Source of the DNA: Actinomycetota bacterium
GTDB taxonomy: Bacteria > Actinomycetota > Acidimicrobiia > Acidimicrobiales > JACDEA01
Direction of reading: 5' to 3'
Assembly (NCBI GenBank): GCA_013816725.1
Contig: JACDEA010000001.1
Location: 1-54,920, forward strand
DNA: 54,920 bases
Shown: one piece after another, positions 1-54,920 of the stretch
Position numbering within the stretch: position 1 is the stretch's first letter
How the letters are laid out: every line of letters starts with the position of its first letter
Made by a program: the position numbers and the translations under genes
The notes under the pieces: generated by a model
Seen by the model: only the letters and a program-made list of their open reading frames with translations
Database searches by the model: none
What the model was told of the DNA's origin: nothing

Positions 1-1107
1 GGTGTGGCCCATGCTGAAACGCCCCGGTTGCGGGAACACGCTCAACCCGTGCGGACCGCCGCCCACATGGATCGTCCGCAACAAGGTGCCCGTCGACGTA
101 TCGATGACGTAGACCGATTTGTTGTAGCGGCCGGAGAGCCATAGGCGGGTGCCGTCCGAGCTGACACCGCCCATGTCGGGGCTGCCGCCGATGTGCCACG
201 TCGCCACCTCGTCGCCGCTTTGGAAGTCGAGCACCGAAACGGTCCCCGCCTTGCGGTTCGATACGTACAGCAGCCGGCCGTCGCGGCTCGGGTACATGCC
301 GTGCGCGCCGGCGCCCGTTTCGACGAAGCGGGTCTCCTCGAAGGTGGCGGCGTCGATGATCGACACGCCGTTGCGCGATTGATTGGCGACGTAGAACGAC
401 TTGCCGTCGGGTGCGAGCTTTACGTCAATGGGCTGACCGCCCACGTCGAGCGCACCGTTCAGCTCCATGCGCCTGACGTCGACCCGCACCAGCCAGCCGG
501 AGAACTCACAGGTGACGACCATCGTGGTCCCGTCGGCACTGAAGTCGGCATGGTCCACGCCGCTGTACGGGATCATCACGCTCTTCTGCAACTGCCACGT
601 GTGCGGGTCACGGAAGTCCAGACGCTTGCGCTGCTCGGCGACCACGATGGCGCTGGCGCCGTCGGGCGTGAAGTACAGGTTGTACGGGTCGTCGACGGGA
701 ATGACCGCGCCCGGCTTACCGGTGCGGGCGTCGATCGGTGTCAGTGAGTTGCCCTTGTCGTTGTCGACGTACAGGGTCTTGAGGTCCCAGGACGGCGTGA
801 CGTGCTGGGGCAGCTTGCCCACGGCGAAATGGTCGACGATCTGGAATGTACGCGGGTCGATCACATCGACGGTGTCGGACGTGCTGTTGGGCACGTACAC
901 GCGATCAGCGACGCCGGCCACCGCCGGGCTCATCTCGCCCGACCGGGTGTGGGCGTAGACGTCCAGCGCGGGATCGAGCGGTGCAGACGCGACCGATGTC
1001 TCTGTCGGGTGCACGTGCGGGACAGACGGCAGCGCGTGGGAGGTCGCAGTGCACCCGGCCAGCACCACGACAGTCGCCATCGTCGCCAGCGACGGTCGCC
1101 GCTTCAT
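1..1107 (-). CDS. YVTN/YncE-like beta-propeller lipoprotein (3' end runs off the left edge)
   Basis: Absent from the ORF track because no stop lies in the window. Reverse-complement reading from ATG at 1107 gives MKRRPSLATMATVVVLAGC (lipobox LAGC). In-frame check at 661-720 gives GKPGAVIPVDDPYNLYFTPD. ATGA start/stop overlap with the upstream deacetylase at 1104-1107. Confidence 0.7.
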   Translation of the reverse strand, partial: MKRRPSLATMATVVVLAGCTATSHALPSVPHVHPTETSVASAPLDPALDVYAHTRSGEMSPAVAGVADRVYVPNSTSDTVDVIDPRTFQIVDHFAVGKLPQHVTPSWDLKTLYVDNDKGNSLTPIDARTGKPGAVIPVDDPYNLYFTPDGASAIVVAEQRKRLDFRDPHTWQLQKSVMIPYSGVDHADFSADGTTMVVTCEFSGWLVRVDVRRMELNGALDVGGQPIDVKLAPDGKSFYVANQSRNGVSIIDAATFEETRFVETGAGAHGMYPSRDGRLLYVSNRKAGTVSVLDFQSGDEVATWHIGGSPDMGGVSSDGTRLWLSGRYNKSVYVIDTSTGTLLRTIHVGGGPHGLSVFPQPGRFSMGHT

Positions 1108-1868
1108 CGGGCGACGCCCAGTAGGTCGCGCACGGTGACGGGCTCGAGGCCCCGCTGGCGCGCCGCGGCCACAACCCGCTCGAAGGCGGCAACGGTGCCG
1201 GCGTGGCCGGTGTGCAGGCTGACGATCGCGCCGGCGTGGAGCCCTGCCGTGACGCGGTCAACCACCGCCGCTGCGCCCGGGTCCTGGTAGTCGCGCGGAT
1301 CGACGTCGTAGCCGACCACCGTCGGGTAGCCCGCTCGACCGGCCTCCTCGAGTATCAGCGCGGTCGGCACCTCGATGCCTGACGGCCGGAACCACGGACC
1401 TGGCGCGGCGGCGTGGCGAGCGAGAGCGTCGCGGCAGCGGGTGACTTCACTGGCAACCGCGGTGCGGGCCAGGCCACCGAGCGCCGGGTGGGTGTAGGTG
1501 TGGTTGGCCAGCTCGTGCCCGTCTCCCATAATGAGATCGGCGACCGCGGGGTTGGCGTCGAGCCACGTTCCCACCGCGAAGATGGTGAGGGGCGCGTGTG
1601 AGTTCTTGGCCAGCGCGAGCAGCTCCCGCAACAGTCCGACGTCACCGGATCCGTGGAACGTGAACGCGATGCGCGGGCGATCGCTCGGGCCGTTGCGGAC
1701 GAACCGGGCCGGACCTGCTCGCCCGGCCGCGGTGGTCGACGTGGGCTGCGTCGAGGGAGTCGTCGTGGCAATGGCCGGTGTGACGCGCCGTCGCGTCGCG
1801 CGCGCGCAGGCGGCGAGCAGGGCCGCCGCGCCGACGGCACCAAGAAAGTCGCGTCGGCTGCCGGCCAC
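1104..1868 (-). CDS. Polysaccharide deacetylase family protein with Tat-type signal
   Basis: 254-aa ORF. N-terminal 'SRRDFLGAVGAAALLAAC' twin-arginine signal. 'FTFHGSGD' and 'ELANHTYTHP' resemble NodB-type deacetylase motifs. Confidence 0.85.
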   Translation of the reverse strand: MAGSRRDFLGAVGAAALLAACARATRRRVTPAIATTTPSTQPTSTTAAGRAGPARFVRNGPSDRPRIAFTFHGSGDVGLLRELLALAKNSHAPLTIFAVGTWLDANPAVADLIMGDGHELANHTYTHPALGGLARTAVASEVTRCRDALARHAAAPGPWFRPSGIEVPTALILEEAGRAGYPTVVGYDVDPRDYQDPGAAAVVDRVTAGLHAGAIVSLHTGHAGTVAAFERVVAAARQRGLEPVTVRDLLGVAR

Positions 1869-2079
1869 GGCGAGCGACGCTAACGCCGGAAATGCACCTC
1901 GTCAGCGCGGGGCGGCGCTGCTCGGGGTCACTTGATCCCCCGCGCCAGCCGACACGTCAGCTCGAACTGACCTGCGCCTTGGATGTCTTCAAGATTAGGT
2001 TCAGGCAGTTGCCAGCTAGCTGAATTGGGCGGGCCTACGCGGGGCTATGCTCGCTCGGGCGAAGGCCGCCGGGGGGAAT

Positions 2080-2457
2080 ATGGCCGAACGCGTGCTGATC
2101 ATCGAGGACAACGAGCAGAACCTGAAGTTGGCCCGCGACCTGTTGCAGTATCACGGCTACGAAACCCTGGTCGCCCGCACGGCCGCCGAGGGGGTCGCCT
2201 TGGCCGAGACCGGCAATCCTGACCTGATCCTGCTCGACGACCGCCTCCCCGACGGCGATGGGCTCGCCACCCTGGCGCGGCTGAGAGGCATGGACGCCAC
2301 CGCCGCCGTCCCCGTCGTGGCGGTCACGGCCTCTGCCATGAGCGGCGATCGCGAGCGGCTGCTCCAGGCCGGCTTCGACGGCTACCTCTCCAAACCGCTC
2401 GATAGCCGTGCGTTCCCTGACCAGATACGCGGTTTCTGCCGGCCGGGCAGTACATGA
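2080..2457 (+). CDS. Single-domain response regulator (CheY-like receiver)
   Basis: 'RVLIIEDNEQNL', 'DLILLDDRLPDGDG', 'VVAVTASA', 'GFDGYLSKP' are receiver motifs. ATG at 2080 follows a GGGGGGA RBS. ATGA overlap with the next gene. Confidence 0.85.
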   Translation: MAERVLIIEDNEQNLKLARDLLQYHGYETLVARTAAEGVALAETGNPDLILLDDRLPDGDGLATLARLRGMDATAAVPVVAVTASAMSGDRERLLQAGFDGYLSKPLDSRAFPDQIRGFCRPGST

Positions 2458-3584
2458 CCGAGGCCCCGGCCAAGATTCTGGTCGTCGACGACGTCCCGAC
2501 CAACATCGCGTTGCTCGACGCTGTGTTGAGCCCGAGGGGCTACGTCGTGGTCTCGGCCAAGGACGGCAATGAGGCGCTCGAGGTGGTAGCGCGCGAGAAG
2601 CCCGACCTCGTTCTGCTCGACGTGCACATGCCCGGGATGGACGGCTACCAGGTTTGCCGTCATCTTCGGTCCGACCCCGAAACGCAGTTCCTGCCCGTCG
2701 TCATGGTGACGGCCACCGCCGAGCAGGAGAAGGTGAAGGCCATCGAGGCCGGCGCCGAGGACTTCATCCCGAAACCGTTCGACAAGGCCGAGCTGCTGGC
2801 CCGCGTGAAGTCGCTGCTGCGGATCAAGAGTTACCACGACACCATCGAGCGGCAGGCGACCGAACTTCTCGAACTCAACCGCACACTCGAGGCGCGGGTG
2901 GCCGAGCAGGTTCAGGAGCTGGCCCGCCTCACGCGCCTGCGGCGCTTCCTCTCGCCTCAAGTCGCCGACCTCATCCTGTCGTCGGGCGACGAGTCGATCC
3001 TCGAGAGCCATCGTTCCGAGATCGCAGTCCTCTTCTGTGACCTGCGCGGCTTCACGGCATTCGCCACACGCGTCGAGCCCGATGAGGTGATGAGTGTCCT
3101 TAACGAGTTCCACGCCGCGGTCGGCGAGCTGGTGCGCCGCTTTGACGCCACCGTCGGCTGGTTCGCGGGCGACGGTCTGATGGTGTTCTTTAACGACCCG
3201 GTGCCTCGACCCGAGCCCGCCGTGCCCGCGGTGCAGATGGCGGCGGAGCTGCGCGACAGCGTTGCTGCGCTCGGGCTCGAGTGGCATCTGCGCGGGTACG
3301 ACCTGGGGCTCGGTATCGGCATCGACGTAGGCGACGCGACCCTCGGCCAGATGGGCTTCGAGGGGCGCTTCGACTACAGCGCCATCGGAAACGTGGTGAA
3401 CCTGGCGGCCCGCCTATGCGCCGAGGCCAAAGACGGTCAGATACTCATCTCGGAGCGCACACATTCCTCCGTCCAGGCGTTCACTGACGTGGAGCCGGTT
3501 GGCGAACTCCAACTCAAGGGCTTCGCCAACCTCATTCCCGTGTGGGATGTGACCGACCTCCGAGAGTCGCTGACCGGCCAGTGA
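2454..3584 (+). CDS. Response-regulator receiver fused to a class III adenylate/guanylate cyclase domain
   Basis: Receiver motifs 'KILVVDDVPTN', 'DLVLLDVHMPGMDG', 'FIPKPF'. A coiled linker follows. Then 'IAVLFCDLRGFTAF', 'GDGLMVFFN', 'IGNVVNLAARL' typical of class III cyclases. Confidence 0.9.
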   Translation: MTEAPAKILVVDDVPTNIALLDAVLSPRGYVVVSAKDGNEALEVVAREKPDLVLLDVHMPGMDGYQVCRHLRSDPETQFLPVVMVTATAEQEKVKAIEAGAEDFIPKPFDKAELLARVKSLLRIKSYHDTIERQATELLELNRTLEARVAEQVQELARLTRLRRFLSPQVADLILSSGDESILESHRSEIAVLFCDLRGFTAFATRVEPDEVMSVLNEFHAAVGELVRRFDATVGWFAGDGLMVFFNDPVPRPEPAVPAVQMAAELRDSVAALGLEWHLRGYDLGLGIGIDVGDATLGQMGFEGRFDYSAIGNVVNLAARLCAEAKDGQILISERTHSSVQAFTDVEPVGELQLKGFANLIPVWDVTDLRESLTGQ

Positions 3585-6220
3585 GCGCGGTCGCGATGGA
3601 AGGGGGCGAGTTCGAGGCCTTCATCCACCCCGGCTCGCCGGCCAACCTTTATCGAGTGGCGCGGGTGTGCGCACTCATCAGTGGCGGAACGGCTGCGGCG
3701 GGGACGCTCGCCAACCTGACAACGCCGTCGCCCGGTTACAACGGGCGCGGCGTCGCCGTCGGGTGCGCGGTCGCCGCCAGCTTCGCGGTGATCTTCAGGC
3801 TGCGGGCCGGTCGACTGTCGATGCGCACGATCGTGCTGATCATGGCTCTGGGAAACGTCGCCTTGTCGTCGGCCAACTACTTCAGCGGTCCCTACGCGCC
3901 ACGGTCGGTCTTGATCTACCTGTGGATGGCCGTCGTTGTCTATGGGTTCTTCCCGCGCTGGGCCGGCGTTCTCCACGGCGCTCTGTTCGCCGCCGGCTTC
4001 GCCACGGTGCTGGCCTTTCAAAAGGGGCCAAGCGACCTTACGGCCCGTCCGATCGCGGCGTGGGCGATCAGTATGGCCACGGTGCTCGGCATCGGGGCAT
4101 TCCTGAGCTGGCTCGTGGAGCGCGTGCGCCGCCTCGCGGTAACCGAAGACGAGAGCCGGCGCGAAGCCGAGCGGGTCAACGAAGAACTCGAAGTTGTGAG
4201 CCGTCACAAGACGGAGTTCCTCTCCAACATGTCGCACGAACTGCGGACCCCGTTGAACGCGGTGATCGGGTTCTCCGAGGTGCTCGAGGACCAGCTTTTC
4301 GGCGAGCTGAACGAGCGCCAGCTTGATTACACGAACGACATCTTGACGTCGGGCCGGCACCTGCTGGCGCTCATCAACGACATCCTCGACCTGGCCAAGG
4401 TGGAGGCCGGACGCATGGAGCTGGACATCGAGAAAGTCGCGGTGGCGGGCGTGATCGAGGCGGGTATGACGATGGTCCGCGAGCGAGCAACGCTCCACGG
4501 CATCACGCTCGAGGCGGCGGTGGAGCCCGACGTCGGAGAGATCGCAGCCGACGAACGCAAGGTCCGCCAGGTCCTCTTCAACCTGCTATCCAACGCGGTG
4601 AAGTTCACACCCGCCGGTGGTCAGGTGCGCGTGTCGGCGAGGCGGGCCGATAACGAGGTCGAGATCGAGGTCGCCGACACCGGCGTCGGAATCGAAACGG
4701 CCGAGCTGGACCGCGTCTTCCAGGCGTTCGAGCAGGTGGCTGCGGTCAGTGTCGCTGCTCACGAGGGCACCGGGCTGGGGCTGGCGTTGGCCCGTCGGTT
4801 CGTCGAGCTGCACGGCGGCCGCATCTGGGTCGAGAGCGAGCCCGGCCGCGGCAGCGAGTTCACATTCAGGTTGCCGGTGACGACACGCGAGGCGGCGCCG
4901 GTCGATGCGGGCGAAGCGCTGGCCTCTCCGGGATCACCGGCCGAGTCCAGTGCGACTCCGGCCATTCTCGCCAACCCGCGAACGCCGGCGGGGCGCTACC
5001 GCCTGGCCCGCGTCTGCGCAGTGACATTCATCGGCGCCGGCGCGGCCGGCCTGCTCTCTGCGGTGCTGACGGGGCCGGTGTCGCAGTTCGACGCCGGCAG
5101 TTTGACGATCCTTTCCGCGCTCGCACTCGTGCTGGGAACGTTGATGGTGGCGTTCGCCCGGCGCGTGCCGATGCGCGTCATCCTCGCCTTTTTGGCCCTC
5201 GGCAACGTTCTGACCACGCTCGTCGTGTACTTCAGCGGACCCTACGCGCCGCGTTCGGTCCTGGTGTACATGTGGCTTGCGGTGCTCGTGTTCGGCTTCT
5301 TTCCGCGACGGGTCGGGCTGGCGCACATGGCGCTCATTTCGGTGAGCTACGCCGTCGTTCTGGCCAATCAACACGCCGACGTGGCCCTGATGAGCGGCCG
5401 CTTCGCCACATGGTTCATGGTCGTCGGCACGGCGACCGCAGTCGGCTACTTCGTGAGCTGGCTCGTGTCGTCGGTGCGCCGCTTGGCCGTCTCGGCCCAT
5501 CGGAGTCGCCAGGAGGCCGAGCGGGTGCGCGCCCAGCTGGAGCTGGTCAGCCACCACAAGACCGAGTTCGTAGCCAACATGTCGCATGAGTTGCGCACGC
5601 CCCTCAACGCGGTGATCGGATTCTCCGAGGTACTCGAAGACGAGTTGTTCGGCCCGCTGAACGAGCGGCAGCGGGACTATGTCAGCGACATCCTGACGGC
5701 GGGCCGGCACCTGCTCGCGCTCATCAACGACATCCTCGATCTGGCCAAGGTGGAGGCGGGTCACATGGAGATCGAGCTTGGTCCGGTACCGGTGCGCGAG
5801 GTGCTCGAGCAAGGGATCACGATGGTGCGAGAGCGTGCGACCAGCCACGGCATCACGCTGGAGTGCGAAGCCGACGACACCGTGGGCGAGATCAACGCCG
5901 ACGAGCGCAAGATGCGCCAGGTCGTGTTCAACCTTCTATCCAACGCGGTGAAGTTCACGCCCGACGGTGGTCGGGTGCGGGCCTCAGCCCGGCGCGTCGA
6001 TGGCCACGTCGAGGTCGCCGTCGCCGACACCGGGATCGGCATCCCCGACGCCCACCGTGACCGCATCTTCGAAGAGTTCGAACAGGCCTCGACGCAGCAT
6101 GAAGGCACCGGCCTCGGACTGGCACTCGCCAGGCGCTTCGTCGAGCTCCACGGCGGCCGGATCTGGGTCGACTCCGAGCCCGGCGAAGGCAGCGTGTTCA
6201 CCGTCAGCCTCCCGGCATGA
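3581..6220 (+). CDS. Sensor histidine kinase made of two complete tandem units (TM sensor + HisKA + HATPase, twice)
   Basis: GTGA overlap with the upstream stop at 3581-3584. H-boxes 'SHELRTPLNAVIGFSEVLED' occur twice (His codons 4234-4236 and 5584-5586). Each is followed by 'FNLLSNAVKFTP', 'DTG(V/I)GI' and 'GTGLGLALARRFVELHGGRIWV'. Both halves start with 'YR(V/L)ARVCA' and share 'YFSGPYAPRSVL'. Confidence 0.85.
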   Translation: MSAVAMEGGEFEAFIHPGSPANLYRVARVCALISGGTAAAGTLANLTTPSPGYNGRGVAVGCAVAASFAVIFRLRAGRLSMRTIVLIMALGNVALSSANYFSGPYAPRSVLIYLWMAVVVYGFFPRWAGVLHGALFAAGFATVLAFQKGPSDLTARPIAAWAISMATVLGIGAFLSWLVERVRRLAVTEDESRREAERVNEELEVVSRHKTEFLSNMSHELRTPLNAVIGFSEVLEDQLFGELNERQLDYTNDILTSGRHLLALINDILDLAKVEAGRMELDIEKVAVAGVIEAGMTMVRERATLHGITLEAAVEPDVGEIAADERKVRQVLFNLLSNAVKFTPAGGQVRVSARRADNEVEIEVADTGVGIETAELDRVFQAFEQVAAVSVAAHEGTGLGLALARRFVELHGGRIWVESEPGRGSEFTFRLPVTTREAAPVDAGEALASPGSPAESSATPAILANPRTPAGRYRLARVCAVTFIGAGAAGLLSAVLTGPVSQFDAGSLTILSALALVLGTLMVAFARRVPMRVILAFLALGNVLTTLVVYFSGPYAPRSVLVYMWLAVLVFGFFPRRVGLAHMALISVSYAVVLANQHADVALMSGRFATWFMVVGTATAVGYFVSWLVSSVRRLAVSAHRSRQEAERVRAQLELVSHHKTEFVANMSHELRTPLNAVIGFSEVLEDELFGPLNERQRDYVSDILTAGRHLLALINDILDLAKVEAGHMEIELGPVPVREVLEQGITMVRERATSHGITLECEADDTVGEINADERKMRQVVFNLLSNAVKFTPDGGRVRASARRVDGHVEVAVADTGIGIPDAHRDRIFEEFEQASTQHEGTGLGLALARRFVELHGGRIWVDSEPGEGSVFTVSLPA

Positions 6221-6262
6221 GGCTCTCTGGGCGCGCGGGCGCGCCTGCTCACGGAGTGGCGG

Positions 6263-6604
6263 CTAATCAACTAATCGATCTCGCCCCCGTTTGCGCTGAC
6301 ACGCTAGAAGTCGTACGGGAACTATCCCGAGGCTGAGTACCCAAGCGTGGTTCGACGACTTCGCTCTCGAGTTGCCGCGAGTCTTGAAGACAACGGGCAG
6401 CCTGGGCATGATCAAGTCGACGCTCGCGTCAGGCAGCTCGATGAGCGCGTCGTGCGAGTAGCCATGAGACTTGCTTCCCGAGTCCGAACGAGCCAGGACC
6501 CGTCGTATCGACGGGACCGGCGGAAACGTGCCGCACTGCGATGCCGAAGGGGACCTCGAAGCGGCGTTAAGGACTTCGACCCAATCCTTCGGGTATTTGT
6601 GCAT
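6263..6604 (-). CDS. Hypothetical protein (113 aa from MHKYPKDW...)
   Basis: ORF with moderately high third-position GC. No recognisable motif. Start chosen at the internal ATG at 6604. Confidence 0.3.
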   Translation of the reverse strand: MHKYPKDWVEVLNAASRSPSASQCGTFPPVPSIRRVLARSDSGSKSHGYSHDALIELPDASVDLIMPRLPVVFKTRGNSRAKSSNHAWVLSLGIVPVRLLACQRKRGRDRLVD

Positions 6605-6727
6605 CACGAGGCGCGCGTGGAGTGACGAGGAAGGGTCAGAAGCTGAGCGGTACGGGTACAGACCTGGCGCGACTCGCGGCACCAACGCCGCCTAGCGGGC
6701 GATACGCCTTCAAGGCTCTCGCGATCC

Positions 6728-8328
6728 TTAGTCGCAGTCCCGGCAACGATCACTCCCCTGCGCGAACTGTCCAACGTGCTTCAGCAGGCCGCATGCGGCA
6801 CAGGCGCGCTCGGTCGGCATCACCCGCGGGGGCGTCGTCGCTGTCGACCGGCGCTCCGAGGTTCCCTGACTGGCCCCGGCGCGGTAATACGAAAGGCGAA
6901 GCTCATAGCCGGCCCGCCGGCCCTGGTCGGTAAGCGCAACGCCGCCGCTGGCGAGCCTCCATCGCCACGGCTCCACATGCGTGATCCTCGTGCCGTCGAC
7001 GACGGGCTGGAGCGATAGCGCGTCCCGGAGTCCGAGACGGTAGTCCTCCATGTCCTCCGGATCGACGAAGTCAACGGGGACCCCGCGCTGCCGCTGATCT
7101 CGTTGAACCAAGGCAGCCAGCTTGAGCGGATCGCTCTCGCCTGGCTCGTTGCTCACGGTAGCGGGCACCGACACGACGGCGGGTTGGGTGCGAAGTTCAG
7201 CGAGCGAGTCGAGCAAGGCGTCGACGAGCGCGGTGTGGGCCCCGGCATCCACCGAGGCCCACAGGTCATGAATGATCTGGCCCACGTCGTTCCACATCAC
7301 GTGCGCGAACCGCCCGCCGAAGGTCTCGACAGGCTGGACCACCGGCATGGTTGGCGTCACATAGATGAGGTCGCGCTCGAACTGGGGATAGTGGTGGGCG
7401 GCAAGATCGAGGTAATGCTCCAACTGGCCGGTTCGATGGCTTGCCTTCTCCGTCTTCAACTCAATCATCAAGGCGCGTGTCGGCCACAACACCGCGAAGT
7501 CCGGCCATCCCGCCTTCTCGGTCGGCTCGCGCGACGGAAGCTCGAACTCGTTGACGAATTGGCCGGGTCTTGGCGCAGCGGCGCCGAACGCCAGCGCCTC
7601 GAGTCTCGCAACGAACGCAGCCCCGTCGTGAGGGAGTGCACATCGCTCGTTCCACTTGCGCGGCTCGTAGCCCAGGATCATCGAGGCCAGCATCTGCTGG
7701 ACGAGCGCCTCGCGCCCACACTTGGCGAGGCGCTCGGCCAATTCGGCCGGATCTGGGAGCTGGCCCACCGCGTCGACGGCAGGCGCGACCGGCAGCGCCA
7801 CACGAGATTGCGGTGTTCTCGGCGCGACAACCTGCCCTGTGGCCGGCTCCATAACACTGAGATCCCAAAGCTCAGTCATCGCGTCGAGCTCCGACGGTCG
7901 TAGGACAAGTGGGTTTCCCATCTGCGGCGAGCGGATGATTTCGGCCTCGGAAAGGCGGGCTTCGCCGATGAAGGCGACACGGGAAATTCGCTCGCGCAAC
8001 GGCAGGAGCCGGAGTGGCACGTACGGTCGCCAAGCATCGCGCTCTTCCATGTCGATCCACTCGGCGCCCTCGCCGCGCGCCATCGCGACGTCGTCGACGA
8101 TCTCGCCCGCCGCGATGGGCCCGCCACGCGCGGATCCGTGCCGGCAACCCACAGAAAGCATCGCTGGCCAGGCCTCATCAGATCGACCCGATAACTCTGC
8201 ACGAGCCGCCACCGATCGACGATCCCGTGTTGCAGCAGGTCGGCCTCGACGTCGAACACGGCCGGATTCGCCTTCAGGAGCCAGGCTCCGATCGGCCGTC
8301 CGTCGCGGGTCGCCCATGGCTGCGTCAC
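6728..8328 (-). CDS. EVE(PUA-like) domain + PD-(D/E)XK nuclease-like core + C-terminal zinc ribbon; apparent 1-nt frameshift near 8130-8145
   Basis: ORF 7876..8328 starts 'AWLLKANPAVFDVEADLL...WRLVQSYRVDLMRPGQRCFLWVAG' (EVE-like N-terminus). The continuation 'ARGGPIAAGEIVDDV...LRLLPLRERISRV' lies in the frame of ORF 6728..8317. Downstream are 'GWPDFAVLWPTRALMIELKTEKASH' (D...ExK) and 'CAACG...CRDCD'. Confidence 0.6.
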
Positions 8329-8480
8329 GTCGTCACCATCCTTCCAAAGCGCTGCAGTCAGAGCGACCAGCCATCGAGAAGCTCTCCGGCGATCTGAGAG
8401 GCCGGTTTTCGAGCTTGCACCCGCGCGCCATCGCGTGATTCAACGTGTTCCTCACCGGGTTCACGAAGGAGAACGAAACG

Positions 8481-8697
8481 ATGGCCCTCGACCAGTCTGG
8501 CCTCACCGATCTGCTCGACGCACTGCGCGCCAGCGGAGATCCCGACTCCAAGCGCGAGGCCGATCGGCCTCGGGCTCCAAGAGCTGATCGACCTCGAAGC
8601 CGCGGCGACATCGTGCTGGTGGTGTCGTCGGGCAGAAGCGGGCCACTCAGGTCATCGGCGCCGGCCAGTACGAACGGCCCGACACGCGCAGCACCCA
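8481..8697 (+). pseudogene. IS256-family (mutator-type) transposase N-terminal stub, frameshifted and truncated
   Basis: AAGGAG RBS then 'MALDQSGLTDLLDALRASGD'. A second frame reads 'VIGAGQYERPDTRSTH', matching the conserved start of IS256-family transposases. Homology ends abruptly at 8697, where the tRNA-flank repeat begins. Confidence 0.6.
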
Positions 8698-8985
8698 TTA
8701 CGCGCTGATGGGCAAAGGCATCGACACTGCACCACCGCCAGCGGCTCGAGCAGCCGCCAACCGACTTCGCCGCGTAGTCCCGCACGTTCGGTCGACACAC
8801 CGGGTTCTGGCGCGCTTGGGCTCCGGCGGAACCCTGGATGAGGCCATCTTCACGAGGAAGCTACGGGCGACCACCTAGCATCGTGTCGCTACAACCTGCA
8901 GGTCGGAGAGTTTCTGCCAGGTTTCTGCAGTCCCCGCCCCCGTCGCGCAGGAATAGAGCATCGGTTTCCTAACCCGACCTGGTGG
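8698..8985 (+). repeat. Diverged direct copy (R1) of the gene-3'-end + spacer + tRNA-Arg 5' half block found at 16838-17115
   Basis: 'tacgcgctgatgg...ctcgagcagccgccaaccgac(t/c)tcgccgcgtag' and 'tttctgcag.ccccgcccccgt...atagagcatcggtttcctaa' are shared with 16838-17115. The middle ~130 nt is diverged. Confidence 0.7.
8936..8973 (+). pseudogene. tRNA-Arg 5' half remnant (acceptor to anticodon loop, degenerate D arm)
   Basis: 'gcccccgtcgcgcaggaatagagcatcggtttcctaa' versus the intact 'gcccccgtagctcaggggatagagcatcggtttcctaa' at 17076. Similarity stops inside the anticodon loop. Confidence 0.7.
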
Positions 8986-9079
8986 CTCGCGCTGACGCTG
9001 GTCGGAGACGTCCGCAGGTCAGGACCGGTGTTGTCTGACCGCCAAAGTGCCGCCAAGAATCCGCCGATCACCGCCCGTT

Positions 9080-9112
9080 GTGGCACGGCAGTGGCACGGC
9101 AGTGGCACGGCT
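9080..9112. repeat. 3 x 11-nt perfect tandem repeat (gtggcacggca)
   Basis: Read directly: gtggcacggca gtggcacggca gtggcacggc. It abuts the stop codon of the Fic gene (9111-9113). Confidence 0.9.
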
Positions 9113-10334
9113 ACGTCGCCCGGGTCGGTCGGAACAGAATGTCCAGCACGGCGGGTGCCTGGAACACGCGGTTGTAGCTGCGGCCGGTCACCTCCTCGAG
9201 CACCCCGAGCTGGACAAGGCGCGCGACGGCGCTGTTCGCGGCCTGGTTCGTGACGTGATGCGCCTCCGCGACGGCCTTGACCGTCACCGACGGATGCTCG
9301 ATCAGCTTGGCGGTCACGTCCAGCGCGACTCCCTTGACGCGCTCCTTCTTGAGGAGCGCAAGCTTTCCGTCGCGCCACCCGAGCAGGTCGCGGATGCGTG
9401 CTTCGCCGTCGATCGCCTGAGCAGCGAGAGCCTCGCAGACAAACTGCACCCAGTCGTCGAAGGACCCGGTCGCGCTGACCTCACGGAGCAGGTGTCGGTA
9501 CTGATCCGCGCGGACCTCGAAGTATGGCGAAAGGTTGATGAGGGGCTCGCCGAGGAGCCTGTATTCGATGAGCTGGAGGATCGCCAGCAGCCGGCCGATG
9601 CGACCGTTGCCGTCCGTGAAGGGATGCAGGGCTTCAAACTGGTAGTGCGACAGCGCGACTCGGATGACGGGGTGTAGGTCGGTCGCGCCGTGGATCCAAC
9701 GCTCCCACGCGGTGAGCCCGTCCGTCAGGTGTTGGCCGGCGGGTGGCGGGATGAAGTGCGCCTCTCGGACGCTGCATCCCTTGTAGGGGCCGATGATCAC
9801 CTGAGTCTCACGCACGCGGCCCGTCTGCCAGTCCTCGCTGGGCGTGCCCCGAACCAGGATCTCTTGGAGCTCGCACGCGAGGCGCGTGCACACGGGCAGA
9901 TCGCGGAGGCGCTCGATCCCGTGCTCGGTCGCGCGGATGAAGTTGAGCACCTCCACCACGGCCTGACTCCGTGGGCGGTCCTCATCGACCTCCGAGCTGA
10001 GAACCTCTGCCGCTGGAGCGAACGTGCCCTCGAGTGCCGAGGTGCTGACGGCCTCTCGCCGGATCGTTGGCCTCGACACGAGAGTCGGGTTCGGCAAGAG
10101 CTCACGCGCGATCGCGTCGAGCCGGCCCAAGCGGTGCCCAGCATCGATCGCCGCCGTCCACGCTGCCGGTCGCAGCTGGATCTCTTCGGGCAATGGCGAC
10201 GGGACGAACGCGACGTGGTCAACTGACTTGCCACCCTCCTCGACCTGGATCGGGACAAGCCGGCCGACGGGTGACTTCCGGAAGCTTTCCTCGTTCACAA
10301 ACTCAAGGTTAGCCGTTGCATACTTGAGTTTCAT
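9111..10334 (-). CDS. Fic/DOC family protein (AMPylase-type) with C-terminal wHTH-like tail
   Basis: Canonical Fic motif 'HPFTDGNGRIGRLL'. 407 aa. C-terminal 'VTNQAANSAVARLVQLGVLEEV' looks like a winged helix. Confidence 0.9.
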   Translation of the reverse strand: MKLKYATANLEFVNEESFRKSPVGRLVPIQVEEGGKSVDHVAFVPSPLPEEIQLRPAAWTAAIDAGHRLGRLDAIARELLPNPTLVSRPTIRREAVSTSALEGTFAPAAEVLSSEVDEDRPRSQAVVEVLNFIRATEHGIERLRDLPVCTRLACELQEILVRGTPSEDWQTGRVRETQVIIGPYKGCSVREAHFIPPPAGQHLTDGLTAWERWIHGATDLHPVIRVALSHYQFEALHPFTDGNGRIGRLLAILQLIEYRLLGEPLINLSPYFEVRADQYRHLLREVSATGSFDDWVQFVCEALAAQAIDGEARIRDLLGWRDGKLALLKKERVKGVALDVTAKLIEHPSVTVKAVAEAHHVTNQAANSAVARLVQLGVLEEVTGRSYNRVFQAPAVLDILFRPTRAT

Positions 10335-10662
10335 CCCTGTAATCTCGCCTACGCCGAGGGAGTCGGCTCCGGGTTATCAAAGCTCACCGCAGCAGCCTTG
10401 AGATCGGCCCGGTGGATATCAAGTCACCGAGGAACGCCGTAGGCATCATCGATGAGGATCGGCAGTGGTCCGCCGTCTGTAGGAGGAGGCATGACCTGTC
10501 GGATACCTCGCCCGCCCCGATCAAGGCGGGGTTCCCAACTTCTGTCCGCACTGTGGCGCACCCGTCGGAACCCGGTGCGAGAGCTGCGACGCGCGCCTTC
10601 CCGGGGCTACCGGGGAGTCCTGGTCGCCGCCACCGGTAGCCCGGCGGTTGGCCCTACGGTGG

Positions 10663-10926
10663 ATGATGGTGATCACCGACGAGGAGCTTTCTGCCATCGC
10701 GTTGGCCGCGACATCGGAACCTCCTGTTCCCGACGACGCCGTCGCGTTGTGGGAGCTCCTCGACGCCGAAGCGCCGCTGGTTTCGTCGTGGTACATGCCG
10801 GCACCGGCCGGCCATCGACGTCTCACCGGCTGGCGCCGGAACCTCGTCCTGTTCCTCGTCGGTGTGTTCCTACTGATCGAGGCCGTCGGGCTCTGCAGCG
10901 CATACGGCGCGGTCGTCATCGGCTGA
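10663..10926 (+). CDS. Small membrane-anchored hypothetical protein
   Basis: 'MMVITDEELSAIALAA...WYMPAP...RR' followed by a hydrophobic helix 'LVLFLVGVFLLIEAVGLC'. Pattern common in actinobacterial small proteins. Confidence 0.45.
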   Translation: MMVITDEELSAIALAATSEPPVPDDAVALWELLDAEAPLVSSWYMPAPAGHRRLTGWRRNLVLFLVGVFLLIEAVGLCSAYGAVVIG

Positions 10927-10982
10927 GCCCGGCGAGCTCGATGGCGACACGCGCGACGATCCGCTCGTATCGCACGGCGGGT

Positions 10983-11408
10983 CTACCGAGCGCCGTCGGC
11001 CTTGGCGATCCGCCGGGAAAGAAGTATCCAAGCGATGCAGCCCGATACAGCCGGAGCGAGACTGGACATCGCACCGCGAGCAATGCCCTTGCGGGTGACG
11101 ATCGCCCCCACCAGGATCGCCGCATCACCGGCATCGACCATCGCATTGTGGCTGGCAAGCTCAGCTATACGAGTCGGATTCTCCGCCGCGTGCCAGACCT
11201 GCACTCCCAGTGCGATGTCGCGAATCCCGAACAGCCGGCCCATCACCCGAGCCGTAGCGTTGTCGTGGGCTGCGGGAAATCCGAGGAGCCTTGAGAACTG
11301 TCCCGGCAGCACAATGGCCACGGCACCAATGATCACCCGTCCGATCGCGAACCTGCGGGCTAGGCGCGCTGTGGTGGGGCGAGTCCGCCGCTGTGTGCGC
11401 TGGGCCAT
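10983..11408 (-). CDS. Hypothetical membrane protein
   Basis: From the internal ATG at 11408: 'MAQRTQRRTRPTTARLARRFAIGRVIIGAVAIVLP' plus further hydrophobic segments. The long upstream extension in the track is Pro/Arg-rich and unlikely to be coding. Confidence 0.45.
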   Translation of the reverse strand: MAQRTQRRTRPTTARLARRFAIGRVIIGAVAIVLPGQFSRLLGFPAAHDNATARVMGRLFGIRDIALGVQVWHAAENPTRIAELASHNAMVDAGDAAILVGAIVTRKGIARGAMSSLAPAVSGCIAWILLSRRIAKADGAR

Positions 11409-11415
11409 ACCGACG

Positions 11416-11976
11416 TCAGGGTTGGCGGCCGAGGTACCCGGCGGCACGGTCGGCGGGGCACGCCGACGCATCGACCTCGACAATCGGACCGAACGGAGCG
11501 CCCTCAGGACCGCGGAACTGGTCCGGAATCATCGCGGCGCCAAGGATCGCCGAGGCGATCGCCGGGTCCAGATCGGTGGATTCGCCAAGCGCCTTCGCCA
11601 GGTCCCAGCCGTGGGCGTAGGTATCGGTTGCTGCGATCATGACGAACACCGAGCCGGGGAACTCGCCGAACGGCAGCTTCATGGTCTTCTCCATGACTCC
11701 CGGAGCGCGGAAAGCGGCCACCGCAGCTTGCGCGCCCGACGCGAAGGCGGCGTTGAAGTCTCCCGCGCTGAAGTCCGGCGGCGTGCCTCCACCCTCCGGA
11801 ACTCCTCCGGTTTCGGCAATCCCCGCGAAGAAGTGCGTCCCGCCCACAATGTGGTTGATCAGCTCGCGCACGTTCCACGACGCACAGGGTGTGGGGTCGT
11901 CGAGCTGGTCGGTCTGCACCTTTGCCAGCACGCCAGCCGTGCTGGCGAAAGCTTGCTCAAGAAGATCCACACTCAT
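11416..11976 (-). CDS. DinB/MDMPI-like (TIGR03086-type) metal-binding protein
   Basis: 'QLDDPTPCASWNVRELINHIVGG' is the typical N-terminal signature of mycothiol-dependent isomerase-like DinB-fold proteins. Confidence 0.75.
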   Translation of the reverse strand: MSVDLLEQAFASTAGVLAKVQTDQLDDPTPCASWNVRELINHIVGGTHFFAGIAETGGVPEGGGTPPDFSAGDFNAAFASGAQAAVAAFRAPGVMEKTMKLPFGEFPGSVFVMIAATDTYAHGWDLAKALGESTDLDPAIASAILGAAMIPDQFRGPEGAPFGPIVEVDASACPADRAAGYLGRQP

Positions 11977-12198
11977 GATTCTCCCTCACTTGGTGATCTT
12001 GGCGACGATCGTACGACCCCTCGAGGCACGCGGTTCCGGCAACCGCGCCATCCGTCGAACAACAGCGTGGACTCTCGGTGCGCACCCGGCCGCGGCCGCA
12101 CTCGCGTTCAGCAACGGGACGCACTTGCAGTCGAAGGTGGATCGCAGCTACGAAATGATTAAGACTGATCCTTGCGTAGAGGCCGCTTCTGAGGCACG

Positions 12199-13491
12199 AT
12201 GTTGTTGCGAAGGGATACCGACAGATCCTTTCGTAACGCCTGCTCCACGAAAGGGCTTCCGCTGGCCGAGCTCGTTGACCGGATCTGGGAAGGCAGTGGT
12301 TACGGTGCGCGCCGCGACCGGAAGCCCTTCCGCTATCAGTCATTCGTCCCGAATCCCGTTGGCGACTGGGACCGGCCGCTCGCGCCCCGAGCCGCTCAAG
12401 CCGTTGCTGATGCCACCGCAGCCCTCAGCGGGCTGCAGGTCACCCGACCGGGTCACGACCTCGAGTCCCTTGCCACTCCCCTGCTTCGTTCCGAGGCCCT
12501 CGGCTCGTCATTCATCGAAGGACTCCGCTCGTCGAACAAGCGGCTCGCCCTTGCGGCCTACGAACCCGTGGCCGTCGACCCGATTGCCCGGGCGGTGCTC
12601 GGCAACGTCAGGGCCATGGAGCGCGCCGTCGAGCTAGGTGCGGCAACACGGCGTTTCCGGCTATCTGATCTGCTCGACATCCACCGCACGCTCCTTGAGG
12701 GCACTTCGGAGGAGCGATTCGCCGGGATCATCCGTACCGATCAAAACTGGATCGGCGGGCGTGGCCTCAGCCCCGCCGACGCCACGTTCGTGCCACCGCC
12801 CGAAGACCGCGTGCCAGGGTTGCTCGACGACCTCGTCGCGCTCATCAACCTCGACGATGCACCCGCAGTAGCGCAAGCAGCCGTCGCTCACGCGCAGTTT
12901 GAGACCATCCACCCATTTGGCGACGGCAACGGCCGCACTGGTCGGTGCCTGATCCACGTTGTCTTGCGTCGCCGAGGTGTCGTCCCGCTCGTGGTACCAC
13001 CCGTGAGTGTTGTTCTCGCCACGAACGCGCGTCGGTACATTGCTGGCCTCGTCGATTTCCGCGAAGGTCGCGTCGATGACTGGATCGGCGCGTTTGCCGA
13101 TTCGGTCACAAGCGCGGCTCAAGCGACGAACCGGCTATCTGTTCGGATCGACGCCCTGCTCGAAGTACTGCTTGCGCGTGCTGGCGCACCCCGCACAGAC
13201 TCTGTCGCGCGCCACATCGTTCTCGGTTTACCGGCGCAGCCAGTCGTGAGCGCGGAGGTGGCCGCTGCTCGGCACGCCGTCACGCCGACCGCAGCGCGCG
13301 CCGCGCTCAACCGGCTCGAGGCCGCCGGAGTGCTCGTTCTAACCCGCGTCGGGCGAAGGCGTGACCGAGAATGGATCAGCGACGAGTTGTTCGAACTACT
13401 CGACGCCTTCGAACACGACCTCGGTGAGCTCAGCGAAGAAGGCACTGACCGGCCGATGCCCCGACGAACGCGCCCGCCCCGAAAGAGGTGA
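12199..13491 (+). CDS. Fic/DOC family protein (second paralogue)
   Basis: Fic motif 'HPFGDGNGRTGRCLIHVVL'. 430 aa. C-terminal 'ARAALNRLEAAGVLVLT' is wHTH-like. Confidence 0.9.
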   Translation: MLLRRDTDRSFRNACSTKGLPLAELVDRIWEGSGYGARRDRKPFRYQSFVPNPVGDWDRPLAPRAAQAVADATAALSGLQVTRPGHDLESLATPLLRSEALGSSFIEGLRSSNKRLALAAYEPVAVDPIARAVLGNVRAMERAVELGAATRRFRLSDLLDIHRTLLEGTSEERFAGIIRTDQNWIGGRGLSPADATFVPPPEDRVPGLLDDLVALINLDDAPAVAQAAVAHAQFETIHPFGDGNGRTGRCLIHVVLRRRGVVPLVVPPVSVVLATNARRYIAGLVDFREGRVDDWIGAFADSVTSAAQATNRLSVRIDALLEVLLARAGAPRTDSVARHIVLGLPAQPVVSAEVAAARHAVTPTAARAALNRLEAAGVLVLTRVGRRRDREWISDELFELLDAFEHDLGELSEEGTDRPMPRRTRPPRKR

Positions 13492-13677
13492 CTCCGGGCA
13501 CACTCGTCGGGTAGGCAAACCGCCACGCCGCCAGTGCCCGTTAGCATCCACCGAGGCTGGCCCCCGGCCCCCGTGGGCGTAGCGCGATATCTCTAAGAAT
13601 GCCTAGAGCGGTGTCAGCCGGAGCCGACCTCGCGACCGATGCGCGGCGCTAACCGAGCCCGACGCCGGTGACAGTTC

Positions 13678-15858
13678 TCACCTGTTCCAGTGTCGATGGT
13701 CGCCGAGCGCGGCAAAGAAATCGTCCGGCGACTCGGCGATGCCCAACGCGTTTACCGGCAATCCAATGGCTTCGGCGTTCGGCGCCCCGACGAGTCCGAT
13801 TGTCTTGTGGTGACGAAATGCTTCCTGCACAAACATCGCAGTCGCTTCGTCGGGTTCCATTGCGAGCACGACCCCGTCGTATTCGACGGGGTCGCTGATA
13901 TGCGCCGACCGGTCTATGACCAACCCGTTTGCAAGTTTTCCGAAGTGCGGACCAATCACGATGACCTCGACGCCGAGTGGATCGGCGGCCGCGCGATACG
14001 CGTTCACCGCGCTTGGCTTCGTGTCTTCGTCTACCAACATGGCGACCATTCGGCCGCGGACGACAGGGTCTTGCGGCCGCGTCATGGACAACGCTTCGGA
14101 AGTCATCGCCGGTTCGACCACGGTGCCGCCAGGCGCGGAGATGCCGAGGTGGGCTGCGACCTGTTCTGCGAGGCCAGCGTCGACATTGGCGAGGTTGGCC
14201 ACCATGCGCACCTGAATACCCGGGCTGATGCACTTGCCCAGTTCGAAGCTGAAGGCTCCAGCCACGTGATCTTGCTCCACCGGTGAGAGCGAGCGGAAGA
14301 ACAACGTGGCTTGCGAGAAGTGGTCGTCGAACGAGGCCGGCCGCAGCTTGATTTTCGTCGCGTCGCGGGGCAGCGCCACGGGCGGGTGTGTATACGCGGT
14401 GCCGTCGAGTCGGGCGAAGGGACACCCTCCACCAAGTGAATTCGGCGTGTATGGCGCGACGCCCTGGTGCACCGCCGTCTGGTGGAAGCCGTCTCGGTTG
14501 TTGTCGTTGACCGGCGCGAGCGGACGGTTGATCGGAATCTGGTTGAAGTTCGGTCCACCCAGCCGGGTGATCTGCGTGTCGAGGTAGGAGAACAACCGAG
14601 CGTGCAGCAGAGGGTCGTCGGTGATCGCGATGCCGGGCACGAGGTGGCCGGGATGGAACGCAATCTGTTCCGTCTCAGCGAAGAAGTTGTCAGGGTTACG
14701 CGTCAACGTCATCGTGCCGACGGGGCGGACGGGACAGAGCTCCTCGGGCACGATCTTGGTTGGGTCCAGCAGATCGATGCCTTCGAAGGTTTGGTCGGGC
14801 GTGTCGGGCATCACCTGCACGCCGAGCTCGAACTGCGGAAAGTTGCCCGTTGCCACGCGCGCGTGGAGATCTCGGCGGTGATAGTCGGGGTCGATCCCGC
14901 CAAGCTTCTGGCTCTCCTGCCACACGAGGCCTTGGATTCCGGCGGTCGGCTTCCAGTGCCACTTCACGAGCGAGGTCTCACCCTTCCGGTTGCTCAACCG
15001 GAACGTGTGCACACCGAAGCCCTCCATGGTGGCGTAGCTGCGCGGGATCGCACGATCCGACATCACCCACATCAACATGTGGGTCGACTCGGGCTGAAGG
15101 CTGACGAAATCCCAGAATGTGTCGTGCGCGCTCTGCGCCTGCGGAATCTCCCGGTCGGGTTCGGGCTTCACCGCGTGCACGACGTCGGGAAACTTCAACC
15201 CGTCCTGAATGAAGAACACGGGGATGTTGTTGCCGACGAGATCGAAGTTCCCCTCCGCGGTATAGAACTTCGTCGCGAATCCACGCACGTCGCGGGCGGT
15301 GTCCATCGACCCCCGGGAGCCGGCCACGGTCGAGAACCGCGTGAAGGTGGACGTCGTCGCGCCCTTCTGCAAGAACGCAGCTGCGCAAATGTCGTTCAGC
15401 CCGCCGGTCGCTTCGAATACCCCGTGCGCACCGGCGCCGCGCGCGTGCACCACACGTTCGGGAATGCGTTCGTGGTCGAAGTGGGTGATCCGTTCGCGCA
15501 GATGGAAGTCGTCCATCAAGGTGGGGCCTCGATCGCCCGCCGTCAAGGAATTGTCAGCGTCGTCGACGCGCAAACCTTGCGCAGTGGTGAGCCGATCGCC
15601 AGCCTGCGCCCACGCGGCGGCGGATACGTCGTCGGTCGGGTTCGGGCTTGTGTGCGGCGCGACAAAGCCAGCGGCGCGCGCTGCCTCTGCCCGTGCGACC
15701 GCATTCGCCTTGCCCGTCTTGATCGGCTTGATTGGGGCCGATTGGGTCGAGGCGCTGGTCGCCTCTTCGCGATTCGGTGACCGCGCACCATCTTGAGCAA
15801 TCGGAGCTTTGGACCTATTGGGCCGTGCGGGGGTACGCGGAGATTTGCGCGCAGGCAT
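13678..15858 (-). CDS. katE: Large-subunit (HPII-type) monofunctional catalase
   Basis: 'RERITHFDHERIPERVVHARGAGAHGVFE', 'RFSTVAGSRGS', 'VGNNIPVFFIQD' are catalase core motifs. About 150 aa of DJ-1/PfpI-like C-terminal extension. Start taken at ATG 15858 (MPARKSPRT). Confidence 0.9.
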   Translation of the reverse strand: MPARKSPRTPARPNRSKAPIAQDGARSPNREEATSASTQSAPIKPIKTGKANAVARAEAARAAGFVAPHTSPNPTDDVSAAAWAQAGDRLTTAQGLRVDDADNSLTAGDRGPTLMDDFHLRERITHFDHERIPERVVHARGAGAHGVFEATGGLNDICAAAFLQKGATTSTFTRFSTVAGSRGSMDTARDVRGFATKFYTAEGNFDLVGNNIPVFFIQDGLKFPDVVHAVKPEPDREIPQAQSAHDTFWDFVSLQPESTHMLMWVMSDRAIPRSYATMEGFGVHTFRLSNRKGETSLVKWHWKPTAGIQGLVWQESQKLGGIDPDYHRRDLHARVATGNFPQFELGVQVMPDTPDQTFEGIDLLDPTKIVPEELCPVRPVGTMTLTRNPDNFFAETEQIAFHPGHLVPGIAITDDPLLHARLFSYLDTQITRLGGPNFNQIPINRPLAPVNDNNRDGFHQTAVHQGVAPYTPNSLGGGCPFARLDGTAYTHPPVALPRDATKIKLRPASFDDHFSQATLFFRSLSPVEQDHVAGAFSFELGKCISPGIQVRMVANLANVDAGLAEQVAAHLGISAPGGTVVEPAMTSEALSMTRPQDPVVRGRMVAMLVDEDTKPSAVNAYRAAADPLGVEVIVIGPHFGKLANGLVIDRSAHISDPVEYDGVVLAMEPDEATAMFVQEAFRHHKTIGLVGAPNAEAIGLPVNALGIAESPDDFFAALGDHRHWNR

Positions 15859-16386
15859 GATGCCTCCAGATCTAGGTACTCGGGCCGCGCTGTCGGACCC
15901 GCGATTGTGTGCCCATCGCCTACCCGAAGTCAGCAGCGAGTAAGCGTCGAGAAGAGCGGGTAATGCAGCGTGCTCGCACGACGCACTGACGAAGAGACTC
16001 AGTTCGATCAGGGCAGTACGTGGCACGGAAAGCGCGATGTACGCGTCGACACGGTGCCGGACCCGAAAGTTCAAGCAGCGACAGACGCAATCATCCAGGT
16101 CACCTCGTCGAGAATTTGACGAAGACGACGCCACGAAGTCCAGGCCGTGCGGCCCGGAGATCAAACCGGTACTCGAGTCCCGAGACAGTCGGCCGCGTGA
16201 AACAGAACCGCTGGGTCATGTCCGCGTTGGCGATGCTGCTCGCCGTAGGGTGCCGGAGACTCAGCGTTGTCAGATGACGCTGACGGATGTGGCGACTATC
16301 GCGGAACGGTCATCTAGCGGGCCAGGCGGCGGACTTGATCTCAAGGTACGGGCTCGAAGAAGGCTCGGCGCGGTGAGGGTCGGCGG

Positions 16387-16908
16387 GTGTCGAAGACCGC
16401 ATACATCGACACCAAGACGCTGACGCGCGGCGACAAGTCGGTCACCGTTCAGCTGTACGCACGCAACGGTGCGATCGGGGTTACCGAGGTGCGCGACGGC
16501 GAACTCGAATTCATCGAGCTGCGCCGCGTCCGCACGAACCGGATCGCCGACAAAGGCGCGTTCCGTTGGTACAACGACTACGCGCTCCCGGAGTCCCACG
16601 GCGGCGGCACGGTGTCGGTTCGTCTCCACGGTGACAAGAGCGACAGGGCGCGGCGGTTGAACCGAACCGAGAACGTGCGGCCGATCCCTCCTGGGGATCC
16701 CGATTTCCAGCGGCTGTTCCGCATCCGCAACGACGCCGAGTCAATCAACCGCGGGATCGAGGACAGCCTCTACATCGGCCGCGCCCACAGCGTCGGAAGC
16801 AAGCGCCAGCTGCTGAACCTGCTCGGCTACGCGCTGATGGTCAACGGCATCGCGACGCTGCACCACCGCCGGCGGCTCGAGCAGCCGCCAACCGACCTCG
16901 CCGCGTAG
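16387..16908 (+). CDS. Hypothetical protein, possibly transposase/recombinase-related
   Basis: 173-aa ORF with 'RNDAESINRGIEDSLYIGRAHSVGSKRQLLNLLGYALMVN'. The family is not securely recognised. The last ~70 nt have a diverged copy at 8698-8775. Confidence 0.5.
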   Translation: MSKTAYIDTKTLTRGDKSVTVQLYARNGAIGVTEVRDGELEFIELRRVRTNRIADKGAFRWYNDYALPESHGGGTVSVRLHGDKSDRARRLNRTENVRPIPPGDPDFQRLFRIRNDAESINRGIEDSLYIGRAHSVGSKRQLLNLLGYALMVNGIATLHHRRRLEQPPTDLAA

Positions 16909-17115
16909 GCCTCCGCCGACAAACCCGGTCACCACGCCCGGGCTCTGACGCGTCCGGAGTCGGGTCGCGCGCACCAAGTTGGGTGTTCACAGGCTCGCTG
17001 CGCCCGAACACCTAGCATCAGCATCGCTGTCGGATGCCCGTCACGAGGTTTTGTGCCGCGTTTTCTACAGCCCCCGCCCCCGTAGCTCAGGGGATAGAGC
17101 ATCGGTTTCCTAAAC
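16838..17115 (+). repeat. Copy R2 of the flank + tRNA 5' half block (partner of 8698-8985)
   Basis: See 8698-8985. This copy contains the functional tRNA 5' half. Confidence 0.7.
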
Positions 17116-17147
17116 CGTGTGCGGAGGTTCGAATCCTCCCGGGGGCG
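17076..17147 (+). tRNA. tRNA-Arg (anticodon CCT)
   Basis: Folds by hand: GCCCCCG-TA-GCTC-AGGGGATA-GAGC-A-TCGGT-TTCCTAA-ACCGT-GTGC-GGAGG-TTCGAAT-CCTCC-CGGGGGC-G. 72 nt, no encoded CCA. Confidence 0.9.
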
Positions 17148-17259
17148 CAAGAATAAGTGCAGGTCACAGCGACTTTCTAGGGTGGCTGTAAGGTTCGCTG
17201 AGCCGAGCTGCCCATCCGAATCGCCACTCTTGCCCATCCGATGCGCGATGATGTCAGGC

Positions 17260-18456
17260 ATGGCCGGATCGATCCGCCAGCGAGGAAAGCAGTCGTGGGA
17301 GGTGCGTTCCTTCGTCGGCAAGGACCCGGTCACCGGCAAGAAGCAGTACATAACCAAGACGATCCGAGGCGAGCGCCGCGAGGCCGAGGTCGCGCTCGGC
17401 CGCATGCTCGGCGAGATCGAAGACGGCCAGTACGCCGTGCGCGCCGGCACCGTCGGCGAGCTGTGCGAGAAGTGGTTCGCCCAGGCCGAGCCCGACCTGT
17501 CGCCCTCGGTGGCACCGGAGTATCGCCGGCTGCTCGACAACCGGATCCTTCCTCGCTGGGGCAAGGTTCCGCTGCGCAGGCTCCGCACTGCCGACTTCGA
17601 CCTCTGGTACGCCGAGCTTCGACGCAAGGGTGCGCTCAACGGCGGTCCGCTCGCACCCAACTCGGTGATGCGGATCCACTCCGTGCTCCGACGCGCCCTG
17701 GGCCAGGGAGTCAAGTGGGGTTGGATCACGACGAACGCGGCAGCGAACGCATCGCCCCCGCGTGCGCGCAAGCAGCAGCTGAACCTTCCCGACCCTGCCG
17801 ACGTCGGCCGCCTTATCGAGGCAGCCGCGAGCATCAACCGGTCGCTACCGACCTACTTCCGTCTCGCCGCGGCCACGGGCGCGCGCCGCGGTGAGATCTG
17901 CGCGCTGCGTTGGAAGCACGTCGACTTCGAACGGCGCCGTCTCACAATCGCGCGCGGCATCGTCGAAGCCGGAGGCGAGCTGATCGAGAAGGACACGAAG
18001 ACTCACCAGGTACGGAAACTGTCCCTCGACGAGGAGACCGCCGCCGTTGTCCTCGCGCATCGGGACCGCTGCGCCGAGCTGGCGGAGCAGTGCGGTGCCG
18101 CCCTGTCGCCCAACGCGTTTGTGTTCTCGCACGAGGTCGACTTCTCGAAGCCCTGGCGCCCCGGCTACGCCACGCTCGCCTTCGGTCGGTTACGTGACGA
18201 GCTCGGCCTCAAGGGCGTGAAGCTGCATCACCTCCGCCACTTCAGCGCAACGCAGCTCCTGTCGCTCGGCATCGACATCCGCACCGTCAGCGGCCGCCTC
18301 GGTCACGCCAACGCGTCGACGACCCTCGACATCTACGCCCATTTCGTCGAGCAAGCCGATGAGCGGGCGGCGACCGCACTTGGCAGCGTGCTCGCAGGCG
18401 GTCCTGTGAGCGACGCCGGTAGTGAGACACCGAACATCACCGGCCCAAGCGGCTGA
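17260..18456 (+). CDS. Tyrosine recombinase / phage-type integrase
   Basis: 'MAGSIRQRGKQSWEVRSFVGKDPVTGKKQY' SAM-like N-terminus. 'ATGARRGEICALRW', 'HHLRHFSATQLL', 'LGHANASTTLDIYAH' form the R..H-x-x-R..Y catalytic set. Start upstream of 17260 rejected because it overlaps the tRNA. Confidence 0.9.
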   Translation: MAGSIRQRGKQSWEVRSFVGKDPVTGKKQYITKTIRGERREAEVALGRMLGEIEDGQYAVRAGTVGELCEKWFAQAEPDLSPSVAPEYRRLLDNRILPRWGKVPLRRLRTADFDLWYAELRRKGALNGGPLAPNSVMRIHSVLRRALGQGVKWGWITTNAAANASPPRARKQQLNLPDPADVGRLIEAAASINRSLPTYFRLAAATGARRGEICALRWKHVDFERRRLTIARGIVEAGGELIEKDTKTHQVRKLSLDEETAAVVLAHRDRCAELAEQCGAALSPNAFVFSHEVDFSKPWRPGYATLAFGRLRDELGLKGVKLHHLRHFSATQLLSLGIDIRTVSGRLGHANASTTLDIYAHFVEQADERAATALGSVLAGGPVSDAGSETPNITGPSG

Positions 18457-18483
18457 TGCCAACAGACCGTAGGGTCAAAGCCA

Positions 18484-20013
18484 ATGCGAGGCTTGCAAGC
18501 GCGCGTAGTCGACCGCCTGGACCTCACCAGCGCGCTCCAAGCTGAGGCGGTAGCCAGAAACAGCATCCTTCCGTCCCAGCCGGGCTTGCTCGAGCTGGCC
18601 ACTCAGCAAGCAGGACCGTTCACCGGATGGCTCGCGAGCCAACTCCAGTCTGGACTGCCCGTCGCTCCTCGAGCTGTCGTCAACGCACGAAAGCCTCGCC
18701 ACGGAACGAGGCCAGCACCGATCATGCCAATCCCCGAGAGAGTTGCATATCGATCCATCGTCGACTTCCTTCTTGGCGCCGAAGCGCCAGTCGCGCGCTC
18801 AAGGGAGGACTACCTCAGCTTCATTCGAGGGCCGGTGGACTACGTCATGCACAAGGCGGAGGGCATCCGCACCGTCGGGCTCTTGCTCGACGATGACGAG
18901 ATCAAGTACGTCGTGAAGAGCGATCTCTCGGCGTTCTACGAGTACATCGACCACGGGGTACTCGGCCGATCGTTGATCGCACGCACCCGGAACGTTGAGC
19001 TCGTCGAGGACCTGATGTCGTTCCTCGCGGAGATCGAGGGGCGGAGCTACGGGATCCCCCAGATGTTCGACGCGTCTGATCGCCTCTCCGAGCTGTACGC
19101 CCAGCTGATTCACGATCAGCTCTCACGGCGGGGGTACCTAGTCTGGCGATTCAACGATGACTTCCGCATCGGGGTGTCGGGGTTTGACGTCGCGCTCGAC
19201 GCCATCGAGGCGCTGTCCGAGGAAGCCCGATCCCTCGGCTTGATCATCAACGAGCAGAAGACGGTGAGTCCCAAGTTCGCGACCTACGCCATCGCTACCT
19301 TCGGCCTAGATAGCGTCGACGATGAGATCCCGTCGGACGAGCAGGACGAAGTCGAAGCGGCCGTAGCGGACTACACCGAAATGTTCGGCGACGCAGACGA
19401 TGCGGTCACCCTGCTGCAGCGCGCAGTCTCGGGTGACTACGAGTGGAATCTGAGTGACGTCAGTCAGGACCAGGTCGGCCAGCTACGCCGAGCGATCTGG
19501 AGCGTCGTTCGTGAGCGAGATGCGCGCGCCGTGCCGGCGCTCGTTCCACTTGCGGTCTTCGTGCCGTCGTTGACGCCAGCAATCTGCCGCTACGCCGAGG
19601 CCTTGGCCGAGGAACGGCAGCAAGAGGTCGCAGGTGTCGTTGACACGATCATCGCCCGCGTGTCGCTCGGCGGTTGGCAACGACTGTGGTTCAACCGTCT
19701 GCTCCGGACATCGAAGTTGCTCCTGCAGCCGGCGCCGGGTGATACGACTACGCGTATTCGTTTTGCTGAGGCGTGTGCGGGCGACGGGCGTCACCCAGCC
19801 ACTCGAGCAGAAGCCATTCTGGCGCTTGCTGGTACGGGAACGGTCTCGGTGCGCGAGATCGCTGATTTCCTTGTAACTGAGCCTCGCGCTCTCGCTTCGT
19901 GGTACGTGATGGCTGCGGGCGAATGTGTCCGCACCGAACGCGACCAGAAGGTGCTACGCGGCATCAGCGGTTCGGACCCGCTCTATTCGATGCTCATCGA
20001 CGCGTTGTCATGA
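18484..20013 (+). CDS. Reverse transcriptase-domain protein (UG/Abi-like) with helical C-terminal region
   Basis: Motifs in order: 'PIMPIPERVAYRSIV', 'VVKSDLSAFYEYID', 'GIPQMFDASDRLSELY', 'WRFNDDFRIGV', 'LGLIINEQKTV'. About 230 aa of helical tail. Confidence 0.8.
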   Translation: MRGLQARVVDRLDLTSALQAEAVARNSILPSQPGLLELATQQAGPFTGWLASQLQSGLPVAPRAVVNARKPRHGTRPAPIMPIPERVAYRSIVDFLLGAEAPVARSREDYLSFIRGPVDYVMHKAEGIRTVGLLLDDDEIKYVVKSDLSAFYEYIDHGVLGRSLIARTRNVELVEDLMSFLAEIEGRSYGIPQMFDASDRLSELYAQLIHDQLSRRGYLVWRFNDDFRIGVSGFDVALDAIEALSEEARSLGLIINEQKTVSPKFATYAIATFGLDSVDDEIPSDEQDEVEAAVADYTEMFGDADDAVTLLQRAVSGDYEWNLSDVSQDQVGQLRRAIWSVVRERDARAVPALVPLAVFVPSLTPAICRYAEALAEERQQEVAGVVDTIIARVSLGGWQRLWFNRLLRTSKLLLQPAPGDTTTRIRFAEACAGDGRHPATRAEAILALAGTGTVSVREIADFLVTEPRALASWYVMAAGECVRTERDQKVLRGISGSDPLYSMLIDALS

Positions 20014-20618
20014 TGCTGCTTCCCAAGCCCCTGACCACGATCGGGGATGCAGCAGTTCTGCTCACGCGAACCGCTCTGTACGAGTACCACTCGACGCCGG
20101 CCTTGCTGCTTACATTCGGGCGGATCTTCAGGTCGTCAACGGCGCTGGGCACTTACGAACTCGGCAACGCCCGGGCTCAGGCCTACTTCTTTCGGATTGT
20201 TGCCGTGGTGGACGCGTATACCGACGCTGCCCTCGAGGCGATGTTCCGCGGCGTTGTCCCGCCTTCATCGCCGGCTGCGGTCCGGCTGCTGGAAAGCCAC
20301 TTGCTCGACGCGACGCAACGGTGGGAGTCGCGAAAGAGGTCATTCGCAGACCATCACTCGTTGTCACTTGGGGACGCTGCCAATGGCTTTCCCCAATGGT
20401 CAAAGCTCGACGGCATGATCGAAGTGCGGAACTCGATCGCGCATGGTCTTGGCTCCCTCACGCGCCAGCAACGGCAACATGCGACGAGAACCGCTGGGCG
20501 CTGTAAGCAGGTCGGAGTCCGCATCGAGGCTGGGGAGGTCATCGTCGACAACCCGAGTCTCGTAACGGCCGGAGACGTGGCGGAGGACTTCATCCGTTGG
20601 CTCGATCAGAAGATCTGA
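20010..20618 (+). CDS. HEPN-like protein (Rx4H motif), translationally coupled to the RT
   Basis: ATGA overlap with the RT stop at 20010-20013. 'MIEVRNSIAHGLGS' carries R-N-x-x-x-H. Mostly helical-looking, 202 aa. Confidence 0.6.
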   Translation: MMLLPKPLTTIGDAAVLLTRTALYEYHSTPALLLTFGRIFRSSTALGTYELGNARAQAYFFRIVAVVDAYTDAALEAMFRGVVPPSSPAAVRLLESHLLDATQRWESRKRSFADHHSLSLGDAANGFPQWSKLDGMIEVRNSIAHGLGSLTRQQRQHATRTAGRCKQVGVRIEAGEVIVDNPSLVTAGDVAEDFIRWLDQKI

Positions 20619-20725
20619 CCTAGTCGCTTTCGACCCGGGTCGTCCTGTTCTGCGTAGCGACCTCGACCGAGGCTGGCAGGACGCGACGGAGACGTGTTCT
20701 TGACGCGTCGACGCGGGTGAAGGAG

Positions 20726-23700
20726 TCAGGCGAACGACGTGTCGTCGCGCTCCCCCTCATCGCGCATCGAGTGGTAGGTCGCCTTCATGACTTCGTGCTC
20801 GATCATCGCTGCGAGCTCGGGGTTCGTGAGCAGGAGGTTGTAGAGACGCTCGGTGTGTGCCTCCGTATCGAGGATCGCGCTCTTGAACTTCGCGCTGAAC
20901 TCAAGGGCGAAGTTGTCGATTGGGTTGGCCTTGGCGTACGTCTTCAGCTCCTCGTTCGCGCTGAGGGTGATCTGCACCTTCTCGGCCTCGAGCCGGTCGC
21001 GCTCGTCGAGATCGGTCCCGAACCGATCGTTGATTTCGGCGATCAGCTCCGCCAGGCTCGCCTTCATGGCCTCGTGCCTGCCGCCAAGACCCTCACCGAT
21101 GAAGACCTTGGATGCCTCAATCTCGCCGGGCGCGAGCTTGAGGTCTTCGGAGCCGTGACCTTTGAGGCGGAGATGCGTGAGGACAAGGTCGTCGCCAAGG
21201 TCGAGCCCGCCCGTCGCTGCGTCGCGCAGGAGTGTGCGGAGCGCTTTGACGTAAACGTAAAGCTTCTCGAGCTCGGGATCGGTGAAGGGCATGACTTGAG
21301 AGAGGAACGCGTAGGCGCGTGTGAACTGGTCGACGCCGTCCTTCAACGCGTCTTGAGCGTCCTCGGCGAGCTCGCCGAACCGCACCACGGCCGGATCGAG
21401 ATTGGCGTGGATCACCTTCAGGCTGCGCTTCGCAGGATCGACGCCGAAGTACGCCTCAGCCGCCTTGGTGATCTCGATCGGGTCGAAGATGCCTGCACCC
21501 ATGATGCGCGCCCGCAGGTCGTAGAGGACGTTCGCGTCCGTCGGCTCGACGATGACCGCCTCGTAGTAGCGCTGGAATGCGTTGCGGATCTCGTCGGCCT
21601 CGTTGCGAAAGTCGAGAACGAAGGTGTCCGCCTTGCCAGGGGCGCCGCGGTTCAAGCGCGAGAGCGTCTGCACCGCGTTGAGCCCGGACAGCTTCTTGTC
21701 GACGAACATCGTGTGCAGGTACGGCTCGTCGAAGCCCGTCTGGAACTTCTCGGCGACCACCATGACCTGATAGTCGCCGGGTGAGTACGGCGGCTCGCCC
21801 TTGAATCGGCGTGCGGTCTGCGAGTCGGGGAACGCGTTCATCGAGGACTCCGTCACCGACTGCCCGCTGTCGTCGATGACCTCTCCCGAGAACGCCACGA
21901 GCGATTTGATGTCGGTGTACTGGTGCTCGGCGATATGACGGTCGATCGCCTGCTTGTAGCGCACCGCCGCAGCACGCGACTCCGTCACCACCATCGCCTT
22001 CGCCCGACCCCCAAGTGCGGAGCCGGTGTGGGCTCTGAAGTGCTCAACGACGATCGCTGCCTTCTGTCCGATCATGTGCGGGTGCTGCCAAATGAACTTG
22101 CGGATCGCTGAACTGGCCTTGCTGACGTCTACTTCGATCTCTGCGTCATCCGTGGTCGCGAGCCGGAAGTACGTCGAGTACGTCGTGTAGTTGGCGAGCA
22201 CGTCGAGAATGAACTCTTCCTCGATCGCTTGGCGCATCGTGTAGAGGTGGAACGGTCGCTTGACCTTGTCGGGTCCGAGCACCCCAAAGAGCTCCACGGT
22301 CCGATCCTTCGGTGTTGCCGTGAAGGCGAAGAAGCTGAGGTTCGGCTGCCGCCCGCGGGCAGCGACAATCGCCGCCAGGGCTGTTTCCGCGTCGAAGTCG
22401 TCGTCGTCCTCTGACGCGTCCGCTGCCTTGGCCCCGAGCGCCTGCTTGAGCGCCGTCGCAGCGTCGCCTGTCTGGGAGCTGTGCGCCTCGTCGACGATGA
22501 TCGCGAAGCGTTGTGAGGCCAGGTCGACGTCGTCGAGCTTGGCGATTACATGAGGGAACGTCTCCAGCGTGACGGTGACGATCTGGGCCTTGCCTCCGAG
22601 CGCCTTTGCCAGCTCCTCGGACTTCGAGTCCTTCTTGCCCTCGACGCTGACGATCGTCCCGGGGACAGATTCGAACTGGGAGACAGTTGCACGAAGCTGC
22701 TCGTCGAGAGCGCGGCGGTCGGTGACGACGATGATCTTGTCGAAGACCTTGGCGTCATCGTCAGCATGCAGCAGCGAGAGCCGGTGTGCCAGCCAGCCGA
22801 TGGAGTTCGACTTGCCGGAGCCGGCAGAGTGCTGGACGAGGTAGCTCTGGCCGGGGCCGCGTTGTTTCGCGTCTCCCGCTAACCGGACGACGGCGTCCCA
22901 CTGGTGGAAGCGTGGGAAGATCACCGTCGTCCTGGCTGGCTTCTTGTCAAGCGCCGGCTCCACCACACGCTCGACGAAGCGGCCGAGGATGTCGAGCCAC
23001 GAGTCGTACGCCCACACCCGTTCCCACAGGTACGCCGTGGCGTAGCCATCAGGGTTCGGAGGATTGCCCTTCCCGCATGACAATTCACCCGGGGCGCTGC
23101 CCCGGTTGAACGGCAGGAACGCGGTGCTCGCGCCTTCCAGGCGAGTCGTCATGTACGCGAGCCGGGTGTCGACCGCGAAATGAACGAGGGCACGTCGGAA
23201 GAGCACGTCCTTCGAGTCGCGGTCGTGCTCGTACTGCCAGATGGCGTTGTCGACCGTCTGACCATTCAGATGGTGCTTGAGCTCGGCCGTCGCCACCGGC
23301 AGCCCGTTGACCATGAGGCAGAGATCAACACTGTTGCCGTGGGCCGCCGAGTAGCGGAGCTGGCGAGTGACCGTCAGCCGGTTCTTCGAGTACGCCTCCA
23401 CTAGCTCCGGATTCTTGGAGTGCGCTGGTCGAAAGTAGGCAAGGTCGAACCTGACACCCTGCTCCTCGACTCCCTTCCGAAGCACGTGCAGCGTGCCGTG
23501 CTTGTCGAGCTCCGATGCCAGCCGCTGCTTGAACTTGAGCTGCGTCTCGTTGGGGTCGCCGCCGAGGCGATCGATCAGCTTGTTCCACTTCTCGATCTGC
23601 GTCGCGCCGATGAACGCGAGCAGCTCGCTTCCGTCGATGCCGAGCTTGACGTCATAGAAGTCGTTGAGGCCCTGCGTGTAGCCGCCGTGTGCGACGAGCG

Positions 23701-23749
23701 ACTCGACGACGTCGGTCTCAAACTGCCTTTCCTTCACGTGTTCAGGCAT
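20726..23749 (-). CDS. hsdR: Type I restriction enzyme R subunit
   Basis: 1007 aa. 'MPEHVKERQFETDVVESL' N-terminus. 'QHSAGSGKSNSI' Walker A. 'IIVDEAHSSQ' DEAH box. 'TLSRLNR' helicase motif VI-like. Confidence 0.95.
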   Translation of the reverse strand: MPEHVKERQFETDVVESLVAHGGYTQGLNDFYDVKLGIDGSELLAFIGATQIEKWNKLIDRLGGDPNETQLKFKQRLASELDKHGTLHVLRKGVEEQGVRFDLAYFRPAHSKNPELVEAYSKNRLTVTRQLRYSAAHGNSVDLCLMVNGLPVATAELKHHLNGQTVDNAIWQYEHDRDSKDVLFRRALVHFAVDTRLAYMTTRLEGASTAFLPFNRGSAPGELSCGKGNPPNPDGYATAYLWERVWAYDSWLDILGRFVERVVEPALDKKPARTTVIFPRFHQWDAVVRLAGDAKQRGPGQSYLVQHSAGSGKSNSIGWLAHRLSLLHADDDAKVFDKIIVVTDRRALDEQLRATVSQFESVPGTIVSVEGKKDSKSEELAKALGGKAQIVTVTLETFPHVIAKLDDVDLASQRFAIIVDEAHSSQTGDAATALKQALGAKAADASEDDDDFDAETALAAIVAARGRQPNLSFFAFTATPKDRTVELFGVLGPDKVKRPFHLYTMRQAIEEEFILDVLANYTTYSTYFRLATTDDAEIEVDVSKASSAIRKFIWQHPHMIGQKAAIVVEHFRAHTGSALGGRAKAMVVTESRAAAVRYKQAIDRHIAEHQYTDIKSLVAFSGEVIDDSGQSVTESSMNAFPDSQTARRFKGEPPYSPGDYQVMVVAEKFQTGFDEPYLHTMFVDKKLSGLNAVQTLSRLNRGAPGKADTFVLDFRNEADEIRNAFQRYYEAVIVEPTDANVLYDLRARIMGAGIFDPIEITKAAEAYFGVDPAKRSLKVIHANLDPAVVRFGELAEDAQDALKDGVDQFTRAYAFLSQVMPFTDPELEKLYVYVKALRTLLRDAATGGLDLGDDLVLTHLRLKGHGSEDLKLAPGEIEASKVFIGEGLGGRHEAMKASLAELIAEINDRFGTDLDERDRLEAEKVQITLSANEELKTYAKANPIDNFALEFSAKFKSAILDTEAHTERLYNLLLTNPELAAMIEHEVMKATYHSMRDEGERDDTSFA

Positions 23750-24446
23750 TCAGAAGCCCTTCCAAGGGCGCGCCGGTCATCACGGTTGTGATGAGGGCCT
23801 GGCGGCGCTCGTCGAGCAGGCCGAAGCCGCCACTCCCGCGGGGGCCCAGCATCTGCTCGTGCTCAAGTGAGATCGCGTCGAGATGAGCGGTTTCATCATC
23901 GAGGAACTGTGCTCGCATCTCCTGTTCGGCATAGTCCGGCGGGGTTGGGATGCCGATGCTCCCAAGGTCGGCGGCGTTCACCGCCGGGTAGCTGACTCCG
24001 ACAGAGCGCGCAACGACTTCCTCGACGAATGGGCTTGAGCGCAGCCACCAGTACAGGTATCGAGGCTGGACCTGCTCGACCCGTGGCGTAAGAGTCGCGA
24101 AGCCCGTCGATACCACGCAATGGGCGACAGGCGCATCGATGTACGCGATCGCCTTCAAGTAGGTGCGGACTGTCGAGACGATGGAATCGCCGACGCGAAC
24201 GAGACGCCGCGCCCGCGAGGGCGCCGCAGAGAACGGCATCTCGTCGCGGGCTGAGAACGAGCCAGTAGAGCTCACGGTGCTGATATCGATGTAGTCGATT
24301 GTCCGGTCCGGGTCCGTTGTCTCCGGCAGGGACTCGCGGTTGATCGCGGCCACGTTCTTGATTCGCCACCAGGTCCATGCACTCGGCACGTCGCCCATTG
24401 CCGCGTTCAGTGGGGCAGATGAGTGGCGTAGACCGGTTCCGTTCAC
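23742..24446 (-). CDS. hsdS: Type I R-M specificity subunit, half-length (single TRD)
   Basis: 234 aa. 'GDSIVSTVRTYLKAIAYID', 'VVSTGFATLTP' and a C-terminal helical conserved region. GTG start overlaps the stop of the hsdM tail frame. Its stop overlaps the hsdR ATG by 8 nt. Confidence 0.8.
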   Translation of the reverse strand: MNGTGLRHSSAPLNAAMGDVPSAWTWWRIKNVAAINRESLPETTDPDRTIDYIDISTVSSTGSFSARDEMPFSAAPSRARRLVRVGDSIVSTVRTYLKAIAYIDAPVAHCVVSTGFATLTPRVEQVQPRYLYWWLRSSPFVEEVVARSVGVSYPAVNAADLGSIGIPTPPDYAEQEMRAQFLDDETAHLDAISLEHEQMLGPRGSGGFGLLDERRQALITTVMTGAPLEGLLNA

Positions 24447-24618
24447 GGCGCGATCTCCCCGAGCAAGGTGAGGATCCGCTTCTGAGTGAGAGATATGTCC
24501 TTGTCGATCTCACCAATGGGACGTGGCGCGGCGTAACGGTAGAACAGCCGAGTGAATGGGAGTTCGTAGCCGACCTTCGTGCGGGAGTCGTCGATCCACG
24601 CGTCGGGCGCTGCGGGCC

Positions 24619-26475
24619 TCACCTCTGGTCGATGAACTCGTCGATGTCCTCATAAAGGGGGACGTTCTCGGTGTCGCGGAGCTCAGGGTCGGGCTCGAAG
24701 GCCTTGTTCGTCTTCACAGGGTCGGCGTAGGGATCCCTCACCATCGCTGCCGCGATCACTGCCTTCCGGACCGGTGCTCCCAACTTCCCGACCTTCGTCC
24801 AGATCGGCGCCAGAGCCACCTCGAGATCAGCGAGCGTGTCGAAGCTCGAGCCGACCAGACTTGCGATCGCCTCCGTCAGTGCGTCGGCTTGGCCACCGAG
24901 CTTGACCACCGGCGATGCGGTGGAGAGCGCCCTCACCGCCTCGCCGGTGATCGCGTACCGGACCCGGAGCGGGCGTTCGACAGTAACCTTGCGATAGCCG
25001 AACGCTGAGTTCGGCAGGACCTGCGACCGGTCCGTCTCGGCGAAGTCCTCGTACAACTGCGTGATCTGTGTGATCTGGGCGGCGCTGAGCTCGTTGCGCT
25101 TGTTGCCGAGGCTCGGCTTCATCTTCACGAATAGGTCGCGCGCGTCGAGGAGTTGCACGTGCCCTTGCCGCTCTGGTCGCTTCCGGTTCGTGACGACCCA
25201 GATGTAAGTGCTAATTCCGGTGTTGTAAAAGAGCTGGTCGGGCAGGCCGATGATGGCGTCGAGCCAGTCGGTCTCGATGATCCACCGCCGGATTTCACTC
25301 ATCCCGCTACCCGCATCGCCGGAGAAGAGCGGTGACCCGTTGAATACCACAGCGATGCGGCTGCCGCCTTCGTCAACAGCGCGCATACGCGAGATCATCT
25401 GTTGCAGGAAGAGGATTTGCCCGTCGGTCGTGCTGGGCAGGCCGGCGCCGAACCGTCCCTCGAAGCCGAGCTGTGCATGCTCCGCCTTGACTGGCTTCTC
25501 AATCGTCTTCCAGTCCTTGCCGTAGGGCGGATTGGCGAGCATGTAGTCGAACTGCTTGCCGGCAAAGGCCGGACTGGTGGTCTCGTCCCCTCCGTACTTC
25601 GTGAATGTGTCGCCGAACGCGATGTGCGCGTTGCCTTGTCCTTTGAGGAGCATGTCGGTCTTGCAGACGGCGTAGGACTCGGGCTGCACCTCCTGGCCGA
25701 ACAGGTGCATCCGGGCTGAGGGATTGATCGCTCGCAGGTGCTCCTCTGCGACCGACAACATGCCGCCGGTTCCACACGCAGGGTCGTAGACCGTGAAGAT
25801 CTTGCCTGGAGCGAGAAGGCGGTCTTCATCGGCGAACAGGACGTTGACCATGAGCTCAATTACCTCTCGCGGCGTGAAGTGCTCACCGGCTTCCTCGTTC
25901 GAAAGGTCGGCCGTGACGCGGATCAGCTCCTCGTAGATGTACCCCATCTCGAGGTTCGAGACCACGTCTGGATGAAGGTCGATCTCGGCGAACTGCTTGA
26001 CGACCATGTAGAGGATTTCCGCCTCCGCCATCTTGTCGATCTGGTTGGGCAACCCAAACCGGAGCAGTGCGTCACGGGCGTTCGGGGAGAACCCGCGGAC
26101 GTACGCGTGAAAGTTCCGGCTGATGTTGTGCTGATCGGCGAGGAGCGCGCCGAAGGTGAATCTCGAGGCGTTCCAGAAGGGCTGGCCGGCGAGGTGGCTC
26201 AAGACGTCGGTGGCGGCGTCCCACTTGTCGGGCCCGAGTTCGCCTGCCTTCGCGACGACCTTGTCCTTCGTCGGCTCAAGAACGCAGTCGAGTCGACGCA
26301 GCACACATAACGGCAGGATCACGTCTTGGTACTGGTGCCGCTTGTAGTGGTCGCGGAGGGTCTCCTTCACCGACCAAATGAAGGAGATCTTCTCCCGCTG
26401 TTTCGCGCTCAGGCCGGCGGCAGGCGTCGGGACGGTTTCGTCGGTCACCATGGCTCCTCGATCGATGTCAGACAC
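24619..26475 (-). CDS. hsdM: Type I R-M N6-adenine DNA methyltransferase (M subunit); C-terminal ~58 aa continue in another frame to 24443
   Basis: HsdM_N-like 'FIWSVKETLRDHYKRHQYQDVILPLCVLRRLD'. 'VYDPACGTGGML' SAM motif I. 'MLANPPYG' motif IV. Confidence 0.9.
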   Translation of the reverse strand: MSDIDRGAMVTDETVPTPAAGLSAKQREKISFIWSVKETLRDHYKRHQYQDVILPLCVLRRLDCVLEPTKDKVVAKAGELGPDKWDAATDVLSHLAGQPFWNASRFTFGALLADQHNISRNFHAYVRGFSPNARDALLRFGLPNQIDKMAEAEILYMVVKQFAEIDLHPDVVSNLEMGYIYEELIRVTADLSNEEAGEHFTPREVIELMVNVLFADEDRLLAPGKIFTVYDPACGTGGMLSVAEEHLRAINPSARMHLFGQEVQPESYAVCKTDMLLKGQGNAHIAFGDTFTKYGGDETTSPAFAGKQFDYMLANPPYGKDWKTIEKPVKAEHAQLGFEGRFGAGLPSTTDGQILFLQQMISRMRAVDEGGSRIAVVFNGSPLFSGDAGSGMSEIRRWIIETDWLDAIIGLPDQLFYNTGISTYIWVVTNRKRPERQGHVQLLDARDLFVKMKPSLGNKRNELSAAQITQITQLYEDFAETDRSQVLPNSAFGYRKVTVERPLRVRYAITGEAVRALSTASPVVKLGGQADALTEAIASLVGSSFDTLADLEVALAPIWTKVGKLGAPVRKAVIAAAMVRDPYADPVKTNKAFEPDPELRDTENVPLYEDIDEFIDQR

Positions 26476-26620
26476 TCAATGATCGTCGTTCTGCGGTCAG
26501 ACGTGCGTTCCGCCAGCTGCAAGCCCGACGAGCGATCCTCGACGAGGCACAACGCGGCACCGCACGGGCGCACGTGCTCCCGCGCACAGGACGCGGTGCG
26601 CCTGACCGAGCCACCGTCGG

Positions 26621-29600
26621 TCAGGGCATGTCGATTCCCGCGCCTTGGTCGATCTCGTGGGCGTTCTCGTAGAGGAGTTCGACTCGCTCATAGCGTTGAC
26701 GAGTCGCCCAGTCACTTGGCCGAGGGCCGAGGAACTCGTCAATCGTGCGAGCGCCCTCGGACGGTTGCCAGTCAGTAGAAGCCCAGTGGTTGCGCGCGAA
26801 CTCGGCGGCTTCGTCCCACTGGCAAGCACTGACGCTGGTGCCGTGAGGCCGCGCGCCGAGCAGACGTTCGATCGTCACCGAGGGCTCGATGCTGGTGGTG
26901 AGTCGGTGTTGGAGTCGCATGGCCACCTGCGCCTGCGCGAGAAGCGAGCATTCCATCTGCTCGGGCGCGTGGTCGGCAACGAACTGTTTGTGGGCGGCGT
27001 GCTCAGCCTCAAACTCTGCGAGCTGGTGCTCGTAGACGCGAAGGCGCGTCGAGTACCACGTTCTGGCCTTCACATCGGGCCGGGCGTTGAGAAGCGCGTC
27101 GCGCTTGCGACGCGCTGCGGTCACCTCGGAGCCACGGGACGGTGGACTGGCGGCCAAGATTCGCTCCAGCTCGCGGATGCGGGCGCGGATGTCGGTCGAA
27201 GTCGTCGTGCTCAGCACCTGGGCGACGGCGGCAGCACGTGGATCGACCTCGTGCGCCGTTGCCTTGGATCCCCGGTTGGCCATCGCGTCGGCAACGGTGT
27301 CGAGGCTCGGACGCTCGGGCTCAACGGCGTGGAGGCCCGTGTCGTCGGTGAGGTCGACCTCACCTTCGACGACGTAGATCCGCGTCTGGTGGCGAGCACG
27401 GGTGAGGGCGACGTAGCCCTCCTCGAAGCGGCTCGCGTCGGTCGGGTGGTAGCGGCCGGTCTGATGGGTCGCACCTTGAACGAGGTAGGTGGTGCGGGCG
27501 TAGGCGTGCTCAAGGTGTCCGTCGTCGAGGTACCTGGCCGGGAGCCTCACAGTGCCTTCCCGGTCGAACGCGACGAGGAGCTCGCGGCTCTGGACGTCGA
27601 CCTCTGTGATAGTGCCCACGCTGCCGTTCTTCACGAAAGCGCGTCGACCGGGTGCGCGCAGCGTTCGGTCGTTGCGACGGGCGATCACCTCGTCGCCGAC
27701 CATGAACTCGCTGCCCGCGACGAGGAGCGGTGGACCGCTGAGCGCGCCCTCAGCCTTGAGAAGCGCGCGGGCGCGTGCGTTGAGGGCGCGCTGCGTGGAG
27801 TTCGGTCCGGCGATCATCGGATCGCTCTCGCCGTGGAGGCGGCCGGCATACCAATCGGCGACCATCGCGTCATGGCACTCGCCGGCCGTGGCACAACGCA
27901 CGACCTTGCCGGCGTCGTCGTAGCGAGCGAGGGCGTCGGCGATGCGACCTTCGCGGTAGTCGGCGATGGCGAGGCGCTCGTCGGCCTCGACCTGACGGTT
28001 GTTCTCCACGAGCATCACGGCATCGGGAGTGTGGCTGGCGAGGTAGCGGAACACACCGCCGGTGTCGACGGCGGTGTGCTGGTCGGGGTCGCCGATGAGC
28101 TTCAGCGATCCGCGGGCGCGCGCGACGTGTTCGAGCAGTCGGGCGAGGTCGCGGGTCCCGACCATCGACGCCTCGTCGACGAGCAGGACGCCACGGTCGG
28201 GGAAGCCACCGAAGCGGGGGTCGCCGAGTTGGTTCAGGAGCCCCGCGATCGTCGTGCTGGCGACGCCGGTCGAGCGTTCCAGTTCGGCGGCGGCCGTCGC
28301 ACTGACCGAGCACCCCACCACGGAAACACCGCTGGCGAGTAGCGCAGCTGCGCAGGCCTCGGCGGCGTAGGTCTTCCCTGAGCCGGGTCGGCCGACGATA
28401 GGTTGCACGGTCGTGGTCGACTCGCAGACCGCGCGCACCATCGCTCGCTGTTCGTCAGACAGCTCGGGGCGCGCGGCGAGGGCTGCGTCGATGTGGTGGC
28501 CGTCGGCGGTCGGTGCGTGATAGCCGGCTCCCTCTGCAGCCACGGTCAGAACGTGCTCTTCGATGGCGAGCAGCTCGGGCGTGCTGAACAGCGCGAGCCC
28601 AGCCGTTCTGACGACGGTTCCTTCGCTCCCGATCGCGTGCTGGCGCCGGTGACCTCCGGTCGGGAGCAACGGCACGACTCGGCCTGAGCCGAGGAATCGA
28701 TCGGCGGCGCGCTCGATCTCGGCCGCGTGCATCCGGTCAGCGCAGTTGTTAGCGAGCCACTTGATGGCGTCGCGTCTGGTGAACGTGGACCTCTGCTCGG
28801 TCACACCTCTCGACCCGCCGGCGCGGTCGAGGGCAGCCTCGACCTCCTCGCGGGTGAACGGCGTCGGGGACTCGTGGCCGAAGCACGCTTGCACGGCGTC
28901 ATCGTCGAAGCCCGCCTCGGTTGCTCGGTCGCGCCACTGGCGGACCAGGATGTCGGGCGCGACGCCGTAGTCCTTGGCCGCCCGACTGGCGAGCGTCGCA
29001 GCCTGCCGAGCGCGCGCCGAGCTGTAGCCCGACTCGGCGAGCAGCGCCTCGATCTCGTCGCGGCGCTGACTGAACTCGGTGATCACGTCGTTCGGGACGC
29101 CGACGATCTCCGCCCAGCCGTTGTGGACCGGACTCCATCTGACGCCGAGGCGCTGGCTCAGCAGATGACGAAGGTGGGCCTGGTAGAGGTGACCACCCGA
29201 CAGCGCGTGGTCGTAGAGCGGTCGCCCATCGAGGGCGCGCCAGGTGTCCAGCGCGGTGAAGGTGAGGTTCGTGACGACGACGTGGGTGTGCAGGAGCGGG
29301 TCGCCAGCTCGGCTGGTGCGATGGTCGAAGGCCGCAGCGACCAGTCCGCGGGTGAGTACTCGGTCGCCCTTCGACCGGGCGAAGATCGCCTGGCCTTCGA
29401 GGTAGCGGACGACCTCGTCGACCGCCTCGCGGTGCGCGTCCCGGATGAGCGCGCGCTGGTGCTCGTCGCCGAGGGCCCAGAGGACCGACACGCTCTTGGG
29501 TGGTCGCAGGGTGACGTCGAAGCCCGGCCGCGACTTCGGCCGGTGATGCTCGGCGGCGTATCGGTTGAGCTCGCTGCGGCGAACCCGCCAGCCAATGCGG

Positions 29601-29983
29601 CCGGTCGCCTCGGAGACCGCCTTTTCCGCTGCGAGGACCCCGTGCCGGAGCAGGCGACGGACGTAGCGCTCGGAGCATCGGAGCTGCGATCCCGCCTCGA
29701 TCGTCGAGAGCCAGCCGTCGCGACCATCGGACACGTACGGCTCGGCGGCATCCGACCGATGACCGCCGACGAGTTGCTCGCCGGTGAACGGGTGGCGGCC
29801 CTCGAGCAACCGACGGAAGTGGTCAGGGTCGACCTGGCCCTCGAGACCGAGGTCGGCGGCGAGCGAGCCGACCCATCGTCCGGGGGCTTCGCCGTGGCCG
29901 AGGTAGTAGTCCTCGGCTGACGTCGCGATCTCGCCGACGTAGTACTCGGCTCCGCCCGGCCGCAGCCGGCCGATGCTCAGCAC
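26621..29983 (-). CDS. MobF-family conjugative relaxase (TrwC/TraA-like) with RecD-like helicase domain
   Basis: GTG start gives 'MLSIGRLRPGGAEYYVGEIA'. 'GRWVGSLAADLGLEG'. 'FDHRTSRAGDPLLHTHVVVTN' His triad. 'VGRPGSGKTY' Walker A. 'LLVDEASMV'. Confidence 0.9.
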   Translation of the reverse strand: MLSIGRLRPGGAEYYVGEIATSAEDYYLGHGEAPGRWVGSLAADLGLEGQVDPDHFRRLLEGRHPFTGEQLVGGHRSDAAEPYVSDGRDGWLSTIEAGSQLRCSERYVRRLLRHGVLAAEKAVSEATGRIGWRVRRSELNRYAAEHHRPKSRPGFDVTLRPPKSVSVLWALGDEHQRALIRDAHREAVDEVVRYLEGQAIFARSKGDRVLTRGLVAAAFDHRTSRAGDPLLHTHVVVTNLTFTALDTWRALDGRPLYDHALSGGHLYQAHLRHLLSQRLGVRWSPVHNGWAEIVGVPNDVITEFSQRRDEIEALLAESGYSSARARQAATLASRAAKDYGVAPDILVRQWRDRATEAGFDDDAVQACFGHESPTPFTREEVEAALDRAGGSRGVTEQRSTFTRRDAIKWLANNCADRMHAAEIERAADRFLGSGRVVPLLPTGGHRRQHAIGSEGTVVRTAGLALFSTPELLAIEEHVLTVAAEGAGYHAPTADGHHIDAALAARPELSDEQRAMVRAVCESTTTVQPIVGRPGSGKTYAAEACAAALLASGVSVVGCSVSATAAAELERSTGVASTTIAGLLNQLGDPRFGGFPDRGVLLVDEASMVGTRDLARLLEHVARARGSLKLIGDPDQHTAVDTGGVFRYLASHTPDAVMLVENNRQVEADERLAIADYREGRIADALARYDDAGKVVRCATAGECHDAMVADWYAGRLHGESDPMIAGPNSTQRALNARARALLKAEGALSGPPLLVAGSEFMVGDEVIARRNDRTLRAPGRRAFVKNGSVGTITEVDVQSRELLVAFDREGTVRLPARYLDDGHLEHAYARTTYLVQGATHQTGRYHPTDASRFEEGYVALTRARHQTRIYVVEGEVDLTDDTGLHAVEPERPSLDTVADAMANRGSKATAHEVDPRAAAVAQVLSTTTSTDIRARIRELERILAASPPSRGSEVTAARRKRDALLNARPDVKARTWYSTRLRVYEHQLAEFEAEHAAHKQFVADHAPEQMECSLLAQAQVAMRLQHRLTTSIEPSVTIERLLGARPHGTSVSACQWDEAAEFARNHWASTDWQPSEGARTIDEFLGPRPSDWATRQRYERVELLYENAHEIDQGAGIDMP

Positions 29984-30062
29984 GGTGACCGCCTCAGCAG
30001 GTTCCGCCCCAGGCGGAACCTGCAAGTCTTTGAACGCTTGTCAACGGCGAGCGGGAGGACGG

Positions 30063-30392
30063 TCACCGGGCAGTGCGAGTGACGGTGGATGCGGGCGCAT
30101 CGCCTGGGCGCGTTCGGGTCGGGCCTTGCTCGCGGCACGTCGGGAGCGGAGTTATCGCGGAGGGCCGACCAACGAGGTCATCGACCGCCCACTTGGGAAT
30201 CACGATGCGGCGGACGTTGAGCCGCAGGGCGTAGAGCTGTCCGTGATCGATCATGTTGCGGACGGTGCCGGCCGAGACTTTCAGGCGCACCGCCACCTCG
30301 CCGACCGTGTACACAAGCGGCGACTGCTGCGGGCCGGGCCAGTGCTGCTCGCCGGCGACCGGCTTCAACGGGGCGCAGTGGTGTCTTTCCAC
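30063..30392 (-). CDS. Excisionase-family (MerR-like) HTH DNA-binding protein
   Basis: 'VYTVGEVAVRLKVSAGTVRNMIDHGQLYALRLNVRRIVIPKWAVDDLV' is the typical excisionase-family helix-turn-helix. Confidence 0.8.
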   Translation of the reverse strand: MERHHCAPLKPVAGEQHWPGPQQSPLVYTVGEVAVRLKVSAGTVRNMIDHGQLYALRLNVRRIVIPKWAVDDLVGRPSAITPLPTCREQGPTRTRPGDAPASTVTRTAR

Positions 30393-30847
30393 GGCACCTC
30401 CTCCCGAAAGTCAAGCTCGGTGGGCGTGTGCGGCCCTGCGGTCGTCATCCAAATCACGGTCCCGGTCACCCTCCCGGTCGCAGTGTGCGGTCCCGATCGC
30501 GAGTCCCGGTTCTGGTGCGGCGATCAGAGCTGCGTGAACGATGCGCCGGCACCCTCAGCGGAATCCTCAGCGCGATAGCCGACGCAACCGTGACCATCCC
30601 GTTGATTGGCGCTGACCGGCTCAGCAAGAACCTCAACGTCGCAGGTCAGAGGCATCAGCGGTTGGGTCACGGTGACGGTGATCTTGGTAGCGGTGACGAA
30701 GTGCGTCAGGAGCGGTCACCAGAGGTGCGTTGACGCGTGAGCCTCAACGCTGCGGCTGTCGACGATCAATCACAGCGCCGCGGCGCCACTGGGTCGCGTC
30801 ACACCGCCGCGTATCGGTAGTGAAGAGATCCGAACCCGAGGAGTCAC

Positions 30848-31105
30848 ATGAGCGAAGCAACCACACCCGCAACGACCGAGAGTCGCAACCGCATCAGGGT
30901 GTTCGTCAACGACCAGCCGTTCTTCGCGCCTGAGCCGACCATGACAGGCGCCGAGATCCTCGCCATGGCGGGCCTACCCGCCGGGAACCACCTGTTTCTC
31001 GAGGTCCCCGGTCCTGGTGACGACCGGCCGATCGGACCCGAGGAACCAATTGAGCTTCGGTCTGGCATGAAGTTCTATGACGTTCCTGTCGGCACCTTCG
31101 GTTGA
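30848..31105 (+). CDS. Small ubiquitin-like (Multiubiquitin-type beta-grasp) protein with free C-terminal Gly
   Basis: GAGGAG RBS 6 nt upstream. 85 aa. 'IRVFVNDQPFFAPEPTMTGAEILAMAGLP...LFLEVPG...IELRSGMKFYDVP' and the end '...VGTFG-stop'. Confidence 0.7.
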   Translation: MSEATTPATTESRNRIRVFVNDQPFFAPEPTMTGAEILAMAGLPAGNHLFLEVPGPGDDRPIGPEEPIELRSGMKFYDVPVGTFG

Positions 31106-31482
31106 GTGCGCTGCGTCCCGGCGAGTGGGACGCTCTAGCGGATCAGTTCGCCGACGCCACGGCGCGCGACGGACCCGACGGGTTGTCGCTGATCACGATC
31201 CCCGCCGTGAAGCTCCCTCCTGGGTGGTCAGCTGGAGCCACGCCGATCAGCTTCGTCCTTCCGGTCGGCTACCCCGCCGCACAACCCGACTGCTTCTGGG
31301 CTTCGGTGGACCTCCGTCTCGCGTCCGGAGCGATGCCGTCAAACAGCGGCGTCCAGCAGATCCCGCACACCCAAACCGAGGCGCTCTGGTTTTCGTGGCA
31401 CCTCGCCAGTTGGCGTCCGGCGACGGACAACATTTCGACCTACGCCCGCTTCGTTCTCAGGAGATTCGCTGATGCCCGCTGA
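31102..31482 (+). CDS. Prokaryotic E2 (UBC-like) family protein
   Basis: TTGA overlap with the Ubl stop. 'ISFVLPVGYPAAQPDCFWAS' has the candidate catalytic Cys codon at 31291-31293. 126 aa. Confidence 0.65.
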   Translation: MSALRPGEWDALADQFADATARDGPDGLSLITIPAVKLPPGWSAGATPISFVLPVGYPAAQPDCFWASVDLRLASGAMPSNSGVQQIPHTQTEALWFSWHLASWRPATDNISTYARFVLRRFADAR

Positions 31483-32836
31483 GCTCCGATTCACCGACGT
31501 GCAGTTCGACCAACTCCGACGTCACCTGCTCGCCGATGACGACGAGCATGCTGCGGTCCTCATTTGCAGCTCCGCTGGCTCGCAACGCGAGCTCCTGCTC
31601 TGTCGTCGAGTGGTCCTGCTGACGGACGCCGACCTTGAGGCCTCGTCCGGACGCCTGCACCTTGATGTCTCGCCGCTCACCCTCGCCCGTGTGACCAAGC
31701 ATGCGCGAGCCGACGGCTGCACTGTTGTCGTGTGCCACTCACATCCCTTCCCCGGCTTCGTGATGGCGTCACGGATCGATCTCGACACCGAACTCGACCT
31801 CTGCGGTCGTGTTCTCCCCGGGCGCCTCGCTGGTCGTCCTTCGGGAGCGCTCATTCTCGGTCCCGATGGCTACGACGCTCGCATCTGGGTTGAAGGAGAA
31901 TCGTCGCCTCTGCGTGTGCGCGTCGCGGGACGGTTGATCGAGAGCGGTCGCAACACGGAACCCGGCTCGGGCGACGAGCCGAGCGCACGCCAGCTCCTGG
32001 TGTGGGGGACGGCAGGTCAACGCCGGCTCCGTGATGCATCGGTCGCGGTCGTGGGAGTCGGCGGGACCGGTTCGCATGTGGCGATACAACTCGCCCACCT
32101 CGGCATCGGGCGGCTTGCGCTTGTCGATCCCGACGTCGTCGAAGCAAGCAACCTCGGACGGCTCGTCGGAGCGACGGCGAACGATGTCGGCCGCCCCAAG
32201 GTGGAGGTGCTTGCATTAGCTGCTGCGGGTATCCGCCCGGAGATCGTCGTCGAGCCCATCGTCCATTCGGTGCTCGACCTCGATGCTGACGTTCTCGCCT
32301 CCAAAGACCTGATTGTGTGCTGCACCGACGGCCACGGATCACGGGCGCTGCTGACCGAGTTGGCCGCCCAGTACCTGGTGACACTCATCGACCTCGGCGT
32401 GGAGGTACAAAGCTCGCAGGGATCAACGCGCGCCGGTGGCGGCGTTCGCATTGTGCGGCCCGGCGCACCTTGCCTTCATTGCATGAACGTGCTCGATTCG
32501 GCGTTGGTGCGCGAGGAGTTCCTGAGCGATGCTCAGCGGGACGAGGAAGAGAAGCGCGGCTACCTCCGCGGTAGTAGTGAGCCCGCTCCTTCAGTCATCG
32601 CTTTGAACGGCGTGATCGCGTCTCTAGCGGTCGTCGAAGTGCTGAATGAGCTACTTGGTCTCTTCGCAGAATCCCCGCGGCGTCTCCTCTACCGCGCTGA
32701 GGCTCGGTCCGTGACAACGGCTGATGCGACAGGCCAGCACGGCTGCTACGTGTGCCGACCGGGCGGCATCACCGGCCTCGGCGACGCCCGTCGGCTGCCA
32801 CGTCGGCAGGCAGAACCGCGCAGGGGATCGGGCTGA
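31472..32836 (+). CDS. JAB/JAMM peptidase fused to ThiF/MoeB-type E1 adenylyltransferase
   Basis: 'EHAAVLICS' and 'CHSHPFPGFVMASRID' fit JAMM E / HxHx7Sx2D. 'VAVVGVGGTGSHVA', 'LVDPDVVEASNLGR' and the CLHC + CYVC zinc pairs fit an E1. Confidence 0.9.
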   Translation: MPAELRFTDVQFDQLRRHLLADDDEHAAVLICSSAGSQRELLLCRRVVLLTDADLEASSGRLHLDVSPLTLARVTKHARADGCTVVVCHSHPFPGFVMASRIDLDTELDLCGRVLPGRLAGRPSGALILGPDGYDARIWVEGESSPLRVRVAGRLIESGRNTEPGSGDEPSARQLLVWGTAGQRRLRDASVAVVGVGGTGSHVAIQLAHLGIGRLALVDPDVVEASNLGRLVGATANDVGRPKVEVLALAAAGIRPEIVVEPIVHSVLDLDADVLASKDLIVCCTDGHGSRALLTELAAQYLVTLIDLGVEVQSSQGSTRAGGGVRIVRPGAPCLHCMNVLDSALVREEFLSDAQRDEEEKRGYLRGSSEPAPSVIALNGVIASLAVVEVLNELLGLFAESPRRLLYRAEARSVTTADATGQHGCYVCRPGGITGLGDARRLPRRQAEPRRGSG

Positions 32837-33063
32837 TGTCTACGCTCTTGGCGATGGACGACTCGACTGCCGCATCCGACGAAGGCGCCAATGTCCTTCC
32901 TGGGGAGCCGCTAGACAGCGGATTTCGCTTTCGGCCAGCGCGCAACGTCCCAGAGGCGCGGCTATCGGACGCAGCTCGAGAGCGAGTGCTCCGCAAGATG
33001 GAGAGTGTCGACGAGGCGCGCCTTCGGGCGGCCAAGGAGGGCCACACCGCCTACGTCGGTTAA
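32836..33063 (+). CDS. Small acidic hypothetical protein ending in Gly
   Basis: ATG overlaps the E1 TGA by 1 nt. 75 aa 'MSTLLAMDDSTAASDEG...AKEGHTAYVG-stop'. Confidence 0.4.
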   Translation: MSTLLAMDDSTAASDEGANVLPGEPLDSGFRFRPARNVPEARLSDAARERVLRKMESVDEARLRAAKEGHTAYVG

Positions 33064-33075
33064 CAGGTCAGCCGC

Positions 33076-34560
33076 ATGAGGTTCTCCGACTGGACGCCAG
33101 CCAACCCCGAGCCCGCCCAGATCGTCGACCTTCGACCGGAGGGCGTGCTCCTGGGTTTGGCTCGCTACTACGAAGGGACGAGACCCGCCGTCGTCCACGA
33201 GGCGCTCGGCCAGGCGTACTCGCTAGGGGCCCAGACCGCGGTGATCGAGTTCCGATACCTCGATCCCGACTACCGCAGCGAACACAGCCGCTTCTACTCC
33301 ACGACGTTCCGGCGCTACCCGTCGGTCGCCCACCGGCTTCACTTCTTCTCCTCGCCACCGCCGGACGAATGGCGCGACCCAGAGCGAAGCCTCGACTTCA
33401 CCTCCCTAGACGCTTCGTACCTCGGTTTCGTCGTGATGCGACCGCTGCCGGGTGCACGGGTCGGGCGAGTGGCGCTGGCCGCGCACGACGATCTCGTGAA
33501 GGACGTCACCTGCATCACACGAGAGCACGTGAACGTCTTCGGCGCGCCGATGTCCATCCGCGCGGCGCCTTTCATGGCTCAGGACGCACAGCTCGGCGTC
33601 TGCGCACACATGGCCCTCTGGGTCGTCGCGCAGCATCACCACCTGGCGTATGGCCGCGCCCGCTGCACTGCAGCGGAGGTCGCTGAGCTAATCCCAACTG
33701 ATCTTGGACTCGGCCGGCCAGCGCCGTCGAGCGGCCTCACAGTGGAACAGTTAGCGGCAGGATGTAGGGCGCTCGGTCTGCCTGCTCTCGTTTACAAATG
33801 CAAGGAGACCACCGACCTTCCTGCGGGCGAGAAGATTCCCGGTGTCGCTTGTCGCTACCTCAACTCGGGTATGCCGGTGATAGTGGCAGCGGGGGGCCAT
33901 CACGCCTTCACGCTCGTCGGATATCGGCGCGTCGATGCCGGCACCAAGGACGAACGCATCCACTTCATCCGTCAGGATGATGAGATCGGTCCGTACCAGG
34001 TTGTCGAGGACTTCGCCCACGACCTTCACGGAAAGTGGGAATGGCTGATCGTTCCGCTGCCATCGAAGGTCTTTGTCCCCGGTGAGATCGCGGAGAGTCT
34101 GGGTAGCGAGCAGATTCTCGAAACGGCAAGCCATTCTCCACATCCGGCGGCACAAGACCTCGTGGCCGAGACGGCCGACCCAACCAACCGCGCCGTCAGC
34201 TTCCGCTCGACGGTGGTGCGTTCGAATCAGTTCAAGGCCAGCCTGGTCGAGCGCGGCTTTGTCCCCGAAGCCGCGGCCCTCTACCGTCGCCTTCCGCTGC
34301 CGCGGTGGATCTGGGTCGTGGAGGCGATCCGCAAGGACGAACGGGAGCAACGTGCTTATGCGGTCGTCGCCGAGGCGGTGATCGACGCCACTGACCACAG
34401 CCGAGACATGCACGTTCTCGCGTGGAGAGTGCCCGGCGCTCTATGGACCTGGCGGCCCGACGAGGACGAGGTGGGTGACCGTGACCTGCCCGACCAGCCG
34501 CTCGTCGACAGTGTCGCCCGGTACACCGCCGACGAGCGGCTCTTGGCGCAGCCAACGTGA
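33076..34560 (+). CDS. 494-aa protein with a central papain-like cysteine peptidase signature
   Basis: 'PFMAQDAQLGVCAHMALW' (Cys codon 33601-33603). 'AAGGHHAFTLVGY' (His codons 33898-33903). 'IHFIRQDDEIG'. Order and spacing resemble papain Q/C...H...N(D). Confidence 0.6.
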   Translation: MRFSDWTPANPEPAQIVDLRPEGVLLGLARYYEGTRPAVVHEALGQAYSLGAQTAVIEFRYLDPDYRSEHSRFYSTTFRRYPSVAHRLHFFSSPPPDEWRDPERSLDFTSLDASYLGFVVMRPLPGARVGRVALAAHDDLVKDVTCITREHVNVFGAPMSIRAAPFMAQDAQLGVCAHMALWVVAQHHHLAYGRARCTAAEVAELIPTDLGLGRPAPSSGLTVEQLAAGCRALGLPALVYKCKETTDLPAGEKIPGVACRYLNSGMPVIVAAGGHHAFTLVGYRRVDAGTKDERIHFIRQDDEIGPYQVVEDFAHDLHGKWEWLIVPLPSKVFVPGEIAESLGSEQILETASHSPHPAAQDLVAETADPTNRAVSFRSTVVRSNQFKASLVERGFVPEAAALYRRLPLPRWIWVVEAIRKDEREQRAYAVVAEAVIDATDHSRDMHVLAWRVPGALWTWRPDEDEVGDRDLPDQPLVDSVARYTADERLLAQPT

Positions 34561-34611
34561 GCCTCGATCCTCGCGCCTGTCACGCGGCCGCGTAGAGGGT
34601 TGGAGGTGCAC

Positions 34612-35178
34612 GTGGACGACGACCTCGAAGCGGAATTGGTGGACAAGGCGAAGCGGGGCGACCCAAGCGCAGGGCCGTTCCTAGTCAGCTTCTACGGCGA
34701 GCGGCTGCTCGGCTACGCCCGCGGCCACGCTCCCGATCTGTCCGACGCCGACCGGGAGCACATCGTCGAGTTGGCGATCGAGGCAGGCGTGCGAGCAATG
34801 CGAAGCTTCGACCCTGCGAAGGGGACGCTCCGGTCTTGGTTCCGCACGCAGGTTCGGTACAAGACCCTCGCATGGCGTCGCTCAACTCCGCCGACCAGCG
34901 AGCTCGCGCCGGAGCTGGCCGAGCCAACCATCGACACAACGCCGCCCGACCCGGCCATCACCGACGCACTGCATCGCGCGATCGCGCGGCTGAGCCATGA
35001 CGACCAGGTCGTGCTCGCGCTCCGTGACGCTGAGCGCCTCGACTATTGCGAGATAGCGCAGCGACTAACTATCAACGAGGCGACTGCACGACAGCGGCAC
35101 AGCCGAGCCCGCAAGCGTTTGCGGGACGAGGCCCGAGGCGAGGCCGCGCTTCACCACCTCGATGAGGAGATGAACTAA
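34612..35178 (+). CDS. ECF-type sigma-70 family factor
   Basis: GGAGG RBS before GTG 34612. Region 2 'FDPAKGTLRSWFRTQVRYKTLAWRR'. Region 4 'LSHDDQVVLALRDAERLDYCEIAQRLTINEATARQRHSRARKRL'. Confidence 0.8.
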   Translation: MDDDLEAELVDKAKRGDPSAGPFLVSFYGERLLGYARGHAPDLSDADREHIVELAIEAGVRAMRSFDPAKGTLRSWFRTQVRYKTLAWRRSTPPTSELAPELAEPTIDTTPPDPAITDALHRAIARLSHDDQVVLALRDAERLDYCEIAQRLTINEATARQRHSRARKRLRDEARGEAALHHLDEEMN

Positions 35179-35735
35179 TGACCAACGATGGAGGGGCACC
35201 TGACGTGAACCCCACGCCCGAGGACCAGCTAGGAGAGCTGATCTCAGAGATTGGGCTCGGTCTCTTTCCCGGCGATGTGCAGGACGAGGTGGAAGCGATC
35301 CTCGCCGCTGGTCAGTCGCTCGAGCCAGCAACGCGCGCTCGATTCGTCGACGCCGCCAAGCGGGGAACCCGCCAGATCGCTTTCTCACTCTCGACACTCG
35401 AGGTCCTGCTATTCAACAGCCGACGCGAGCAGAACCAGGCTCCCGAAGAGCTTGGGACCATCGTGCACATCGAGCCGGAAGTCATCCGCGCCATCGAACG
35501 AGGCGAGCGCACGATCGACAGCGAGGACGCAGAGAAGATCGCTGCGTGGGCCGACAGGCTCGGGCTTCAGACGAAAGTCGTCGGCCCCGCACTTCGTCGG
35601 AGCCTCGGCACGCCGGTGAGCGCTGCGTCCTACGCCGGTGAGCGCGAACTCCGCCTGACGCCGGAACAGGACGACTTTGTTCAGCGAGTCGTGCGCGCTC
35701 TAGATGAAAGGAACGACACGGCAACAGCTGAATAG
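35178..35735 (+). CDS. XRE-like HTH protein (possible anti-sigma/regulator)
   Basis: ATG overlaps the sigma TAA by 1 nt. 'LLFNSRREQNQAPEELGTIVHIEPEVIRAIERGERTID' is an XRE-type HTH. Confidence 0.65.
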   Translation: MTNDGGAPDVNPTPEDQLGELISEIGLGLFPGDVQDEVEAILAAGQSLEPATRARFVDAAKRGTRQIAFSLSTLEVLLFNSRREQNQAPEELGTIVHIEPEVIRAIERGERTIDSEDAEKIAAWADRLGLQTKVVGPALRRSLGTPVSAASYAGERELRLTPEQDDFVQRVVRALDERNDTATAE

Positions 35736-35947
35736 GCGGCAAGCGCAGGGCGGCGACGATCTGGGCTGGCGGCCTCGTAGGGAAAGGCCACCCCAACTTT
35801 CGCCGTGAGGACGACGCAGGAGTTGCCCATCAAACTGCCCGTCTCGTCAACGAAACTCGCTGCTTTCGACAGAACCCATTGAGTTAACCCGTGCGCGCAA
35901 CGTGCTTCTTTGCGCTGGATGCGCTCAACGGCACACCCCCGAACTGG

Positions 35948-35991
35948 TTCCTAAACCGTGTGCCCAGGTTCGAATCCTGGCGGGGGCGCAA
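35948..35991 (+). repeat. tRNA-Arg 3' half copy 2 (att-type direct repeat)
   Basis: 'ttcctaaaccgtgtgcCCAGGttcgaatCCTGGcgggggcgcaa' versus the tRNA 'ttcctaaaccgtgtgcGGAGGttcgaatCCTCCcgggggcgcaa'. Confidence 0.85.
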
Positions 35992-36146
35992 GCGAAAACA
36001 CAGGGTGACCATTGCCAAGACCAGGGTTTATGTCACGACTCGATTGGCTGCAGTGACCGCCGATGGCCCGCGATTCACCGTCGTAATTGGGAAGAGCGTG
36101 GGAAGGATTTCGTGACCTTGGGTGATTATCTCGGGTCGAGCTGCGT

Positions 36147-36788
36147 TTACGCACGGCGCGCTCGACCCAGCATCTGGGGCGACGCCAGCTTGTCGAGCAT
36201 CGATGTCGAGAACAAGAACCGGTCGATCTCCTCGATTTCGAAGCCGGCCGCTTCGATACCCGCCGCAGTGTCGCGATCGATGTGACAGCCCCCGGCGAAC
36301 CGGGTCCAGATCGGATCAACCCGGTGTTGGCGTCGAGCGAAGCGGGACGTCTGGGCGAGGACGTGTTCGTAGAAACGGAGTTCGCCGCCAGGGCGGATCA
36401 CGCGGTGCAGTTCGGCAAGCGCGGCTCGCTGGTCATCGACCGAGCACAGCACGAGCGAGGCGACGCCAACATCGAAGGATTCGGTCTCGGCCGGCAACTG
36501 GTCGGCGAGGCCGTCGATGACGTGTACCGGAACCGGAGCGGCGGCCGCGGCCTGCTCGGCCCCTTGACGCAGGATCGACTCCGGCTCGACCGCGAGCACC
36601 TCGGTGACGGCGGCCGGATAGAACGGGAAGTTCAGCCCGTGGCCGGCACCGACCTCGATGACACGCCCCGACACGCCTCCGAGCATCCGTCGTCGATAGG
36701 CGTCCTCGCCCTTGGCCATCGCCGCGGCGGCGAACCGCTTGTAGAAGCGGGCGAACAGCGGATGGTGAACCTTGCCTTTGGCGCTCAT
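36147..36788 (-). CDS. Class I SAM-dependent methyltransferase
   Basis: From ATG 36788: 'GRVIEVGAGHGLNFPFY' motif I. 'SFDVGVASLVLCSV'. 'LHRVIRPGGELRFYEH'. Confidence 0.85.
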   Translation of the reverse strand: MSAKGKVHHPLFARFYKRFAAAAMAKGEDAYRRRMLGGVSGRVIEVGAGHGLNFPFYPAAVTEVLAVEPESILRQGAEQAAAAAPVPVHVIDGLADQLPAETESFDVGVASLVLCSVDDQRAALAELHRVIRPGGELRFYEHVLAQTSRFARRQHRVDPIWTRFAGGCHIDRDTAAGIEAAGFEIEEIDRFLFSTSMLDKLASPQMLGRARRA

Positions 36789-36798
36789 GGGTTTCCAA

Positions 36799-37806
36799 TC
36801 ATGGTCCCACCAGATCAGTGACCGCCTTTTGGAGTTCGTCGTCGGTCGCGACGTTGTCGAAGCGAGCCTTGATGACGCCGTCGGTGCCGACCGTGAAGGC
36901 CCAGGGCTCGCGGGCGTCGCCGGTACCCGTCGGGTAGATCCACTGCCCAGCGGCGGCGTTGATGGCGCCGGCGTCGAAGCTCTTCCACACTTCGAGGTGC
37001 ACGAAGGCCATCCGCGTGCCATACCGCTTGGCGAGGGCTTCGACGCTGTCGGTGATGGGGCCGCAGAACCGGCTGACGCAGTAGGTCGGCGTCGACACGA
37101 CGACCATCAGCGGCCGATGCGCGGCGATCGCTGCCGCGATCGATGTCGTGTGCAGCTCGGCGTCGGGGATCGGCGTGGTGGCATCGGCCCGCGAGTCGAT
37201 GGAGCGGGGATCGACCCCTGCCGCGCCAGCGACCGCGTTCTCGGTCTTCGGCGCCGCGTCGCCCGGTGCCGGGATCACGTTGTGCTCCACGACCTCGAAG
37301 TCGCCGTCGGCGTTGTAAGTGCGTCCGGCGATGGCCGCCGTGACCCGCACCCGCCAGAACCCGGCCCGGTCGAAGGTCACCGGTTCGGCGCCGTAGACGC
37401 CGGTGCCCTGTGAGCCCTCGACGAAGTTCGGCCCCGGCGTGTTGGGGTCGACGTGCTGGCCGGGGATCGGCAAGAACCGGCCGACCGCTTGGAAGCTGGA
37501 CGACGCCTTGGTTACCGGCGCGTCCTTGGTGCCCATGTAGGCGAAGGCCATCTCGACGGTGCCGAAGCTGACGAGCCGTTGCCGGTCGGCGCGCAGCACA
37601 CCCACGATAAAGCGCTGGGGTCGTCCGGCGATCAACTCGTAGCTGGCGACACTGGCGGCGATCTGATCGGCGGTGCCGCGACGCGAAGTGGTCGTCGCCG
37701 ACGGGGTCGATTTCCCGGACCCGCAGGCGGCCGCCAGGACGGCGAGGGCGGCAACGCCGGCGATGAGTCGAACTCGTCGCGGTGGCGGAGAGTTGACTTG
37801 GTTCAT
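36799..37806 (-). CDS. Secreted lipoprotein with C-terminal thioredoxin-like region
   Basis: 'MNQVNSPPPRRVRLIAGVAALAVLAAACGSG' lipobox. C-terminal 'LMVVVSTPTYCVSRFCGP' is thioredoxin-fold-like; that part is inference. Confidence 0.6.
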   Translation of the reverse strand: MNQVNSPPPRRVRLIAGVAALAVLAAACGSGKSTPSATTTSRRGTADQIAASVASYELIAGRPQRFIVGVLRADRQRLVSFGTVEMAFAYMGTKDAPVTKASSSFQAVGRFLPIPGQHVDPNTPGPNFVEGSQGTGVYGAEPVTFDRAGFWRVRVTAAIAGRTYNADGDFEVVEHNVIPAPGDAAPKTENAVAGAAGVDPRSIDSRADATTPIPDAELHTTSIAAAIAAHRPLMVVVSTPTYCVSRFCGPITDSVEALAKRYGTRMAFVHLEVWKSFDAGAINAAAGQWIYPTGTGDAREPWAFTVGTDGVIKARFDNVATDDELQKAVTDLVGP

Positions 37807-37813
37807 GCGGGCC

Positions 37814-38218
37814 TCAGTTCGGACACGTCGGTGGGTGGACATGGGCGGTGACCGTCATCGCCTTGGCCATGGCAACGCCCAGGCGGACGAGGTCGGCGCG
37901 CAACGTCGTATTCGGTTTCGCTGCCAGGAACTCGGCTTCCACGCGCTGCTTGGCTTCGAGCAGCCGGGCGGCGATGCCCCGCTCGACCGGCTCGGTCGCC
38001 GCGGCCAGTTCGTGGATGCGTTGATGGGACACGTTGAAGAAGATCGTCCGCGCCCGCCCCGCGTTGTCCGCCTTAGCGGCGCTAATCGCGTTGCAGATCC
38101 CCGCGTAGGCGGCACCGTACGGTCCGGAGTTGGCCGGGTCAGCCCGCGCGTGACCACACGCGGCAAGTGCAGCTACGGCTATCACGGTCGACGCGATACG
38201 CCGACGTGATCGCCTCAC
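37814..38218 (-). CDS. Small putative lipoprotein
   Basis: GTGA overlap with the upstream stop. 'VRRSRRRIASTVIAVAALAACGHA' signal/lipobox. Confidence 0.45.
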   Translation of the reverse strand: MRRSRRRIASTVIAVAALAACGHARADPANSGPYGAAYAGICNAISAAKADNAGRARTIFFNVSHQRIHELAAATEPVERGIAARLLEAKQRVEAEFLAAKPNTTLRADLVRLGVAMAKAMTVTAHVHPPTCPN

Positions 38219-39189
38219 GGGCGCTGCCAATGCTGCCCGGCGTCGCGACTGACCCAAACAGTCGCATGCGTCCCGCTCAAGCGCGCCGCGAACAGCAGGT
38301 TGGCATCGGTGGGGCTGGCTTCGACCACCGACGCCCCGGTCGGCACCGAAAGCGCGTTGAAGTGCGCGCCACCGTCGGTGCTGAGCCGCGCCTTGCCCGG
38401 TCCCGACACGATCAACTTGGCCGGATCGCTGGCAACCCAGCTCACCCACATCGCACCGGGAAGATCACCGAGTCGGTGCCAGCTCCGCCCGCCGTCGCGA
38501 CTCTCCACCGCCCCGGCCGACATATCCGGCGCCACCACGTGATTGTCGTCGGCGGGATCGACGAGGATCTGGCCCATGAAGCTGCGGCCGGCTTCGCTGC
38601 TGCGGACGTCCCAGGTCGCGCCGTTGTCGGTCGAGGCCATGACACCGATGCGTGGCGAGCCGGCGTAGACGACTCCCTTGCCCGCGCCGAGCGAGTGGAT
38701 GTCGGTCGCCAACAGGTGCGCGTTCGAGCCGTTGAAGTTCAGCCCGTCGCTGGACCGGTGCACACCTGGATGACCCCCCTGCCAGATCGTCCCGCCAACG
38801 AAGGCCCAACCCATCGCATCGGCATTGTCCAACGAGTGGACCGGTCGCCACGTGTGGGCGCTGTCGGTGGAGATAGCGACGCCCTGGTGGCCGCCGACAT
38901 ACAGGCGGCCCGGCGTCGCCGGGTCGGCCACCAGCGAGTGCAAGTCACCCCCGACGAAGGGCGCAGTCGGCCCTGAGCGGGCGTTGCTCGTCCCCCGCTG
39001 GCTCACCTTTGCGACGAGCAGCCCGACCGCAACGAGCACGACGCCGAGCACGAGCAAGCCGGCAAGCCTCGAGTTCTTCGACTTCGTCGGCGCGGGCCGC
39101 CTCGTTGCGCGCGTCTGCGTCCGAGGGCCGGGCGAGCGGCCCGCCGGTTTGCGGACGGGCTTACGCCGTCGCTGCGTCTGCTTAGCCAC
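38215..39189 (-). CDS. BNR/Asp-box repeat beta-propeller protein, N-terminal membrane anchor
   Basis: Five Asp-boxes: 'STDSAHTW', 'STDNGATW', 'SRDGGRSW', 'STDGGAHF', 'SRDAGQHW'. TM helix 'LAGLLVLGVVLVAVGLLV'. Confidence 0.75.
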   Translation of the reverse strand: MAKQTQRRRKPVRKPAGRSPGPRTQTRATRRPAPTKSKNSRLAGLLVLGVVLVAVGLLVAKVSQRGTSNARSGPTAPFVGGDLHSLVADPATPGRLYVGGHQGVAISTDSAHTWRPVHSLDNADAMGWAFVGGTIWQGGHPGVHRSSDGLNFNGSNAHLLATDIHSLGAGKGVVYAGSPRIGVMASTDNGATWDVRSSEAGRSFMGQILVDPADDNHVVAPDMSAGAVESRDGGRSWHRLGDLPGAMWVSWVASDPAKLIVSGPGKARLSTDGGAHFNALSVPTGASVVEASPTDANLLFAARLSGTHATVWVSRDAGQHWQRP

Positions 39190-39418
39190 GGTCAGCCTCC
39201 AGCGGTGTCGCCGCGGCACCCTCGGCGCGCTGGGCACGCAGCCGCTCAACCTCGGCGCGCAGCTCGCGCACCTCGGCGTGCAGCTCCGAACTCTTCTCCG
39301 GCGGTGCTTCGGTCGGGTCGGCGGATCGACGGCGCATGCCGCCGCCCATCATCAGCATGCAGATCAGCACCATGGCTCCACAACCGAGCAGCGGCAGGAA
39401 GCTCACCAGGGTTCGCAT
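39182..39418 (-). CDS. Small Cys/Met-rich membrane protein (DUF2933-like)
   Basis: 'MRTLVSFLPLLGCGAMVLICMLMMGGGM' plus a coiled tail. The family call is by resemblance only. Confidence 0.45.
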   Translation of the reverse strand: MRTLVSFLPLLGCGAMVLICMLMMGGGMRRRSADPTEAPPEKSSELHAEVRELRAEVERLRAQRAEGAAATPLEADRG

Positions 39419-39437
39419 TAATCGATGTCCTTTCGTT

Positions 39438-40028
39438 TCATGAGTGAGATGTCTGAGCCTTTGCATCAGACAAGAGTTGTTCGAGACGGTCGCCGGTGAC
39501 GCCGCCGAGCAGCTTGGAAACCACGAAGCCGTCGGGCGAGATAAGGAACGACTCGGGAACGCCGGAGACGCCGAAGTCAACGGCGATCGCGCCGTCCCGG
39601 TCCAGGACCATCGGCCAGTCCCCGCCGTGGTCGCGGCGGAACTCGCGTACCGCGTCGCTGCTGTCGTCGAAGATCACCGCCACGACCGCCGCGTCACCCA
39701 CCGCGGCGTGCCTCGTCGCGAAGCGGATCAGCTCGGGGTGCTCCTTGCGGCATGGGATGCACCACGTCGCGAAGAAGTTCACCAGCACCCACCGCCCCTC
39801 GTAGTTACCGAGGCGTATGTGTTGACCGTCGATGGTGGTGCCGGCCAACTCGGGGGCCGGCTTACCGAGGAGCGGCGAGTGCGCCTTGACGGTCTCCGCC
39901 GCAGGACGGGTCGCCAACACGAGGATGAACGCGGCGAGCAGACCTCCAACCGCGAGCGCGGTCCACATCGCTCGCCGCCGTGGGCGACCAGGCTGCACGT
40001 CCGTCACTTGCACCGCATCGTCGGTCAT
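39438..40028 (-). CDS. TlpA/ResA-like membrane-anchored thiol:disulfide oxidoreductase
   Basis: 'WVLVNFFATWCIPCRKEHPEL' CxxC thioredoxin motif. TM anchor. ATGA overlap with ccdA. Confidence 0.85.
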   Translation of the reverse strand: MTDDAVQVTDVQPGRPRRRAMWTALAVGGLLAAFILVLATRPAAETVKAHSPLLGKPAPELAGTTIDGQHIRLGNYEGRWVLVNFFATWCIPCRKEHPELIRFATRHAAVGDAAVVAVIFDDSSDAVREFRRDHGGDWPMVLDRDGAIAVDFGVSGVPESFLISPDGFVVSKLLGGVTGDRLEQLLSDAKAQTSHS

Positions 40029-40753
40029 ACCGGCGGCCAGCCAAGCTTGGCGAACTCGCGCTGGAGCGGAAGGAACAGTTCCTTCCACACGCCCCTCACG
40101 AACAGCACCCCGACCGCGATCATGAGCACGCCCCCGATGGCTTCGACATGGCGGCCGTGTCGCCGCAGAAAGTCGAGCGAGCCCCGGGCCCGGGAGAAAC
40201 CGAGTGCCAGCGCTACGAACGGCAGGCCGAGGCCGGCCGAGTAGAAAAGCAACAGGATCGCGCCCCACCACGCCGTGCCGCTCGCCGCTGCCGTGGCCAG
40301 GATCGTCGCAAGGATCGGCCCGATGCACGGCGTCCACCCGGCGGCGAAGGCCATCCCCAACGGCAGCGCCCACGCCGGCCCGCGTGGGACGCGGGCCAGA
40401 TCGAGGCGGCGCTCGCCCATCAGCCATCGGAACCGCAGCGCCCCGAGGGTGACCAGGCCGAGGACGATGATGCCGACGCCGGCGACCCGGATGATCGTCG
40501 GCAGATGCCGAGCCACCAGCGAGCCGAGCAGCCCCGACGCCACTCCCAACGCGGTGAAGACCAGTCCGAAGCCAGCTACGAAGAGCAACGAGGCGCGAAA
40601 CACCACGCTGCGGGCCTGACGCTCTCCGAGCTCGGCGACCGGCAGGGCCGACACGTAGGACAGATAGCCGGGAATGAGAGGCAGGCAGCACGGCGAACTG
40701 AACGAGATCAGCCCAGCCACGAACGCGCCCAGGGGCAGCAGGACTATCGGCAT
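40025..40753 (-). CDS. ccdA: Cytochrome c biogenesis / thiol-disulfide electron transporter CcdA (DsbD family)
   Basis: 'FSSPCCLPLIPGYLSYV' and 'AAGWTPCIGPILA' are the paired conserved Cys motifs. Confidence 0.9.
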   Translation of the reverse strand: MPIVLLPLGAFVAGLISFSSPCCLPLIPGYLSYVSALPVAELGERQARSVVFRASLLFVAGFGLVFTALGVASGLLGSLVARHLPTIIRVAGVGIIVLGLVTLGALRFRWLMGERRLDLARVPRGPAWALPLGMAFAAGWTPCIGPILATILATAAASGTAWWGAILLLFYSAGLGLPFVALALGFSRARGSLDFLRRHGRHVEAIGGVLMIAVGVLFVRGVWKELFLPLQREFAKLGWPPV

Positions 40754-40867
40754 CGATACACGCCGCGACGTACGGCAAGACGCACCACGACCACCTTTCG
40801 AATGGGACGGCGACGGAAGCCCGCGCTCGGACGACGCGGAACCGGTTCCGAGGCGCGCGCGAGCGCG

Positions 40868-41140
40868 CTATCCCAGGCGGGGTGGTCTGTAGAGCGAATC
40901 GGCGACGAGCAACTGCAACATCCGGACGCGTCGTGGCCGAAACACGACGACGAGCATCGCGATGAACATTGCGGTGCTGACAAGGATGCCGGCGCAGCCG
41001 GTCGCTCCCATGATCGCCGGACCGCAGTCATGACAGTTGCCCATGCCGGCCATCCCTACGAACAGCGGGATGCCGGTGAGCACGATCGTGGCCACGAGCA
41101 AGATGATGAGTGCCTTCTTCACGCCGGTCTTCACGCTAGT
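40868..41140 (-). CDS. Small membrane protein with CHDC motif
   Basis: C-terminal part of the 192-aa track ORF: 'VKKALIILLVATIVLTGIPLFVGMAGMGNCHDCGPAIMGATGCAGILV...'. Start is uncertain. Confidence 0.35.
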   Translation of the reverse strand, partial: TSVKTGVKKALIILLVATIVLTGIPLFVGMAGMGNCHDCGPAIMGATGCAGILVSTAMFIAMLVVVFRPRRVRMLQLLVADSLYRPPRLG

Positions 41141-41191
41141 TGTTAGGCCTGCCGGGCAGGTCCGCCCCTGCGCGCGACCTGAAGTCCGCGC

Positions 41192-41985
41192 GTGGGCGAA
41201 CCCCAGGGCTTGGTCGCGAGTGGCTACGACTCGTTCTACGCGAGCTGGGGTGACAGCCCAACCTTGCGGGCGATCTGGCCCGAGCACGTAACCGGATCCG
41301 ACTTTCCCGAACGTTTTGCGCACATCAGCTTCCTCCGCCTGGCCGAGCTGGCGTCCCTGCGCGACGCCTTGGACCTCGCTGCTGGTTCGGTCTTCGCCAA
41401 CCTGGCGTGCGACGCAGGAGGGACCGGCCTGTGGGTGGCTCAGCAAGCCGGCGCAGACCTGATCGAGATCGACTTGTCGGCTACGGCCGTTCAGCGCGCC
41501 GGCGAACGCGTCGCCGCACTCGGATTGACGGGCAGGGCCACGTTTCGCCAGGGAACCTTTGAGGCGACTGGCTTCGAGGACGGCGCTATCGACGCGGCGA
41601 TGTCGGTCGACGCGATCCAGTACGCGCAGACAAGCTGGCTGCGTTCGGCGAGGCTGCTCGCGTGATCAGGCCCGGCGGCCGGCTCGCCTTCGTCGCGTTC
41701 GAACTCGACGCCGGCCGTATTGCCGGGCTGTCGGTTTGGGACGATCCGGTGGGCGATTATCGGCCGCTCCTCGAACGCGCCGGTTTCGAGGTCTTGAGCT
41801 ATGACCAACTACCGGGCTGGCGGGAGCAGGTGACGGCGGGATTCGGCGCGGTCCTCGCCGCGCAGGAGACGCTCGAAGCGGAGCTCGGCGAGGCTGCGGC
41901 GCGGGCTGTCGTACTCGAAGCTTCGATCACCATCGAGCTACAGCCTTACTGCGGGCATGTCCTTGTCGTAGCCAGCCGAGCCTGA
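41192..41985 (+). CDS. Class I SAM-dependent methyltransferase, apparent 1-nt frameshift near 41627-41632
   Basis: ORF 41192..41665 has 'ACDAGGTGLWVAQQAGADLIEIDLS' and 'IDAAMSVDAIQYAQ'. The expected continuation 'KLAAFGEAARVIRPGGRLAFVAFE' is in the frame of ORF 41662..41985. Confidence 0.65.
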
Positions 41986-42052
41986 CCAAGGTTCTCGACA
42001 ACGGAGTAATCCTCCACTGATCTTGATCCCGCGTCGACGTCCGAAGCAATAT

Positions 42053-42454
42053 ATGAACATGCGATCAGACGTTAAGGCATCCGCAGGCACGAGCTCGCTC
42101 GACGAGTGCGAAGTACGACTTGTCGATCCCGCCCGCGTGGATACGGTCAAGGCGTCGTTGCCCGCTGCTGAGGTCGTCGACGAGTTGGCCGACGGCGTGT
42201 TCGGACTGCTGGCAGACGCCAACCGGCTGCGCCTCCTCATGAGCCTGCTGGAAGGTGGCGAGCTGTGTGTTTGCGACCTGGCCGCGTCCGCCGGGATGGG
42301 GGAGTCAGCGACATCCCACGCGCTGCGCTTGCTGCGCGCTCACCGCGTTGTAAAGGTGCGCCGCGCCGGGCGCATGGCTTACTACTCCCTCTGCGACGGC
42401 CACGTTCGCCTGCTGCTCGATGTGGCGCTCGAACATGTGCGCCACGCGTCGTGA
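42053..42454 (+). CDS. ArsR/SmtB family metalloregulator
   Basis: 'LLADANRLRLLMSLLEGGELCVCDLAASAGMGESATSHALRLLRAHRVV'. Confidence 0.85.
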   Translation: MNMRSDVKASAGTSSLDECEVRLVDPARVDTVKASLPAAEVVDELADGVFGLLADANRLRLLMSLLEGGELCVCDLAASAGMGESATSHALRLLRAHRVVKVRRAGRMAYYSLCDGHVRLLLDVALEHVRHAS

Positions 42455-42472
42455 GTCGGCCGACGCAGCGTC

Positions 42473-43390
42473 GTGAGTCACCCCGGCCATAGTCACGGCG
42501 TCGAGGAGGGCGGCGCCGATCGGCGCTATCTGTTCATCGCGCTCGGTCTCATTGTCGGTTTCATGGTCTTCGAGGTGGCGGTCGCCTTCATCTCGGGCTC
42601 GCTCGCGTTGCTGGCCGACGCCGGTCACATGCTCACCGACGCCGGGGCCATCGGGGCGTCGATCTGGGCCACGTATCTGGCCGTGCGTCCGGCCAGCCTC
42701 CGCTGGACCTACGGGCTCAAGCGGGCTGAGATCCTCGCCGCCGCCATCAACGGCGTGACCCTGCTGGTCGTCGCGCTGCTGGTTCTGTTCGAAGCTATTC
42801 CGCGGCTCATCCACCCGCCGCCGGTCGAGGGCCTCGCGCTTCTGATCGTGGCCGGCGTCGGCGTCGCAGTGAACGTGGCCGCCACGTGGGTGCTCGCCCG
42901 GGCGAACCGCCAGTCGCTCAACGTCGAGGGCGCGTTCCAGCACATTGTCACCGATCTCTACGCCTTTATCGGCACGACAATCGCCGGCGTAGTCATCCTG
43001 GTCACCGGCTACCGCCGGGCCGACGCCATCGCCAGCATCGCGGTCGTGTTGCTAATGCTGCGCGCCGCGTGGAGTCTTCTCTCCGCCTCCGGGCGCGTGC
43101 TGCTCGAAGGCACGCCCGAAGCCGTCGACCTTGAGGAGGTCCGCCAGCACTTGCTCGAACTGCCTGAGGTCTTGTCGGTACACGATCTTCATGCGTGGAC
43201 GCTGACGTCGAACTTGCCCGCGTTGACCGCCCACGTCGTGATCGACGACGGCTGCATCTCGCGCGGTGACGCGGCACGCGTGCTCGACCACCTCCAGGAC
43301 TGCCTCGCCGGCCACTTCGACGTCGAGCACTCCACCCTGCAGCTGGAGCCCAGTACCCATGCGAGTCACGAGGGTGACATGCATGACTAA
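42473..43390 (+). CDS. Cation diffusion facilitator (CzcD/ZitB-like) metal efflux protein
   Basis: 'SLALLADAGHMLTDAGA', 'EGAFQHIVTDLYAF', and the cytoplasmic domain 'VHDLHAWTLTS'. Confidence 0.9.
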   Translation: MSHPGHSHGVEEGGADRRYLFIALGLIVGFMVFEVAVAFISGSLALLADAGHMLTDAGAIGASIWATYLAVRPASLRWTYGLKRAEILAAAINGVTLLVVALLVLFEAIPRLIHPPPVEGLALLIVAGVGVAVNVAATWVLARANRQSLNVEGAFQHIVTDLYAFIGTTIAGVVILVTGYRRADAIASIAVVLLMLRAAWSLLSASGRVLLEGTPEAVDLEEVRQHLLELPEVLSVHDLHAWTLTSNLPALTAHVVIDDGCISRGDAARVLDHLQDCLAGHFDVEHSTLQLEPSTHASHEGDMHD

Positions 43391-43979
43391 CTCAACCCTG
43401 GTGGCGTCGACTCGCCGAGGGCTCAGGCTCGAATACCTCACGATCGGCTGGAACATCGTCGAAGGGATTGTCGCGATTGGTGCCGGTGTCGCCGCCGGAT
43501 CGATCGCCCTCGTCGTGTTCGGGCTCGACTCGTTCATCGAGGTCGGCGCAGCCGGCGTCGTGGTGTGGCAGCTCAAGGGTGCCGACGAAGAGCGCGAGCG
43601 CCGGGCGCTTCGCCTGATCGCGCTGACGTTCTTCGCCCTCGCCGTCTACGTCGCGGCGAGCGCCGGTCGCGAACTCATCCTCGGCGAGCGGCCGCGCGAA
43701 TCGATCCTTGGAATCGTCGTGGCCACCTCCTCATTGGTCGTGATGCCCGTGCTCGGCATGGCCAAGCGAAGGACCGCGCAGCAGCTCGGGAATTCGGTCC
43801 TGCTCGCCGACTCGGCCGAAACGCTCTTCTGCTCGTACCTTTCCGCCATTGTCCTGGTCGGCCTCGGACTCAACGCAGTCCTCGGCTGGTGGTGGGCCGA
43901 CCCCGTCGCCGCCTGCGGCATCGCTGTCCTCGCCGTGCGCGAAGGCAGCGAGGCGTGGCGGGGCGACACCTGCTGCTGA
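43383..43979 (+). CDS. Short cation-efflux family membrane protein (TM domain only)
   Basis: 'LEYLTIGWNIVEGIVA', 'SIALVVFGLDSFIEV', 'NSVLLADSAETLFCSYLS'. Start overlaps the previous gene's stop by 8 nt. Confidence 0.7.
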   Translation: MTNSTLVASTRRGLRLEYLTIGWNIVEGIVAIGAGVAAGSIALVVFGLDSFIEVGAAGVVVWQLKGADEERERRALRLIALTFFALAVYVAASAGRELILGERPRESILGIVVATSSLVVMPVLGMAKRRTAQQLGNSVLLADSAETLFCSYLSAIVLVGLGLNAVLGWWWADPVAACGIAVLAVREGSEAWRGDTCC

Positions 43980-44178
43980 GGCGAGCCCTATTGCCAATCA
44001 CGCTCATAACACTGCGTGCGCCGCGTCCGAGCGCTACCTGGCCGACACGCTGGAGCGCGACGACGCAAACATGTCGAGTCGCTACCCGCGCTTGCTCGAT
44101 CCAATCCTCGACCTCTCGACCCACAGCGGAGACTTTCGTGCCCAGCATGTTGGTTGAGTTCTAAAGAAGCGCAACCAC

Positions 44179-44220
44179 TTCCTAAACCGTGTGCGGAAGT
44201 TCGAGTCTTCCCGGGGCCGC
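44179..44220 (+). repeat. tRNA-Arg 3' half copy 3 (most diverged)
   Basis: 'ttcctaaaccgtgtgcGGAAGttcgagtCTTCCcggggccgc'. Confidence 0.8.
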
Positions 44221-44589
44221 TGACAGAGATGCTGGTTGCGCACGTCGCGGGACCGAAACTGCTGACCGAGAACATTGACGCCGACGGCAGCTGTGACGCA
44301 GCCGAGCGGCATCTACCAACTCGGCTGGAGGGCGATAGCACGTACCCGGCATCATCGGATGGGCGCGGCCGACCTAGCCCAGGTGAGTGGATCCGCATGA
44401 CGAACTCCGGCTAGCTGCACGCACCGGCCCGAGGGACTGTCACCTACCGGCACATGGAGAGCAGGGCCGTCCTAGCGATACTTGAGCACCGCCCCCGCGG
44501 GCTCTGAGCACCCTCGTTGGCGAACTCGCCCAAGGCGCATCCACCCGGTAAGGGTGCGCCCAGCCGCAGTTGGTGAGGGAGGCTGGAGT

Positions 44590-45777
44590 TCACACCTCGG
44601 GGGATGCGGCGATCGAGCGGATGCGGCTGATGAGAAGCGACGACGGGATCATCCGCAACGCCGTGTTGCGAATGTGACAGGCGAGCGGCCGGCGGAGTTG
44701 GACGACTCGGCCGGCGGACCGCGAGAGCGCTGCCACACGGTTGGCCGAGCGCCGACGTCGCTGCTCGTAGGCCCTCAGCGCGTCGATCACGTTGTCGAAT
44801 GTCCCGACGCAGTCCGACAGTGCCACCGAGTCTTCGATGGCCTGACAGGCGCCTTGTCCGAGATTGGGCCTCATCGGGTGCGCCGCGTCGCCGAGGACGC
44901 AGACCCTCCCGGCCGTCCAGCTACTAAGAGGCGCTCGGTCGTACATGTCTTGGCGGATGATCCCAGTCGGATCCGTCGCTTCGAGCACCGCGCCAATCGG
45001 CTCATGCCAAGCCCCGAACCGCCTCAGGACCTCGTCGTACTCACGACCAACTGCGCGCTCTGCCTCTGGACGGTTCGCGGTAGCGAACCAGTACACGCGC
45101 TGCTCACCGACCGGCACGATGCCGAACGCACCGCCCACGCCCCAGGTCTCGAAGCCGAGGTGCCCGGAGGCCAGCGATGACGGCAGATCGGTGATCGCAC
45201 GCCACGCTGTGCAGCCGGTGTAGGCGGAGGACATTCCAGGATGCATCGTCCTGGCAACCACCGAGTGCACGCCATCGGCTCCGACCAATGCGCCGCCTTC
45301 TAACGTCTCGCCGTCAGAGGTCTCAACGGTCACGCCACGGTCGTCTTGGCGATAGGCGGCGACCTCTGCGCCGAGGCGAACATCGGAACGATCAGCCGCC
45401 TTCGCTAACACCGACAGCAACTCGGCGCGATGCACGCACACAACGGGCTCACCTAACGACGCGGTAACGCGATCCGCCGACTGGCGAAGCAACCATCGAC
45501 CGCTCGGCGAACGGACGCCACCATCACCCACGGGCACGCTCAGCGCCCGGACGGCGGCCCCGACGCCTAGGCGATCGAGCGCCGCCAGCGCGTTGGGGAA
45601 CAACGTGAGCCCGGCACCGACCTCGCGCAACTCCTCGCGGCGCTCGAGAACAACCACCTGGCGGCCCTTGGCCTGGAGTCCGATCGCGGCACAGAGCCCG
45701 CCAATGCCGCCACCCGCGATGAGAATCGGCTCGCGCGCCACAGGCACTATCGCAGCATTGAACGCGGCGACGCACAT
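44590..45777 (-). CDS. FAD-dependent monooxygenase (salicylate hydroxylase/UbiH-like)
   Basis: 'ILIAGGGIGGLCAAIGLQAKGRQVVVLERR' is a GxGxxG FAD site. 'RVCVLGDAAHPMRPNLGQGACQAIEDS' is a GD/DG-type motif. Confidence 0.85.
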   Translation of the reverse strand: MCVAAFNAAIVPVAREPILIAGGGIGGLCAAIGLQAKGRQVVVLERREELREVGAGLTLFPNALAALDRLGVGAAVRALSVPVGDGGVRSPSGRWLLRQSADRVTASLGEPVVCVHRAELLSVLAKAADRSDVRLGAEVAAYRQDDRGVTVETSDGETLEGGALVGADGVHSVVARTMHPGMSSAYTGCTAWRAITDLPSSLASGHLGFETWGVGGAFGIVPVGEQRVYWFATANRPEAERAVGREYDEVLRRFGAWHEPIGAVLEATDPTGIIRQDMYDRAPLSSWTAGRVCVLGDAAHPMRPNLGQGACQAIEDSVALSDCVGTFDNVIDALRAYEQRRRRSANRVAALSRSAGRVVQLRRPLACHIRNTALRMIPSSLLISRIRSIAASPEV

Positions 45778-45979
45778 GGTGCGACAAGCCAAAGACGTGG
45801 GCGAGCTCCGTGCCGTGGCTGACATCCTCGGCCACAGTCCCGACATGCTGATGCGGATCTACGCCCACGCCATGCCCGACTCCCTCCAGGCCGTCGCCGA
45901 TCGCATCGGGCAGCGGAGCGGCGGCGGAGTCGGGTTGAGCCAGCCCGCCGCCGACCTTGATGCGGACCGCCGTTCGTAA
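45776..45979 (+). pseudogene. Tyrosine recombinase C-terminal remnant
   Basis: 'AKDVGELRAVADILGHSPDMLMRIYAHAMPDS' matches the LGH...Y-x-H end of integrases (compare 'RTVSGRLGHANASTTLDIYAHF' in the island A integrase). No upstream catalytic domain is present. Confidence 0.5.
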
Positions 45980-46077
45980 ACGACCGGAGTACAGGTGCAT
46001 AGCGGCAACGTGACCTACCAGGCGACCATCCACCTCGCGACCGGATTGGCGGCATCGGACGCGCCCCCTCTGCGAGG

Positions 46078-47268
46078 ATGCGGCGCGTGGGCACCGACGG
46101 AGGGCGGACGGTCCAGTTGGTCCTCGTTGACCGCTCGGGCCTACCGCTCGGCGTCACGCCTGCGTTCGACGTCGAGTTGCCCTGGTGGCAGGAGGCGGGA
46201 CCGGTCGTACGTGGCGCGAGAAGGGCCTTCGGGCTCGACGTCGTCGTGCTGCGGCTGCTCGAGGCCGGTTCGTGGCCCGGCGGGAAGGTGACCTATGTCG
46301 CCGAGGCGCTCTCGCCACCGGCGATCCCGCTCGCCCCTGCGCCCGTGCTCGACGAGCAACCGCTCCGGCTCACCTACGCCCGCGCCGGCGGGCCGGCGGC
46401 GGACATCGCGTGGGCAGATGACCACCTGGCTCGAATCGGTCGGCCACGGACAGGGCCGGCCGAGCAGGTCCGCACGTGGAACCTCTCGTCGCTGTGGAGG
46501 CTCCCGGCTGCCGGCGGCCCGACGTGGCTGAAGGTCGTCCCCCCCTTCTTCGCCCACGAGCCGGCCCTCATCAGGCTCCTGGACGACCCGGTGCTGCCGC
46601 CGTTGCTGGCCGGCGAGCCCGGGCGGTCGCTACTCGAGGAGGTGGCAGGCACCGACGGTTACGAGGCATCGTCGGCGGCTTGGCTTGACCAGCTCAGCCA
46701 TCTCGTCCGGCTGCAGCGCTCGACCTTTGGACGGACCGACGAGCTCTTGTCGGCCGGCCTGCCCGATCGACGGGCGGCGCCACTCGCGGCACGGATCGAG
46801 CGTGCCGCCGGTGTGGCCCGGCCCGCGTTCGATGCGCCCGAACGCGCCGCGCTGGACGCCCTCGTCCTCTCCGTCGAGCCCCGGCTGGCACGGGCCGCCG
46901 CCCTCGGGGTGCCCGATGGCTTCGTGCACGGCGACGCCCACCCCGGTAACGCCCGCTTCACCGCTGACACCTGCGTCGCTCTGCTCGATTGGGGCGACGC
47001 CGTGGTCGGCAACCCCCTGCTCGACCTCTCGGTCGTCGCCGCCTTCCGCCCCGAAGCCGACGAGGTGCTGACCGGCTGGCTCGAGCTGTGGCAGGCCGCC
47101 CTGCCCGCAGCCGACATCAGCGCCGCGTGGGCGGAGGTGCGGCCGCTCGGCAACCTGCGCGCCGCGGCCGTGTTCCAGGGGTTCCTGGATGCCATCGAGC
47201 CGGCGGAGCGCCGCTACCACGAGAGCGACCCCGTCGCCGCGCTGCGGCGGGCCATCGCGGAGGCCTGA
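46078..47268 (+). CDS. Aminoglycoside/choline-kinase-like phosphotransferase (APH fold)
   Basis: 'FVHGDAHPGNARF' and 'ALLDWGDAVVGNPLLDL' are the Brenner catalytic loop and the DxD-type Mg site. Confidence 0.8.
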   Translation: MRRVGTDGGRTVQLVLVDRSGLPLGVTPAFDVELPWWQEAGPVVRGARRAFGLDVVVLRLLEAGSWPGGKVTYVAEALSPPAIPLAPAPVLDEQPLRLTYARAGGPAADIAWADDHLARIGRPRTGPAEQVRTWNLSSLWRLPAAGGPTWLKVVPPFFAHEPALIRLLDDPVLPPLLAGEPGRSLLEEVAGTDGYEASSAAWLDQLSHLVRLQRSTFGRTDELLSAGLPDRRAAPLAARIERAAGVARPAFDAPERAALDALVLSVEPRLARAAALGVPDGFVHGDAHPGNARFTADTCVALLDWGDAVVGNPLLDLSVVAAFRPEADEVLTGWLELWQAALPAADISAAWAEVRPLGNLRAAAVFQGFLDAIEPAERRYHESDPVAALRRAIAEA

Positions 47269-47364
47269 TCCCGTCAGGGCCGCGGCACGAACGGCCTGCG
47301 CGGTCTCGGAATCCGCCGGGGCGCACGCGCCCCGCGCCGCCGCGCCACGATCGGTTGGGATGCG

Positions 47365-47550
47365 GTGACCGCCACCGAGACCCGGGTCGCGCTTCTCGTG
47401 GCGGAGGGCCTGACAAACCGGGCCATCGGGGATCGCCTTTTCATCTCCCCGCGCACGGTGGCAACCCATGTCGCCCACCTCTTCGAGAAGCTCGGTACGT
47501 CATCCCGCACCGAGCTGGCCGCGACAGTCATCCGCCGGGAAGTGGGTTGA
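47365..47550 (+). CDS. Stand-alone or truncated LuxR/GerE-type HTH domain protein
   Basis: 'ETRVALLVAEGLTNRAIGDRLFISPRTVATHVAHLFEKLG'. Only 61 aa, with no partner domain upstream in frame. Confidence 0.6.
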   Translation: MTATETRVALLVAEGLTNRAIGDRLFISPRTVATHVAHLFEKLGTSSRTELAATVIRREVG

Positions 47551-47775
47551 CGTGGCGTAGCGGCGAGCGCAGCCATCGGCGATCACGGCACCACCGAGCA
47601 GAGCCTCCAATCGGGGAGCTCAAAAACTGCGCAAGGGTCGCCGCCGCGTTGACAGCAACAGCGACAGCAACGCAGGTGAGCACCAGCAGACGGGAGTGGA
47701 CGCTGACGTCTGCGCAACATTGCCTTGGAGCGCTCAAGGGACGTACGCAACCGCCGGTGGACCGTCCGAACGAGT

Positions 47776-47819
47776 TTCCTAAACCGTGTGCGCAGGTTCG
47801 ATTCCTGCCGGGGGCGCAA
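47776..47819 (+). repeat. tRNA-Arg 3' half copy 4 (outermost; likely the original host 3' half)
   Basis: 'ttcctaaaccgtgtgcGCAGGttcgattCCTGCcgggggcgcaa'. Confidence 0.85.
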
Positions 47820-47874
47820 TCCTGAAACGAGTGGACTTTCGACTGCGGCGCGGGACCGGTAGCGTCCTGGCCGC

Positions 47875-48597
47875 GTGGCGAGCCCCGACGAGCAAGAGCG
47901 GCGCGTCGTCGCTGTGCTGTTGGTCCCGGCGACGCTTCTGTTGCTCGCCTCTGACCTTCTGTTCGACGCCGTCCGGTATCGCCACGGAACGTTCATCCCG
48001 AGGTTCGCGGATCTCGTGAGCGTCGGAGCGGGCAAAGCCGGGTTGTTCAGACTGGCCGGCCTCACCGACATGCTGGGCAGCTACTTGCTACCGCTTCCTG
48101 CGACCGTCTACCTGTGGCGCGTGCTGCGGCCGAGCAAACCGCTCGTCGTCGACCTGATCGCATTGGCAGGCGTGGGCTTCGGCCTGATTGGGGGCGCAGC
48201 GGCCGCCGCTCTTTCGTTCGGCGGTTCGTCCCTCATACGCAGCTACGCCGCCGCTGGCCCCGGCGCTCGGCCCGCGATTGCTTCGACATTCGCCTCTCTC
48301 GACGGGGCCCTGACCAGCGGCGTCTGGCAGTCCTTCAACGGTGTGCTGCTCGCCGTGTGGCTCGTGGGCCTCGCCCTGGTATTGCGTCGCCGGTGGAGGT
48401 GGTTCGCGGCATACAGCGCCGTGTTGGGTGTCGCCGGCGTGCTCGGATCGCTGGGCCTCCTCGCGGGACAGGAGTATGCGTCGAGCGCACCTGAGACCGT
48501 CGTGTTCCTGCCTCTCAACGTCTGGCTCGCGTGGCTCGCGTTCCTGTTGTGGCGCGGGGCGCCGGCTGCGTTGAGCGCGGGCAGATCTACCGTGTGA
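47875..48597 (+). CDS. Polytopic membrane protein, function unknown
   Basis: 240 aa with about 6 hydrophobic segments. Stop overlaps the next gene's GTG (GTGA). Confidence 0.55.
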   Translation: MASPDEQERRVVAVLLVPATLLLLASDLLFDAVRYRHGTFIPRFADLVSVGAGKAGLFRLAGLTDMLGSYLLPLPATVYLWRVLRPSKPLVVDLIALAGVGFGLIGGAAAAALSFGGSSLIRSYAAAGPGARPAIASTFASLDGALTSGVWQSFNGVLLAVWLVGLALVLRRRWRWFAAYSAVLGVAGVLGSLGLLAGQEYASSAPETVVFLPLNVWLAWLAFLLWRGAPAALSAGRSTV

Positions 48598-50030
48598 CGG
48601 TGCCGGTTGTCCCGCTCACCGTCGAAGCAATCGACGAGGTCTTCACAACAGGACTCTCGGCCATCCGCGCCGAGTTGCTGATCGAAGACCTGCCGGCCGC
48701 CGCCGTGGCCGAGGCCAACGCAGCGGCCCGCGCCGGACCGACGGATGCCTCGATGCAGGACTTGACCGACCTCCCGTTCGTCACGGTCGACCCGCCCGGG
48801 AGCAGAGACCTCGACCAGGCGCTCCACATCACCGCGGAGGGCGACGGGTGGGTCGTGTACTACGCGGTGGCGGACCTCGCCATGTTCGTTCGACCGGGCG
48901 GTGCAATTGACCAGGCGGCGCGAGCGCGGGGATCGACGATCTACTTCCCCGACCAGAAGTCGCCGCTGCACCCTGTGGCCCTAAGTGAGGGCGCAGCGAG
49001 CCTGCTCGCCGGAGAGATCCGGTCGGCGCTGGTCTGGCGCGTACGGCTCAACGCTTCTGGCGAGGTGGTCGACGTCGACGTTCGTCGCGCCCGCGTTCGC
49101 AGCCGTGGCGCCTACACCTATCAGCAGGTCCAGGCGGCGCTCGATGGCGGGACCGCCGACCCGGTCTTCGAGTTCCTCCGCGATGCGGGCCAAGCTCGTG
49201 CGTCATTGCAGGCTCGGCGAGGCGGACTCGACCTACGTCTTCCCGATCAAACCGTGATCGTCACCAACGGGAAGTACGAACTCGTGTACCGCGCCCCGTT
49301 GCCTGTCGAAGGCTGGAACGCGCAGGTGTCGCTTCTCGTCGGCGAGTGCGCGGCGCGACTCATGCTCGACGCCGGCATCGGCGTGCTCCGGACCATGCCG
49401 CCGCCGACCCCCGACACCGTCGACCGCCTTCGCCGGCACGCCCGTGCGCTCGGCGTGCCGTGGCCCGAGGCGACCGGCTACGCGGCATTCGTCAGGTCGC
49501 TCGACCCCCGCGTCGCCGACCAAGCCGCGCTGATCGTGCAGTCAGCCAAGCTGGCGCGGGGGGCGGCCTACCTCGGGTTCACGCAGGCTCCAACGGGCGA
49601 CGTGACTCACGCTGCGGTGGCCGCTCCGTACGCGCACGTCACCGCACCGCTGCGTCGGTTGGTCGACCGTTTCGCCAACGAGATCACTCTGGCCGCATGC
49701 GCGGCGGCGACCACGCCGCAATGGGCATCCGCGGCGGTGGCCGAGCTGCCGGCGCTGATGGCCCGCGCCCATGACCGTGAGCGCGCCGCTGAGCGTTTGG
49801 TCGTGTCGCTGGCCGAGGCCGCCGTGCTGGCCGGGTGCGTCGGCACGGTCGTCAACGGCGTCGTGGTCGACGCCGGACCACACCATGCAACCGTGCAACT
49901 GGCGCGACCGGCGGTCGTTGCCGACGTCGCAATTGGCAGCGCCGGGATCGGGCTGGGTGACGAGATCCGGCTGCGAGTAGCAACAGCGGACCCACGGACT
50001 CGCACGGTGGTCCTCGAACCCCTCGATTGA
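48594..50030 (+). CDS. RNB-domain exoribonuclease (RNase II/R family)
   Basis: 'VTVDPPGSRDLDQALHI', 'YYAVADLAMFV', 'RGSTIYFPDQKSPLHP', and 'YAHVTAPLRRLVDR' (conserved RNB Arg motif). Confidence 0.85.
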   Translation: MTVPVVPLTVEAIDEVFTTGLSAIRAELLIEDLPAAAVAEANAAARAGPTDASMQDLTDLPFVTVDPPGSRDLDQALHITAEGDGWVVYYAVADLAMFVRPGGAIDQAARARGSTIYFPDQKSPLHPVALSEGAASLLAGEIRSALVWRVRLNASGEVVDVDVRRARVRSRGAYTYQQVQAALDGGTADPVFEFLRDAGQARASLQARRGGLDLRLPDQTVIVTNGKYELVYRAPLPVEGWNAQVSLLVGECAARLMLDAGIGVLRTMPPPTPDTVDRLRRHARALGVPWPEATGYAAFVRSLDPRVADQAALIVQSAKLARGAAYLGFTQAPTGDVTHAAVAAPYAHVTAPLRRLVDRFANEITLAACAAATTPQWASAAVAELPALMARAHDRERAAERLVVSLAEAAVLAGCVGTVVNGVVVDAGPHHATVQLARPAVVADVAIGSAGIGLGDEIRLRVATADPRTRTVVLEPLD

Positions 50031-50048
50031 ACTCTCGATCCGACGTTG

Positions 50049-50582
50049 CTAGTCCGGCGGGTTCGTCGTCTCCTTGAGTTGGATCAGCGCCTCGTCGAGG
50101 TCGGCCGCTTGCTCGTCGACGCGGCGCTCGAGACGGCGCTCGTAGACGCGTCGCTCGATCTCGAGGCAGCGGCGGCGGCCGGCGTTGGCGACGATAACCA
50201 GGACATGGTTGACCGAGAACGGTTTGATCACGTAGCCGTAGGCACCGGTGTCGATGGCGAGGTCTGCGATCTTGGAGTCGTCGATGCCGGTGACCATGAC
50301 CACGGCGAGGTCGGGATGGCTACGGACCAGCTCGGCCGCCAGCTCGAGCCCGGACTCGCCCGGCATCATCACATCGACCAGCGCGAGTGCGTAGTCGCTC
50401 TCTTCGACCCGGGCGCGCGCTTGGGCGGCGTTTTCAGCGATCGTGCAGTGGTAGCCCTCCGGCTCGAGGATGTGACAGAGCAATACGGCGATCGCCGGGT
50501 CGTCGTCGACGATCAACGTGGCCGCGGTGTCGCCGAAGAGCGGCGGCATCCCGCCAGGCCTGAAGATGAGCTCGTGCTCCAT
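50049..50582 (-). CDS. Response regulator receiver with C-terminal coiled-coil
   Basis: From ATG 50582: 'TLIVDDDPAIAVLL', 'ALALVDVMMPGESG', 'VVMVTGIDD', 'GAYGYVIKPF'. Confidence 0.8.
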   Translation of the reverse strand: MEHELIFRPGGMPPLFGDTAATLIVDDDPAIAVLLCHILEPEGYHCTIAENAAQARARVEESDYALALVDVMMPGESGLELAAELVRSHPDLAVVMVTGIDDSKIADLAIDTGAYGYVIKPFSVNHVLVIVANAGRRRCLEIERRVYERRLERRVDEQAADLDEALIQLKETTNPPD

Positions 50583-50683
50583 CCATACTCCTCGCCTTGT
50601 CCGTTGCCTTCCCACTTTGACGCATCCAGGAACGTGACGCGGCGACACGACGCGGCCGCGGCGACGGCGACGTTCCTGAGAGT

Positions 50684-51916
50684 ATGGTCGACATGAAGAC
50701 CGATCCCGACGCCGCTGGCCTCGACGCTCGCCTCCTGAACCGCATCGGCGACCACCTGCGAGAGCGGTACATCGAGCCCCAGAAGATCGCCGGTTGCCAG
50801 GTCGCGGTGCTGCGCCACGGCGCGGTCGGCTACGCCGAATCGTTCGGTTCGATGGATCTCGAGCGGGCCAAGCCGGTCGCCGACGACACGATCTGGCGGA
50901 TCTACTCGATGACCAAGCCGATCATCGGCGTCGCCCTGATGACGCTCTACGAGCGCGGTCACTTCCAGCTCAACGATCCGGTGTCGCGATGGATCCCCGC
51001 CTGGAAGGACCTCAAGGTCCGCGAGCGGTCCGAGAACGGCGACGTGCGATCGGTCGAGCCGCACCATCCGATGTCGGTGCGCGACACCCTCATGCACATG
51101 ACCGGTTTGGGCTGGGGCATCGACGGACCCATGCAGATGGAGCGCTTCATGGAGGCGATGGTGGCGCTGCGCGGCGGGGCCGACGGCACCCTCGAGCAGA
51201 TGGTGACGAACCTGGCCGGGCACCCGCTCGAGTTCCACCCGGGCGAGCGCTGGCTCTACGGCGTGTCGACCGACATCGTCGGTTACCTCATCGAGCAGAT
51301 GTCGGGCCAGCGGCTCGACGACTTCCTGCGCGAGAACATCTTCGAGCCGCTCCAGATGGGCGACACCGGATTCAGCGTGGTCGATGACGACATCGGTCGG
51401 CTGGCGGCCAACTACGGGCGGCGTCGCAACAAGACCCTCGCCCTGATCGACGATCCCGAGCGCAGCTCGTATCGACGGCCACCGTCGTTCCTGTCGGGCG
51501 GCGGTGGGCTGGTGTCGACGCTGGAGGACTACGCCCGCTTCTGTCAGATGCTCGTCAACGGCGGCGAACTCGACGGTGTGCGCGTCGTCGGCCGCAAGAC
51601 CGTCGACCTCATGCGCACGAACCACCTCCCCAACAATGGCGAGCTGCGGCATTACGCGGTGCCCGGCGGTTACGGCGAGGTCGGCTTCGACGGCGTCGGG
51701 TTCGGCCTCACGATGGCCGTGGGCTTGGGCGAGGCGGCCACGCAGACCGTCGGCGCCGCCGGCGACTACTACTGGGGCGGCGCGGCGTCGACCATCTTCT
51801 GGATCGACCCGAACGAGGATCTCGCCGTCGTGTTCATGACCCAGCTCATGCCGTCGGGCACGTTCAACTTCCGCGGCCAGCTGCGGGCGCTCGTGTACCC
51901 CGCCATCGTCGACTAA
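50684..51916 (+). CDS. Serine hydrolase, beta-lactamase/esterase (class C-like) family
   Basis: 'WRIYSMTKPIIGVALM' (SxxK). 'WLYGVSTDIVGYLIE' (Y-x-S/N-like). Confidence 0.9.
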   Translation: MVDMKTDPDAAGLDARLLNRIGDHLRERYIEPQKIAGCQVAVLRHGAVGYAESFGSMDLERAKPVADDTIWRIYSMTKPIIGVALMTLYERGHFQLNDPVSRWIPAWKDLKVRERSENGDVRSVEPHHPMSVRDTLMHMTGLGWGIDGPMQMERFMEAMVALRGGADGTLEQMVTNLAGHPLEFHPGERWLYGVSTDIVGYLIEQMSGQRLDDFLRENIFEPLQMGDTGFSVVDDDIGRLAANYGRRRNKTLALIDDPERSSYRRPPSFLSGGGGLVSTLEDYARFCQMLVNGGELDGVRVVGRKTVDLMRTNHLPNNGELRHYAVPGGYGEVGFDGVGFGLTMAVGLGEAATQTVGAAGDYYWGGAASTIFWIDPNEDLAVVFMTQLMPSGTFNFRGQLRALVYPAIVD

Positions 51917-51951
51917 CCCACCGAGGGGCGCTCCTGAGACATCATCTGCCC

Positions 51952-52818
51952 ATGACCGAAACGTCGGTGGGCTCGGTGTCATCCGTTCTGCGGTTTCCGG
52001 TCAAGTCCATGCTGGGCGAAAACGTCGCTGCCGCGACCGTGAGCCAACGCGGCGTCGACGGCGACCGCGCCTACGCGCTCATCGACGAGGAGACCAACAA
52101 GGTCATCAGCGTGAAGCGGCCGCGGCGGTGGGGGCGGATCTTCGAACTGTCGGCGGCGACAAAGAGTGACGGACCAGTCGAGGTCACGTTCCCGGGCGGC
52201 GAGGCGATGGCGATCGACGACCCCGCCCTCCCCGATCGGCTCAGCGCCTTCTTCGGCCGGCGCGTCTCGGTTGCGGCCACGCCGCCGCCGGACGCAACGT
52301 TCGATGAGGCATGGGAGCGCGACCTCAAGGACGGCGCCGACCCGTACTTCGGTCTGCCCTCGCGCGACGAAGAGGGCGACGAGCTGATCGACGCCGGCGC
52401 GTTCATGAGCGGGCAGGGAAACTTCTTCAACTTTGGCGCCGTGCACCTCGTGACGACGGCGACGACGAAGCGGCTGTCGGAGGCGGCGCCCGACAGCAGG
52501 TTCGACGCTCGTCGCTTCCGGCCCAACATCGTCATCGACACCGACGAGGTGGGTTTCGTCGAGACCGGGTGGCAGGGTCACACGCTGGCCATCGGCGACG
52601 TACGGCTGTTGGTGACGTTCACCGTGCCCCGCTGCGTGATGACCACGCTCGCGCAGGGCGACCTGCCCGCCGACCGCGACGTGCTGCGGACCATCACCGC
52701 CGAGAACTCCGTCGACGTGTTCTCGACCGGGACGGCCTACCCGTGCGTGGGTGTGTACGGCGAAGTCGTCACCGGAGGCGACGTGCGCGTCGGCGACGCC
52801 GTCACGCTCATTTCTTAG
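51952..52818 (+). CDS. MOSC domain-containing protein (YcbX-like)
   Basis: 'VSSVLRFPVKSMLGE...VSQRGVDGDRAYALID' N-terminal beta-barrel. 'RFRPNIVIDT' and 'TVPRCVMTT' (MOSC Cys). Confidence 0.85.
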   Translation: MTETSVGSVSSVLRFPVKSMLGENVAAATVSQRGVDGDRAYALIDEETNKVISVKRPRRWGRIFELSAATKSDGPVEVTFPGGEAMAIDDPALPDRLSAFFGRRVSVAATPPPDATFDEAWERDLKDGADPYFGLPSRDEEGDELIDAGAFMSGQGNFFNFGAVHLVTTATTKRLSEAAPDSRFDARRFRPNIVIDTDEVGFVETGWQGHTLAIGDVRLLVTFTVPRCVMTTLAQGDLPADRDVLRTITAENSVDVFSTGTAYPCVGVYGEVVTGGDVRVGDAVTLIS

Positions 52819-54026
52819 AGGTCGTCGAGCCGCGGCGCCTGTCGGATCGACGGGCTGACCGTTCCCCACACCGCCAGCGCCAGGCTGGCGACGGTGAAGA
52901 CCGCGATGGTGGAGCGGGGCGACACCGCGCCGAGGAGGACACCGGCGGTCAGGGGTCCGAGGGGCGCGATGAGAAGCGAGATCATGGTGCGGGCCGACTC
53001 GGCCCGACCGATAAGGCGGTCCGGCGTCATCGCTATGCGGTAGCCGTGGACGACGGAGTCCGTTGAGGGGATGGCGACGGCGGCGGGGAGGATACCGGCG
53101 GTCAACACGTAGACGCTGGGCCGGACGAGAAACGCGGCCGAGCCGACCGACACCCACAGCTCGAGCAGCAGGATGGCGCGCGGGCTCAGTGCGCGGCGAA
53201 CCAGCGGCGAGATCAACGCGCCCACCAACAGGCATGCGCCGAAGGCGGCCAACAGCAGCCCCACCTCGGCGCCCGAGAGACCCTGACGCTTGCCGATCAC
53301 CACGACGGCCAGGAGCACACCGGGACCGATGAAGTTGCCGACTCCGAACAGCAGCGCGCACGTCCGCAGGAAAGGGTGACTCCACAGGAATCGGAAGCCT
53401 TCGACCAACCGCGCACCGACGGGCCCGACGTCGGGCTCGCGTTCCTCCTCGAAGGGCGTCCGCATCGCGGCCAGCGAAAGGGTCGAGAACGCGTACGACG
53501 CCGCGTCGACCACGAACGGGAGGACGCGGGCCACGCCGAACAGCACGCCGCCCAAGGGCGGGCCGGCCAGCCCCACGACGGCTTGGCGGCCCGACTGCGC
53601 GCCGACCACGGCCGGCAGTTGTGGCCCGGGAACGACGGCGCGCAGCGCGCCGGCCTGCGCGGCTGAGAACAGCGCGGCGCCGGCGCCCTCGACGAAGGCG
53701 ACGAGGGGGATCTCCCAGTAGGCCAGGTGATGCGTCGCCACCGCCAGCGCCAGGCTCCCGATCGCGAGTACGCGCACGCCGTCGGCGAGAATCATCAGTC
53801 GCTTGCGCCCGAAACGGTCCGCAGCCAGTCCTGCCGGCAACGCGAGGAGCGCAAGGGGGACCATGCGGGCGAACGACACGACCCCGGCCCGGGCCGGTGA
53901 GTGGGTGACCGCCAGGACGAGCAGCGGATAAGCGATCGCCGTCGACTGCGTGCCCGCACTCGACAGCAGCTGTCCGCTCTGCAGGAGGACGAAGTCGCGG
54001 TTGCGCCGGAGGGGGACGGCGGTCAC
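52815..54026 (-). CDS. MFS transporter (EntS-like)
   Basis: From GTG 54026: 'RRNRDFVLLQSGQLLSSAGTQ', 'LPAGLAADRFGRKRLMIL', about 12 TM segments. The 614-aa track ORF's N-terminal 210 aa are Arg/Pro-rich non-coding-looking. Confidence 0.8.
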   Translation of the reverse strand: MTAVPLRRNRDFVLLQSGQLLSSAGTQSTAIAYPLLVLAVTHSPARAGVVSFARMVPLALLALPAGLAADRFGRKRLMILADGVRVLAIGSLALAVATHHLAYWEIPLVAFVEGAGAALFSAAQAGALRAVVPGPQLPAVVGAQSGRQAVVGLAGPPLGGVLFGVARVLPFVVDAASYAFSTLSLAAMRTPFEEEREPDVGPVGARLVEGFRFLWSHPFLRTCALLFGVGNFIGPGVLLAVVVIGKRQGLSGAEVGLLLAAFGACLLVGALISPLVRRALSPRAILLLELWVSVGSAAFLVRPSVYVLTAGILPAAVAIPSTDSVVHGYRIAMTPDRLIGRAESARTMISLLIAPLGPLTAGVLLGAVSPRSTIAVFTVASLALAVWGTVSPSIRQAPRLDDL

Positions 54027-54073
54027 TCCGTTGACGGTACCTACCGCCCGCCCGATACCGCCCGCTGAATCGC

Positions 54074-54920
54074 TCAGGCGGCGGCGTCGCGGCGCTCGAC
54101 CCGGCCGCCCCGGGTGACGTCGTCGGAGGGTTGGATGCCACGCCCGGCCGGCACTTCGATCGTGGCCTGGACCGTGCCGGCACGGCGCTCCCAACGGACG
54201 ACGTTGACCACAGCCGAGTACAACACCAGACGCGAGAACAGCAGCAGCCAGGCCAGCACCGCGAACACCACGCCGATCGATCCGTAGAGCGCCGAGGAGT
54301 TGGCCGCCGCGCGCGGTACGTAGATCCCGCCGACGACCTTGAGGACCTCCATGCCGACGGCGCCGAGAATCGCTCCGGGGACGACGGCCCGCCAGGGCAG
54401 GTGGCGGTTGGGAAGGACCTTGAACGTCCACGCCCAGAGCGCGAAGTTCACCACCAGCCCGACCGCCAATCCCACGGGGGCCACGAAGCCCGGCAGCCAG
54501 TTGATGATCGTCGTGACCGCCGACGCGCCGATGAAGAGCACGGCGGCGCCGATGAGCCACAACAGGCCCACGGCCTTGTCCTTGATGCCGCGCTCTTCGA
54601 CCTGCCACACCTGGTTCAGCGCGAACTGCAACGCATTGACAAGGCCGAGACCCGACCACAGCAGGCCGGCCAGGCCGATGGGAGCCGCGGCCTTGCGGCT
54701 CTCGGACGCGTTCTGCACCGCGTTGTGCACGACCCTCGCGCCCTCGCCGCTGAGGCCGAGGTTGGCGACGATCTTGCCGGCCACGTCGACGTTGCTCGAC
54801 GCGATGAACCCGATCACGGCGACGATCACCAGCAGCAGCGGGAACAGCGACAGGAAGCTGAAGTAGGTCACCGCGGCCGCGAGCGAGTTGCCGGCGTCGG
54901 CTTGAAAGCGACTCCCGGCA
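54074..54920 (-). CDS. YihY/BrkB family membrane protein (5' end beyond the right edge)
   Basis: 'AAAVTYFSFLSLFPLLLVIVAVIGFI' continues in frame upstream of the track's Met to the window edge. Multi-TM. Confidence 0.75.
   Translation of the reverse strand, partial: AGSRFQADAGNSLAAAVTYFSFLSLFPLLLVIVAVIGFIASSNVDVAGKIVANLGLSGEGARVVHNAVQNASESRKAAAPIGLAGLLWSGLGLVNALQFALNQVWQVEERGIKDKAVGLLWLIGAAVLFIGASAVTTIINWLPGFVAPVGLAVGLVVNFALWAWTFKVLPNRHLPWRAVVPGAILGAVGMEVLKVVGGIYVPRAAANSSALYGSIGVVFAVLAWLLLFSRLVLYSAVVNVVRWERRAGTVQATIEVPAGRGIQPSDDVTRGGRVERRDAAA

Follow-up and report, generated by a model that had tools for sequence, protein, structure and literature searches.

An intact UG22 reverse transcriptase gene with a HEPN-like partner on a tRNA-Arg-integrated island of an actinobacterial genome

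The 54,920-nt stretch of actinobacterial DNA analysed in this study (referred to as the window) carries an intact two-gene module in which a reverse transcriptase (RT) is followed by a HEPN-like protein. Profile searches place the RT, over its full length, in the UG22 group and hence among the Class 1 UG/Abi reverse transcriptases. By analogy with characterised enzymes of this class, the module may combine protein-primed synthesis of single-stranded DNA (ssDNA) with a HEPN ribonuclease effector, and we favour this reading with moderate confidence. The combination of UG22 and HEPN was listed by Mestre et al. (2022; NAR 50:6084, PMC9226505) as a predicted, uncharacterised multi-gene system, with the defence prediction for UG22 rated “inconclusive”, and a full-text literature search found no experimental work on any UG22 member. 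Since this survey catalogued the pair and PADLOC provides HMMs for both proteins, the module is not a new system. By its sequence it is a further member of an already catalogued type and, as the finding of a genome scan, ordinary, as PADLOC would flag it automatically.

The RT gene (18484..20013, forward strand) encodes 509 aa and contains PIMPIPERVAYRSIV, VVKSDLSAFYEYID and GIPQMFDASDRLSELY as well as WRFNDDFRIGV, the F-N-D-D of which is encoded at 19150-19161, and LGLIINEQKTV. Its TGA stop codon (20011-20013) overlaps the ATG of the partner gene (20010-20012) in an ATGA tetranucleotide (20010..20013, forward strand). The partner ORF on the same strand (20010..20618) encodes 202 aa and includes IEVRNSIAHG, in which the R-N-S-I-A-H residues (20427..20444) form an Rx4H HEPN-type motif with R140 at 20427-20429 and H145 at 20442-20444. 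Upstream, a spacer of 27 nt (18457-18483) separates the RT start codon from the stop codon of an integrase gene. The RT ORF with its motifs, the ATGA overlap, the Rx4H motif and the 27-nt distance had all been described in the original prediction and were found exactly at these positions. Both start codons are supported, because alignments with RT homologues of 509-511 aa span 100% of the window RT and the partner homologues are uniformly 202 aa long. In the public annotation of this metagenome-assembled genome, the RT is given with 429 aa (P0001) and is thus 80 residues too short.

Classification with the PADLOC profiles assigned the RT to UG22 and the partner to RTasHEPN. The RT_UG22 profile matched the window RT with an E-value of 2.2e-116 and 387.7 bits, residues 5-506 being aligned to positions 2-474 of 476, and the second-best group was UG21 with 84.5 bits. 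UG22 was again the top-scoring profile for distant relatives, and the RTs of the relatives reached 269-512 bits with UG22 versus 16.8-25.3 bits with AbiA. Membership in the AbiA group was rejected for the window RT, as AbiA is not among its 25 best PADLOC matches. Copies from Rhodococcus and Glaciihabitans (L036) score 455-512 bits with RT_UG22 versus 388 bits for the window RT, and at the sequence level the window copy falls into a UG22 sub-clade that has diverged to some extent. The catalytic residues D147 (codon 18922-18924), D225 and D226 (within the FNDD motif) are all intact. An alignment of 37 RTs shows D147, F151, Y152, D156, H157, G190, P192, Q193, D225, G252 and K259 to be kept throughout; D226 is absent from a single sequence (kept in 36 of 37). 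The Pfam domain RVT_1 matches residues 138-261.

In the AlphaFold2 (AF2) model of the RT (pLDDT 88, dropping below 50 over residues 275-300), the protein has the predicted architecture of Class 1, with an RT core, a flexible acidic linker and an alpha-solenoid that replaces the thumb domain. The fingers/palm core, which holds the conserved residues and the RVT_1 match, comprises residues 1-274 (18484..19305), the disordered acidic linker residues 275-300 (19306..19383), and the C-terminal alpha-helical repeat domain (alphaRep/HEAT-like) residues 304-508 (19393..20007). The latter is modelled as 12 consecutive helices and is weakly matched by Pfam HEAT_2; the role of this helical-repeat domain in AbiK and Abi-P2 has been described (PMC9508834). 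Foldseek searches returned DRT4/UG15 as the best full-length match (E about 1e-10, TM 0.53-0.58), and further full-length matches were DRT6, AbiK, Abi-P2 and AbiA. Within the linker, Tyr297 (19372-19374) is a candidate priming tyrosine by analogy with AbiA, the priming Tyr298 of which sits in the equivalent flexible linker between RT and helical domain. In a by-eye reading of the printed alignment block of 37 RTs, this column contains Tyr in about 30 of them, and nearly all others have a Tyr a few residues away. The choice of Tyr297 is a guess, since the priming tyrosines of AbiK, DRT4 and AbiA occupy three different places.

The partner matches the PADLOC profile RTasHEPN with an E-value of 8.7e-33, with about 50 N-terminal residues lying outside the profile. 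Its family corresponds to “cluster 79” of Mestre et al. 2022 (PMC9226505) and comprises 540 clusters in a library at 50% identity, the listed representatives being stand-alone proteins of about 100-217 aa. In 149 cluster representatives with a mean column identity of 28%, the residues R140, N141, H145, W105 and G148 are invariant, and R140 and H145 are kept in all 42 locus-encoded partners. With its invariant Rx4H, the partner carries the conserved Rx4-6H motif of the HEPN superfamily. Among the 149 representatives, HEPN_RiboL-PSP is the sole recurrent Pfam family; it matches the window partner with E 0.28 and 11.5 bits (cut-off 28.4) at the motif (residues 125-147) and gives sub-threshold matches in 15 of 33 and 36 of 149 relatives (best E 3.2e-4). 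Profiles of Csm6 also match weakly at the motif. The gathering score was reached by no Pfam HEPN model in the window partner and its relatives, and a profile search of a set of 5.8 billion proteins found no family member with a precomputed Pfam domain.

The AF2 model of the partner is all-helical (pLDDT 83). A Foldseek search with this model against the PDB yielded nothing at E <=0.001; the best E-value was 0.14, and AbiV (9bj7) was matched with E 2.5 and HepT (7bxo, 6m6w) with E 3-4 and a TMt of 0.46. The viral structure library BFVD contained no annotated Foldseek match, and the PDB, searched by sequence and by profile, contained no chain similar to the partner, the AbiA structure 8oz7 included. 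None of these searches confirmed a HEPN fold for the partner.

The pairing of the two genes is highly conserved: of 44 related genomic loci, 43 have the partner behind the RT gene. All close metagenomic relatives carry the partner with a 4-nt overlap, and among 42 tabulated RT-partner pairs (41 loci plus the window) the ATGA-type overlap of 4 nt occurs in 19, with other overlaps or gaps of <=8 nt in 17 more. The ATGA overlap suggests that both genes are translationally coupled. A mirror-tree comparison of RT and partner gave r = 0.85, a value reached by none of 2000 Mantel permutations, and by these sequence comparisons the two proteins co-evolve and strictly co-occur. A third conserved gene was not found among 130 neighbouring ORFs, where every family was limited to 5 loci at most. 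The partner has an ORF and a start codon of its own in the window as well as in relatives; a fusion of RT and HEPN was considered for a 630-aa homologue (P0013) and rejected, as this is an out-of-frame read-through. The prediction of a UG/Abi-type RT with a separate HEPN-like partner gene is thus supported by the UG22 and RTasHEPN profiles and by the pairing in the 43 loci.

The locus was also searched for RNA elements and repeats. Rfam searches at permissive E-values found the tRNA alone, and no msr/msd, other ncRNA or intron RNA. The flanks were compared by alignment and BLAST over 350 nt upstream and 300 nt downstream in six close loci, and in the window, L001 and L045-L050 non-coding conservation was limited to a promoter-like motif, besides coding bases at the RT start. 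This motif, TAGGGT (18471..18476, forward strand), is a candidate actinobacterial -10 element (TAnnnT), the end of which lies 7 nt before the RT ATG. At the same distance, TAGCGT occurs in L001, L045 and L047, and in L011 a TAGATT lies one base closer to the gene; -10-like sites of this kind have a background frequency of about 1%. In more distant relatives, Shine-Dalgarno sequences take the place of the hexamer. For the clade of the window, this pattern suggests that the RT-HEPN pair is transcribed as a leaderless mRNA from a promoter of its own. At the other end of the module, the 107-nt stretch that separates the convergent partner and hsdR genes (20619..20725) is moderately structured (-56.7 kcal/mol, z = -2.0) and probably represents a terminator region; it is without an Rfam match and without conservation in relatives. 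A template/variable repeat (TR/VR) pair was not found, as positions 14000-30000 contain chance-level repeats of 30-45 nt only.

These results bear on two readings in which the RT would depend on an RNA or on repeats. According to the first, the enzyme would be an RT of a retron, a group II intron or a diversity-generating retroelement (DGR) next to a fortuitous ORF. A weak generic likeness to group II intron RTs exists (PDB 6ar1 with 1.7e-4; 35.8 bits with TIGR04416), but the TIGR04416 cut-off is 300 bits, the UG22 profile scores 388 bits, and the partner is conserved in 43 of 44 loci, so that we consider this reading hardly credible. A retron was rejected on the basis of UG22 as the best RT profile, the lack of msr/msd, the 27 nt available upstream and the unconserved flanks; a group II intron on the basis of the TIGR04416 score, the lack of intron RNA and a C-terminal domain that is modelled as an alpha-solenoid and not as maturase/thumb; and a DGR on the basis of the missing TR/VR repeats near the RT. 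The original prediction had regarded a retron and a group II intron as unlikely and had noticed no TR/VR pair by eye, and its view holds in each case.

The second reading assumes an RNA-templated system (Class 2/3-like, such as DRT2, DRT9 and DRT10) or a retron-like one, with an unrecognised ncRNA that overlaps flanking coding sequences. Several DRTs do require an adjacent ncRNA, and a novel one would be absent from Rfam. On the other hand, 27 nt are available upstream, the non-coding flanks of the window, L001 and L045-L050 are not conserved, Rfam detects the tRNA alone, and the downstream spacer with its z of -2 is not conserved either. In addition, the predicted architecture is that of Class 1, and in AbiK the solenoid at the thumb position precludes a template duplex (PMC9508834). 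We therefore regard RNA templating as very improbable.

The genomic context of the module is that of a mobile island. A tRNA-Arg(CCT) gene (17076..17148, forward strand; ARAGORN, Rfam 65 bits) provides the attL-side integration core with its 3' half (17107-17150), and a copy of this half at 35948..35992 (forward strand), matching 17107-17151 at 41 of 45 positions, marks the attR-side border, so that the island measures roughly 18.9 kb. Further copies of the 3' half occur at 44179-44220 and 47774-47819. The tyrosine integrase of the island (17248..18456, forward strand; Pfam Phage_integrase 4e-21, Phage_int_SAM_3 2.4e-6) probably has its true start at an ATG in 17248-17260, because the longest ORF begins at 17119 inside the tRNA; the integrase belongs to the context and is outside the RT system. 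A TrwC relaxase encoded at 26621-30025 identifies the island as mobilisable. Downstream of the module and on the reverse strand lies a type I restriction-modification (R-M) system (20726..26475; Pfam, PADLOC) consisting of hsdR (20726-23749), an hsdS with a single TRD (23742-24446) and hsdM (24619-26475), which is defence context and likewise outside the RT module. The RT-HEPN pair is therefore cargo of a tRNA-Arg-integrated mobilisable island and adjoins a type I R-M system.

Genes of R-M, AAA_15/21, DUF4365, pPIWI, CBASS, Shedu and PARIS lie in the vicinity of relatives of the module, and recombinases and transposases are the commonest neighbours among relatives. As estimated from single-member families, only some one in five genomic loci has a recognisable defence gene at a distance of up to about 2.6 kb. 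Carriage by phages was not detected in 50,697 phage records, and plasmid matches were confined to two Rhodococcus plasmids, of which the one examined carries both genes. This setting could also fit an addiction or stabilisation module of the island, with the HEPN protein as toxin, the RT or its DNA as antitoxin and maintenance of the element as the primary role. The short distance of 27 nt between integrase and pair, the relaxase of the island, the abundance of recombinases and transposases around its relatives, the overlapping, toxin-antitoxin-like gene arrangement and the inconclusive defence score of UG22 in Mestre et al. (PMC9226505) speak for such a role. [quoted passage not shown] A toxin-antitoxin role and a defence role are not mutually exclusive.

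The mechanism that we favour, an ssDNA-synthesising RT coupled to a ribonuclease effector, rests on analogy with the Class 1 enzymes studied, i.e. AbiK, Abi-P2, AbiA, DRT4 and DRT6. Enzymes of this class synthesise DNA without a template and from a protein primer, and in DRT1 DNA adducts gate an effector. In the UG22 module, the RT would copy no RNA and would use its own tyrosine (candidate Tyr297) as primer, and its product would be untemplated ssDNA that is covalently retained on the RT. The HEPN partner would dimerise and assemble with the RT; it is most likely an RNase effector, because its RNxxxH motif is invariant. The complex of RT and ssDNA might hold the RNase silent until phage proteins acting on ssDNA (SSB, annealing proteins, helicases or nucleases) perturb the product and thereby release or activate the RNase, and the active enzyme would then halt growth or phage gene expression. 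In its most specific form, this scheme would make UG22 the analogue of a retron that works with two proteins and without RNA: the untemplated ssDNA adduct on the linker tyrosine, and no RNA or peptide, would act as “antitoxin” by keeping a trans-encoded HEPN RNase dimer inactive, and the RNase would be set free when phage ssDNA-binding, annealing or nuclease proteins capture or destroy the adduct. We put this version forward tentatively and consider it clearly less probable than the general mechanism. If true, it would be the first Class 1 DRT that gates a trans-encoded nuclease effector via DNA of random sequence.

The main competitor is an RNase-free mode resembling AbiA and DRT4, in which the partner would serve as dimerisation or activation subunit for polymerisation and immunity would arise from the ssDNA product, e.g. 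when protection by a phage ssDNA-binding protein lets it build up to toxic levels. AbiA, the one RT+HEPN case that has been studied, offers a precedent, because it is monomeric and polymerase-dead without its HEPN module, no RNase activity has been detected for it, and its R581A/H588A mutants keep defence; for the same reason, the HEPN protein of UG22 may be purely structural, and the abortive-infection character proposed in the original prediction is, like RNase activity, putative. DRT4 and DRT6 work by ssDNA accumulation with a phage DNA-binding protein as trigger, and the model of the window RT is structurally nearest to DRT4. Nevertheless, the invariance of R140, N141 and H145 over 149 clusters is hard to reconcile with a purely structural subunit, and DRT4, AbiK and Abi-P2 work without any partner. 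We judge the RNase-free mode to be rather doubtful and retain the coupling of ssDNA synthesis to a HEPN RNase as the preferred mechanism.

UG22 + HEPN is a catalogued Class 1 UG/Abi system, and the locus described here adds an intact copy in a clear context of mobile island and R-M genes. From the comparative data come the strict pairing and co-evolution of the two genes, the invariant RNxxxH motif of the partner, the conserved tyrosine in the RT linker and the lack of an ncRNA. Together with the locus, these features supply defined mutants and predictions with which UG22 could be put to experiment for the first time. The group bears on the question of how untemplated DNA of Class 1 enzymes is coupled to an effector, and on whether the HEPN of RT systems is catalytic, unlike that of AbiA.

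Different known systems can be compared with the module. AbiK and Abi-P2 (PDB 7r06-7r08) share the bilobal arrangement of RT and helical domain without a thumb and are protein-primed, template-independent polymerases (PMC9508834). They differ in being stand-alone hexamers or trimers without HEPN, and their settings are plasmids of Firmicutes or P2 prophages. DRT4 (UG15) and DRT6 (UG12), the best full-length structural matches, likewise combine an RT with an alpha-solenoid and are known for tyrosine priming and random ssDNA synthesis. In contrast to the module, they are single-gene systems without a HEPN partner and show about 13-15% identity to the window RT; furthermore, the priming Tyr125 of DRT4 is located in the fingers, whereas the candidate Tyr of the window RT lies in the linker. 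Type IX retrons, composed of RT, ncRNA, HEPN and wHTH, pair an RT with a HEPN effector as seen here (PMC9226505), but retrons need an msr/msd RNA and an RT of the retron clade, neither of which was found at the window locus. In DRT1, DNA made by the RT regulates the effector as an “antitoxin”, but this system is a Class 3 RT-nitrilase fusion.

AbiA of Lactococcus (PDB 8oz7) resembles the module in having a Class 1 RT, a helical domain and a HEPN module, its Tyr298 parallels the candidate Tyr297, and protein-primed, untemplated DNA synthesis is likely the chemistry common to both RTs, as judged by analogy. In AbiA (AbiA-large), the HEPN module forms the C-terminal part of the RT polypeptide, and in the window it is encoded by a separate gene; the dispensable Rx6H motif of AbiA (RNSNPVSH) contrasts with the invariant Rx4H (RNxxxH) of the window partner. 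The original prediction had described the locus as a “split AbiA”. This label holds as an analogy only, as the RT is UG22 and not AbiA, the HEPN parts are without detectable sequence similarity and the motifs differ in spacing; sequence comparison thus points to a relation by analogy and not to a split by descent. With the UG22 + HEPN system of Mestre et al., finally, the module shares both profiles over their full length, gene order, two-gene layout, actinobacterial hosts and the alphaRep C-terminal domain of the RT, and no essential difference separates the window copy from this type.

The reverse transcriptase (RT) is encoded by a 509-aa ORF at 18484-20013 (+), in which the RT motifs occur in canonical order and the FNDD active-site box lies at 19150-19161 (+). 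Only 27 nt separate its start from the integrase stop (18456). The RT stop codon TGA overlaps the start of the partner gene in an ATGA at 20010-20013 (+), and the partner, a 202-aa ORF at 20010-20618 (+), includes the sequence IEVRNSIAHG (R140, 20427-20429 (+); H145, 20442-20444 (+)). All of these features of the original prediction were found as described when ORFs were listed and the raw sequence was read. In alignments, homologues 509-511 aa long cover the whole RT, and the partner length is uniformly 202 aa, which supports both start codons as called. The public MAG annotation (“Actinobacteria bacterium”, H0W70_00090, record P0001) starts the RT at Met81, giving a protein of 429 aa that is 80 residues too short; the omitted N-terminal residues (18484-18723) are conserved in all homologues.

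Profile classification placed the RT in UG22, a UG/Abi group as had been anticipated, with RT_UG22 as the best match in PADLOC-DB (2.2e-116, 387.7 bits, residues 5-506 against profile positions 2-474 of 476). The runner-up groups UG21 and Drt8 reached 84.5 and 70.7 bits, and AbiA was not among the best 25 matches. The Pfam RVT_1 match was sub-threshold, and NCBIfam gave weak generic matches only, such as a group II RT model with 35.8 bits at a cut-off of 300. In the AlphaFold2 model, based on 32 homologues (pLDDT 88.2), a fingers/palm core is followed by a disordered acidic linker (275-300) and a twelve-helix repeat domain (304-508). Its best full-length PDB matches in Foldseek were DRT4/UG15 (E ~1e-10, TM 0.53-0.58), DRT6, AbiK, Abi-P2, and AbiA, all of them Class 1 UG/Abi enzymes. 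The catalytic residues D147 and D225 as well as G190, P192, Q193, and K259 are invariant across 37 intact relatives, and D226 is present in 36 of them. The RT thus shows a Class 1 architecture with intact catalytic residues.

The RT and its partner form an intact, co-evolving and translationally coupled pair. A scan with the RT alignment, restricted to one genome per species, yielded 44 loci, nearly all from Actinomycetota and one from Chloroflexia. An ORF matching the partner profile lies directly downstream on the same strand in 41 of these; the inclusion of contig-end fragments and a broader partner profile added L027 (2.6e-52) and the Chloroflexia locus L039 (1.1e-11). The predicted co-occurrence therefore holds in 43/44 loci, the partner being absent only at L037, where the RT is truncated. 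A 4-nt overlap (ATGA or GTGA) joins the genes in 19 of 42 pairs (41 loci and the window), and most other pairs overlap or are separated by a gap of at most 8 nt. Four close metagenomic RT relatives on six contigs (L045-L050) all combine the RT with a 202-aa protein through the identical overlap, with completely different neighbours. Pairwise identities of RT and partner are correlated (r = 0.85; 0/2000 Mantel permutations that high). No neighbour family among 130 neighbouring ORFs occurs in more than 5 loci, and the system therefore consists of two genes. Distant members, including a Rhodococcus plasmid copy, still score best with UG22 and RTasHEPN, the PADLOC model for the partner, and no UG22 pair was found in phage records. 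In the annotation, a close RT homologue, P0013 (JGI, 630 aa), ends in an Arg-rich extension of 120 aa, which looks like out-of-frame read-through into the partner gene (frameshift or sequencing error) and not like a genuine RT-HEPN fusion. At L039, just upstream of the RT, another ORF of 204 aa (4697-5311, +) has an RNxxxH-type motif (LRLRNWLAHDYF) and no PADLOC match.

The partner is matched by RTasHEPN at 8.7e-33 and is probably HEPN-like, judging from sequence evidence that is indirect yet consistent; this grading agrees with the wording “remote homology” used by Mestre et al. (PMC9226505). R140, N141, H145, W105, and G148 are invariant among 149 representatives of 50%-identity clusters. 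In one-by-one Pfam scans, HEPN_RiboL-PSP was the sole family matched repeatedly (15/33 and 36/149 members, best E 3.2e-4); HEPN_Swt1, HEPN_MAE_28990, and HEPN_LA2681 obtained one match each, as did the remaining families. Weak Csm6 matches centre on the RNxxxH motif. The AlphaFold2 model is all-helical (pLDDT 83). No sequence relative was found in the PDB by single-sequence or profile search, and Foldseek of the model against the PDB gave no significant match, with AbiV (9bj7) and HepT (7bxo, 6m6w) appearing only at E >2; a viral structure library yielded no annotated match. The family comprises 540 clusters at E <=1e-3, and each representative listed is a short stand-alone protein (~100-217 aa).

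The Class 1 enzymes AbiK, Abi-P2, AbiA, DRT4, and DRT6 use tyrosine priming for untemplated ssDNA synthesis; in place of a thumb they carry a helical domain, and their cleft is too narrow for a duplex (PMC9508834 for AbiK and Abi-P2). By analogy, the UG22 RT would carry out protein-primed, untemplated ssDNA synthesis, with Tyr297 in the acidic linker as candidate priming residue. In the alignment, read by eye, ~30/37 RTs have Tyr in this column and almost all others within a few residues. The partner would form a complex with the RT. DRT1 provides a precedent for an effector regulated by semi-random DNA adducts, and most likely the partner would be an RNase effector under control of the RT-DNA adduct, because its RNxxxH motif is invariant. 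The chief competing reading gives the partner a purely structural role, with toxicity exerted by ssDNA, as in DRT4. Such a role has a model in AbiA, where the HEPN domain brings about dimerisation and polymerase activity depends on it, while defence does not require the Rx6H motif of the domain.

Searches for an RNA component or conserved flanks upheld the earlier case against other RT types. No conserved ncRNA emerged: Rfam at E <=1 returned tRNA only, DGR-type repeats were not detected, and a comparison of the sequences on either side of the pair in the window and in five close relatives revealed a single shared element, a hexamer. Readings as a retron, a group II intron, or a DGR were therefore rejected. 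The hexamer, TAGGGT or TAGCGT, sits 7-8 nt ahead of the RT start codon: in the window, 7 nt separate TAGGGT (18471-18476) from it, and TAGCGT occupies the same place in the relatives L001, L045, and L047. Its sequence agrees with the actinobacterial -10 consensus TAnnnT, suggesting a putative -10 element and a leaderless transcript from an own promoter in the window clade; more distant UG22 clades have Shine-Dalgarno sequences instead. The 107-nt spacer downstream of the partner is modestly structured (z = -2) and unconserved, and thus probably a convergent terminator.

The pair is carried by an island (~17107-35992) at a tRNA-Arg(CCT) gene (17076-17148), which precedes the integrase. Partial copies of the tRNA 3'-half follow downstream at 35948-35992, with paired changes in the T-stem, 44179-44220, and 47774-47819, and indicate that at least three elements have integrated in tandem at one tRNA-Arg. 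A copy of the 5'-half with ~15 nt of its upstream sequence is found at 8922-8976, 8 kb ahead of the intact gene and separated from it by a catalase gene (13678-16164); duplication and another insertion event are both possibilities. The cargo of the first island comprises, in order, integrase, UG22 pair, type I R-M, TrwC relaxase/helicase, JAB-ThiF, a 494-aa ORF, and an ECF sigma factor. The half-size HsdS (234 aa, 23742-24446, -) has a single target-recognition domain and overlaps hsdR by 8 nt. The relaxase with AAA_30/RecD-like helicase (1134 aa, 26621-30025, -; Pfam TrwC 7e-82) marks the island as an integrative mobilisable or conjugative element. A protein with a weak JAB match and a ThiF/E1-like domain (31472-32836, +; PADLOC E1-E2 8e-19) and the 494-aa ORF (33076-34560, +; no Pfam or PADLOC match) may constitute a ubiquitin-like conjugation defence module. 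At the distal end, the ECF-type sigma factor (Sigma70_r2/r4) overlaps stop to start with a 185-aa ORF (together 34600-35735, +), which has no matches and may be an anti-sigma factor. Across the RT, partner, and R-M genes, G+C (0.61-0.65) falls slightly below that of the flanks (0.65-0.72). Neighbours of UG22 relatives are recombinases/transposases mixed with single-instance defence genes (R-M, AAA_15/21, DUF4365, pPIWI, CBASS cyclase, Shedu, PARIS AriA, MADS, SoFic, and others), which fits variable-region or defence-island cargo. By our estimate, a recognisable defence neighbour occurs at only ~1/5 of genomic UG22 loci, which agrees with Mestre et al. (PMC9226505), who scored UG22 as “inconclusive” for defence.

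The interpretation as a “split AbiA-like” module was essentially right in that an RT is combined with a separate HEPN-like partner. Tyr297 corresponds in position to Tyr298 of AbiA. The two systems differ in RT group and HEPN motif spacing (Rx6H in AbiA), and their HEPN parts lack detectable similarity; a split AbiA by descent was rejected on these grounds. UG22 is listed among uncharacterised multi-gene Class 1 systems by Mestre et al. (PMC9226505), and PADLOC has HMMs for both genes. A full-text literature search returned “UG22” in the RT-group sense only from that study and no later paper on an RT with a trans-HEPN. The pair is therefore not novel and belongs to an already catalogued kind, of which this locus offers a clean instance, together with comparative constraints for a first experimental test of UG22.

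Follow-up and report, generated by a model that had tools for sequence, protein, structure and literature searches.

A variant Bub operon with a predicted cysteine protease and a sigma factor-HTH pair on a mobile defence island of an Actinomycetota bacterium

The closest described relatives of the locus presented here are operon class 6e of Iyer, Burroughs & Aravind (2006, PMC1779556) and the Type I Bub operon, also termed 6E.1 or the DUF6527 system, for which a mechanism was presented by Ye, Gong, Chambers & Corbett (bioRxiv 10.1101/2024.11.21.623953). Protection against phages by Bub systems has not yet been demonstrated in published work. Bub, CBASS and other immune operons can be controlled by CapH+CapP, where, as for DdrO/IrrE, a stress-activated protease cleaves an XRE-HTH repressor. 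Sigma factors are implicated in the CalpL-CalpT-CalpS system of type III CRISPR and in DdvA-DdvS of a Myxococcus CBASS-CRISPR island (PMC11506125), and ECF41 (SigJ-type) promoters have been defined as TGTCACA-n16-CGTC (Wecke et al. 2012, PMC3426412).

Our analysis concerned a window of 54,920 nucleotides from an Actinomycetota bacterium (GCA_013816725.1, JACDEA010000001.1:1-54920), within which an initial annotation had described seven coupled same-strand ORFs as a ubiquitin-like conjugation operon on a mobile defence island. All seven ORFs, with their overlaps and quoted motifs, were recovered between positions 30848 and 35735 (Table 1). ORF1 and ORF2 overlap by 4 nt, ORF2 and ORF3 by 11 nt and ORF3 and ORF4 by 1 nt, such that the ORF4 start overlaps the E1 stop; gaps of 12 nt and 51 nt follow ORF4 and ORF5, respectively, and ORF6 and ORF7 overlap by 1 nt. 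The 51-nt gap assumes GTG 34612 as the ORF6 start, which is the start given initially and agrees with homologues beginning MDD. The locus is a real seven-gene operon and a variant of the recently described Bub system, and its four downstream genes are conserved and separable into an ORF4-ORF5 pair and an ORF6-ORF7 pair. We lean slightly towards reading the whole as a composite of three modules (ORF1-ORF3, ORF4-ORF5 and ORF6-ORF7) on an integrative, mobilisable defence island of about 18.9 kb, which together would constitute a sigma-gated Bub-like defence operon.

Table 1. Features of the operon and of the island that carries it.
Feature	Coordinates	Strand	Evidence or remark
Left 45-nt direct repeat, attL-like	17107..17151	+	repeat D3, 91% identical to 35948-35992
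Conserved element copy 1, GTCACACCGCCGCGTA	30798..30813	+	50 nt upstream of Ubl start codon
ORF1, 85-aa ubiquitin-like protein (Ubl), single Multi_ubiq beta-grasp domain	30848..31105	+	PF14452, 1.7e-12
ORF2, 126-aa E2-like protein, Prok-E2_E, BubB-like	31102..31482	+	PF14462, 3.6e-9
ORF3, 454-aa JAB/JAMM peptidase fused to E1 adenylation domain, BubCD-like	31472..32836	+	ThiF, 1.2e-39
ORF4, 75-aa small protein, no family	32836..33063	+	tblastn, 47-70% identity in close loci
ORF5, 494-aa three-domain protein	33076..34560	+	AF2 model, pLDDT 87, pTM 0.90
Conserved element copy 2, GTCACGCGGCCGCGTA	34579..34594	+	ORF5-ORF6 gap, just 5' of sigma-gene Shine-Dalgarno sequence
ORF6, ECF-type sigma-70 family factor, regions 2 and 4	34612..35178	+	TIGR02937, 7.6e-16; start GTG 34612
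ORF7, 185-aa sigma partner, XRE HTH	35178..35735	+	alignment A2; AF2 model, pLDDT 78
Right 45-nt direct repeat, attR-like	35948..35992	+	repeat D3, 91% identity; island end

The left repeat lies in the 3' half of a tRNA-Arg(CCT) gene (17076-17148; ARAGORN, Rfam) and marks the start of the integrative element. An integrase gene is located directly downstream, and a TrwC relaxase and an HTH_17 protein are also encoded. The right repeat, 213 nt past ORF7, is followed by a core-genome-like methyltransferase gene. These features bear out the mobile character ascribed to the island, and its neighbouring genes are also as first described: a type I R-M system, an RT_UG22 DRT (2e-116) and an RT-associated HEPN protein (1.4e-32). 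The DRT and the type I R-M system lie on the same island, providing a defence context, and related loci adjoin MmeI, Type ISP and integrase genes.

Profiles matched Multi_ubiq, Prok-E2_E and ThiF in ORF1-ORF3, and Prok-JAB weakly (6.5e-4); together with matches to BubCD and BubB these support the Ubl, E2 and JAB-E1 assignments made at the outset. The Ubl terminates in FYDVPVGTFG-stop, with a free Gly. All 18 relatives retain the final G of FYDVPVG[TN][FL]G, and in five of them it precedes a two-residue AR or AV tail, such that these proteins would need processing. ORF3 aligns over residues 11-404 with Citrobacter BubCD (9ea4; E=1.7e-38), with its RGY motif opposite BubCD Y370, and contains the strings CHSHPFPGFVMASRID, VAVVGVGGTGSHVA and LVDPDVVEASNLGR as well as CLHC and CYVC. 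Across 23 relatives, conservation reaches at least 95% for its JAMM residues (E25, H89, H91, S100 and D103), its ATP-site residues (G195-G200 and R230) and the crossover-loop Y364 that matches BubCD Y370; ORF3 also has two CxxC pairs. The candidate catalytic residues of ORF2, D63, S98 and H100, are invariant and correspond to BubB D299/S333/H335, the FSWH motif is invariant among its relatives, and an E2 profile searched against the whole PDB matched only Citrobacter BubB (5.6e-8), with D/S/H aligned. These matches remove the grounds for regarding the core as an unrecognised layout, and by homology we assign ORF1-ORF3 to the Type I Bub (formerly 6E) lineage and not to a new pathway. An oxyester mechanism appears more likely than the Cys-type E2 initially proposed, since the E1 crossover-loop Tyr and the E2 Asp/Ser-x-His residues are kept.

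ORF4 always lies directly upstream of ORF5, whether the locus is Ubl-linked or CBASS-linked. Its N-terminal motif is of the SGF type, and its C-terminal part comprises a helix and a variable tail. Here and in close relatives the protein ends Y-V/I-G; other relatives carry tails of the types YLIS, YPVS, HLGGxxPR and others, and the type of tail changes together with the partner system. Because its terminal Gly, to which attention had been drawn, is not conserved in relatives, ORF4 is probably not a second modifier. ORF5 yielded no match to Pfam, NCBIfam or PADLOC models, its 295 homologues are unannotated, and the family extends to 4,411 representatives of 50%-identity clusters. It comprises an N-terminal domain in which charged residues are invariant (E58 R60 Y61 D63 D65 R67 E69, FRRY), a middle domain with a C39/papain-like cysteine peptidase fold (Q172, C176, H276 and D301/D302; Q/C/H/D invariant) and a C-terminal alpha/beta domain. 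A Foldseek search with the AF2 model returned the C39 domains of ComA, LahT and PCAT1 (TM 0.64-0.68) and then staphopain. The predicted structure agrees with the papain-like peptidase suggested initially, and ORF5 is probably a cysteine protease of the C39/papain fold that carries two additional domains.

The ECF sigma assignment of ORF6 holds, with Sigma70_r4_2 (2e-11) and Sigma70_r2 (6e-4) matches in addition to TIGR02937. In ORF7, N-terminal helices precede a canonical XRE HTH (approximately residues 74-144), and a disordered linker, in which small residues form the motif S-Y-A-G (151-154), leads to a C-terminal helix; the YAG/AAG motif is conserved and is altered in the two ORF5-less loci. 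Its XRE HTH, also proposed initially, matches HTH_3 weakly (0.0086), more strongly in homologues (HTH_31, about 1e-6), and is consistent with the fold: the ORF7 profile matches the HTH domains of ClgR and DdrO at about 1e-3, and Foldseek returned C.Esp1396I, DdrO, the CapH N-terminal domain (TM 0.78) and SinR. No anti-sigma domain was recognisable in ORF7.

A 16-bp element, TGTCAC-N7-CGTA (core GTCAC-N7-CGTA), precedes the Ubl gene in 22 of 22 non-redundant related loci and is present in 44 of 53 non-redundant ORF5-sigma gaps, with four more showing one mismatch. Its orientation is always + and its spacing fixed, and overall 117 matches were found against 23 expected from shuffles. The sigma gene follows ORF5 in 48 of the 52 loci with enough downstream sequence, in Actinomycetota, and in all six E1-centred look-ups sigma and HTH genes follow E1, including two loci without ORF4-ORF5. 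In CBASS-linked loci the element lies ahead of sigma-HTH-CD-NTase-HORMA-TRIP13-TIR-SAVED. No sigma-70-type promoter was found in the region 30300-36100. Comparative genomics demonstrates the pairing of element and genes, and the identity of the protein that binds the element is our inference. Copy 1 is a candidate promoter for joint transcription of the Ubl, E2, E1, ORF4 and ORF5 genes, and copy 2 a candidate autoregulated sigma promoter. Alternatively, the element could be an ORF7 operator, and its 7-bp spacing (GTCAC to CG) lies outside the known ECF -35/-10 geometry (16 +/- 1).

Given homology with Citrobacter BubCD and BubB down to individual residues, we propose that the E1 domain of ORF3 would adenylate the C-terminal Gly of the 85-aa Ubl, which would then most likely form an oxyester on E1 Tyr364 and another on E2 Ser98, with His100 and Asp63 assisting, before transfer to a lysine of a target protein; the JAB domain would trim C-terminal tails and/or remove conjugates. 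The ECF sigma and its translationally coupled XRE-HTH partner would control both element copies, the first driving ORF1-ORF5 and the second providing sigma autoregulation. Upon infection or stress, ORF5 would cut the exposed Ala/Gly-rich linker of ORF7, so that the sigma factor would be released and the operon induced, in a step resembling cleavage of CapH by CapP or of CalpT by CalpL. This signal-receiving role for ORF5 is our preferred but tentative suggestion, hinted at by an XRE HTH similar to those of CapH and DdrO, by the disordered linker with its conserved YAG/AAG motif and by the change of that motif in the two ORF5-less loci. Counting against it, the protease would not be essential for regulation, since the sigma-HTH pair appears to work with Ubl genes in loci L092 and L098, which carry neither ORF4-ORF5 nor BubE. 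The most likely role of the unit as a whole is that of an inducible anti-phage or stress system.

The distribution of ORF4-ORF5 bears on several other readings. Among 25 well-flanked ORF5 loci, 13 adjoin Ubl-E2-JAB/E1 genes and seven Type III CBASS, and at least three others carry different Ubl/E1 genes. ORF4-ORF5-like pairs accompany Ubl/E1 systems of at least four architectures, one of them of the unfused type; they lie beside Multi_ubiq and DUF6791-ThiF genes (L004, L005, L036 and L057), beside Ubl/E1 genes on a Mesorhizobium plasmid and beside a Pseudomonas Type II Bub system. They also occur alone on mobile elements next to integrase/HTH_17 genes, beside a helicase and beside a TrlF-like ATPase. 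The four downstream genes are real, coupled and conserved, but they are not partners specific to the Ubl pathway, as had been supposed, because the same module precedes Type III CBASS elsewhere and the ORF4-ORF5 pair stands alone or with other Bub types. Moreover, P. aeruginosa p4782_002 carries the pair behind a Bub operon already equipped with CapH/CapP and BubE, which suggests that the pair has its own function. Such a function could be that of an autonomous cassette, for example a protease effector with a small cognate inhibitor acting in a toxin-antitoxin or abortive-infection manner, merely co-transcribed with neighbouring defence systems and having no mechanistic link to either the Ubl pathway or the sigma factor. 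The very large ORF5 family, the small ORF that always precedes the protease, the solitary pairs and the staphopain match, staphopain having an operon-encoded inhibitor, staphostatin, would all fit. We nevertheless find this doubtful given the regular sigma gene behind the pair in Actinomycetota, the element in the ORF5-sigma gap, the overlap of the ORF4 start with the E1 stop and the tracking of partner system by ORF4 tail type.

ORF5 might instead replace BubE/DUF6527 as a Ubl-specific peptidase, cutting conjugates or precursors after the terminal Gly, with sigma-HTH regulating independently. C39 peptidases cleave after Gly-Gly-type motifs and the Ubl ends in G-x-x-G, no DUF6527/BubE gene was detected here or in six E1-centred loci, and the pairs adjoin Ubl/E1 systems of diverse architectures. 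This is unlikely, however, because the seven CBASS loci pair ORF4-ORF5-sigma-HTH with no Ubl/E1 genes, L092 and L098 maintain a Ubl system with neither enzyme, the Pseudomonas locus has BubE plus an ORF5-like protein, distant ORF5 members stand alone and ORF3 already contains an intact JAB. We consider very unlikely the canonical thioester cascade of the initial annotation, with C64 catalytic and ORF4 a second Gly-terminal modifier. C64, in GYPAAQPDCFW, is the sole Cys of ORF2, and its retention in 10 of 11 E2s of the clade counts against the oxyester reading, as the Y-V/I-G end of ORF4 speaks for a modifier; but C64 adjoins D63 and aligns with the residue after BubB D299, off the catalytic position, with Asn in its place in L075 and Met in BubB. 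In addition, both the BubCD alignment and the relatives reveal an invariant Tyr and no Cys beyond the Zn-type CxxC in the E1 crossover loop, and ORF4, with its variable C-terminus, also occurs in E1-less loci. A housekeeping sulfur-carrier pathway of the ThiF/MoeB and ThiS/MoaD type, mis-read as conjugation, is scarcely credible: the NCBI name of ORF3 is 'ThiF family adenylyltransferase' and relatives appear as molybdopterin/thiamine adenylyltransferases in the JGI pipeline, but all ThiF/MoeB equivalog scores fall far below cut-offs, ORF3 has a JAB fusion, an E2 partner and a Multi_ubiq Ubl, att repeats delimit the integrative element on which the locus lies, and no thiamine or Moco genes are adjacent.

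The operon shares with Type I Bub a Multi_ubiq Ubl with a C-terminal Gly, a Prok-E2_E E2 with Asp/Ser-x-His, a JAB-E1 fusion that is a full-length BubCD homologue with the crossover-loop Tyr, and location on a tRNA-inserted mobile element. It differs in that the Ubl and E2 are encoded separately, split exactly at the BubAB cleavage site, and in lacking BubE/DUF6527. Moreover, two CxxC pairs missing from Citrobacter BubCD are retained in the E1, a Cys conserved within the clade adjoins the Asp of the E2, unlike in BubB, the ORF4-ORF5 cassette is extra, and the operon has its own sigma/HTH pair instead of CapW, CapH+CapP or CapK+CapS. The claim of an unrecognised combination fails for the core and stands for the four downstream genes, which are absent from PADLOC and, as far as it was accessible, from the Bub/Cap literature.

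Like CapH+CapP, the putative regulatory genes combine a protease with an XRE-HTH protein of CapH N-terminal fold, in which a flexible linker and then a C-terminal helix come after the HTH domain, and they are common to unrelated defence operons, Bub-like and CBASS. Here, however, the protease is a predicted C39/papain-fold Cys enzyme and not an M78/IrrE Zn-metallopeptidase, an ECF sigma is interposed, the element is asymmetric and not palindromic, and cleavage is a proposal. CalpL-CalpT-CalpS and DdvA-DdvS also place an ECF-type sigma, a partner and a protease in a defence locus, with proteolytic sigma release as the expected logic, whereas this locus has no SAVED-Lon, TPR-CHAT or zinc anti-sigma domain, its partner is soluble with an XRE HTH, and ORF5 showed no recognisable cyclic-nucleotide sensor domain. 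Residues ~145-330 of ORF5 resemble the C39 peptidases in fold (probability 1.0) and in Gln...Cys...His...Asp order, but gave no sequence-profile match to Pfam Peptidase_C39; the protein is cytoplasmic, not fused to an ABC transporter, and its catalytic domain is flanked by two conserved domains without structural match. The half-sites of the element, TGTCAC[A/G] and CGTA, resemble the -35 and -10 boxes of ECF41 promoters and likewise lie upstream of their own sigma gene, although the spacer after TGTCACA is 6 nt and not 16 +/- 1 and ORF6 is without the ECF41 C-terminal extension. Finally, the ORF4-ORF7 module is attached by other bacteria to CBASS, a different antiviral system.

All seven open reading frames that the initial annotation had assigned to a ubiquitin-like conjugation operon were recovered on the forward strand between positions 30848 and 35735, and every peptide string quoted from them is present. 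They encode a ubiquitin-like protein (Ubl, ORF1), an E2 (ORF2), a JAB-E1 protein (ORF3), a small protein (ORF4), a cysteine protease (ORF5), a sigma factor (ORF6) and its XRE-HTH partner (ORF7). The layout had been considered unrecognisable from any described system, and this holds only in part: genes 1 to 3 constitute the core of a Bub-type (6E) system, as defined for Citrobacter, whereas the four additional genes are conserved and undescribed in the literature searched. The prediction of this core dates from 2006, when it was named operon class 6e (PMC1779556); its characterisation as Bub came in 2024–2026.

In profile searches ORF1 matched Multi_ubiq (PF14452, 1.7e-12). All 18 relatives compared retain its terminal Gly, within an invariant family C-terminus ...FYDVPVG[TN][FL]G, and in five relatives two further residues, AR or AV, follow the Gly and would have to be removed. 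ORF2 matched Prok-E2_E (PF14462, 3.6e-9). Searching the PDB with a single E2 sequence was uninformative (E about 1) and a profile search was needed; the E2-family profile, compared with the whole PDB, yielded Citrobacter BubB as its sole match (5.6e-8). Residues D63, S98 and H100 of the E2 are invariant and align with D299, S333 and H335 of BubB. The residue previously put forward as a candidate catalytic Cys, C64, is kept in 10 of 11 clade members but, because it adjoins D63 and is replaced by Asn in the related locus L075 and by Met in BubB, an oxyester route is better supported than a thioester route.

ORF3 matched ThiF (1.2e-39) and, weakly, Prok-JAB in the profile search, and residues 11-404 align with the sequence of the Citrobacter BubCD crystal structure (9ea4, E=1.7e-38). 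Its segment KRGYLRG aligns with ERGYITG of BubCD, which holds Y370, the tyrosine at which an oxyester link to the Ubl has been shown (Ye et al., bioRxiv 10.1101/2024.11.21.623953). Among 23 ORF3 relatives, Y364, the JAMM residues (E25, H89, H91, S100 and D103), the ATP-site glycines, R230 and both CxxC pairs are at least 95% conserved, and the only cysteines near Y364 are those of the CxxC Zn-type pairs. Homology and conservation show the predicted catalytic residues to be intact in all three Bub-like proteins. Public annotation presents ORF3 (31472-32836) as a 306-aa 'ThiF family adenylyltransferase' (P0125) from which the N-terminal JAB/JAMM part has been lost, and many relatives have been automatically named molybdopterin or thiamine adenylyltransferases, with the consequence that the system is invisible in standard annotation.

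The proposal that the operon resides on a mobile defence island was borne out by the tRNA, integrase, relaxase, direct repeats and defence genes found around it. The 3' half of the tRNA-Arg(CCT) gene recurs at 35948-35992 (45 nt, 91% identity), and between the repeats lie, in order, an integrase gene, a reverse transcriptase (RT) gene with its HEPN partner, a type I R-M system, a TrwC relaxase-helicase gene, an excisionase-like HTH_17 gene and the seven-gene operon, which is the final cargo ahead of the right repeat. The UG22 RT gene overlaps the start of its RTasHEPN partner; Pfam gave a sub-threshold RVT_1 match alone for the former and no match for the latter. A 59-aa ORF (24443-24622) between hsdS and hsdM received no assignment, and both Fic/DOC genes lie outside the tRNA-bounded island, beside a large catalase gene (13678-16164). 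For ORF6, the GTG start at 34612 that had been assumed was retained, and an upstream TTG at 34600 ruled out, because homologues begin with MDD.... No Rfam RNA was detected within the operon.

Coordinates of the operon junctions, cis elements and island features in the window
Feature	Position	Strand	Detail
ORF1/ORF2 junction		+	4-nt overlap
ORF2/ORF3 junction		+	11-nt overlap
ORF3/ORF4 junction		+	1-nt overlap
ORF4-ORF5 junction		+	12-nt gap
ORF5-ORF6 junction		+	51-nt gap
ORF6/ORF7 junction		+	1-nt overlap
Element, first copy	30798-30813	+	also given as 30796-30813
Element, second copy	34579-34594	+	also given as 34577-34594
tRNA-Arg(CCT)	17076-17148
DRT-type reverse transcriptase, class UG22, and RT-associated HEPN	18484-20618	+	PADLOC RT_UG22 2e-116; RTasHEPN 1.4e-32
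Type I R-M, complete	20726-26475	-	HsdR 20726-23749; HsdS 23742-24446; HsdM 24619-26475
Fic/DOC protein	9111-10334	-	PADLOC SoFic model 4.5e-89
Fic/DOC protein	12199-13491	+	PADLOC SoFic model 8.5e-70

Gene neighbourhoods were compared for 89 ORF5-centred loci, mostly from Actinomycetota MAGs. In 52 non-redundant loci the sequence extends far enough past ORF5 to look for a sigma gene, and in 48 of them the sigma gene follows it. Both flanks are available for 25 non-redundant loci: 13 carry Ubl-E2-JAB/E1 directly upstream; in seven others the Ubl and E1 genes are absent and a complete Type III CBASS comes after ORF4-ORF5-sigma-HTH, with CD-NTase (2e-113), HORMA (2.6e-60), TRIP13 (4e-119) and TIR-SAVED components. 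Five were classed as 'other'. Of these, L016 and L018 have a JAB-E1 elsewhere in the locus, and L005 and L057 have Multi_ubiq and a DUF6791-ThiF fusion, as do two loci of the full set of 89, L004 and L036. In these last four loci the Multi_ubiq protein has 84 aa and the DUF6791-ThiF protein about 390-430 aa, they lie beside ORF4-ORF5-sigma (e.g., L005 7993-9397, reverse strand), and the sequence TGTCAC-N7-CGTA, the cis element considered below, is absent from the ORF5-sigma gap. One CBASS-linked unit, in an Acidothermaceae MAG (L007, 5949-16000), lies directly 3' of the housekeeping genes for nrdR and class II ribonucleotide reductase, with no obvious mobile element around it.

An E1-centred look-up revealed sigma and HTH genes after E1 in all six ORF3 relatives, two of which (L092/L093 and L098) wholly lack ORF4-ORF5. 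At the ORF5 position of the E1-centred loci L097 (8312-9085) and L099 (8025-8702), there are shortened ORFs of 257 and 225 aa, respectively, perhaps remnants of the protease gene left by decay or a frameshift. Outside Actinomycetota, a small ORF with an ORF5-like protein lies on a Mesorhizobium plasmid next to unfused Multi_ubiq/E2/JAB-E1 genes and, in Hymenobacter, next to a helicase; stand-alone pairs of this kind occur beside integrase/HTH_17 genes. On the Pseudomonas aeruginosa plasmid p4782_002 (L103) the pair follows a canonical CapH/CapP and Type II Bub operon with its own DUF6527. The gene order there (NZ_OX638702.1, locus 2217-9010) is ImmA/IrrE peptidase and HTH, multiubiquitin, ThiF, DUF6527, a 55-aa ORF and a 726-aa ORF5-like protein, such that, in this clinical isolate, an ORF4-ORF5-type pair joins a fully equipped canonical Bub operon. 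Since its parts occur separately across other loci, the locus consists of three modules: Ubl-E2-JAB/E1, ORF4-ORF5 and sigma-ORF7. The four extra genes, earlier regarded as coupled, are conserved but separable from the Ubl genes, as seen in the CBASS-linked loci and in the Ubl loci that lack ORF5.

Neither ORF4 nor ORF5 produced a match in Pfam, NCBIfam or PADLOC. A word-indexed search returned 295 ORF5 homologues, all unannotated, and an exhaustive search yielded 4,411 cluster representatives at 50% identity, 1,385 of them at E<=1e-30; no phage-encoded homologues were found. In the AlphaFold2 model of ORF5 (pLDDT 87, pTM 0.90) the middle domain resembles the C39 double-glycine peptidases ComA, LahT and PCAT1 (Foldseek target TM 0.64-0.68, probability 1.0), with staphopain as the next match, and Q172, C176, H276 and D301/D302 are invariant in the family. 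The predicted structure shares with Peptidase C39 a papain-like fold with Gln/Cys/His/Asp, although ORF5 does not match the sequence profile of that family (Pfam, E<=1). With the whole model as Foldseek query, the N- and C-terminal domains showed no structural match. The N-terminal domain carries an invariant charged cluster (E58 R60 Y61 D63 D65 R67 E69), FRRY, and R87 H89. The motif in residues 50-140 (window 33076-33500), E-x-R-Y-x-D-x-D-[YF]...FY...F...R-[LV]-H-FF followed by YLG[FY]-x-V-x-[RK]-P, is kept from Actinomycetota to Pseudomonas and Hymenobacter, in relatives from four phyla, and part of the region is modelled at low confidence; it may constitute a ligand- or substrate-binding site.

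Whether the partner is a Ubl system or CBASS, ORF4 lies ahead of ORF5, and its tail co-varies with the partner system: Ubl-linked loci have ...Y[VI]G, DYLIx or DYPVS, and CBASS-linked loci have ...HLGGxxPR, as does L059, whose short flank does not allow its partner to be typed. A Pup- or Ubl-like role was rejected for ORF4: with no conserved C-terminal Gly, it probably does not serve as a conjugated modifier.

ORF6 matches the ECF sigma family (TIGR02937, 7.6e-16) and, like ECF sigma factors, it spans sigma-70 regions 2 and 4 only. ORF7 gave a weak HTH_3 match in the profile search, and its model (pLDDT 78) contains a canonical XRE HTH fold similar to those of C.Esp1396I, DdrO, SinR and the CapH N-terminal domain (TM 0.78), together with N-terminal helices, a disordered linker and a C-terminal helix. 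In contrast to ECF sigma/anti-sigma pairs, no anti-sigma domain is recognisable in ORF7: comparison with ASDI/ZAS domains gave no zf-HC2/RskA-type match, only the XRE HTH. A small-residue motif is kept in the linker, S-Y-A-G here and AAG, YAG or FGG elsewhere, and its alteration in both of the ORF5-less loci is at most a hint, from two cases, of a link to the protease.

The Ubl gene is preceded in all 22 non-redundant loci, mostly 47-73 nt before its start, by the element cCTGTCAC[A/G]-N6-CG[T/G/A]A, i.e., GTCAC-N7-CGNA, whose spacing does not vary and which always lies on the coding strand. The ORF5-sigma gap, ahead of the sigma gene, holds it in 44 of 53 loci and a version with one mismatch in four more, and the pattern also holds for CBASS-linked loci and for the ORF5-less L092. 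Overall, 117 matches were observed against 23 expected from shuffles, and the element was seen in 60+ related loci. A sigma-70-type promoter was not found in the operon region. The element is asymmetric, and an inverted-repeat reading fits a minority of sites overall; a palindromic operator was rejected since GTCAC-N16-18-GTGA occurs at only 11 of 20 Ubl-upstream and 3 of 43 sigma-upstream sites. Also rejected was a -35/-10 arrangement with a 16-nt spacer, the Shine-Dalgarno sequence alone being conserved at that distance. The half-sites resemble those of the ECF41 promoter TGTCACA-n16-CGTC (PMC3426412), but the spacer, at 6-7 nt, falls about 10 bp short of that in all ECF promoters, where the -35 and -10 boxes lie about 16-17 nt apart. 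Spacing of this kind would be unusual among sigma-70-family factors. In its geometry the element resembles sigma-54 -24/-12 promoters; Actinomycetota are not expected to use these.

Homology and conservation also show a cysteine protease, an ECF sigma factor with its XRE-HTH partner, and a cis element shared by the Ubl and sigma genes. We infer that the sigma factor would read the element and that ORF7 would restrain it until the ORF4-ORF5 protease cassette, on receiving a signal, inactivates ORF7. The arrangement of the element predicts sigma autoregulation, in which the second copy would drive sigma-ORF7, and sigma-dependent expression of ORF1-5 via the Ubl-upstream copy; in CBASS-linked loci the CBASS genes would be read through from the sigma-upstream element. 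For the protease step, CapP/CapH, IrrE/DdrO and CalpL/CalpT/CalpS offer precedents; against it stand the Ubl-sigma-HTH loci lacking ORF5, the stand-alone ORF4-ORF5 pairs, and the Pseudomonas locus already equipped with CapH/CapP and BubE, the DUF6527 protease of Bub systems. Weighing these, we consider a signal-receiving cassette that inactivates ORF7 possible, though clearly short of probable.

Some of the same loci bear on the other readings. Repeated linkage to several Ubl/E1 architectures would suit ORF5 standing in for BubE as a deubiquitinase-like enzyme, and the CBASS-linked loci and the Pseudomonas locus argue against this. Alternatively, ORF4-ORF5 could be an autonomous cassette and, if not part of a switch, the pair is a candidate for a new defence or sensor cassette. 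The thioester cascade with a second modifier, as originally envisaged, draws on the retention of C64 and conflicts with the better supported oxyester route and with the improbability of ORF4 as a modifier. A housekeeping sulfur-carrier pathway is, in practice, excluded for this operon. Our own, tentative and on balance doubtful, proposal is that ORF4-ORF7 form an undescribed 'controller of adjacent pathways', a protease-gated ECF sigma switch, in which a sensor cysteine protease from the large unannotated ORF5 family frees a sigma factor that reads an unusually compact TGTCAC-N7-CGTA promoter, that this switch is interchangeable in Actinomycetota between Bub-like and Type III CBASS systems, and that ORF4-ORF5 alone is a widespread new sensor/effector cassette of mobile elements across phyla.

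There is a moderately high chance that the locus contains a new controller or sensor module. In the literature searched, which left most subscription journals outside, no description was found of the sigma/HTH/protease module, of the BubE-less split-gene branch with its sigma/HTH pair and cis element, or of the ORF5 protease family. Through the locus, ubiquitin-like and CBASS immunity become linked to this very large unannotated family, which numbers about 4,400 clusters at 50% identity. Moreover, the sigma factor and its sharply defined cis element offer a direct experimental handle on the inducer of a Bub-type system. Bub systems were defined in 2024–2026 via the DUF6527 gene, and their target and phenotype are still not known; a sizeable actinobacterial branch with split Ubl/E2 genes and no BubE would escape any catalogue keyed on DUF6527.

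The locus shares with Type I Bub (6E.1) a Multi_ubiq Ubl with a conserved C-terminal Gly, a Prok-E2_E/BubB-type E2 with D63, S98 and H100 apparently in place of Cys (C64 being conserved as well), and a JAB/JAMM-E1 fusion with a predicted crossover-loop Tyr and no catalytic Cys. In contrast to Bub, where a single BubAB pre-protein is cut by BubC, the Ubl and E2 are encoded here, and in all related loci, by separate genes, with a stop codon directly after the Ubl Gly, within the overlap with the E2 gene, that coincides exactly with the BubAB cleavage point. Furthermore, BubE (DUF6527/PF20137, a Ser-His protease), which according to the Bub papers is present in all Bub operons, is absent: PF20137 gave no match at E<=1 among the seven operon proteins, and DUF6527 is not listed in the precomputed Pfam tables of the six E1-centred relatives. 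Because of the split genes and the lack of BubE, we file the locus as a sister variant of Type I Bub and not as a member. In its regulatory part it resembles CapH and CapP in combining an XRE-HTH protein (ORF7) with an adjacent protease (ORF5) beside diverse immune operons, Bub-like and Type III CBASS, but it differs in that ORF5 has no M78 (ImmA/IrrE) match and carries a Cys/His papain-like site, whereas CapP is an M78 metallopeptidase that cleaves its repressor.

Follow-up and report, generated by a model that had tools for sequence, protein, structure and literature searches.

A predicted papain-fold cysteine peptidase and a small upstream gene form a portable, optional module within a Bub-like operon

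Within the window (the whole stretch of DNA analyzed, 54,920 nucleotides from an Actinomycetota genome), a gene for a large putative cysteine peptidase is embedded among the genes of a Ubl pathway, which raises the question of whether the peptidase works in that pathway or merely travels with it. A preliminary description of the sequence regarded it as a second protease besides the JAB isopeptidase and proposed roles for it in the Ubl system. The features on which our analysis is based are collected in Table 1.

Table 1. Coordinates of the operon genes, peptidase domains and DNA motifs in the window
Feature	Position	Strand	Basis
Motif P1, promoter/operator-like, GTCAC-N7-CGTA	30798..30813	+	35 nt upstream of Ubl start codon
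Ubl, Multi_ubiq, 85 aa, ends ...VPVGTFG	30848..31105	+	Pfam PF14452, E = 1.7e-12
E2-like Prok-E2_E	31102..31482	+	Pfam PF14462, E = 3.6e-9
JAB + ThiF E1 fusion	31472..32836	+	Pfam ThiF E = 1.2e-39, Prok-JAB E = 6.5e-4
Small partner ORF, 75 aa	32836..33063	+	DNA reading, alignment of homologues
Cysteine peptidase ORF, 494 aa	33076-34560	+	ATG 33076, TGA 34558-34560
N-terminal alpha/beta domain, residues 1-165	33076..33570	+	Conservation, AF2 model
Papain-fold peptidase domain (predicted), residues ~166-334	33571..34077	+	Foldseek, catalytic residue conservation
C-terminal alpha/beta domain, residues 335-494, then stop codon	34078..34560	+	AF2 model, conservation
Motif P2, peptidase-sigma intergenic, then GGAGG + GTG 34612	34579..34594	+	Motif scan
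ECF-like sigma factor	34612..35178	+	Pfam Sigma70_r4_2 2.1e-11, Sigma70_r2 6e-4, alignment
HTH protein, ~185-215 aa	35178..35735	+	Weak HTH_3 / HTH_31 / capH-like matches, alignment

The Ubl context assumed in the preliminary description is borne out by Pfam, which recognizes a Multi_ubiq Ubl, a Prok-E2_E protein and a JAB + ThiF E1 fusion, and the peptidase gene lies in the same, putatively co-transcribed, operon, where the peptidase module is tightly packed between the JAB-E1 and sigma genes. The operon is carried on an 18.8-kb integrative element. Its neighboring genes constitute a Type-I-like Bub (6E) Ubl/E2/JAB-E1 pathway without BubE. Features in common with Type I Bub (6E.1) are a Multi_ubiq Ubl ending in Gly, an E2 with Asp and Ser-x-His, and a JAB-E1 with Tyr and no Cys. 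Specifically, Asp63 and Ser98-x-His100 (S98-W-H100) of the E2 are conserved in the alignment and are comparable to D299/S333/H335 of BubB (PMC11601596), and the JAB-E1 combines a JAMM motif (HSHP...S..D) with a stretch, aligned to the crossover loop, that contains Tyr (GYLRG) and no Cys. Unlike Type I Bub, the E2 of the window has a clade-conserved Cys64, which is present in 12/15 sequences. In addition, Ubl and E2 are encoded separately and BubE is absent, whereas Type I Bub has a Ubl-E2 fusion (BubAB) and a DUF6527 BubE, and control is assigned to a sigma/HTH pair instead of CapW, CapH/P or CapK/S. DUF6527 was found neither among the operon genes and neighboring ORFs scanned nor in any split Type-I-like Bub operon, and no six-frame ORF of the window contains a DUF6527-like Cys motif.

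The statement that characterized bacterial Ubl systems have no second protease is out of date, since BubE (DUF6527), a Ser-His peptidase, is reported besides JAB in all Bub operons, and known Bub operons are without an E3 (Ye et al., PMC11601596). The peptidase of the window resembles BubE in that both are peptidases additional to JAB whose genes follow the E1 gene in a Bub-type Ubl operon. However, BubE has ~150 aa (159 aa in locus L007) and contains a C4 zinc finger in addition to its Ser-His dyad, whereas the peptidase has 494 aa and Cys-His-Asp; moreover, it shows no homology to BubE, is optional, and coexists with BubE in loci L006 and L007. Correspondingly, it does not match PF20137 (BubE/DUF6527), while the true DUF6527 protein of L007, which served as a positive control, was recognized.

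The proposal of a papain-like Cys peptidase stood up to structure prediction and a Foldseek search, which returned papain-fold matches to C39 peptidases and staphopains. In the AlphaFold2 (AF2) model of the whole protein (pLDDT 86.2, pTM 0.89), helix 176-192 begins at Cys176, strand 276-286 begins at His276 and strand 294-301 ends at Asp301, and this modeled order of Cys helix, His strand and Asp strand is the papain arrangement. Against the PDB, Foldseek matched C39 peptidase domains (PCAT1 6v9z/7n87, LahT 6mpz, 3b79 and ComA 5xe8) and staphopains (1cv8, 1x9y and 8oig) with probabilities of ~0.97-1.0, followed by calpain and falcipain with probabilities of 0.5-0.9; the E-values of the papain-fold matches were between 4e-4 and 3e-2. 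Among deubiquitinase folds (UCH, USP, OTU, ZUFSP), the sole Foldseek match was a weak one to ZUFSP (7oiy, E = 0.05, TM 0.22-0.40). A structure search of BFVD gave generic viral papain/C39-like matches only, and a scan of IMG/VR viral contigs found no relatives of the peptidase. The predicted structure places the middle domain among the cysteine peptidases of clan CA (papain fold), nearest to the C39 double-glycine peptidases and the staphopains. It is one of three domains in a protein in which no signal for secretion was noted.

The three motifs on which the proposal was founded, PFMAQDAQLGVCAHMALW (residues 165-182), AAGGHHAFTLVGY (residues 271-283) and IHFIRQDDEIG (residues 295-305), are all present in the translation of the 494-aa ORF, and the codons proposed for mutation were correctly placed at 33601-33603 (Cys176) and 33898-33903 (His275/His276). 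Only the second of the two His codons (His276, 33901-33903) is conserved, as the His275 column is a gap in 130/134 relatives. In these 134 representatives, one per distinct 50%-identity cluster, the residues proposed as catalytic are retained along with their surroundings: Gln169 in 96% (codon 33580-33582), Asp170 in 96%, Cys176 in 98%, Trp182 in 97%, His276 in 99%, Asp301 in 93% (with Asn in a further 5%) and Asp302 in 94% (codons 33976-33981 for both Asp residues). The catalytic set is Gln169, Cys176, His276 and Asp301/302. In the papain clan, the oxyanion-hole Gln usually lies ~6 residues before the catalytic Cys; in the alignment of the 134 representatives, Gln169 is at -7 and Asp170 at -6.

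The flanks of this domain had been called unassigned, and searches of Pfam, NCBIfam, PADLOC and PHROGs gave no model for them. The N-terminal domain has strongly conserved residues (E58, Y61, D63, D65, R87, H89, Y115, G117, R122 and R131), as well as a loop, 70-80, that is conserved yet of low model confidence; modeled alone (pLDDT 82), this domain matched no PDB structure better than E = 1.5 in a fold search. The C-terminal domain, with conserved R377, K387, W413, E416, E433, D437 and T439, had no confident structural match in the whole-chain Foldseek search. An origin of the two flanking domains by internal duplication was rejected, as hhalign finds no similarity between them. The family as a whole comprises 4,401 clusters at 50% identity and is likewise matched by no model in Pfam, NCBIfam, PADLOC or PHROGs; Pfam, including the C39 profile PF03412, returned nothing for 30 family members even at E <= 10, and the family profile, searched against PDB sequences, hit no solved structure. 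In literature searches, neither the family nor the cassette turned up as described before.

The constant companion of the peptidase is a small upstream ORF that the preliminary description overlooked. Its start overlaps the stop codon of the E1 gene (TGATG), and 12 nt separate its own stop codon from the ATG of the peptidase. A homologous small ORF is found upstream of the peptidase in 27/31 loci, with a spacing that ranges from an 18-nt overlap to 33 nt, and it is also present beside sigma-less distant relatives of the peptidase (L028, L030 and L033). The pairing of the two genes is fixed, and they are apparently coupled in translation; natural fusions between them were not found among 301 proteins. 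Pfam, NCBIfam, PADLOC and PHROGs have no match for the partner, which, judged from its sequence, looks mostly helical. It contains a double-glycine-like motif (P22-F30, 32899-32925, with Gly29 at 32920-32922) followed by a C-terminal helix, and the alignment of its homologues reads [FYL]xxx[LIM]x[STG]G, with the Gly in 21/24 sequences.

C39 peptidases are the double-glycine bacteriocin-processing domains of PCAT/AMS ABC transporters. As represented by PCAT1, LahT and ComA, they are the best structural matches to the middle domain and possess the same Gln/Cys/His/Asp set, and the Gly-ended motif of the partner, with hydrophobic residues at -4/-8, seems to recall double-glycine leaders. In contrast to C39, the peptidase has no ABC transporter fusion and no C39 Pfam match, carries two large unique flanking domains, and is found in defense/mobile-element operons, not in bacteriocin loci. 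The staphopains (C47) also have the papain fold, and, as with their inhibitor staphostatin, a small protein of the same operon could be an inhibitor here. However, staphopains are secreted and have a prodomain, and staphostatin is a beta-barrel encoded downstream, whereas the partner described here is encoded upstream and has a largely helical sequence.

The distribution of the peptidase only partly agrees with its proposed role as a Ubl-system component. In a sample of ~35 loci, drawn from a family of 4,401 clusters, which was seeded from close homologues and is not phylogenetically independent, Ubl/E1 neighbors are present in ~18 of ~31 informative loci; the others have CBASS, restriction-modification or nothing recognizable. 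The condition set in the preliminary description for its own refutation, a lack of linkage between homologues and Ubl/E1/E2 genes, thus gives a mixed outcome. Ubl/E2/E1 genes lie in the peptidase operon itself in the window, in L001-5, L010-12, L016-17 and L026, and in the P0105 locus. A complete type II Bub system, including a DUF6527 BubE, lies on the strand opposite to the peptidase in L006 and L007, and L032, which has no sigma, combines the small ORF and the peptidase with a CapH/CapP-like regulator pair, a Ubl-E2 fusion and a JAB-E1. Elsewhere, the peptidase stands in front of a complete type III CBASS (CD-NTase/HORMA/TRIP13/TIR-SAVED) with no Ubl (L008, L009, L014, L015, L022 and L044), and these six CBASS-linked peptidases retain every conserved residue. 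Restriction-modification systems are its sole neighbors in L024 and L028, and in an Amycolatopsis genome (L031) the cassette is alone, with the peptidase module as the only cargo of the sigma/HTH pair. Conversely, Ubl-E2-E1-sigma-HTH operons occur without the peptidase module (L037-L040, L042 and L043), and no common alternative partner gene was found in such peptidase-less Bub-like operons. Thus, the pair of small ORF and peptidase is a portable, optional module. Because the peptidase pairs with a tiny upstream gene and joins several kinds of defense operon, it is unlikely to be dedicated to the adjoining Ubl machinery. Nevertheless, Ubl/E1 linkage is far commoner than for a random defense gene, and its occurrence in both deep branches of the peptidase family tree, in varied arrangements, hints at a direct functional tie. 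The tight packing of the module within the Bub operon of the window also weighs against a role apart from the Ubl cascade.

The genes downstream of the peptidase are likely to control the operon. The sigma gene, listed with a TTG start at 34600 and probably starting at GTG 34612, directly follows the peptidase in most actinobacterial loci, and the HTH gene is always paired with it. A conserved motif, TGTCAC-N7-CGTA, precedes the Ubl gene and, again, the sigma gene; the window contains three matches to GTCAC-N7-CGTA against 0.23 expected. In ~15 related loci, some of them operons from which the peptidase is missing, P1 precedes the gene that opens the operon. The P2 position is occupied in ~20 loci, and the motif also lies directly upstream of sigma in operons that have no peptidase. 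Since the spacing of the motif differs from that of a standard ECF -35/-10 pair, it could be an operator. A scan of the operon for sigma-70 promoters found none.

Collectively, this evidence leads us to favor, tentatively and with a little less than even confidence, a portable, sigma-controlled module of peptidase and small partner, in which the partner, with its double-glycine-like motif, may be substrate or inhibitor. Once induced through sigma, the peptidase would be a co-regulated effector or switch that acts by proteolysis, next to the Ubl cascade instead of within it. It would probably cleave after a small-residue-Gly site, and the partner, in which a helix comes after [FYL]xxx[LIM]x[S/T/G]G, would be the leading candidate, either as first substrate or as pseudosubstrate inhibitor. 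Cleavage of the partner, suggested by motif resemblance, is a candidate activity. Recognition of a target or signal would fall to the conserved N- and C-terminal domains.

An alternative, which we consider unlikely but worth weighing, is that the peptidase is directed at Ubl, as a functional analogue of BubE or of eukaryotic papain-fold deubiquitinases that trims C-terminal extensions of Ubl and/or removes Ubl from targets in a pathway without BubE. In agreement with this alternative, the peptidase gene follows the JAB-E1 gene in the window and in L032, split Type-I-like operons are without DUF6527, Ubl/E1 linkage extends over both deep clades, and C39, the nearest fold class, has its cleavage site after Gly-Gly, while the Ubl ends in ...G(T/N)(F/L)G; furthermore, five Ubl homologues in peptidase-containing operons have 2-3 extra C-terminal residues. 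A Ubl-directed activity is difficult to reconcile with the six complete CBASS loci, in which the peptidase keeps all its residues in the absence of Ubl, or with the loci that have restriction-modification neighbors only or nothing recognizable, and it gives no role to the obligatory small partner. Nor could replacement of BubE by the peptidase be upheld in general: operons of this Bub subtype have no BubE, be the peptidase present or missing, and the two proteins coexist in L006 and L007. Compensation for a degenerate JAB was also ruled out, as the JAB motif is intact everywhere and, like the E1 Tyr, is found both with and without the peptidase in the operon.

A role as regulatory protease of the sigma/HTH switch appears rather doubtful. 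Here, on a stress or phage signal, proteolysis by the peptidase of the HTH protein, or of the small ORF product as an anti-sigma, would free sigma, in the manner of CapP-CapH or CalpL-CalpT/CalpS. The CalpL/CalpT/CalpS system is likewise a protease-based regulator of an immune operon. In a large clade, the peptidase gene comes directly before the sigma-HTH pair, and this position favors such a role, as do the conserved extra domains, which could be sensors, and the gene order of L033, where HTH_19, small ORF and peptidase are divergent from a Ubl/JAB/E1 operon. A further parallel is that the peptidase, like the Cap regulators (PMC13373217), accompanies varied immune cargo, CBASS and Bub among it. 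In CapP/CapH and CalpL/CalpT/CalpS, too, the protease is encoded next to an HTH protein and/or an ECF sigma. However, the CapP/Calp proteases are M78 metallopeptidases or Lon-type, of a catalytic class different from that of the peptidase, and they pair obligatorily with an HTH or anti-sigma substrate, whereas here sigma/HTH and peptidase each occur without the other: the sigma/HTH pair, with the same P1/P2 motifs, works where an operon has no peptidase, and the peptidase and its small ORF occur without sigma/HTH in L024, L028, L030 and L032, two of which (L030 and L032) already have a separate CapH/CapP-like pair. In addition, P2 lies between the peptidase and sigma genes, an arrangement that groups the peptidase with the cargo, and no conserved Gly motif was seen in the HTH or sigma alignments.

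It is improbable that the papain fold serves here in a non-protease enzyme (an amidase, acyltransferase or transglutaminase-like protein) or in a catalytically silent scaffold. The lack of a sequence-level match to any peptidase family, the novel fold of the N-terminal domain and the -7 position of Gln169, where -6 is usual, would be in line with such an activity, but the full Gln/Cys/His/Asp set is 93-99% conserved and the top structural matches, with probabilities of 0.97-1.0, are all true peptidases. Least probable is an E3-like or transpeptidase step, in which Cys176 would receive Ubl in thioester linkage from the Ser-type E2 and hand it on to targets that the flanking domains select. In its favor, papain-fold enzymes with Cys-His-Asp are capable of transferase activity, the two large and conserved extra domains might serve to bind targets, and an E3 is missing from known Bub operons. 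Against it, CBASS-linked and stand-alone peptidase loci exist, as do Bub-like operons from which the peptidase is missing, and hydrolytic peptidases are the closest relatives in structure.

More speculatively, the module of peptidase and partner could be developed into either of two bolder proposals, which we put forward together as possible though not likely. The peptidase could be held by, or process, its Gly-motif partner and be freed upon induction by a sigma/HTH controller of a new type, forming a hitherto unrecognized, self-contained immune/stress module; equally, it could provide the missing thiol-based deubiquitinase or E3-like step of oxyester-type Bub pathways. Either way, it would represent a new protease family, equipped with new sensor domains, in bacterial defense.

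To our knowledge, Bub (6E) pathways are the least understood of the bacterial ubiquitination-like systems. The locus described here cautions that a gene inside a Ubl operon need not belong to the Ubl cascade. It also brings to light a very large, unannotated cysteine-peptidase family with two conserved extra domains, the N-terminal one without a match among solved structures, together with an obligatory small partner gene that carries a leader-like Gly motif and a sigma/HTH controller that, through a recognizable DNA motif, would drive Bub-like or type III CBASS operons in Actinomycetota. The peptidase family, its partner and the controller should thus provide testable handles on how these operons are switched and on what proteolysis adds to them.

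Judged from its predicted structure, the peptidase is a papain-fold cysteine peptidase belonging to a large unnamed family. The three motifs from which the preliminary description had proposed such an enzyme are all present in the ORF (residues 165-182, 271-283 and 295-305), and the codons it assigned to Cys176 and His275/276 are correct; of the His pair, His276 is conserved, whereas 130 of 134 relatives have a gap opposite His275. In the AlphaFold2 model (30-sequence alignment; pLDDT 86.2, pTM 0.89), Cys176 lies at the start of a helix and His276 at the start of a strand, and the next strand ends at Asp301. Foldseek comparison with the PDB bore out the papain-like fold, the matches being C39 double-glycine peptidase domains (PCAT1, LahT, 3b79, ComA) and staphopains at probabilities of ~1, and calpain and falcipain at 0.5-0.9; matches in BFVD are C39-like and endolysin-type only. 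The protein matches nothing in Pfam, NCBIfam, PADLOC or PHROGs nor, by sequence, in the PDB. An identical protein (P0001) from an Actinobacteria MAG is annotated solely as 'hypothetical protein', and none of 295 relatives found by word-indexed search bears a name or Pfam domain. An exhaustive profile search of 1.84 billion representatives yielded 4,401 clusters at E <= 1e-3 (1,379 at E <= 1e-30), nearly all with the same full-length architecture. The fold class was known before, as was the notion that Bub operons can have a second peptidase; a literature search found the family, its small partner and the sigma/HTH cassette nowhere described.

Among 134 diverse representatives, Gln169, Asp170, Cys176, Trp182, His276, Asp301 and Asp302 are 93-99% conserved, and the N-terminal (1-165) and C-terminal (335-494) domains are conserved at least as well as the catalytic core (E58, Y61, D63, D65, R87 100%, H89 98%, G117, R131, E416, D437 99%). 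Modelled alone (pLDDT 82), the N domain matches no PDB entry (best E = 1.5), and no kinship between the two flanking domains is detectable. Two strongly conserved loops, at residues 70-80 and 209-219 (GRPxPSxGL), have pLDDT < 50; the latter is similar to the x-S-G-hydrophobic motif of the small partner and might act as a lid or undergo self-cleavage.

What consistently accompanies the peptidase is this small ORF rather than the Ubl machinery. In 27 of 31 loci a homologue adjoins the peptidase gene on its upstream side, at distances from 18 nt of overlap to a 33-nt gap, and is kept even beside distant peptidase relatives (35-39% identity). The aligned proteins share an [F/Y/L]xxx[L/I/M]x[S/T/G]G block, and 21 of 24 sequences have its Gly. 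After the block come Pro or a hydrophobic residue and, farther on, a C-terminal helix motif. In motif, the block is reminiscent of the double-glycine leaders that C39 peptidases cleave.

Gene context was sampled, starting from close homologues, at about 45 related loci of the 4,401 clusters (numbered L001 onwards, besides the P0105 locus), and shows three independent modules: the sigma/HTH pair, the small ORF-peptidase pair and a variable cargo. Bub-like genes lie within the peptidase operon in the window, L001-L005, L010-L012, L016, L017, L026 and the P0105 locus, and in L006/L007 the opposite strand carries a full type II Bub operon with a true DUF6527 BubE. In L008, L009, L014, L015, L022 and L044, a complete type III CBASS (CD-NTase/HORMA/TRIP13/TIR-SAVED) directly follows the small ORF-peptidase-sigma-HTH cassette, and in L025 the cassette is flanked on the opposite strand by SMODS nucleotidyltransferase and bacterial gasdermin genes, 7237-8268 (-) and 11763-12593 (-). 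L031, from an Amycolatopsis genome, has no recognisable cargo around the cassette. Without sigma/HTH, the small ORF-peptidase pair occurs alongside type III (L028) or type I (L024) restriction-modification, 3' of a CapH/CapP-like pair, Ubl-E2 fusion and JAB-E1 (L032), adjoining a CapH/CapP-controlled Ubl operon (L030), and behind an HTH_19 gene, in divergent orientation to a YukD-like Ubl/JAB/E1 operon (L033).

By its sequence features, the surrounding operon is assigned to a Type-I-like Bub (6E) pathway. It encodes a Multi_ubiq Ubl with GTFG at its C-terminus, a Prok-E2_E protein with Asp63 and Ser98-x-His100, and a JAB + ThiF fusion with an intact JAMM motif; in the fusion, the stretch aligned to the crossover loop lacks Cys and has a Tyr (GYLRG) that is conserved. 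These features typify the oxyester-based Bub pathway (Ye et al., PMC11601596), which corresponds to operon type 6e (Iyer et al., 2006, PMC1779556); two defining features, the Ubl-E2 fusion and the DUF6527 BubE, are absent. Cys64, beside Asp63 (PDCF), is conserved in 12 of 15 sequences of this E2 clade, which may use a thioester route. The Ubls of L001, L005, L012, L016 and L017 run 2-3 residues past the terminal Gly (WQE, AR, RDS) and would thus need trimming; all five are in peptidase operons, and the Ubls of the three distinct operons without peptidase stop at the Gly itself, numbers too few to test.

A Ubl-directed role of the peptidase in this particular operon is rather unlikely, though kept in play by recurrent association with E1/Ubl genes in multiple arrangements. 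In a neighbour-joining tree this association is present in both deep branches, and the CBASS-linked loci form one derived clade. A dedicated deubiquitinase, Ubl-processing or E3 role, as suggested earlier, fails as the family's general function: all conserved residues are retained in CBASS-linked and in stand-alone members, operons of this Bub subtype have no BubE, be the peptidase present or absent, BubE and peptidase coexist in L006/L007, and JAB is intact throughout.

A CapP/CalpL-like regulatory role is likewise improbable. An ECF-like sigma gene and a gene for a ~200-aa HTH protein directly follow the peptidase gene in most actinobacterial loci, but obligatory sigma activation is unlikely since each module occurs without the other: a sigma-seeded scan found Ubl-E2-JAB/E1-sigma-HTH operons lacking small ORF, peptidase and BubE (L037-L040, L042, L043), all retaining both copies of the motif GTCAC-N7-CGTA. 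This motif has three matches in the window (0.23 expected), the third of which may be chance or another sigma/HTH target, and recurs ahead of the first operon gene and of the sigma gene in about 20 loci, TGTCAC-N7-CGTA often having GGTGA next. TGTCAC(A) is identical to the ECF41 promoter -35 element (PMC3426412); CGTA follows at an unusual distance, closer than in a standard -35/-10 pair, and the motif is therefore readable as promoter or operator. Sigma and HTH together may represent a new controller of the 'Cap' type.

Features of the operon and its surroundings in the window
Feature	Position	Strand	Remarks
tRNA-Arg(CCT)	17076-17148		
Direct repeat, 45 nt	17107-17151		3' half of tRNA-Arg; 91% identity to second copy
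HsdS	23742-24446	-	type I restriction-modification
HsdM	24619-26475	-	type I restriction-modification
TrwC/MobF relaxase	26621-30025	-	1,134 aa
HTH_17 excisionase-like gene	30063-30392	-	
GTCAC-N7-CGTA, copy 1	30798-30813		35 nt before Ubl ATG
Ubl	30848-31105	+	
E2	31102-31482	+	
JAB-E1	31472-32836	+	
Small ORF	32836-33063	+	75 aa; start on last base of E1 stop (TGATG); end 12 nt before peptidase ATG
Peptidase	33076-34560	+	494 aa
Loop, residues 70-80	33283-33315		
GRPxPSxGL loop	33700-33732		
GTCAC-N7-CGTA, copy 2	34579-34594		between peptidase stop and GGAGG-GTG sigma start
Sigma	34612-35178	+	
HTH	35178-35735	+	
Direct repeat, second copy	35948-35992		
GTCAC-N7-CGTA, third exact match	52601-52616	-	far from operon

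The 45-nt repeats have the look of attL and attR sites bounding an ~18.8-kb integrative element, which carries the whole operon at its right end. Restriction-modification, relaxase and excisionase-like genes of the element lie just upstream, and the operon is therefore read as cargo of a mobilisable element; related loci neighbour relaxases, integrases, SSB, ArdC and restriction-modification genes. In L001/L002, the operon is surrounded by ArdC-like (ArdcN + M78), Mrr_cat, SSB and TrwC genes. Leading regions of conjugative elements, in which anti-defence genes are concentrated, look similar, and by this analogy the operon might serve anti-defence or establishment.

The small probability left over by the other readings is divided among E3-like or transferase roles and functions other than proteolysis. 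Beyond fold, conservation and gene linkage, we infer, tentatively and at somewhat short of even confidence, that the small ORF and peptidase form a portable proteolytic module, a reading that accommodates all loci. The module would be carried as cargo of defence-island operons under sigma/HTH or CapH/P control, and the small protein would likely be the first substrate or the inhibitor of the peptidase.
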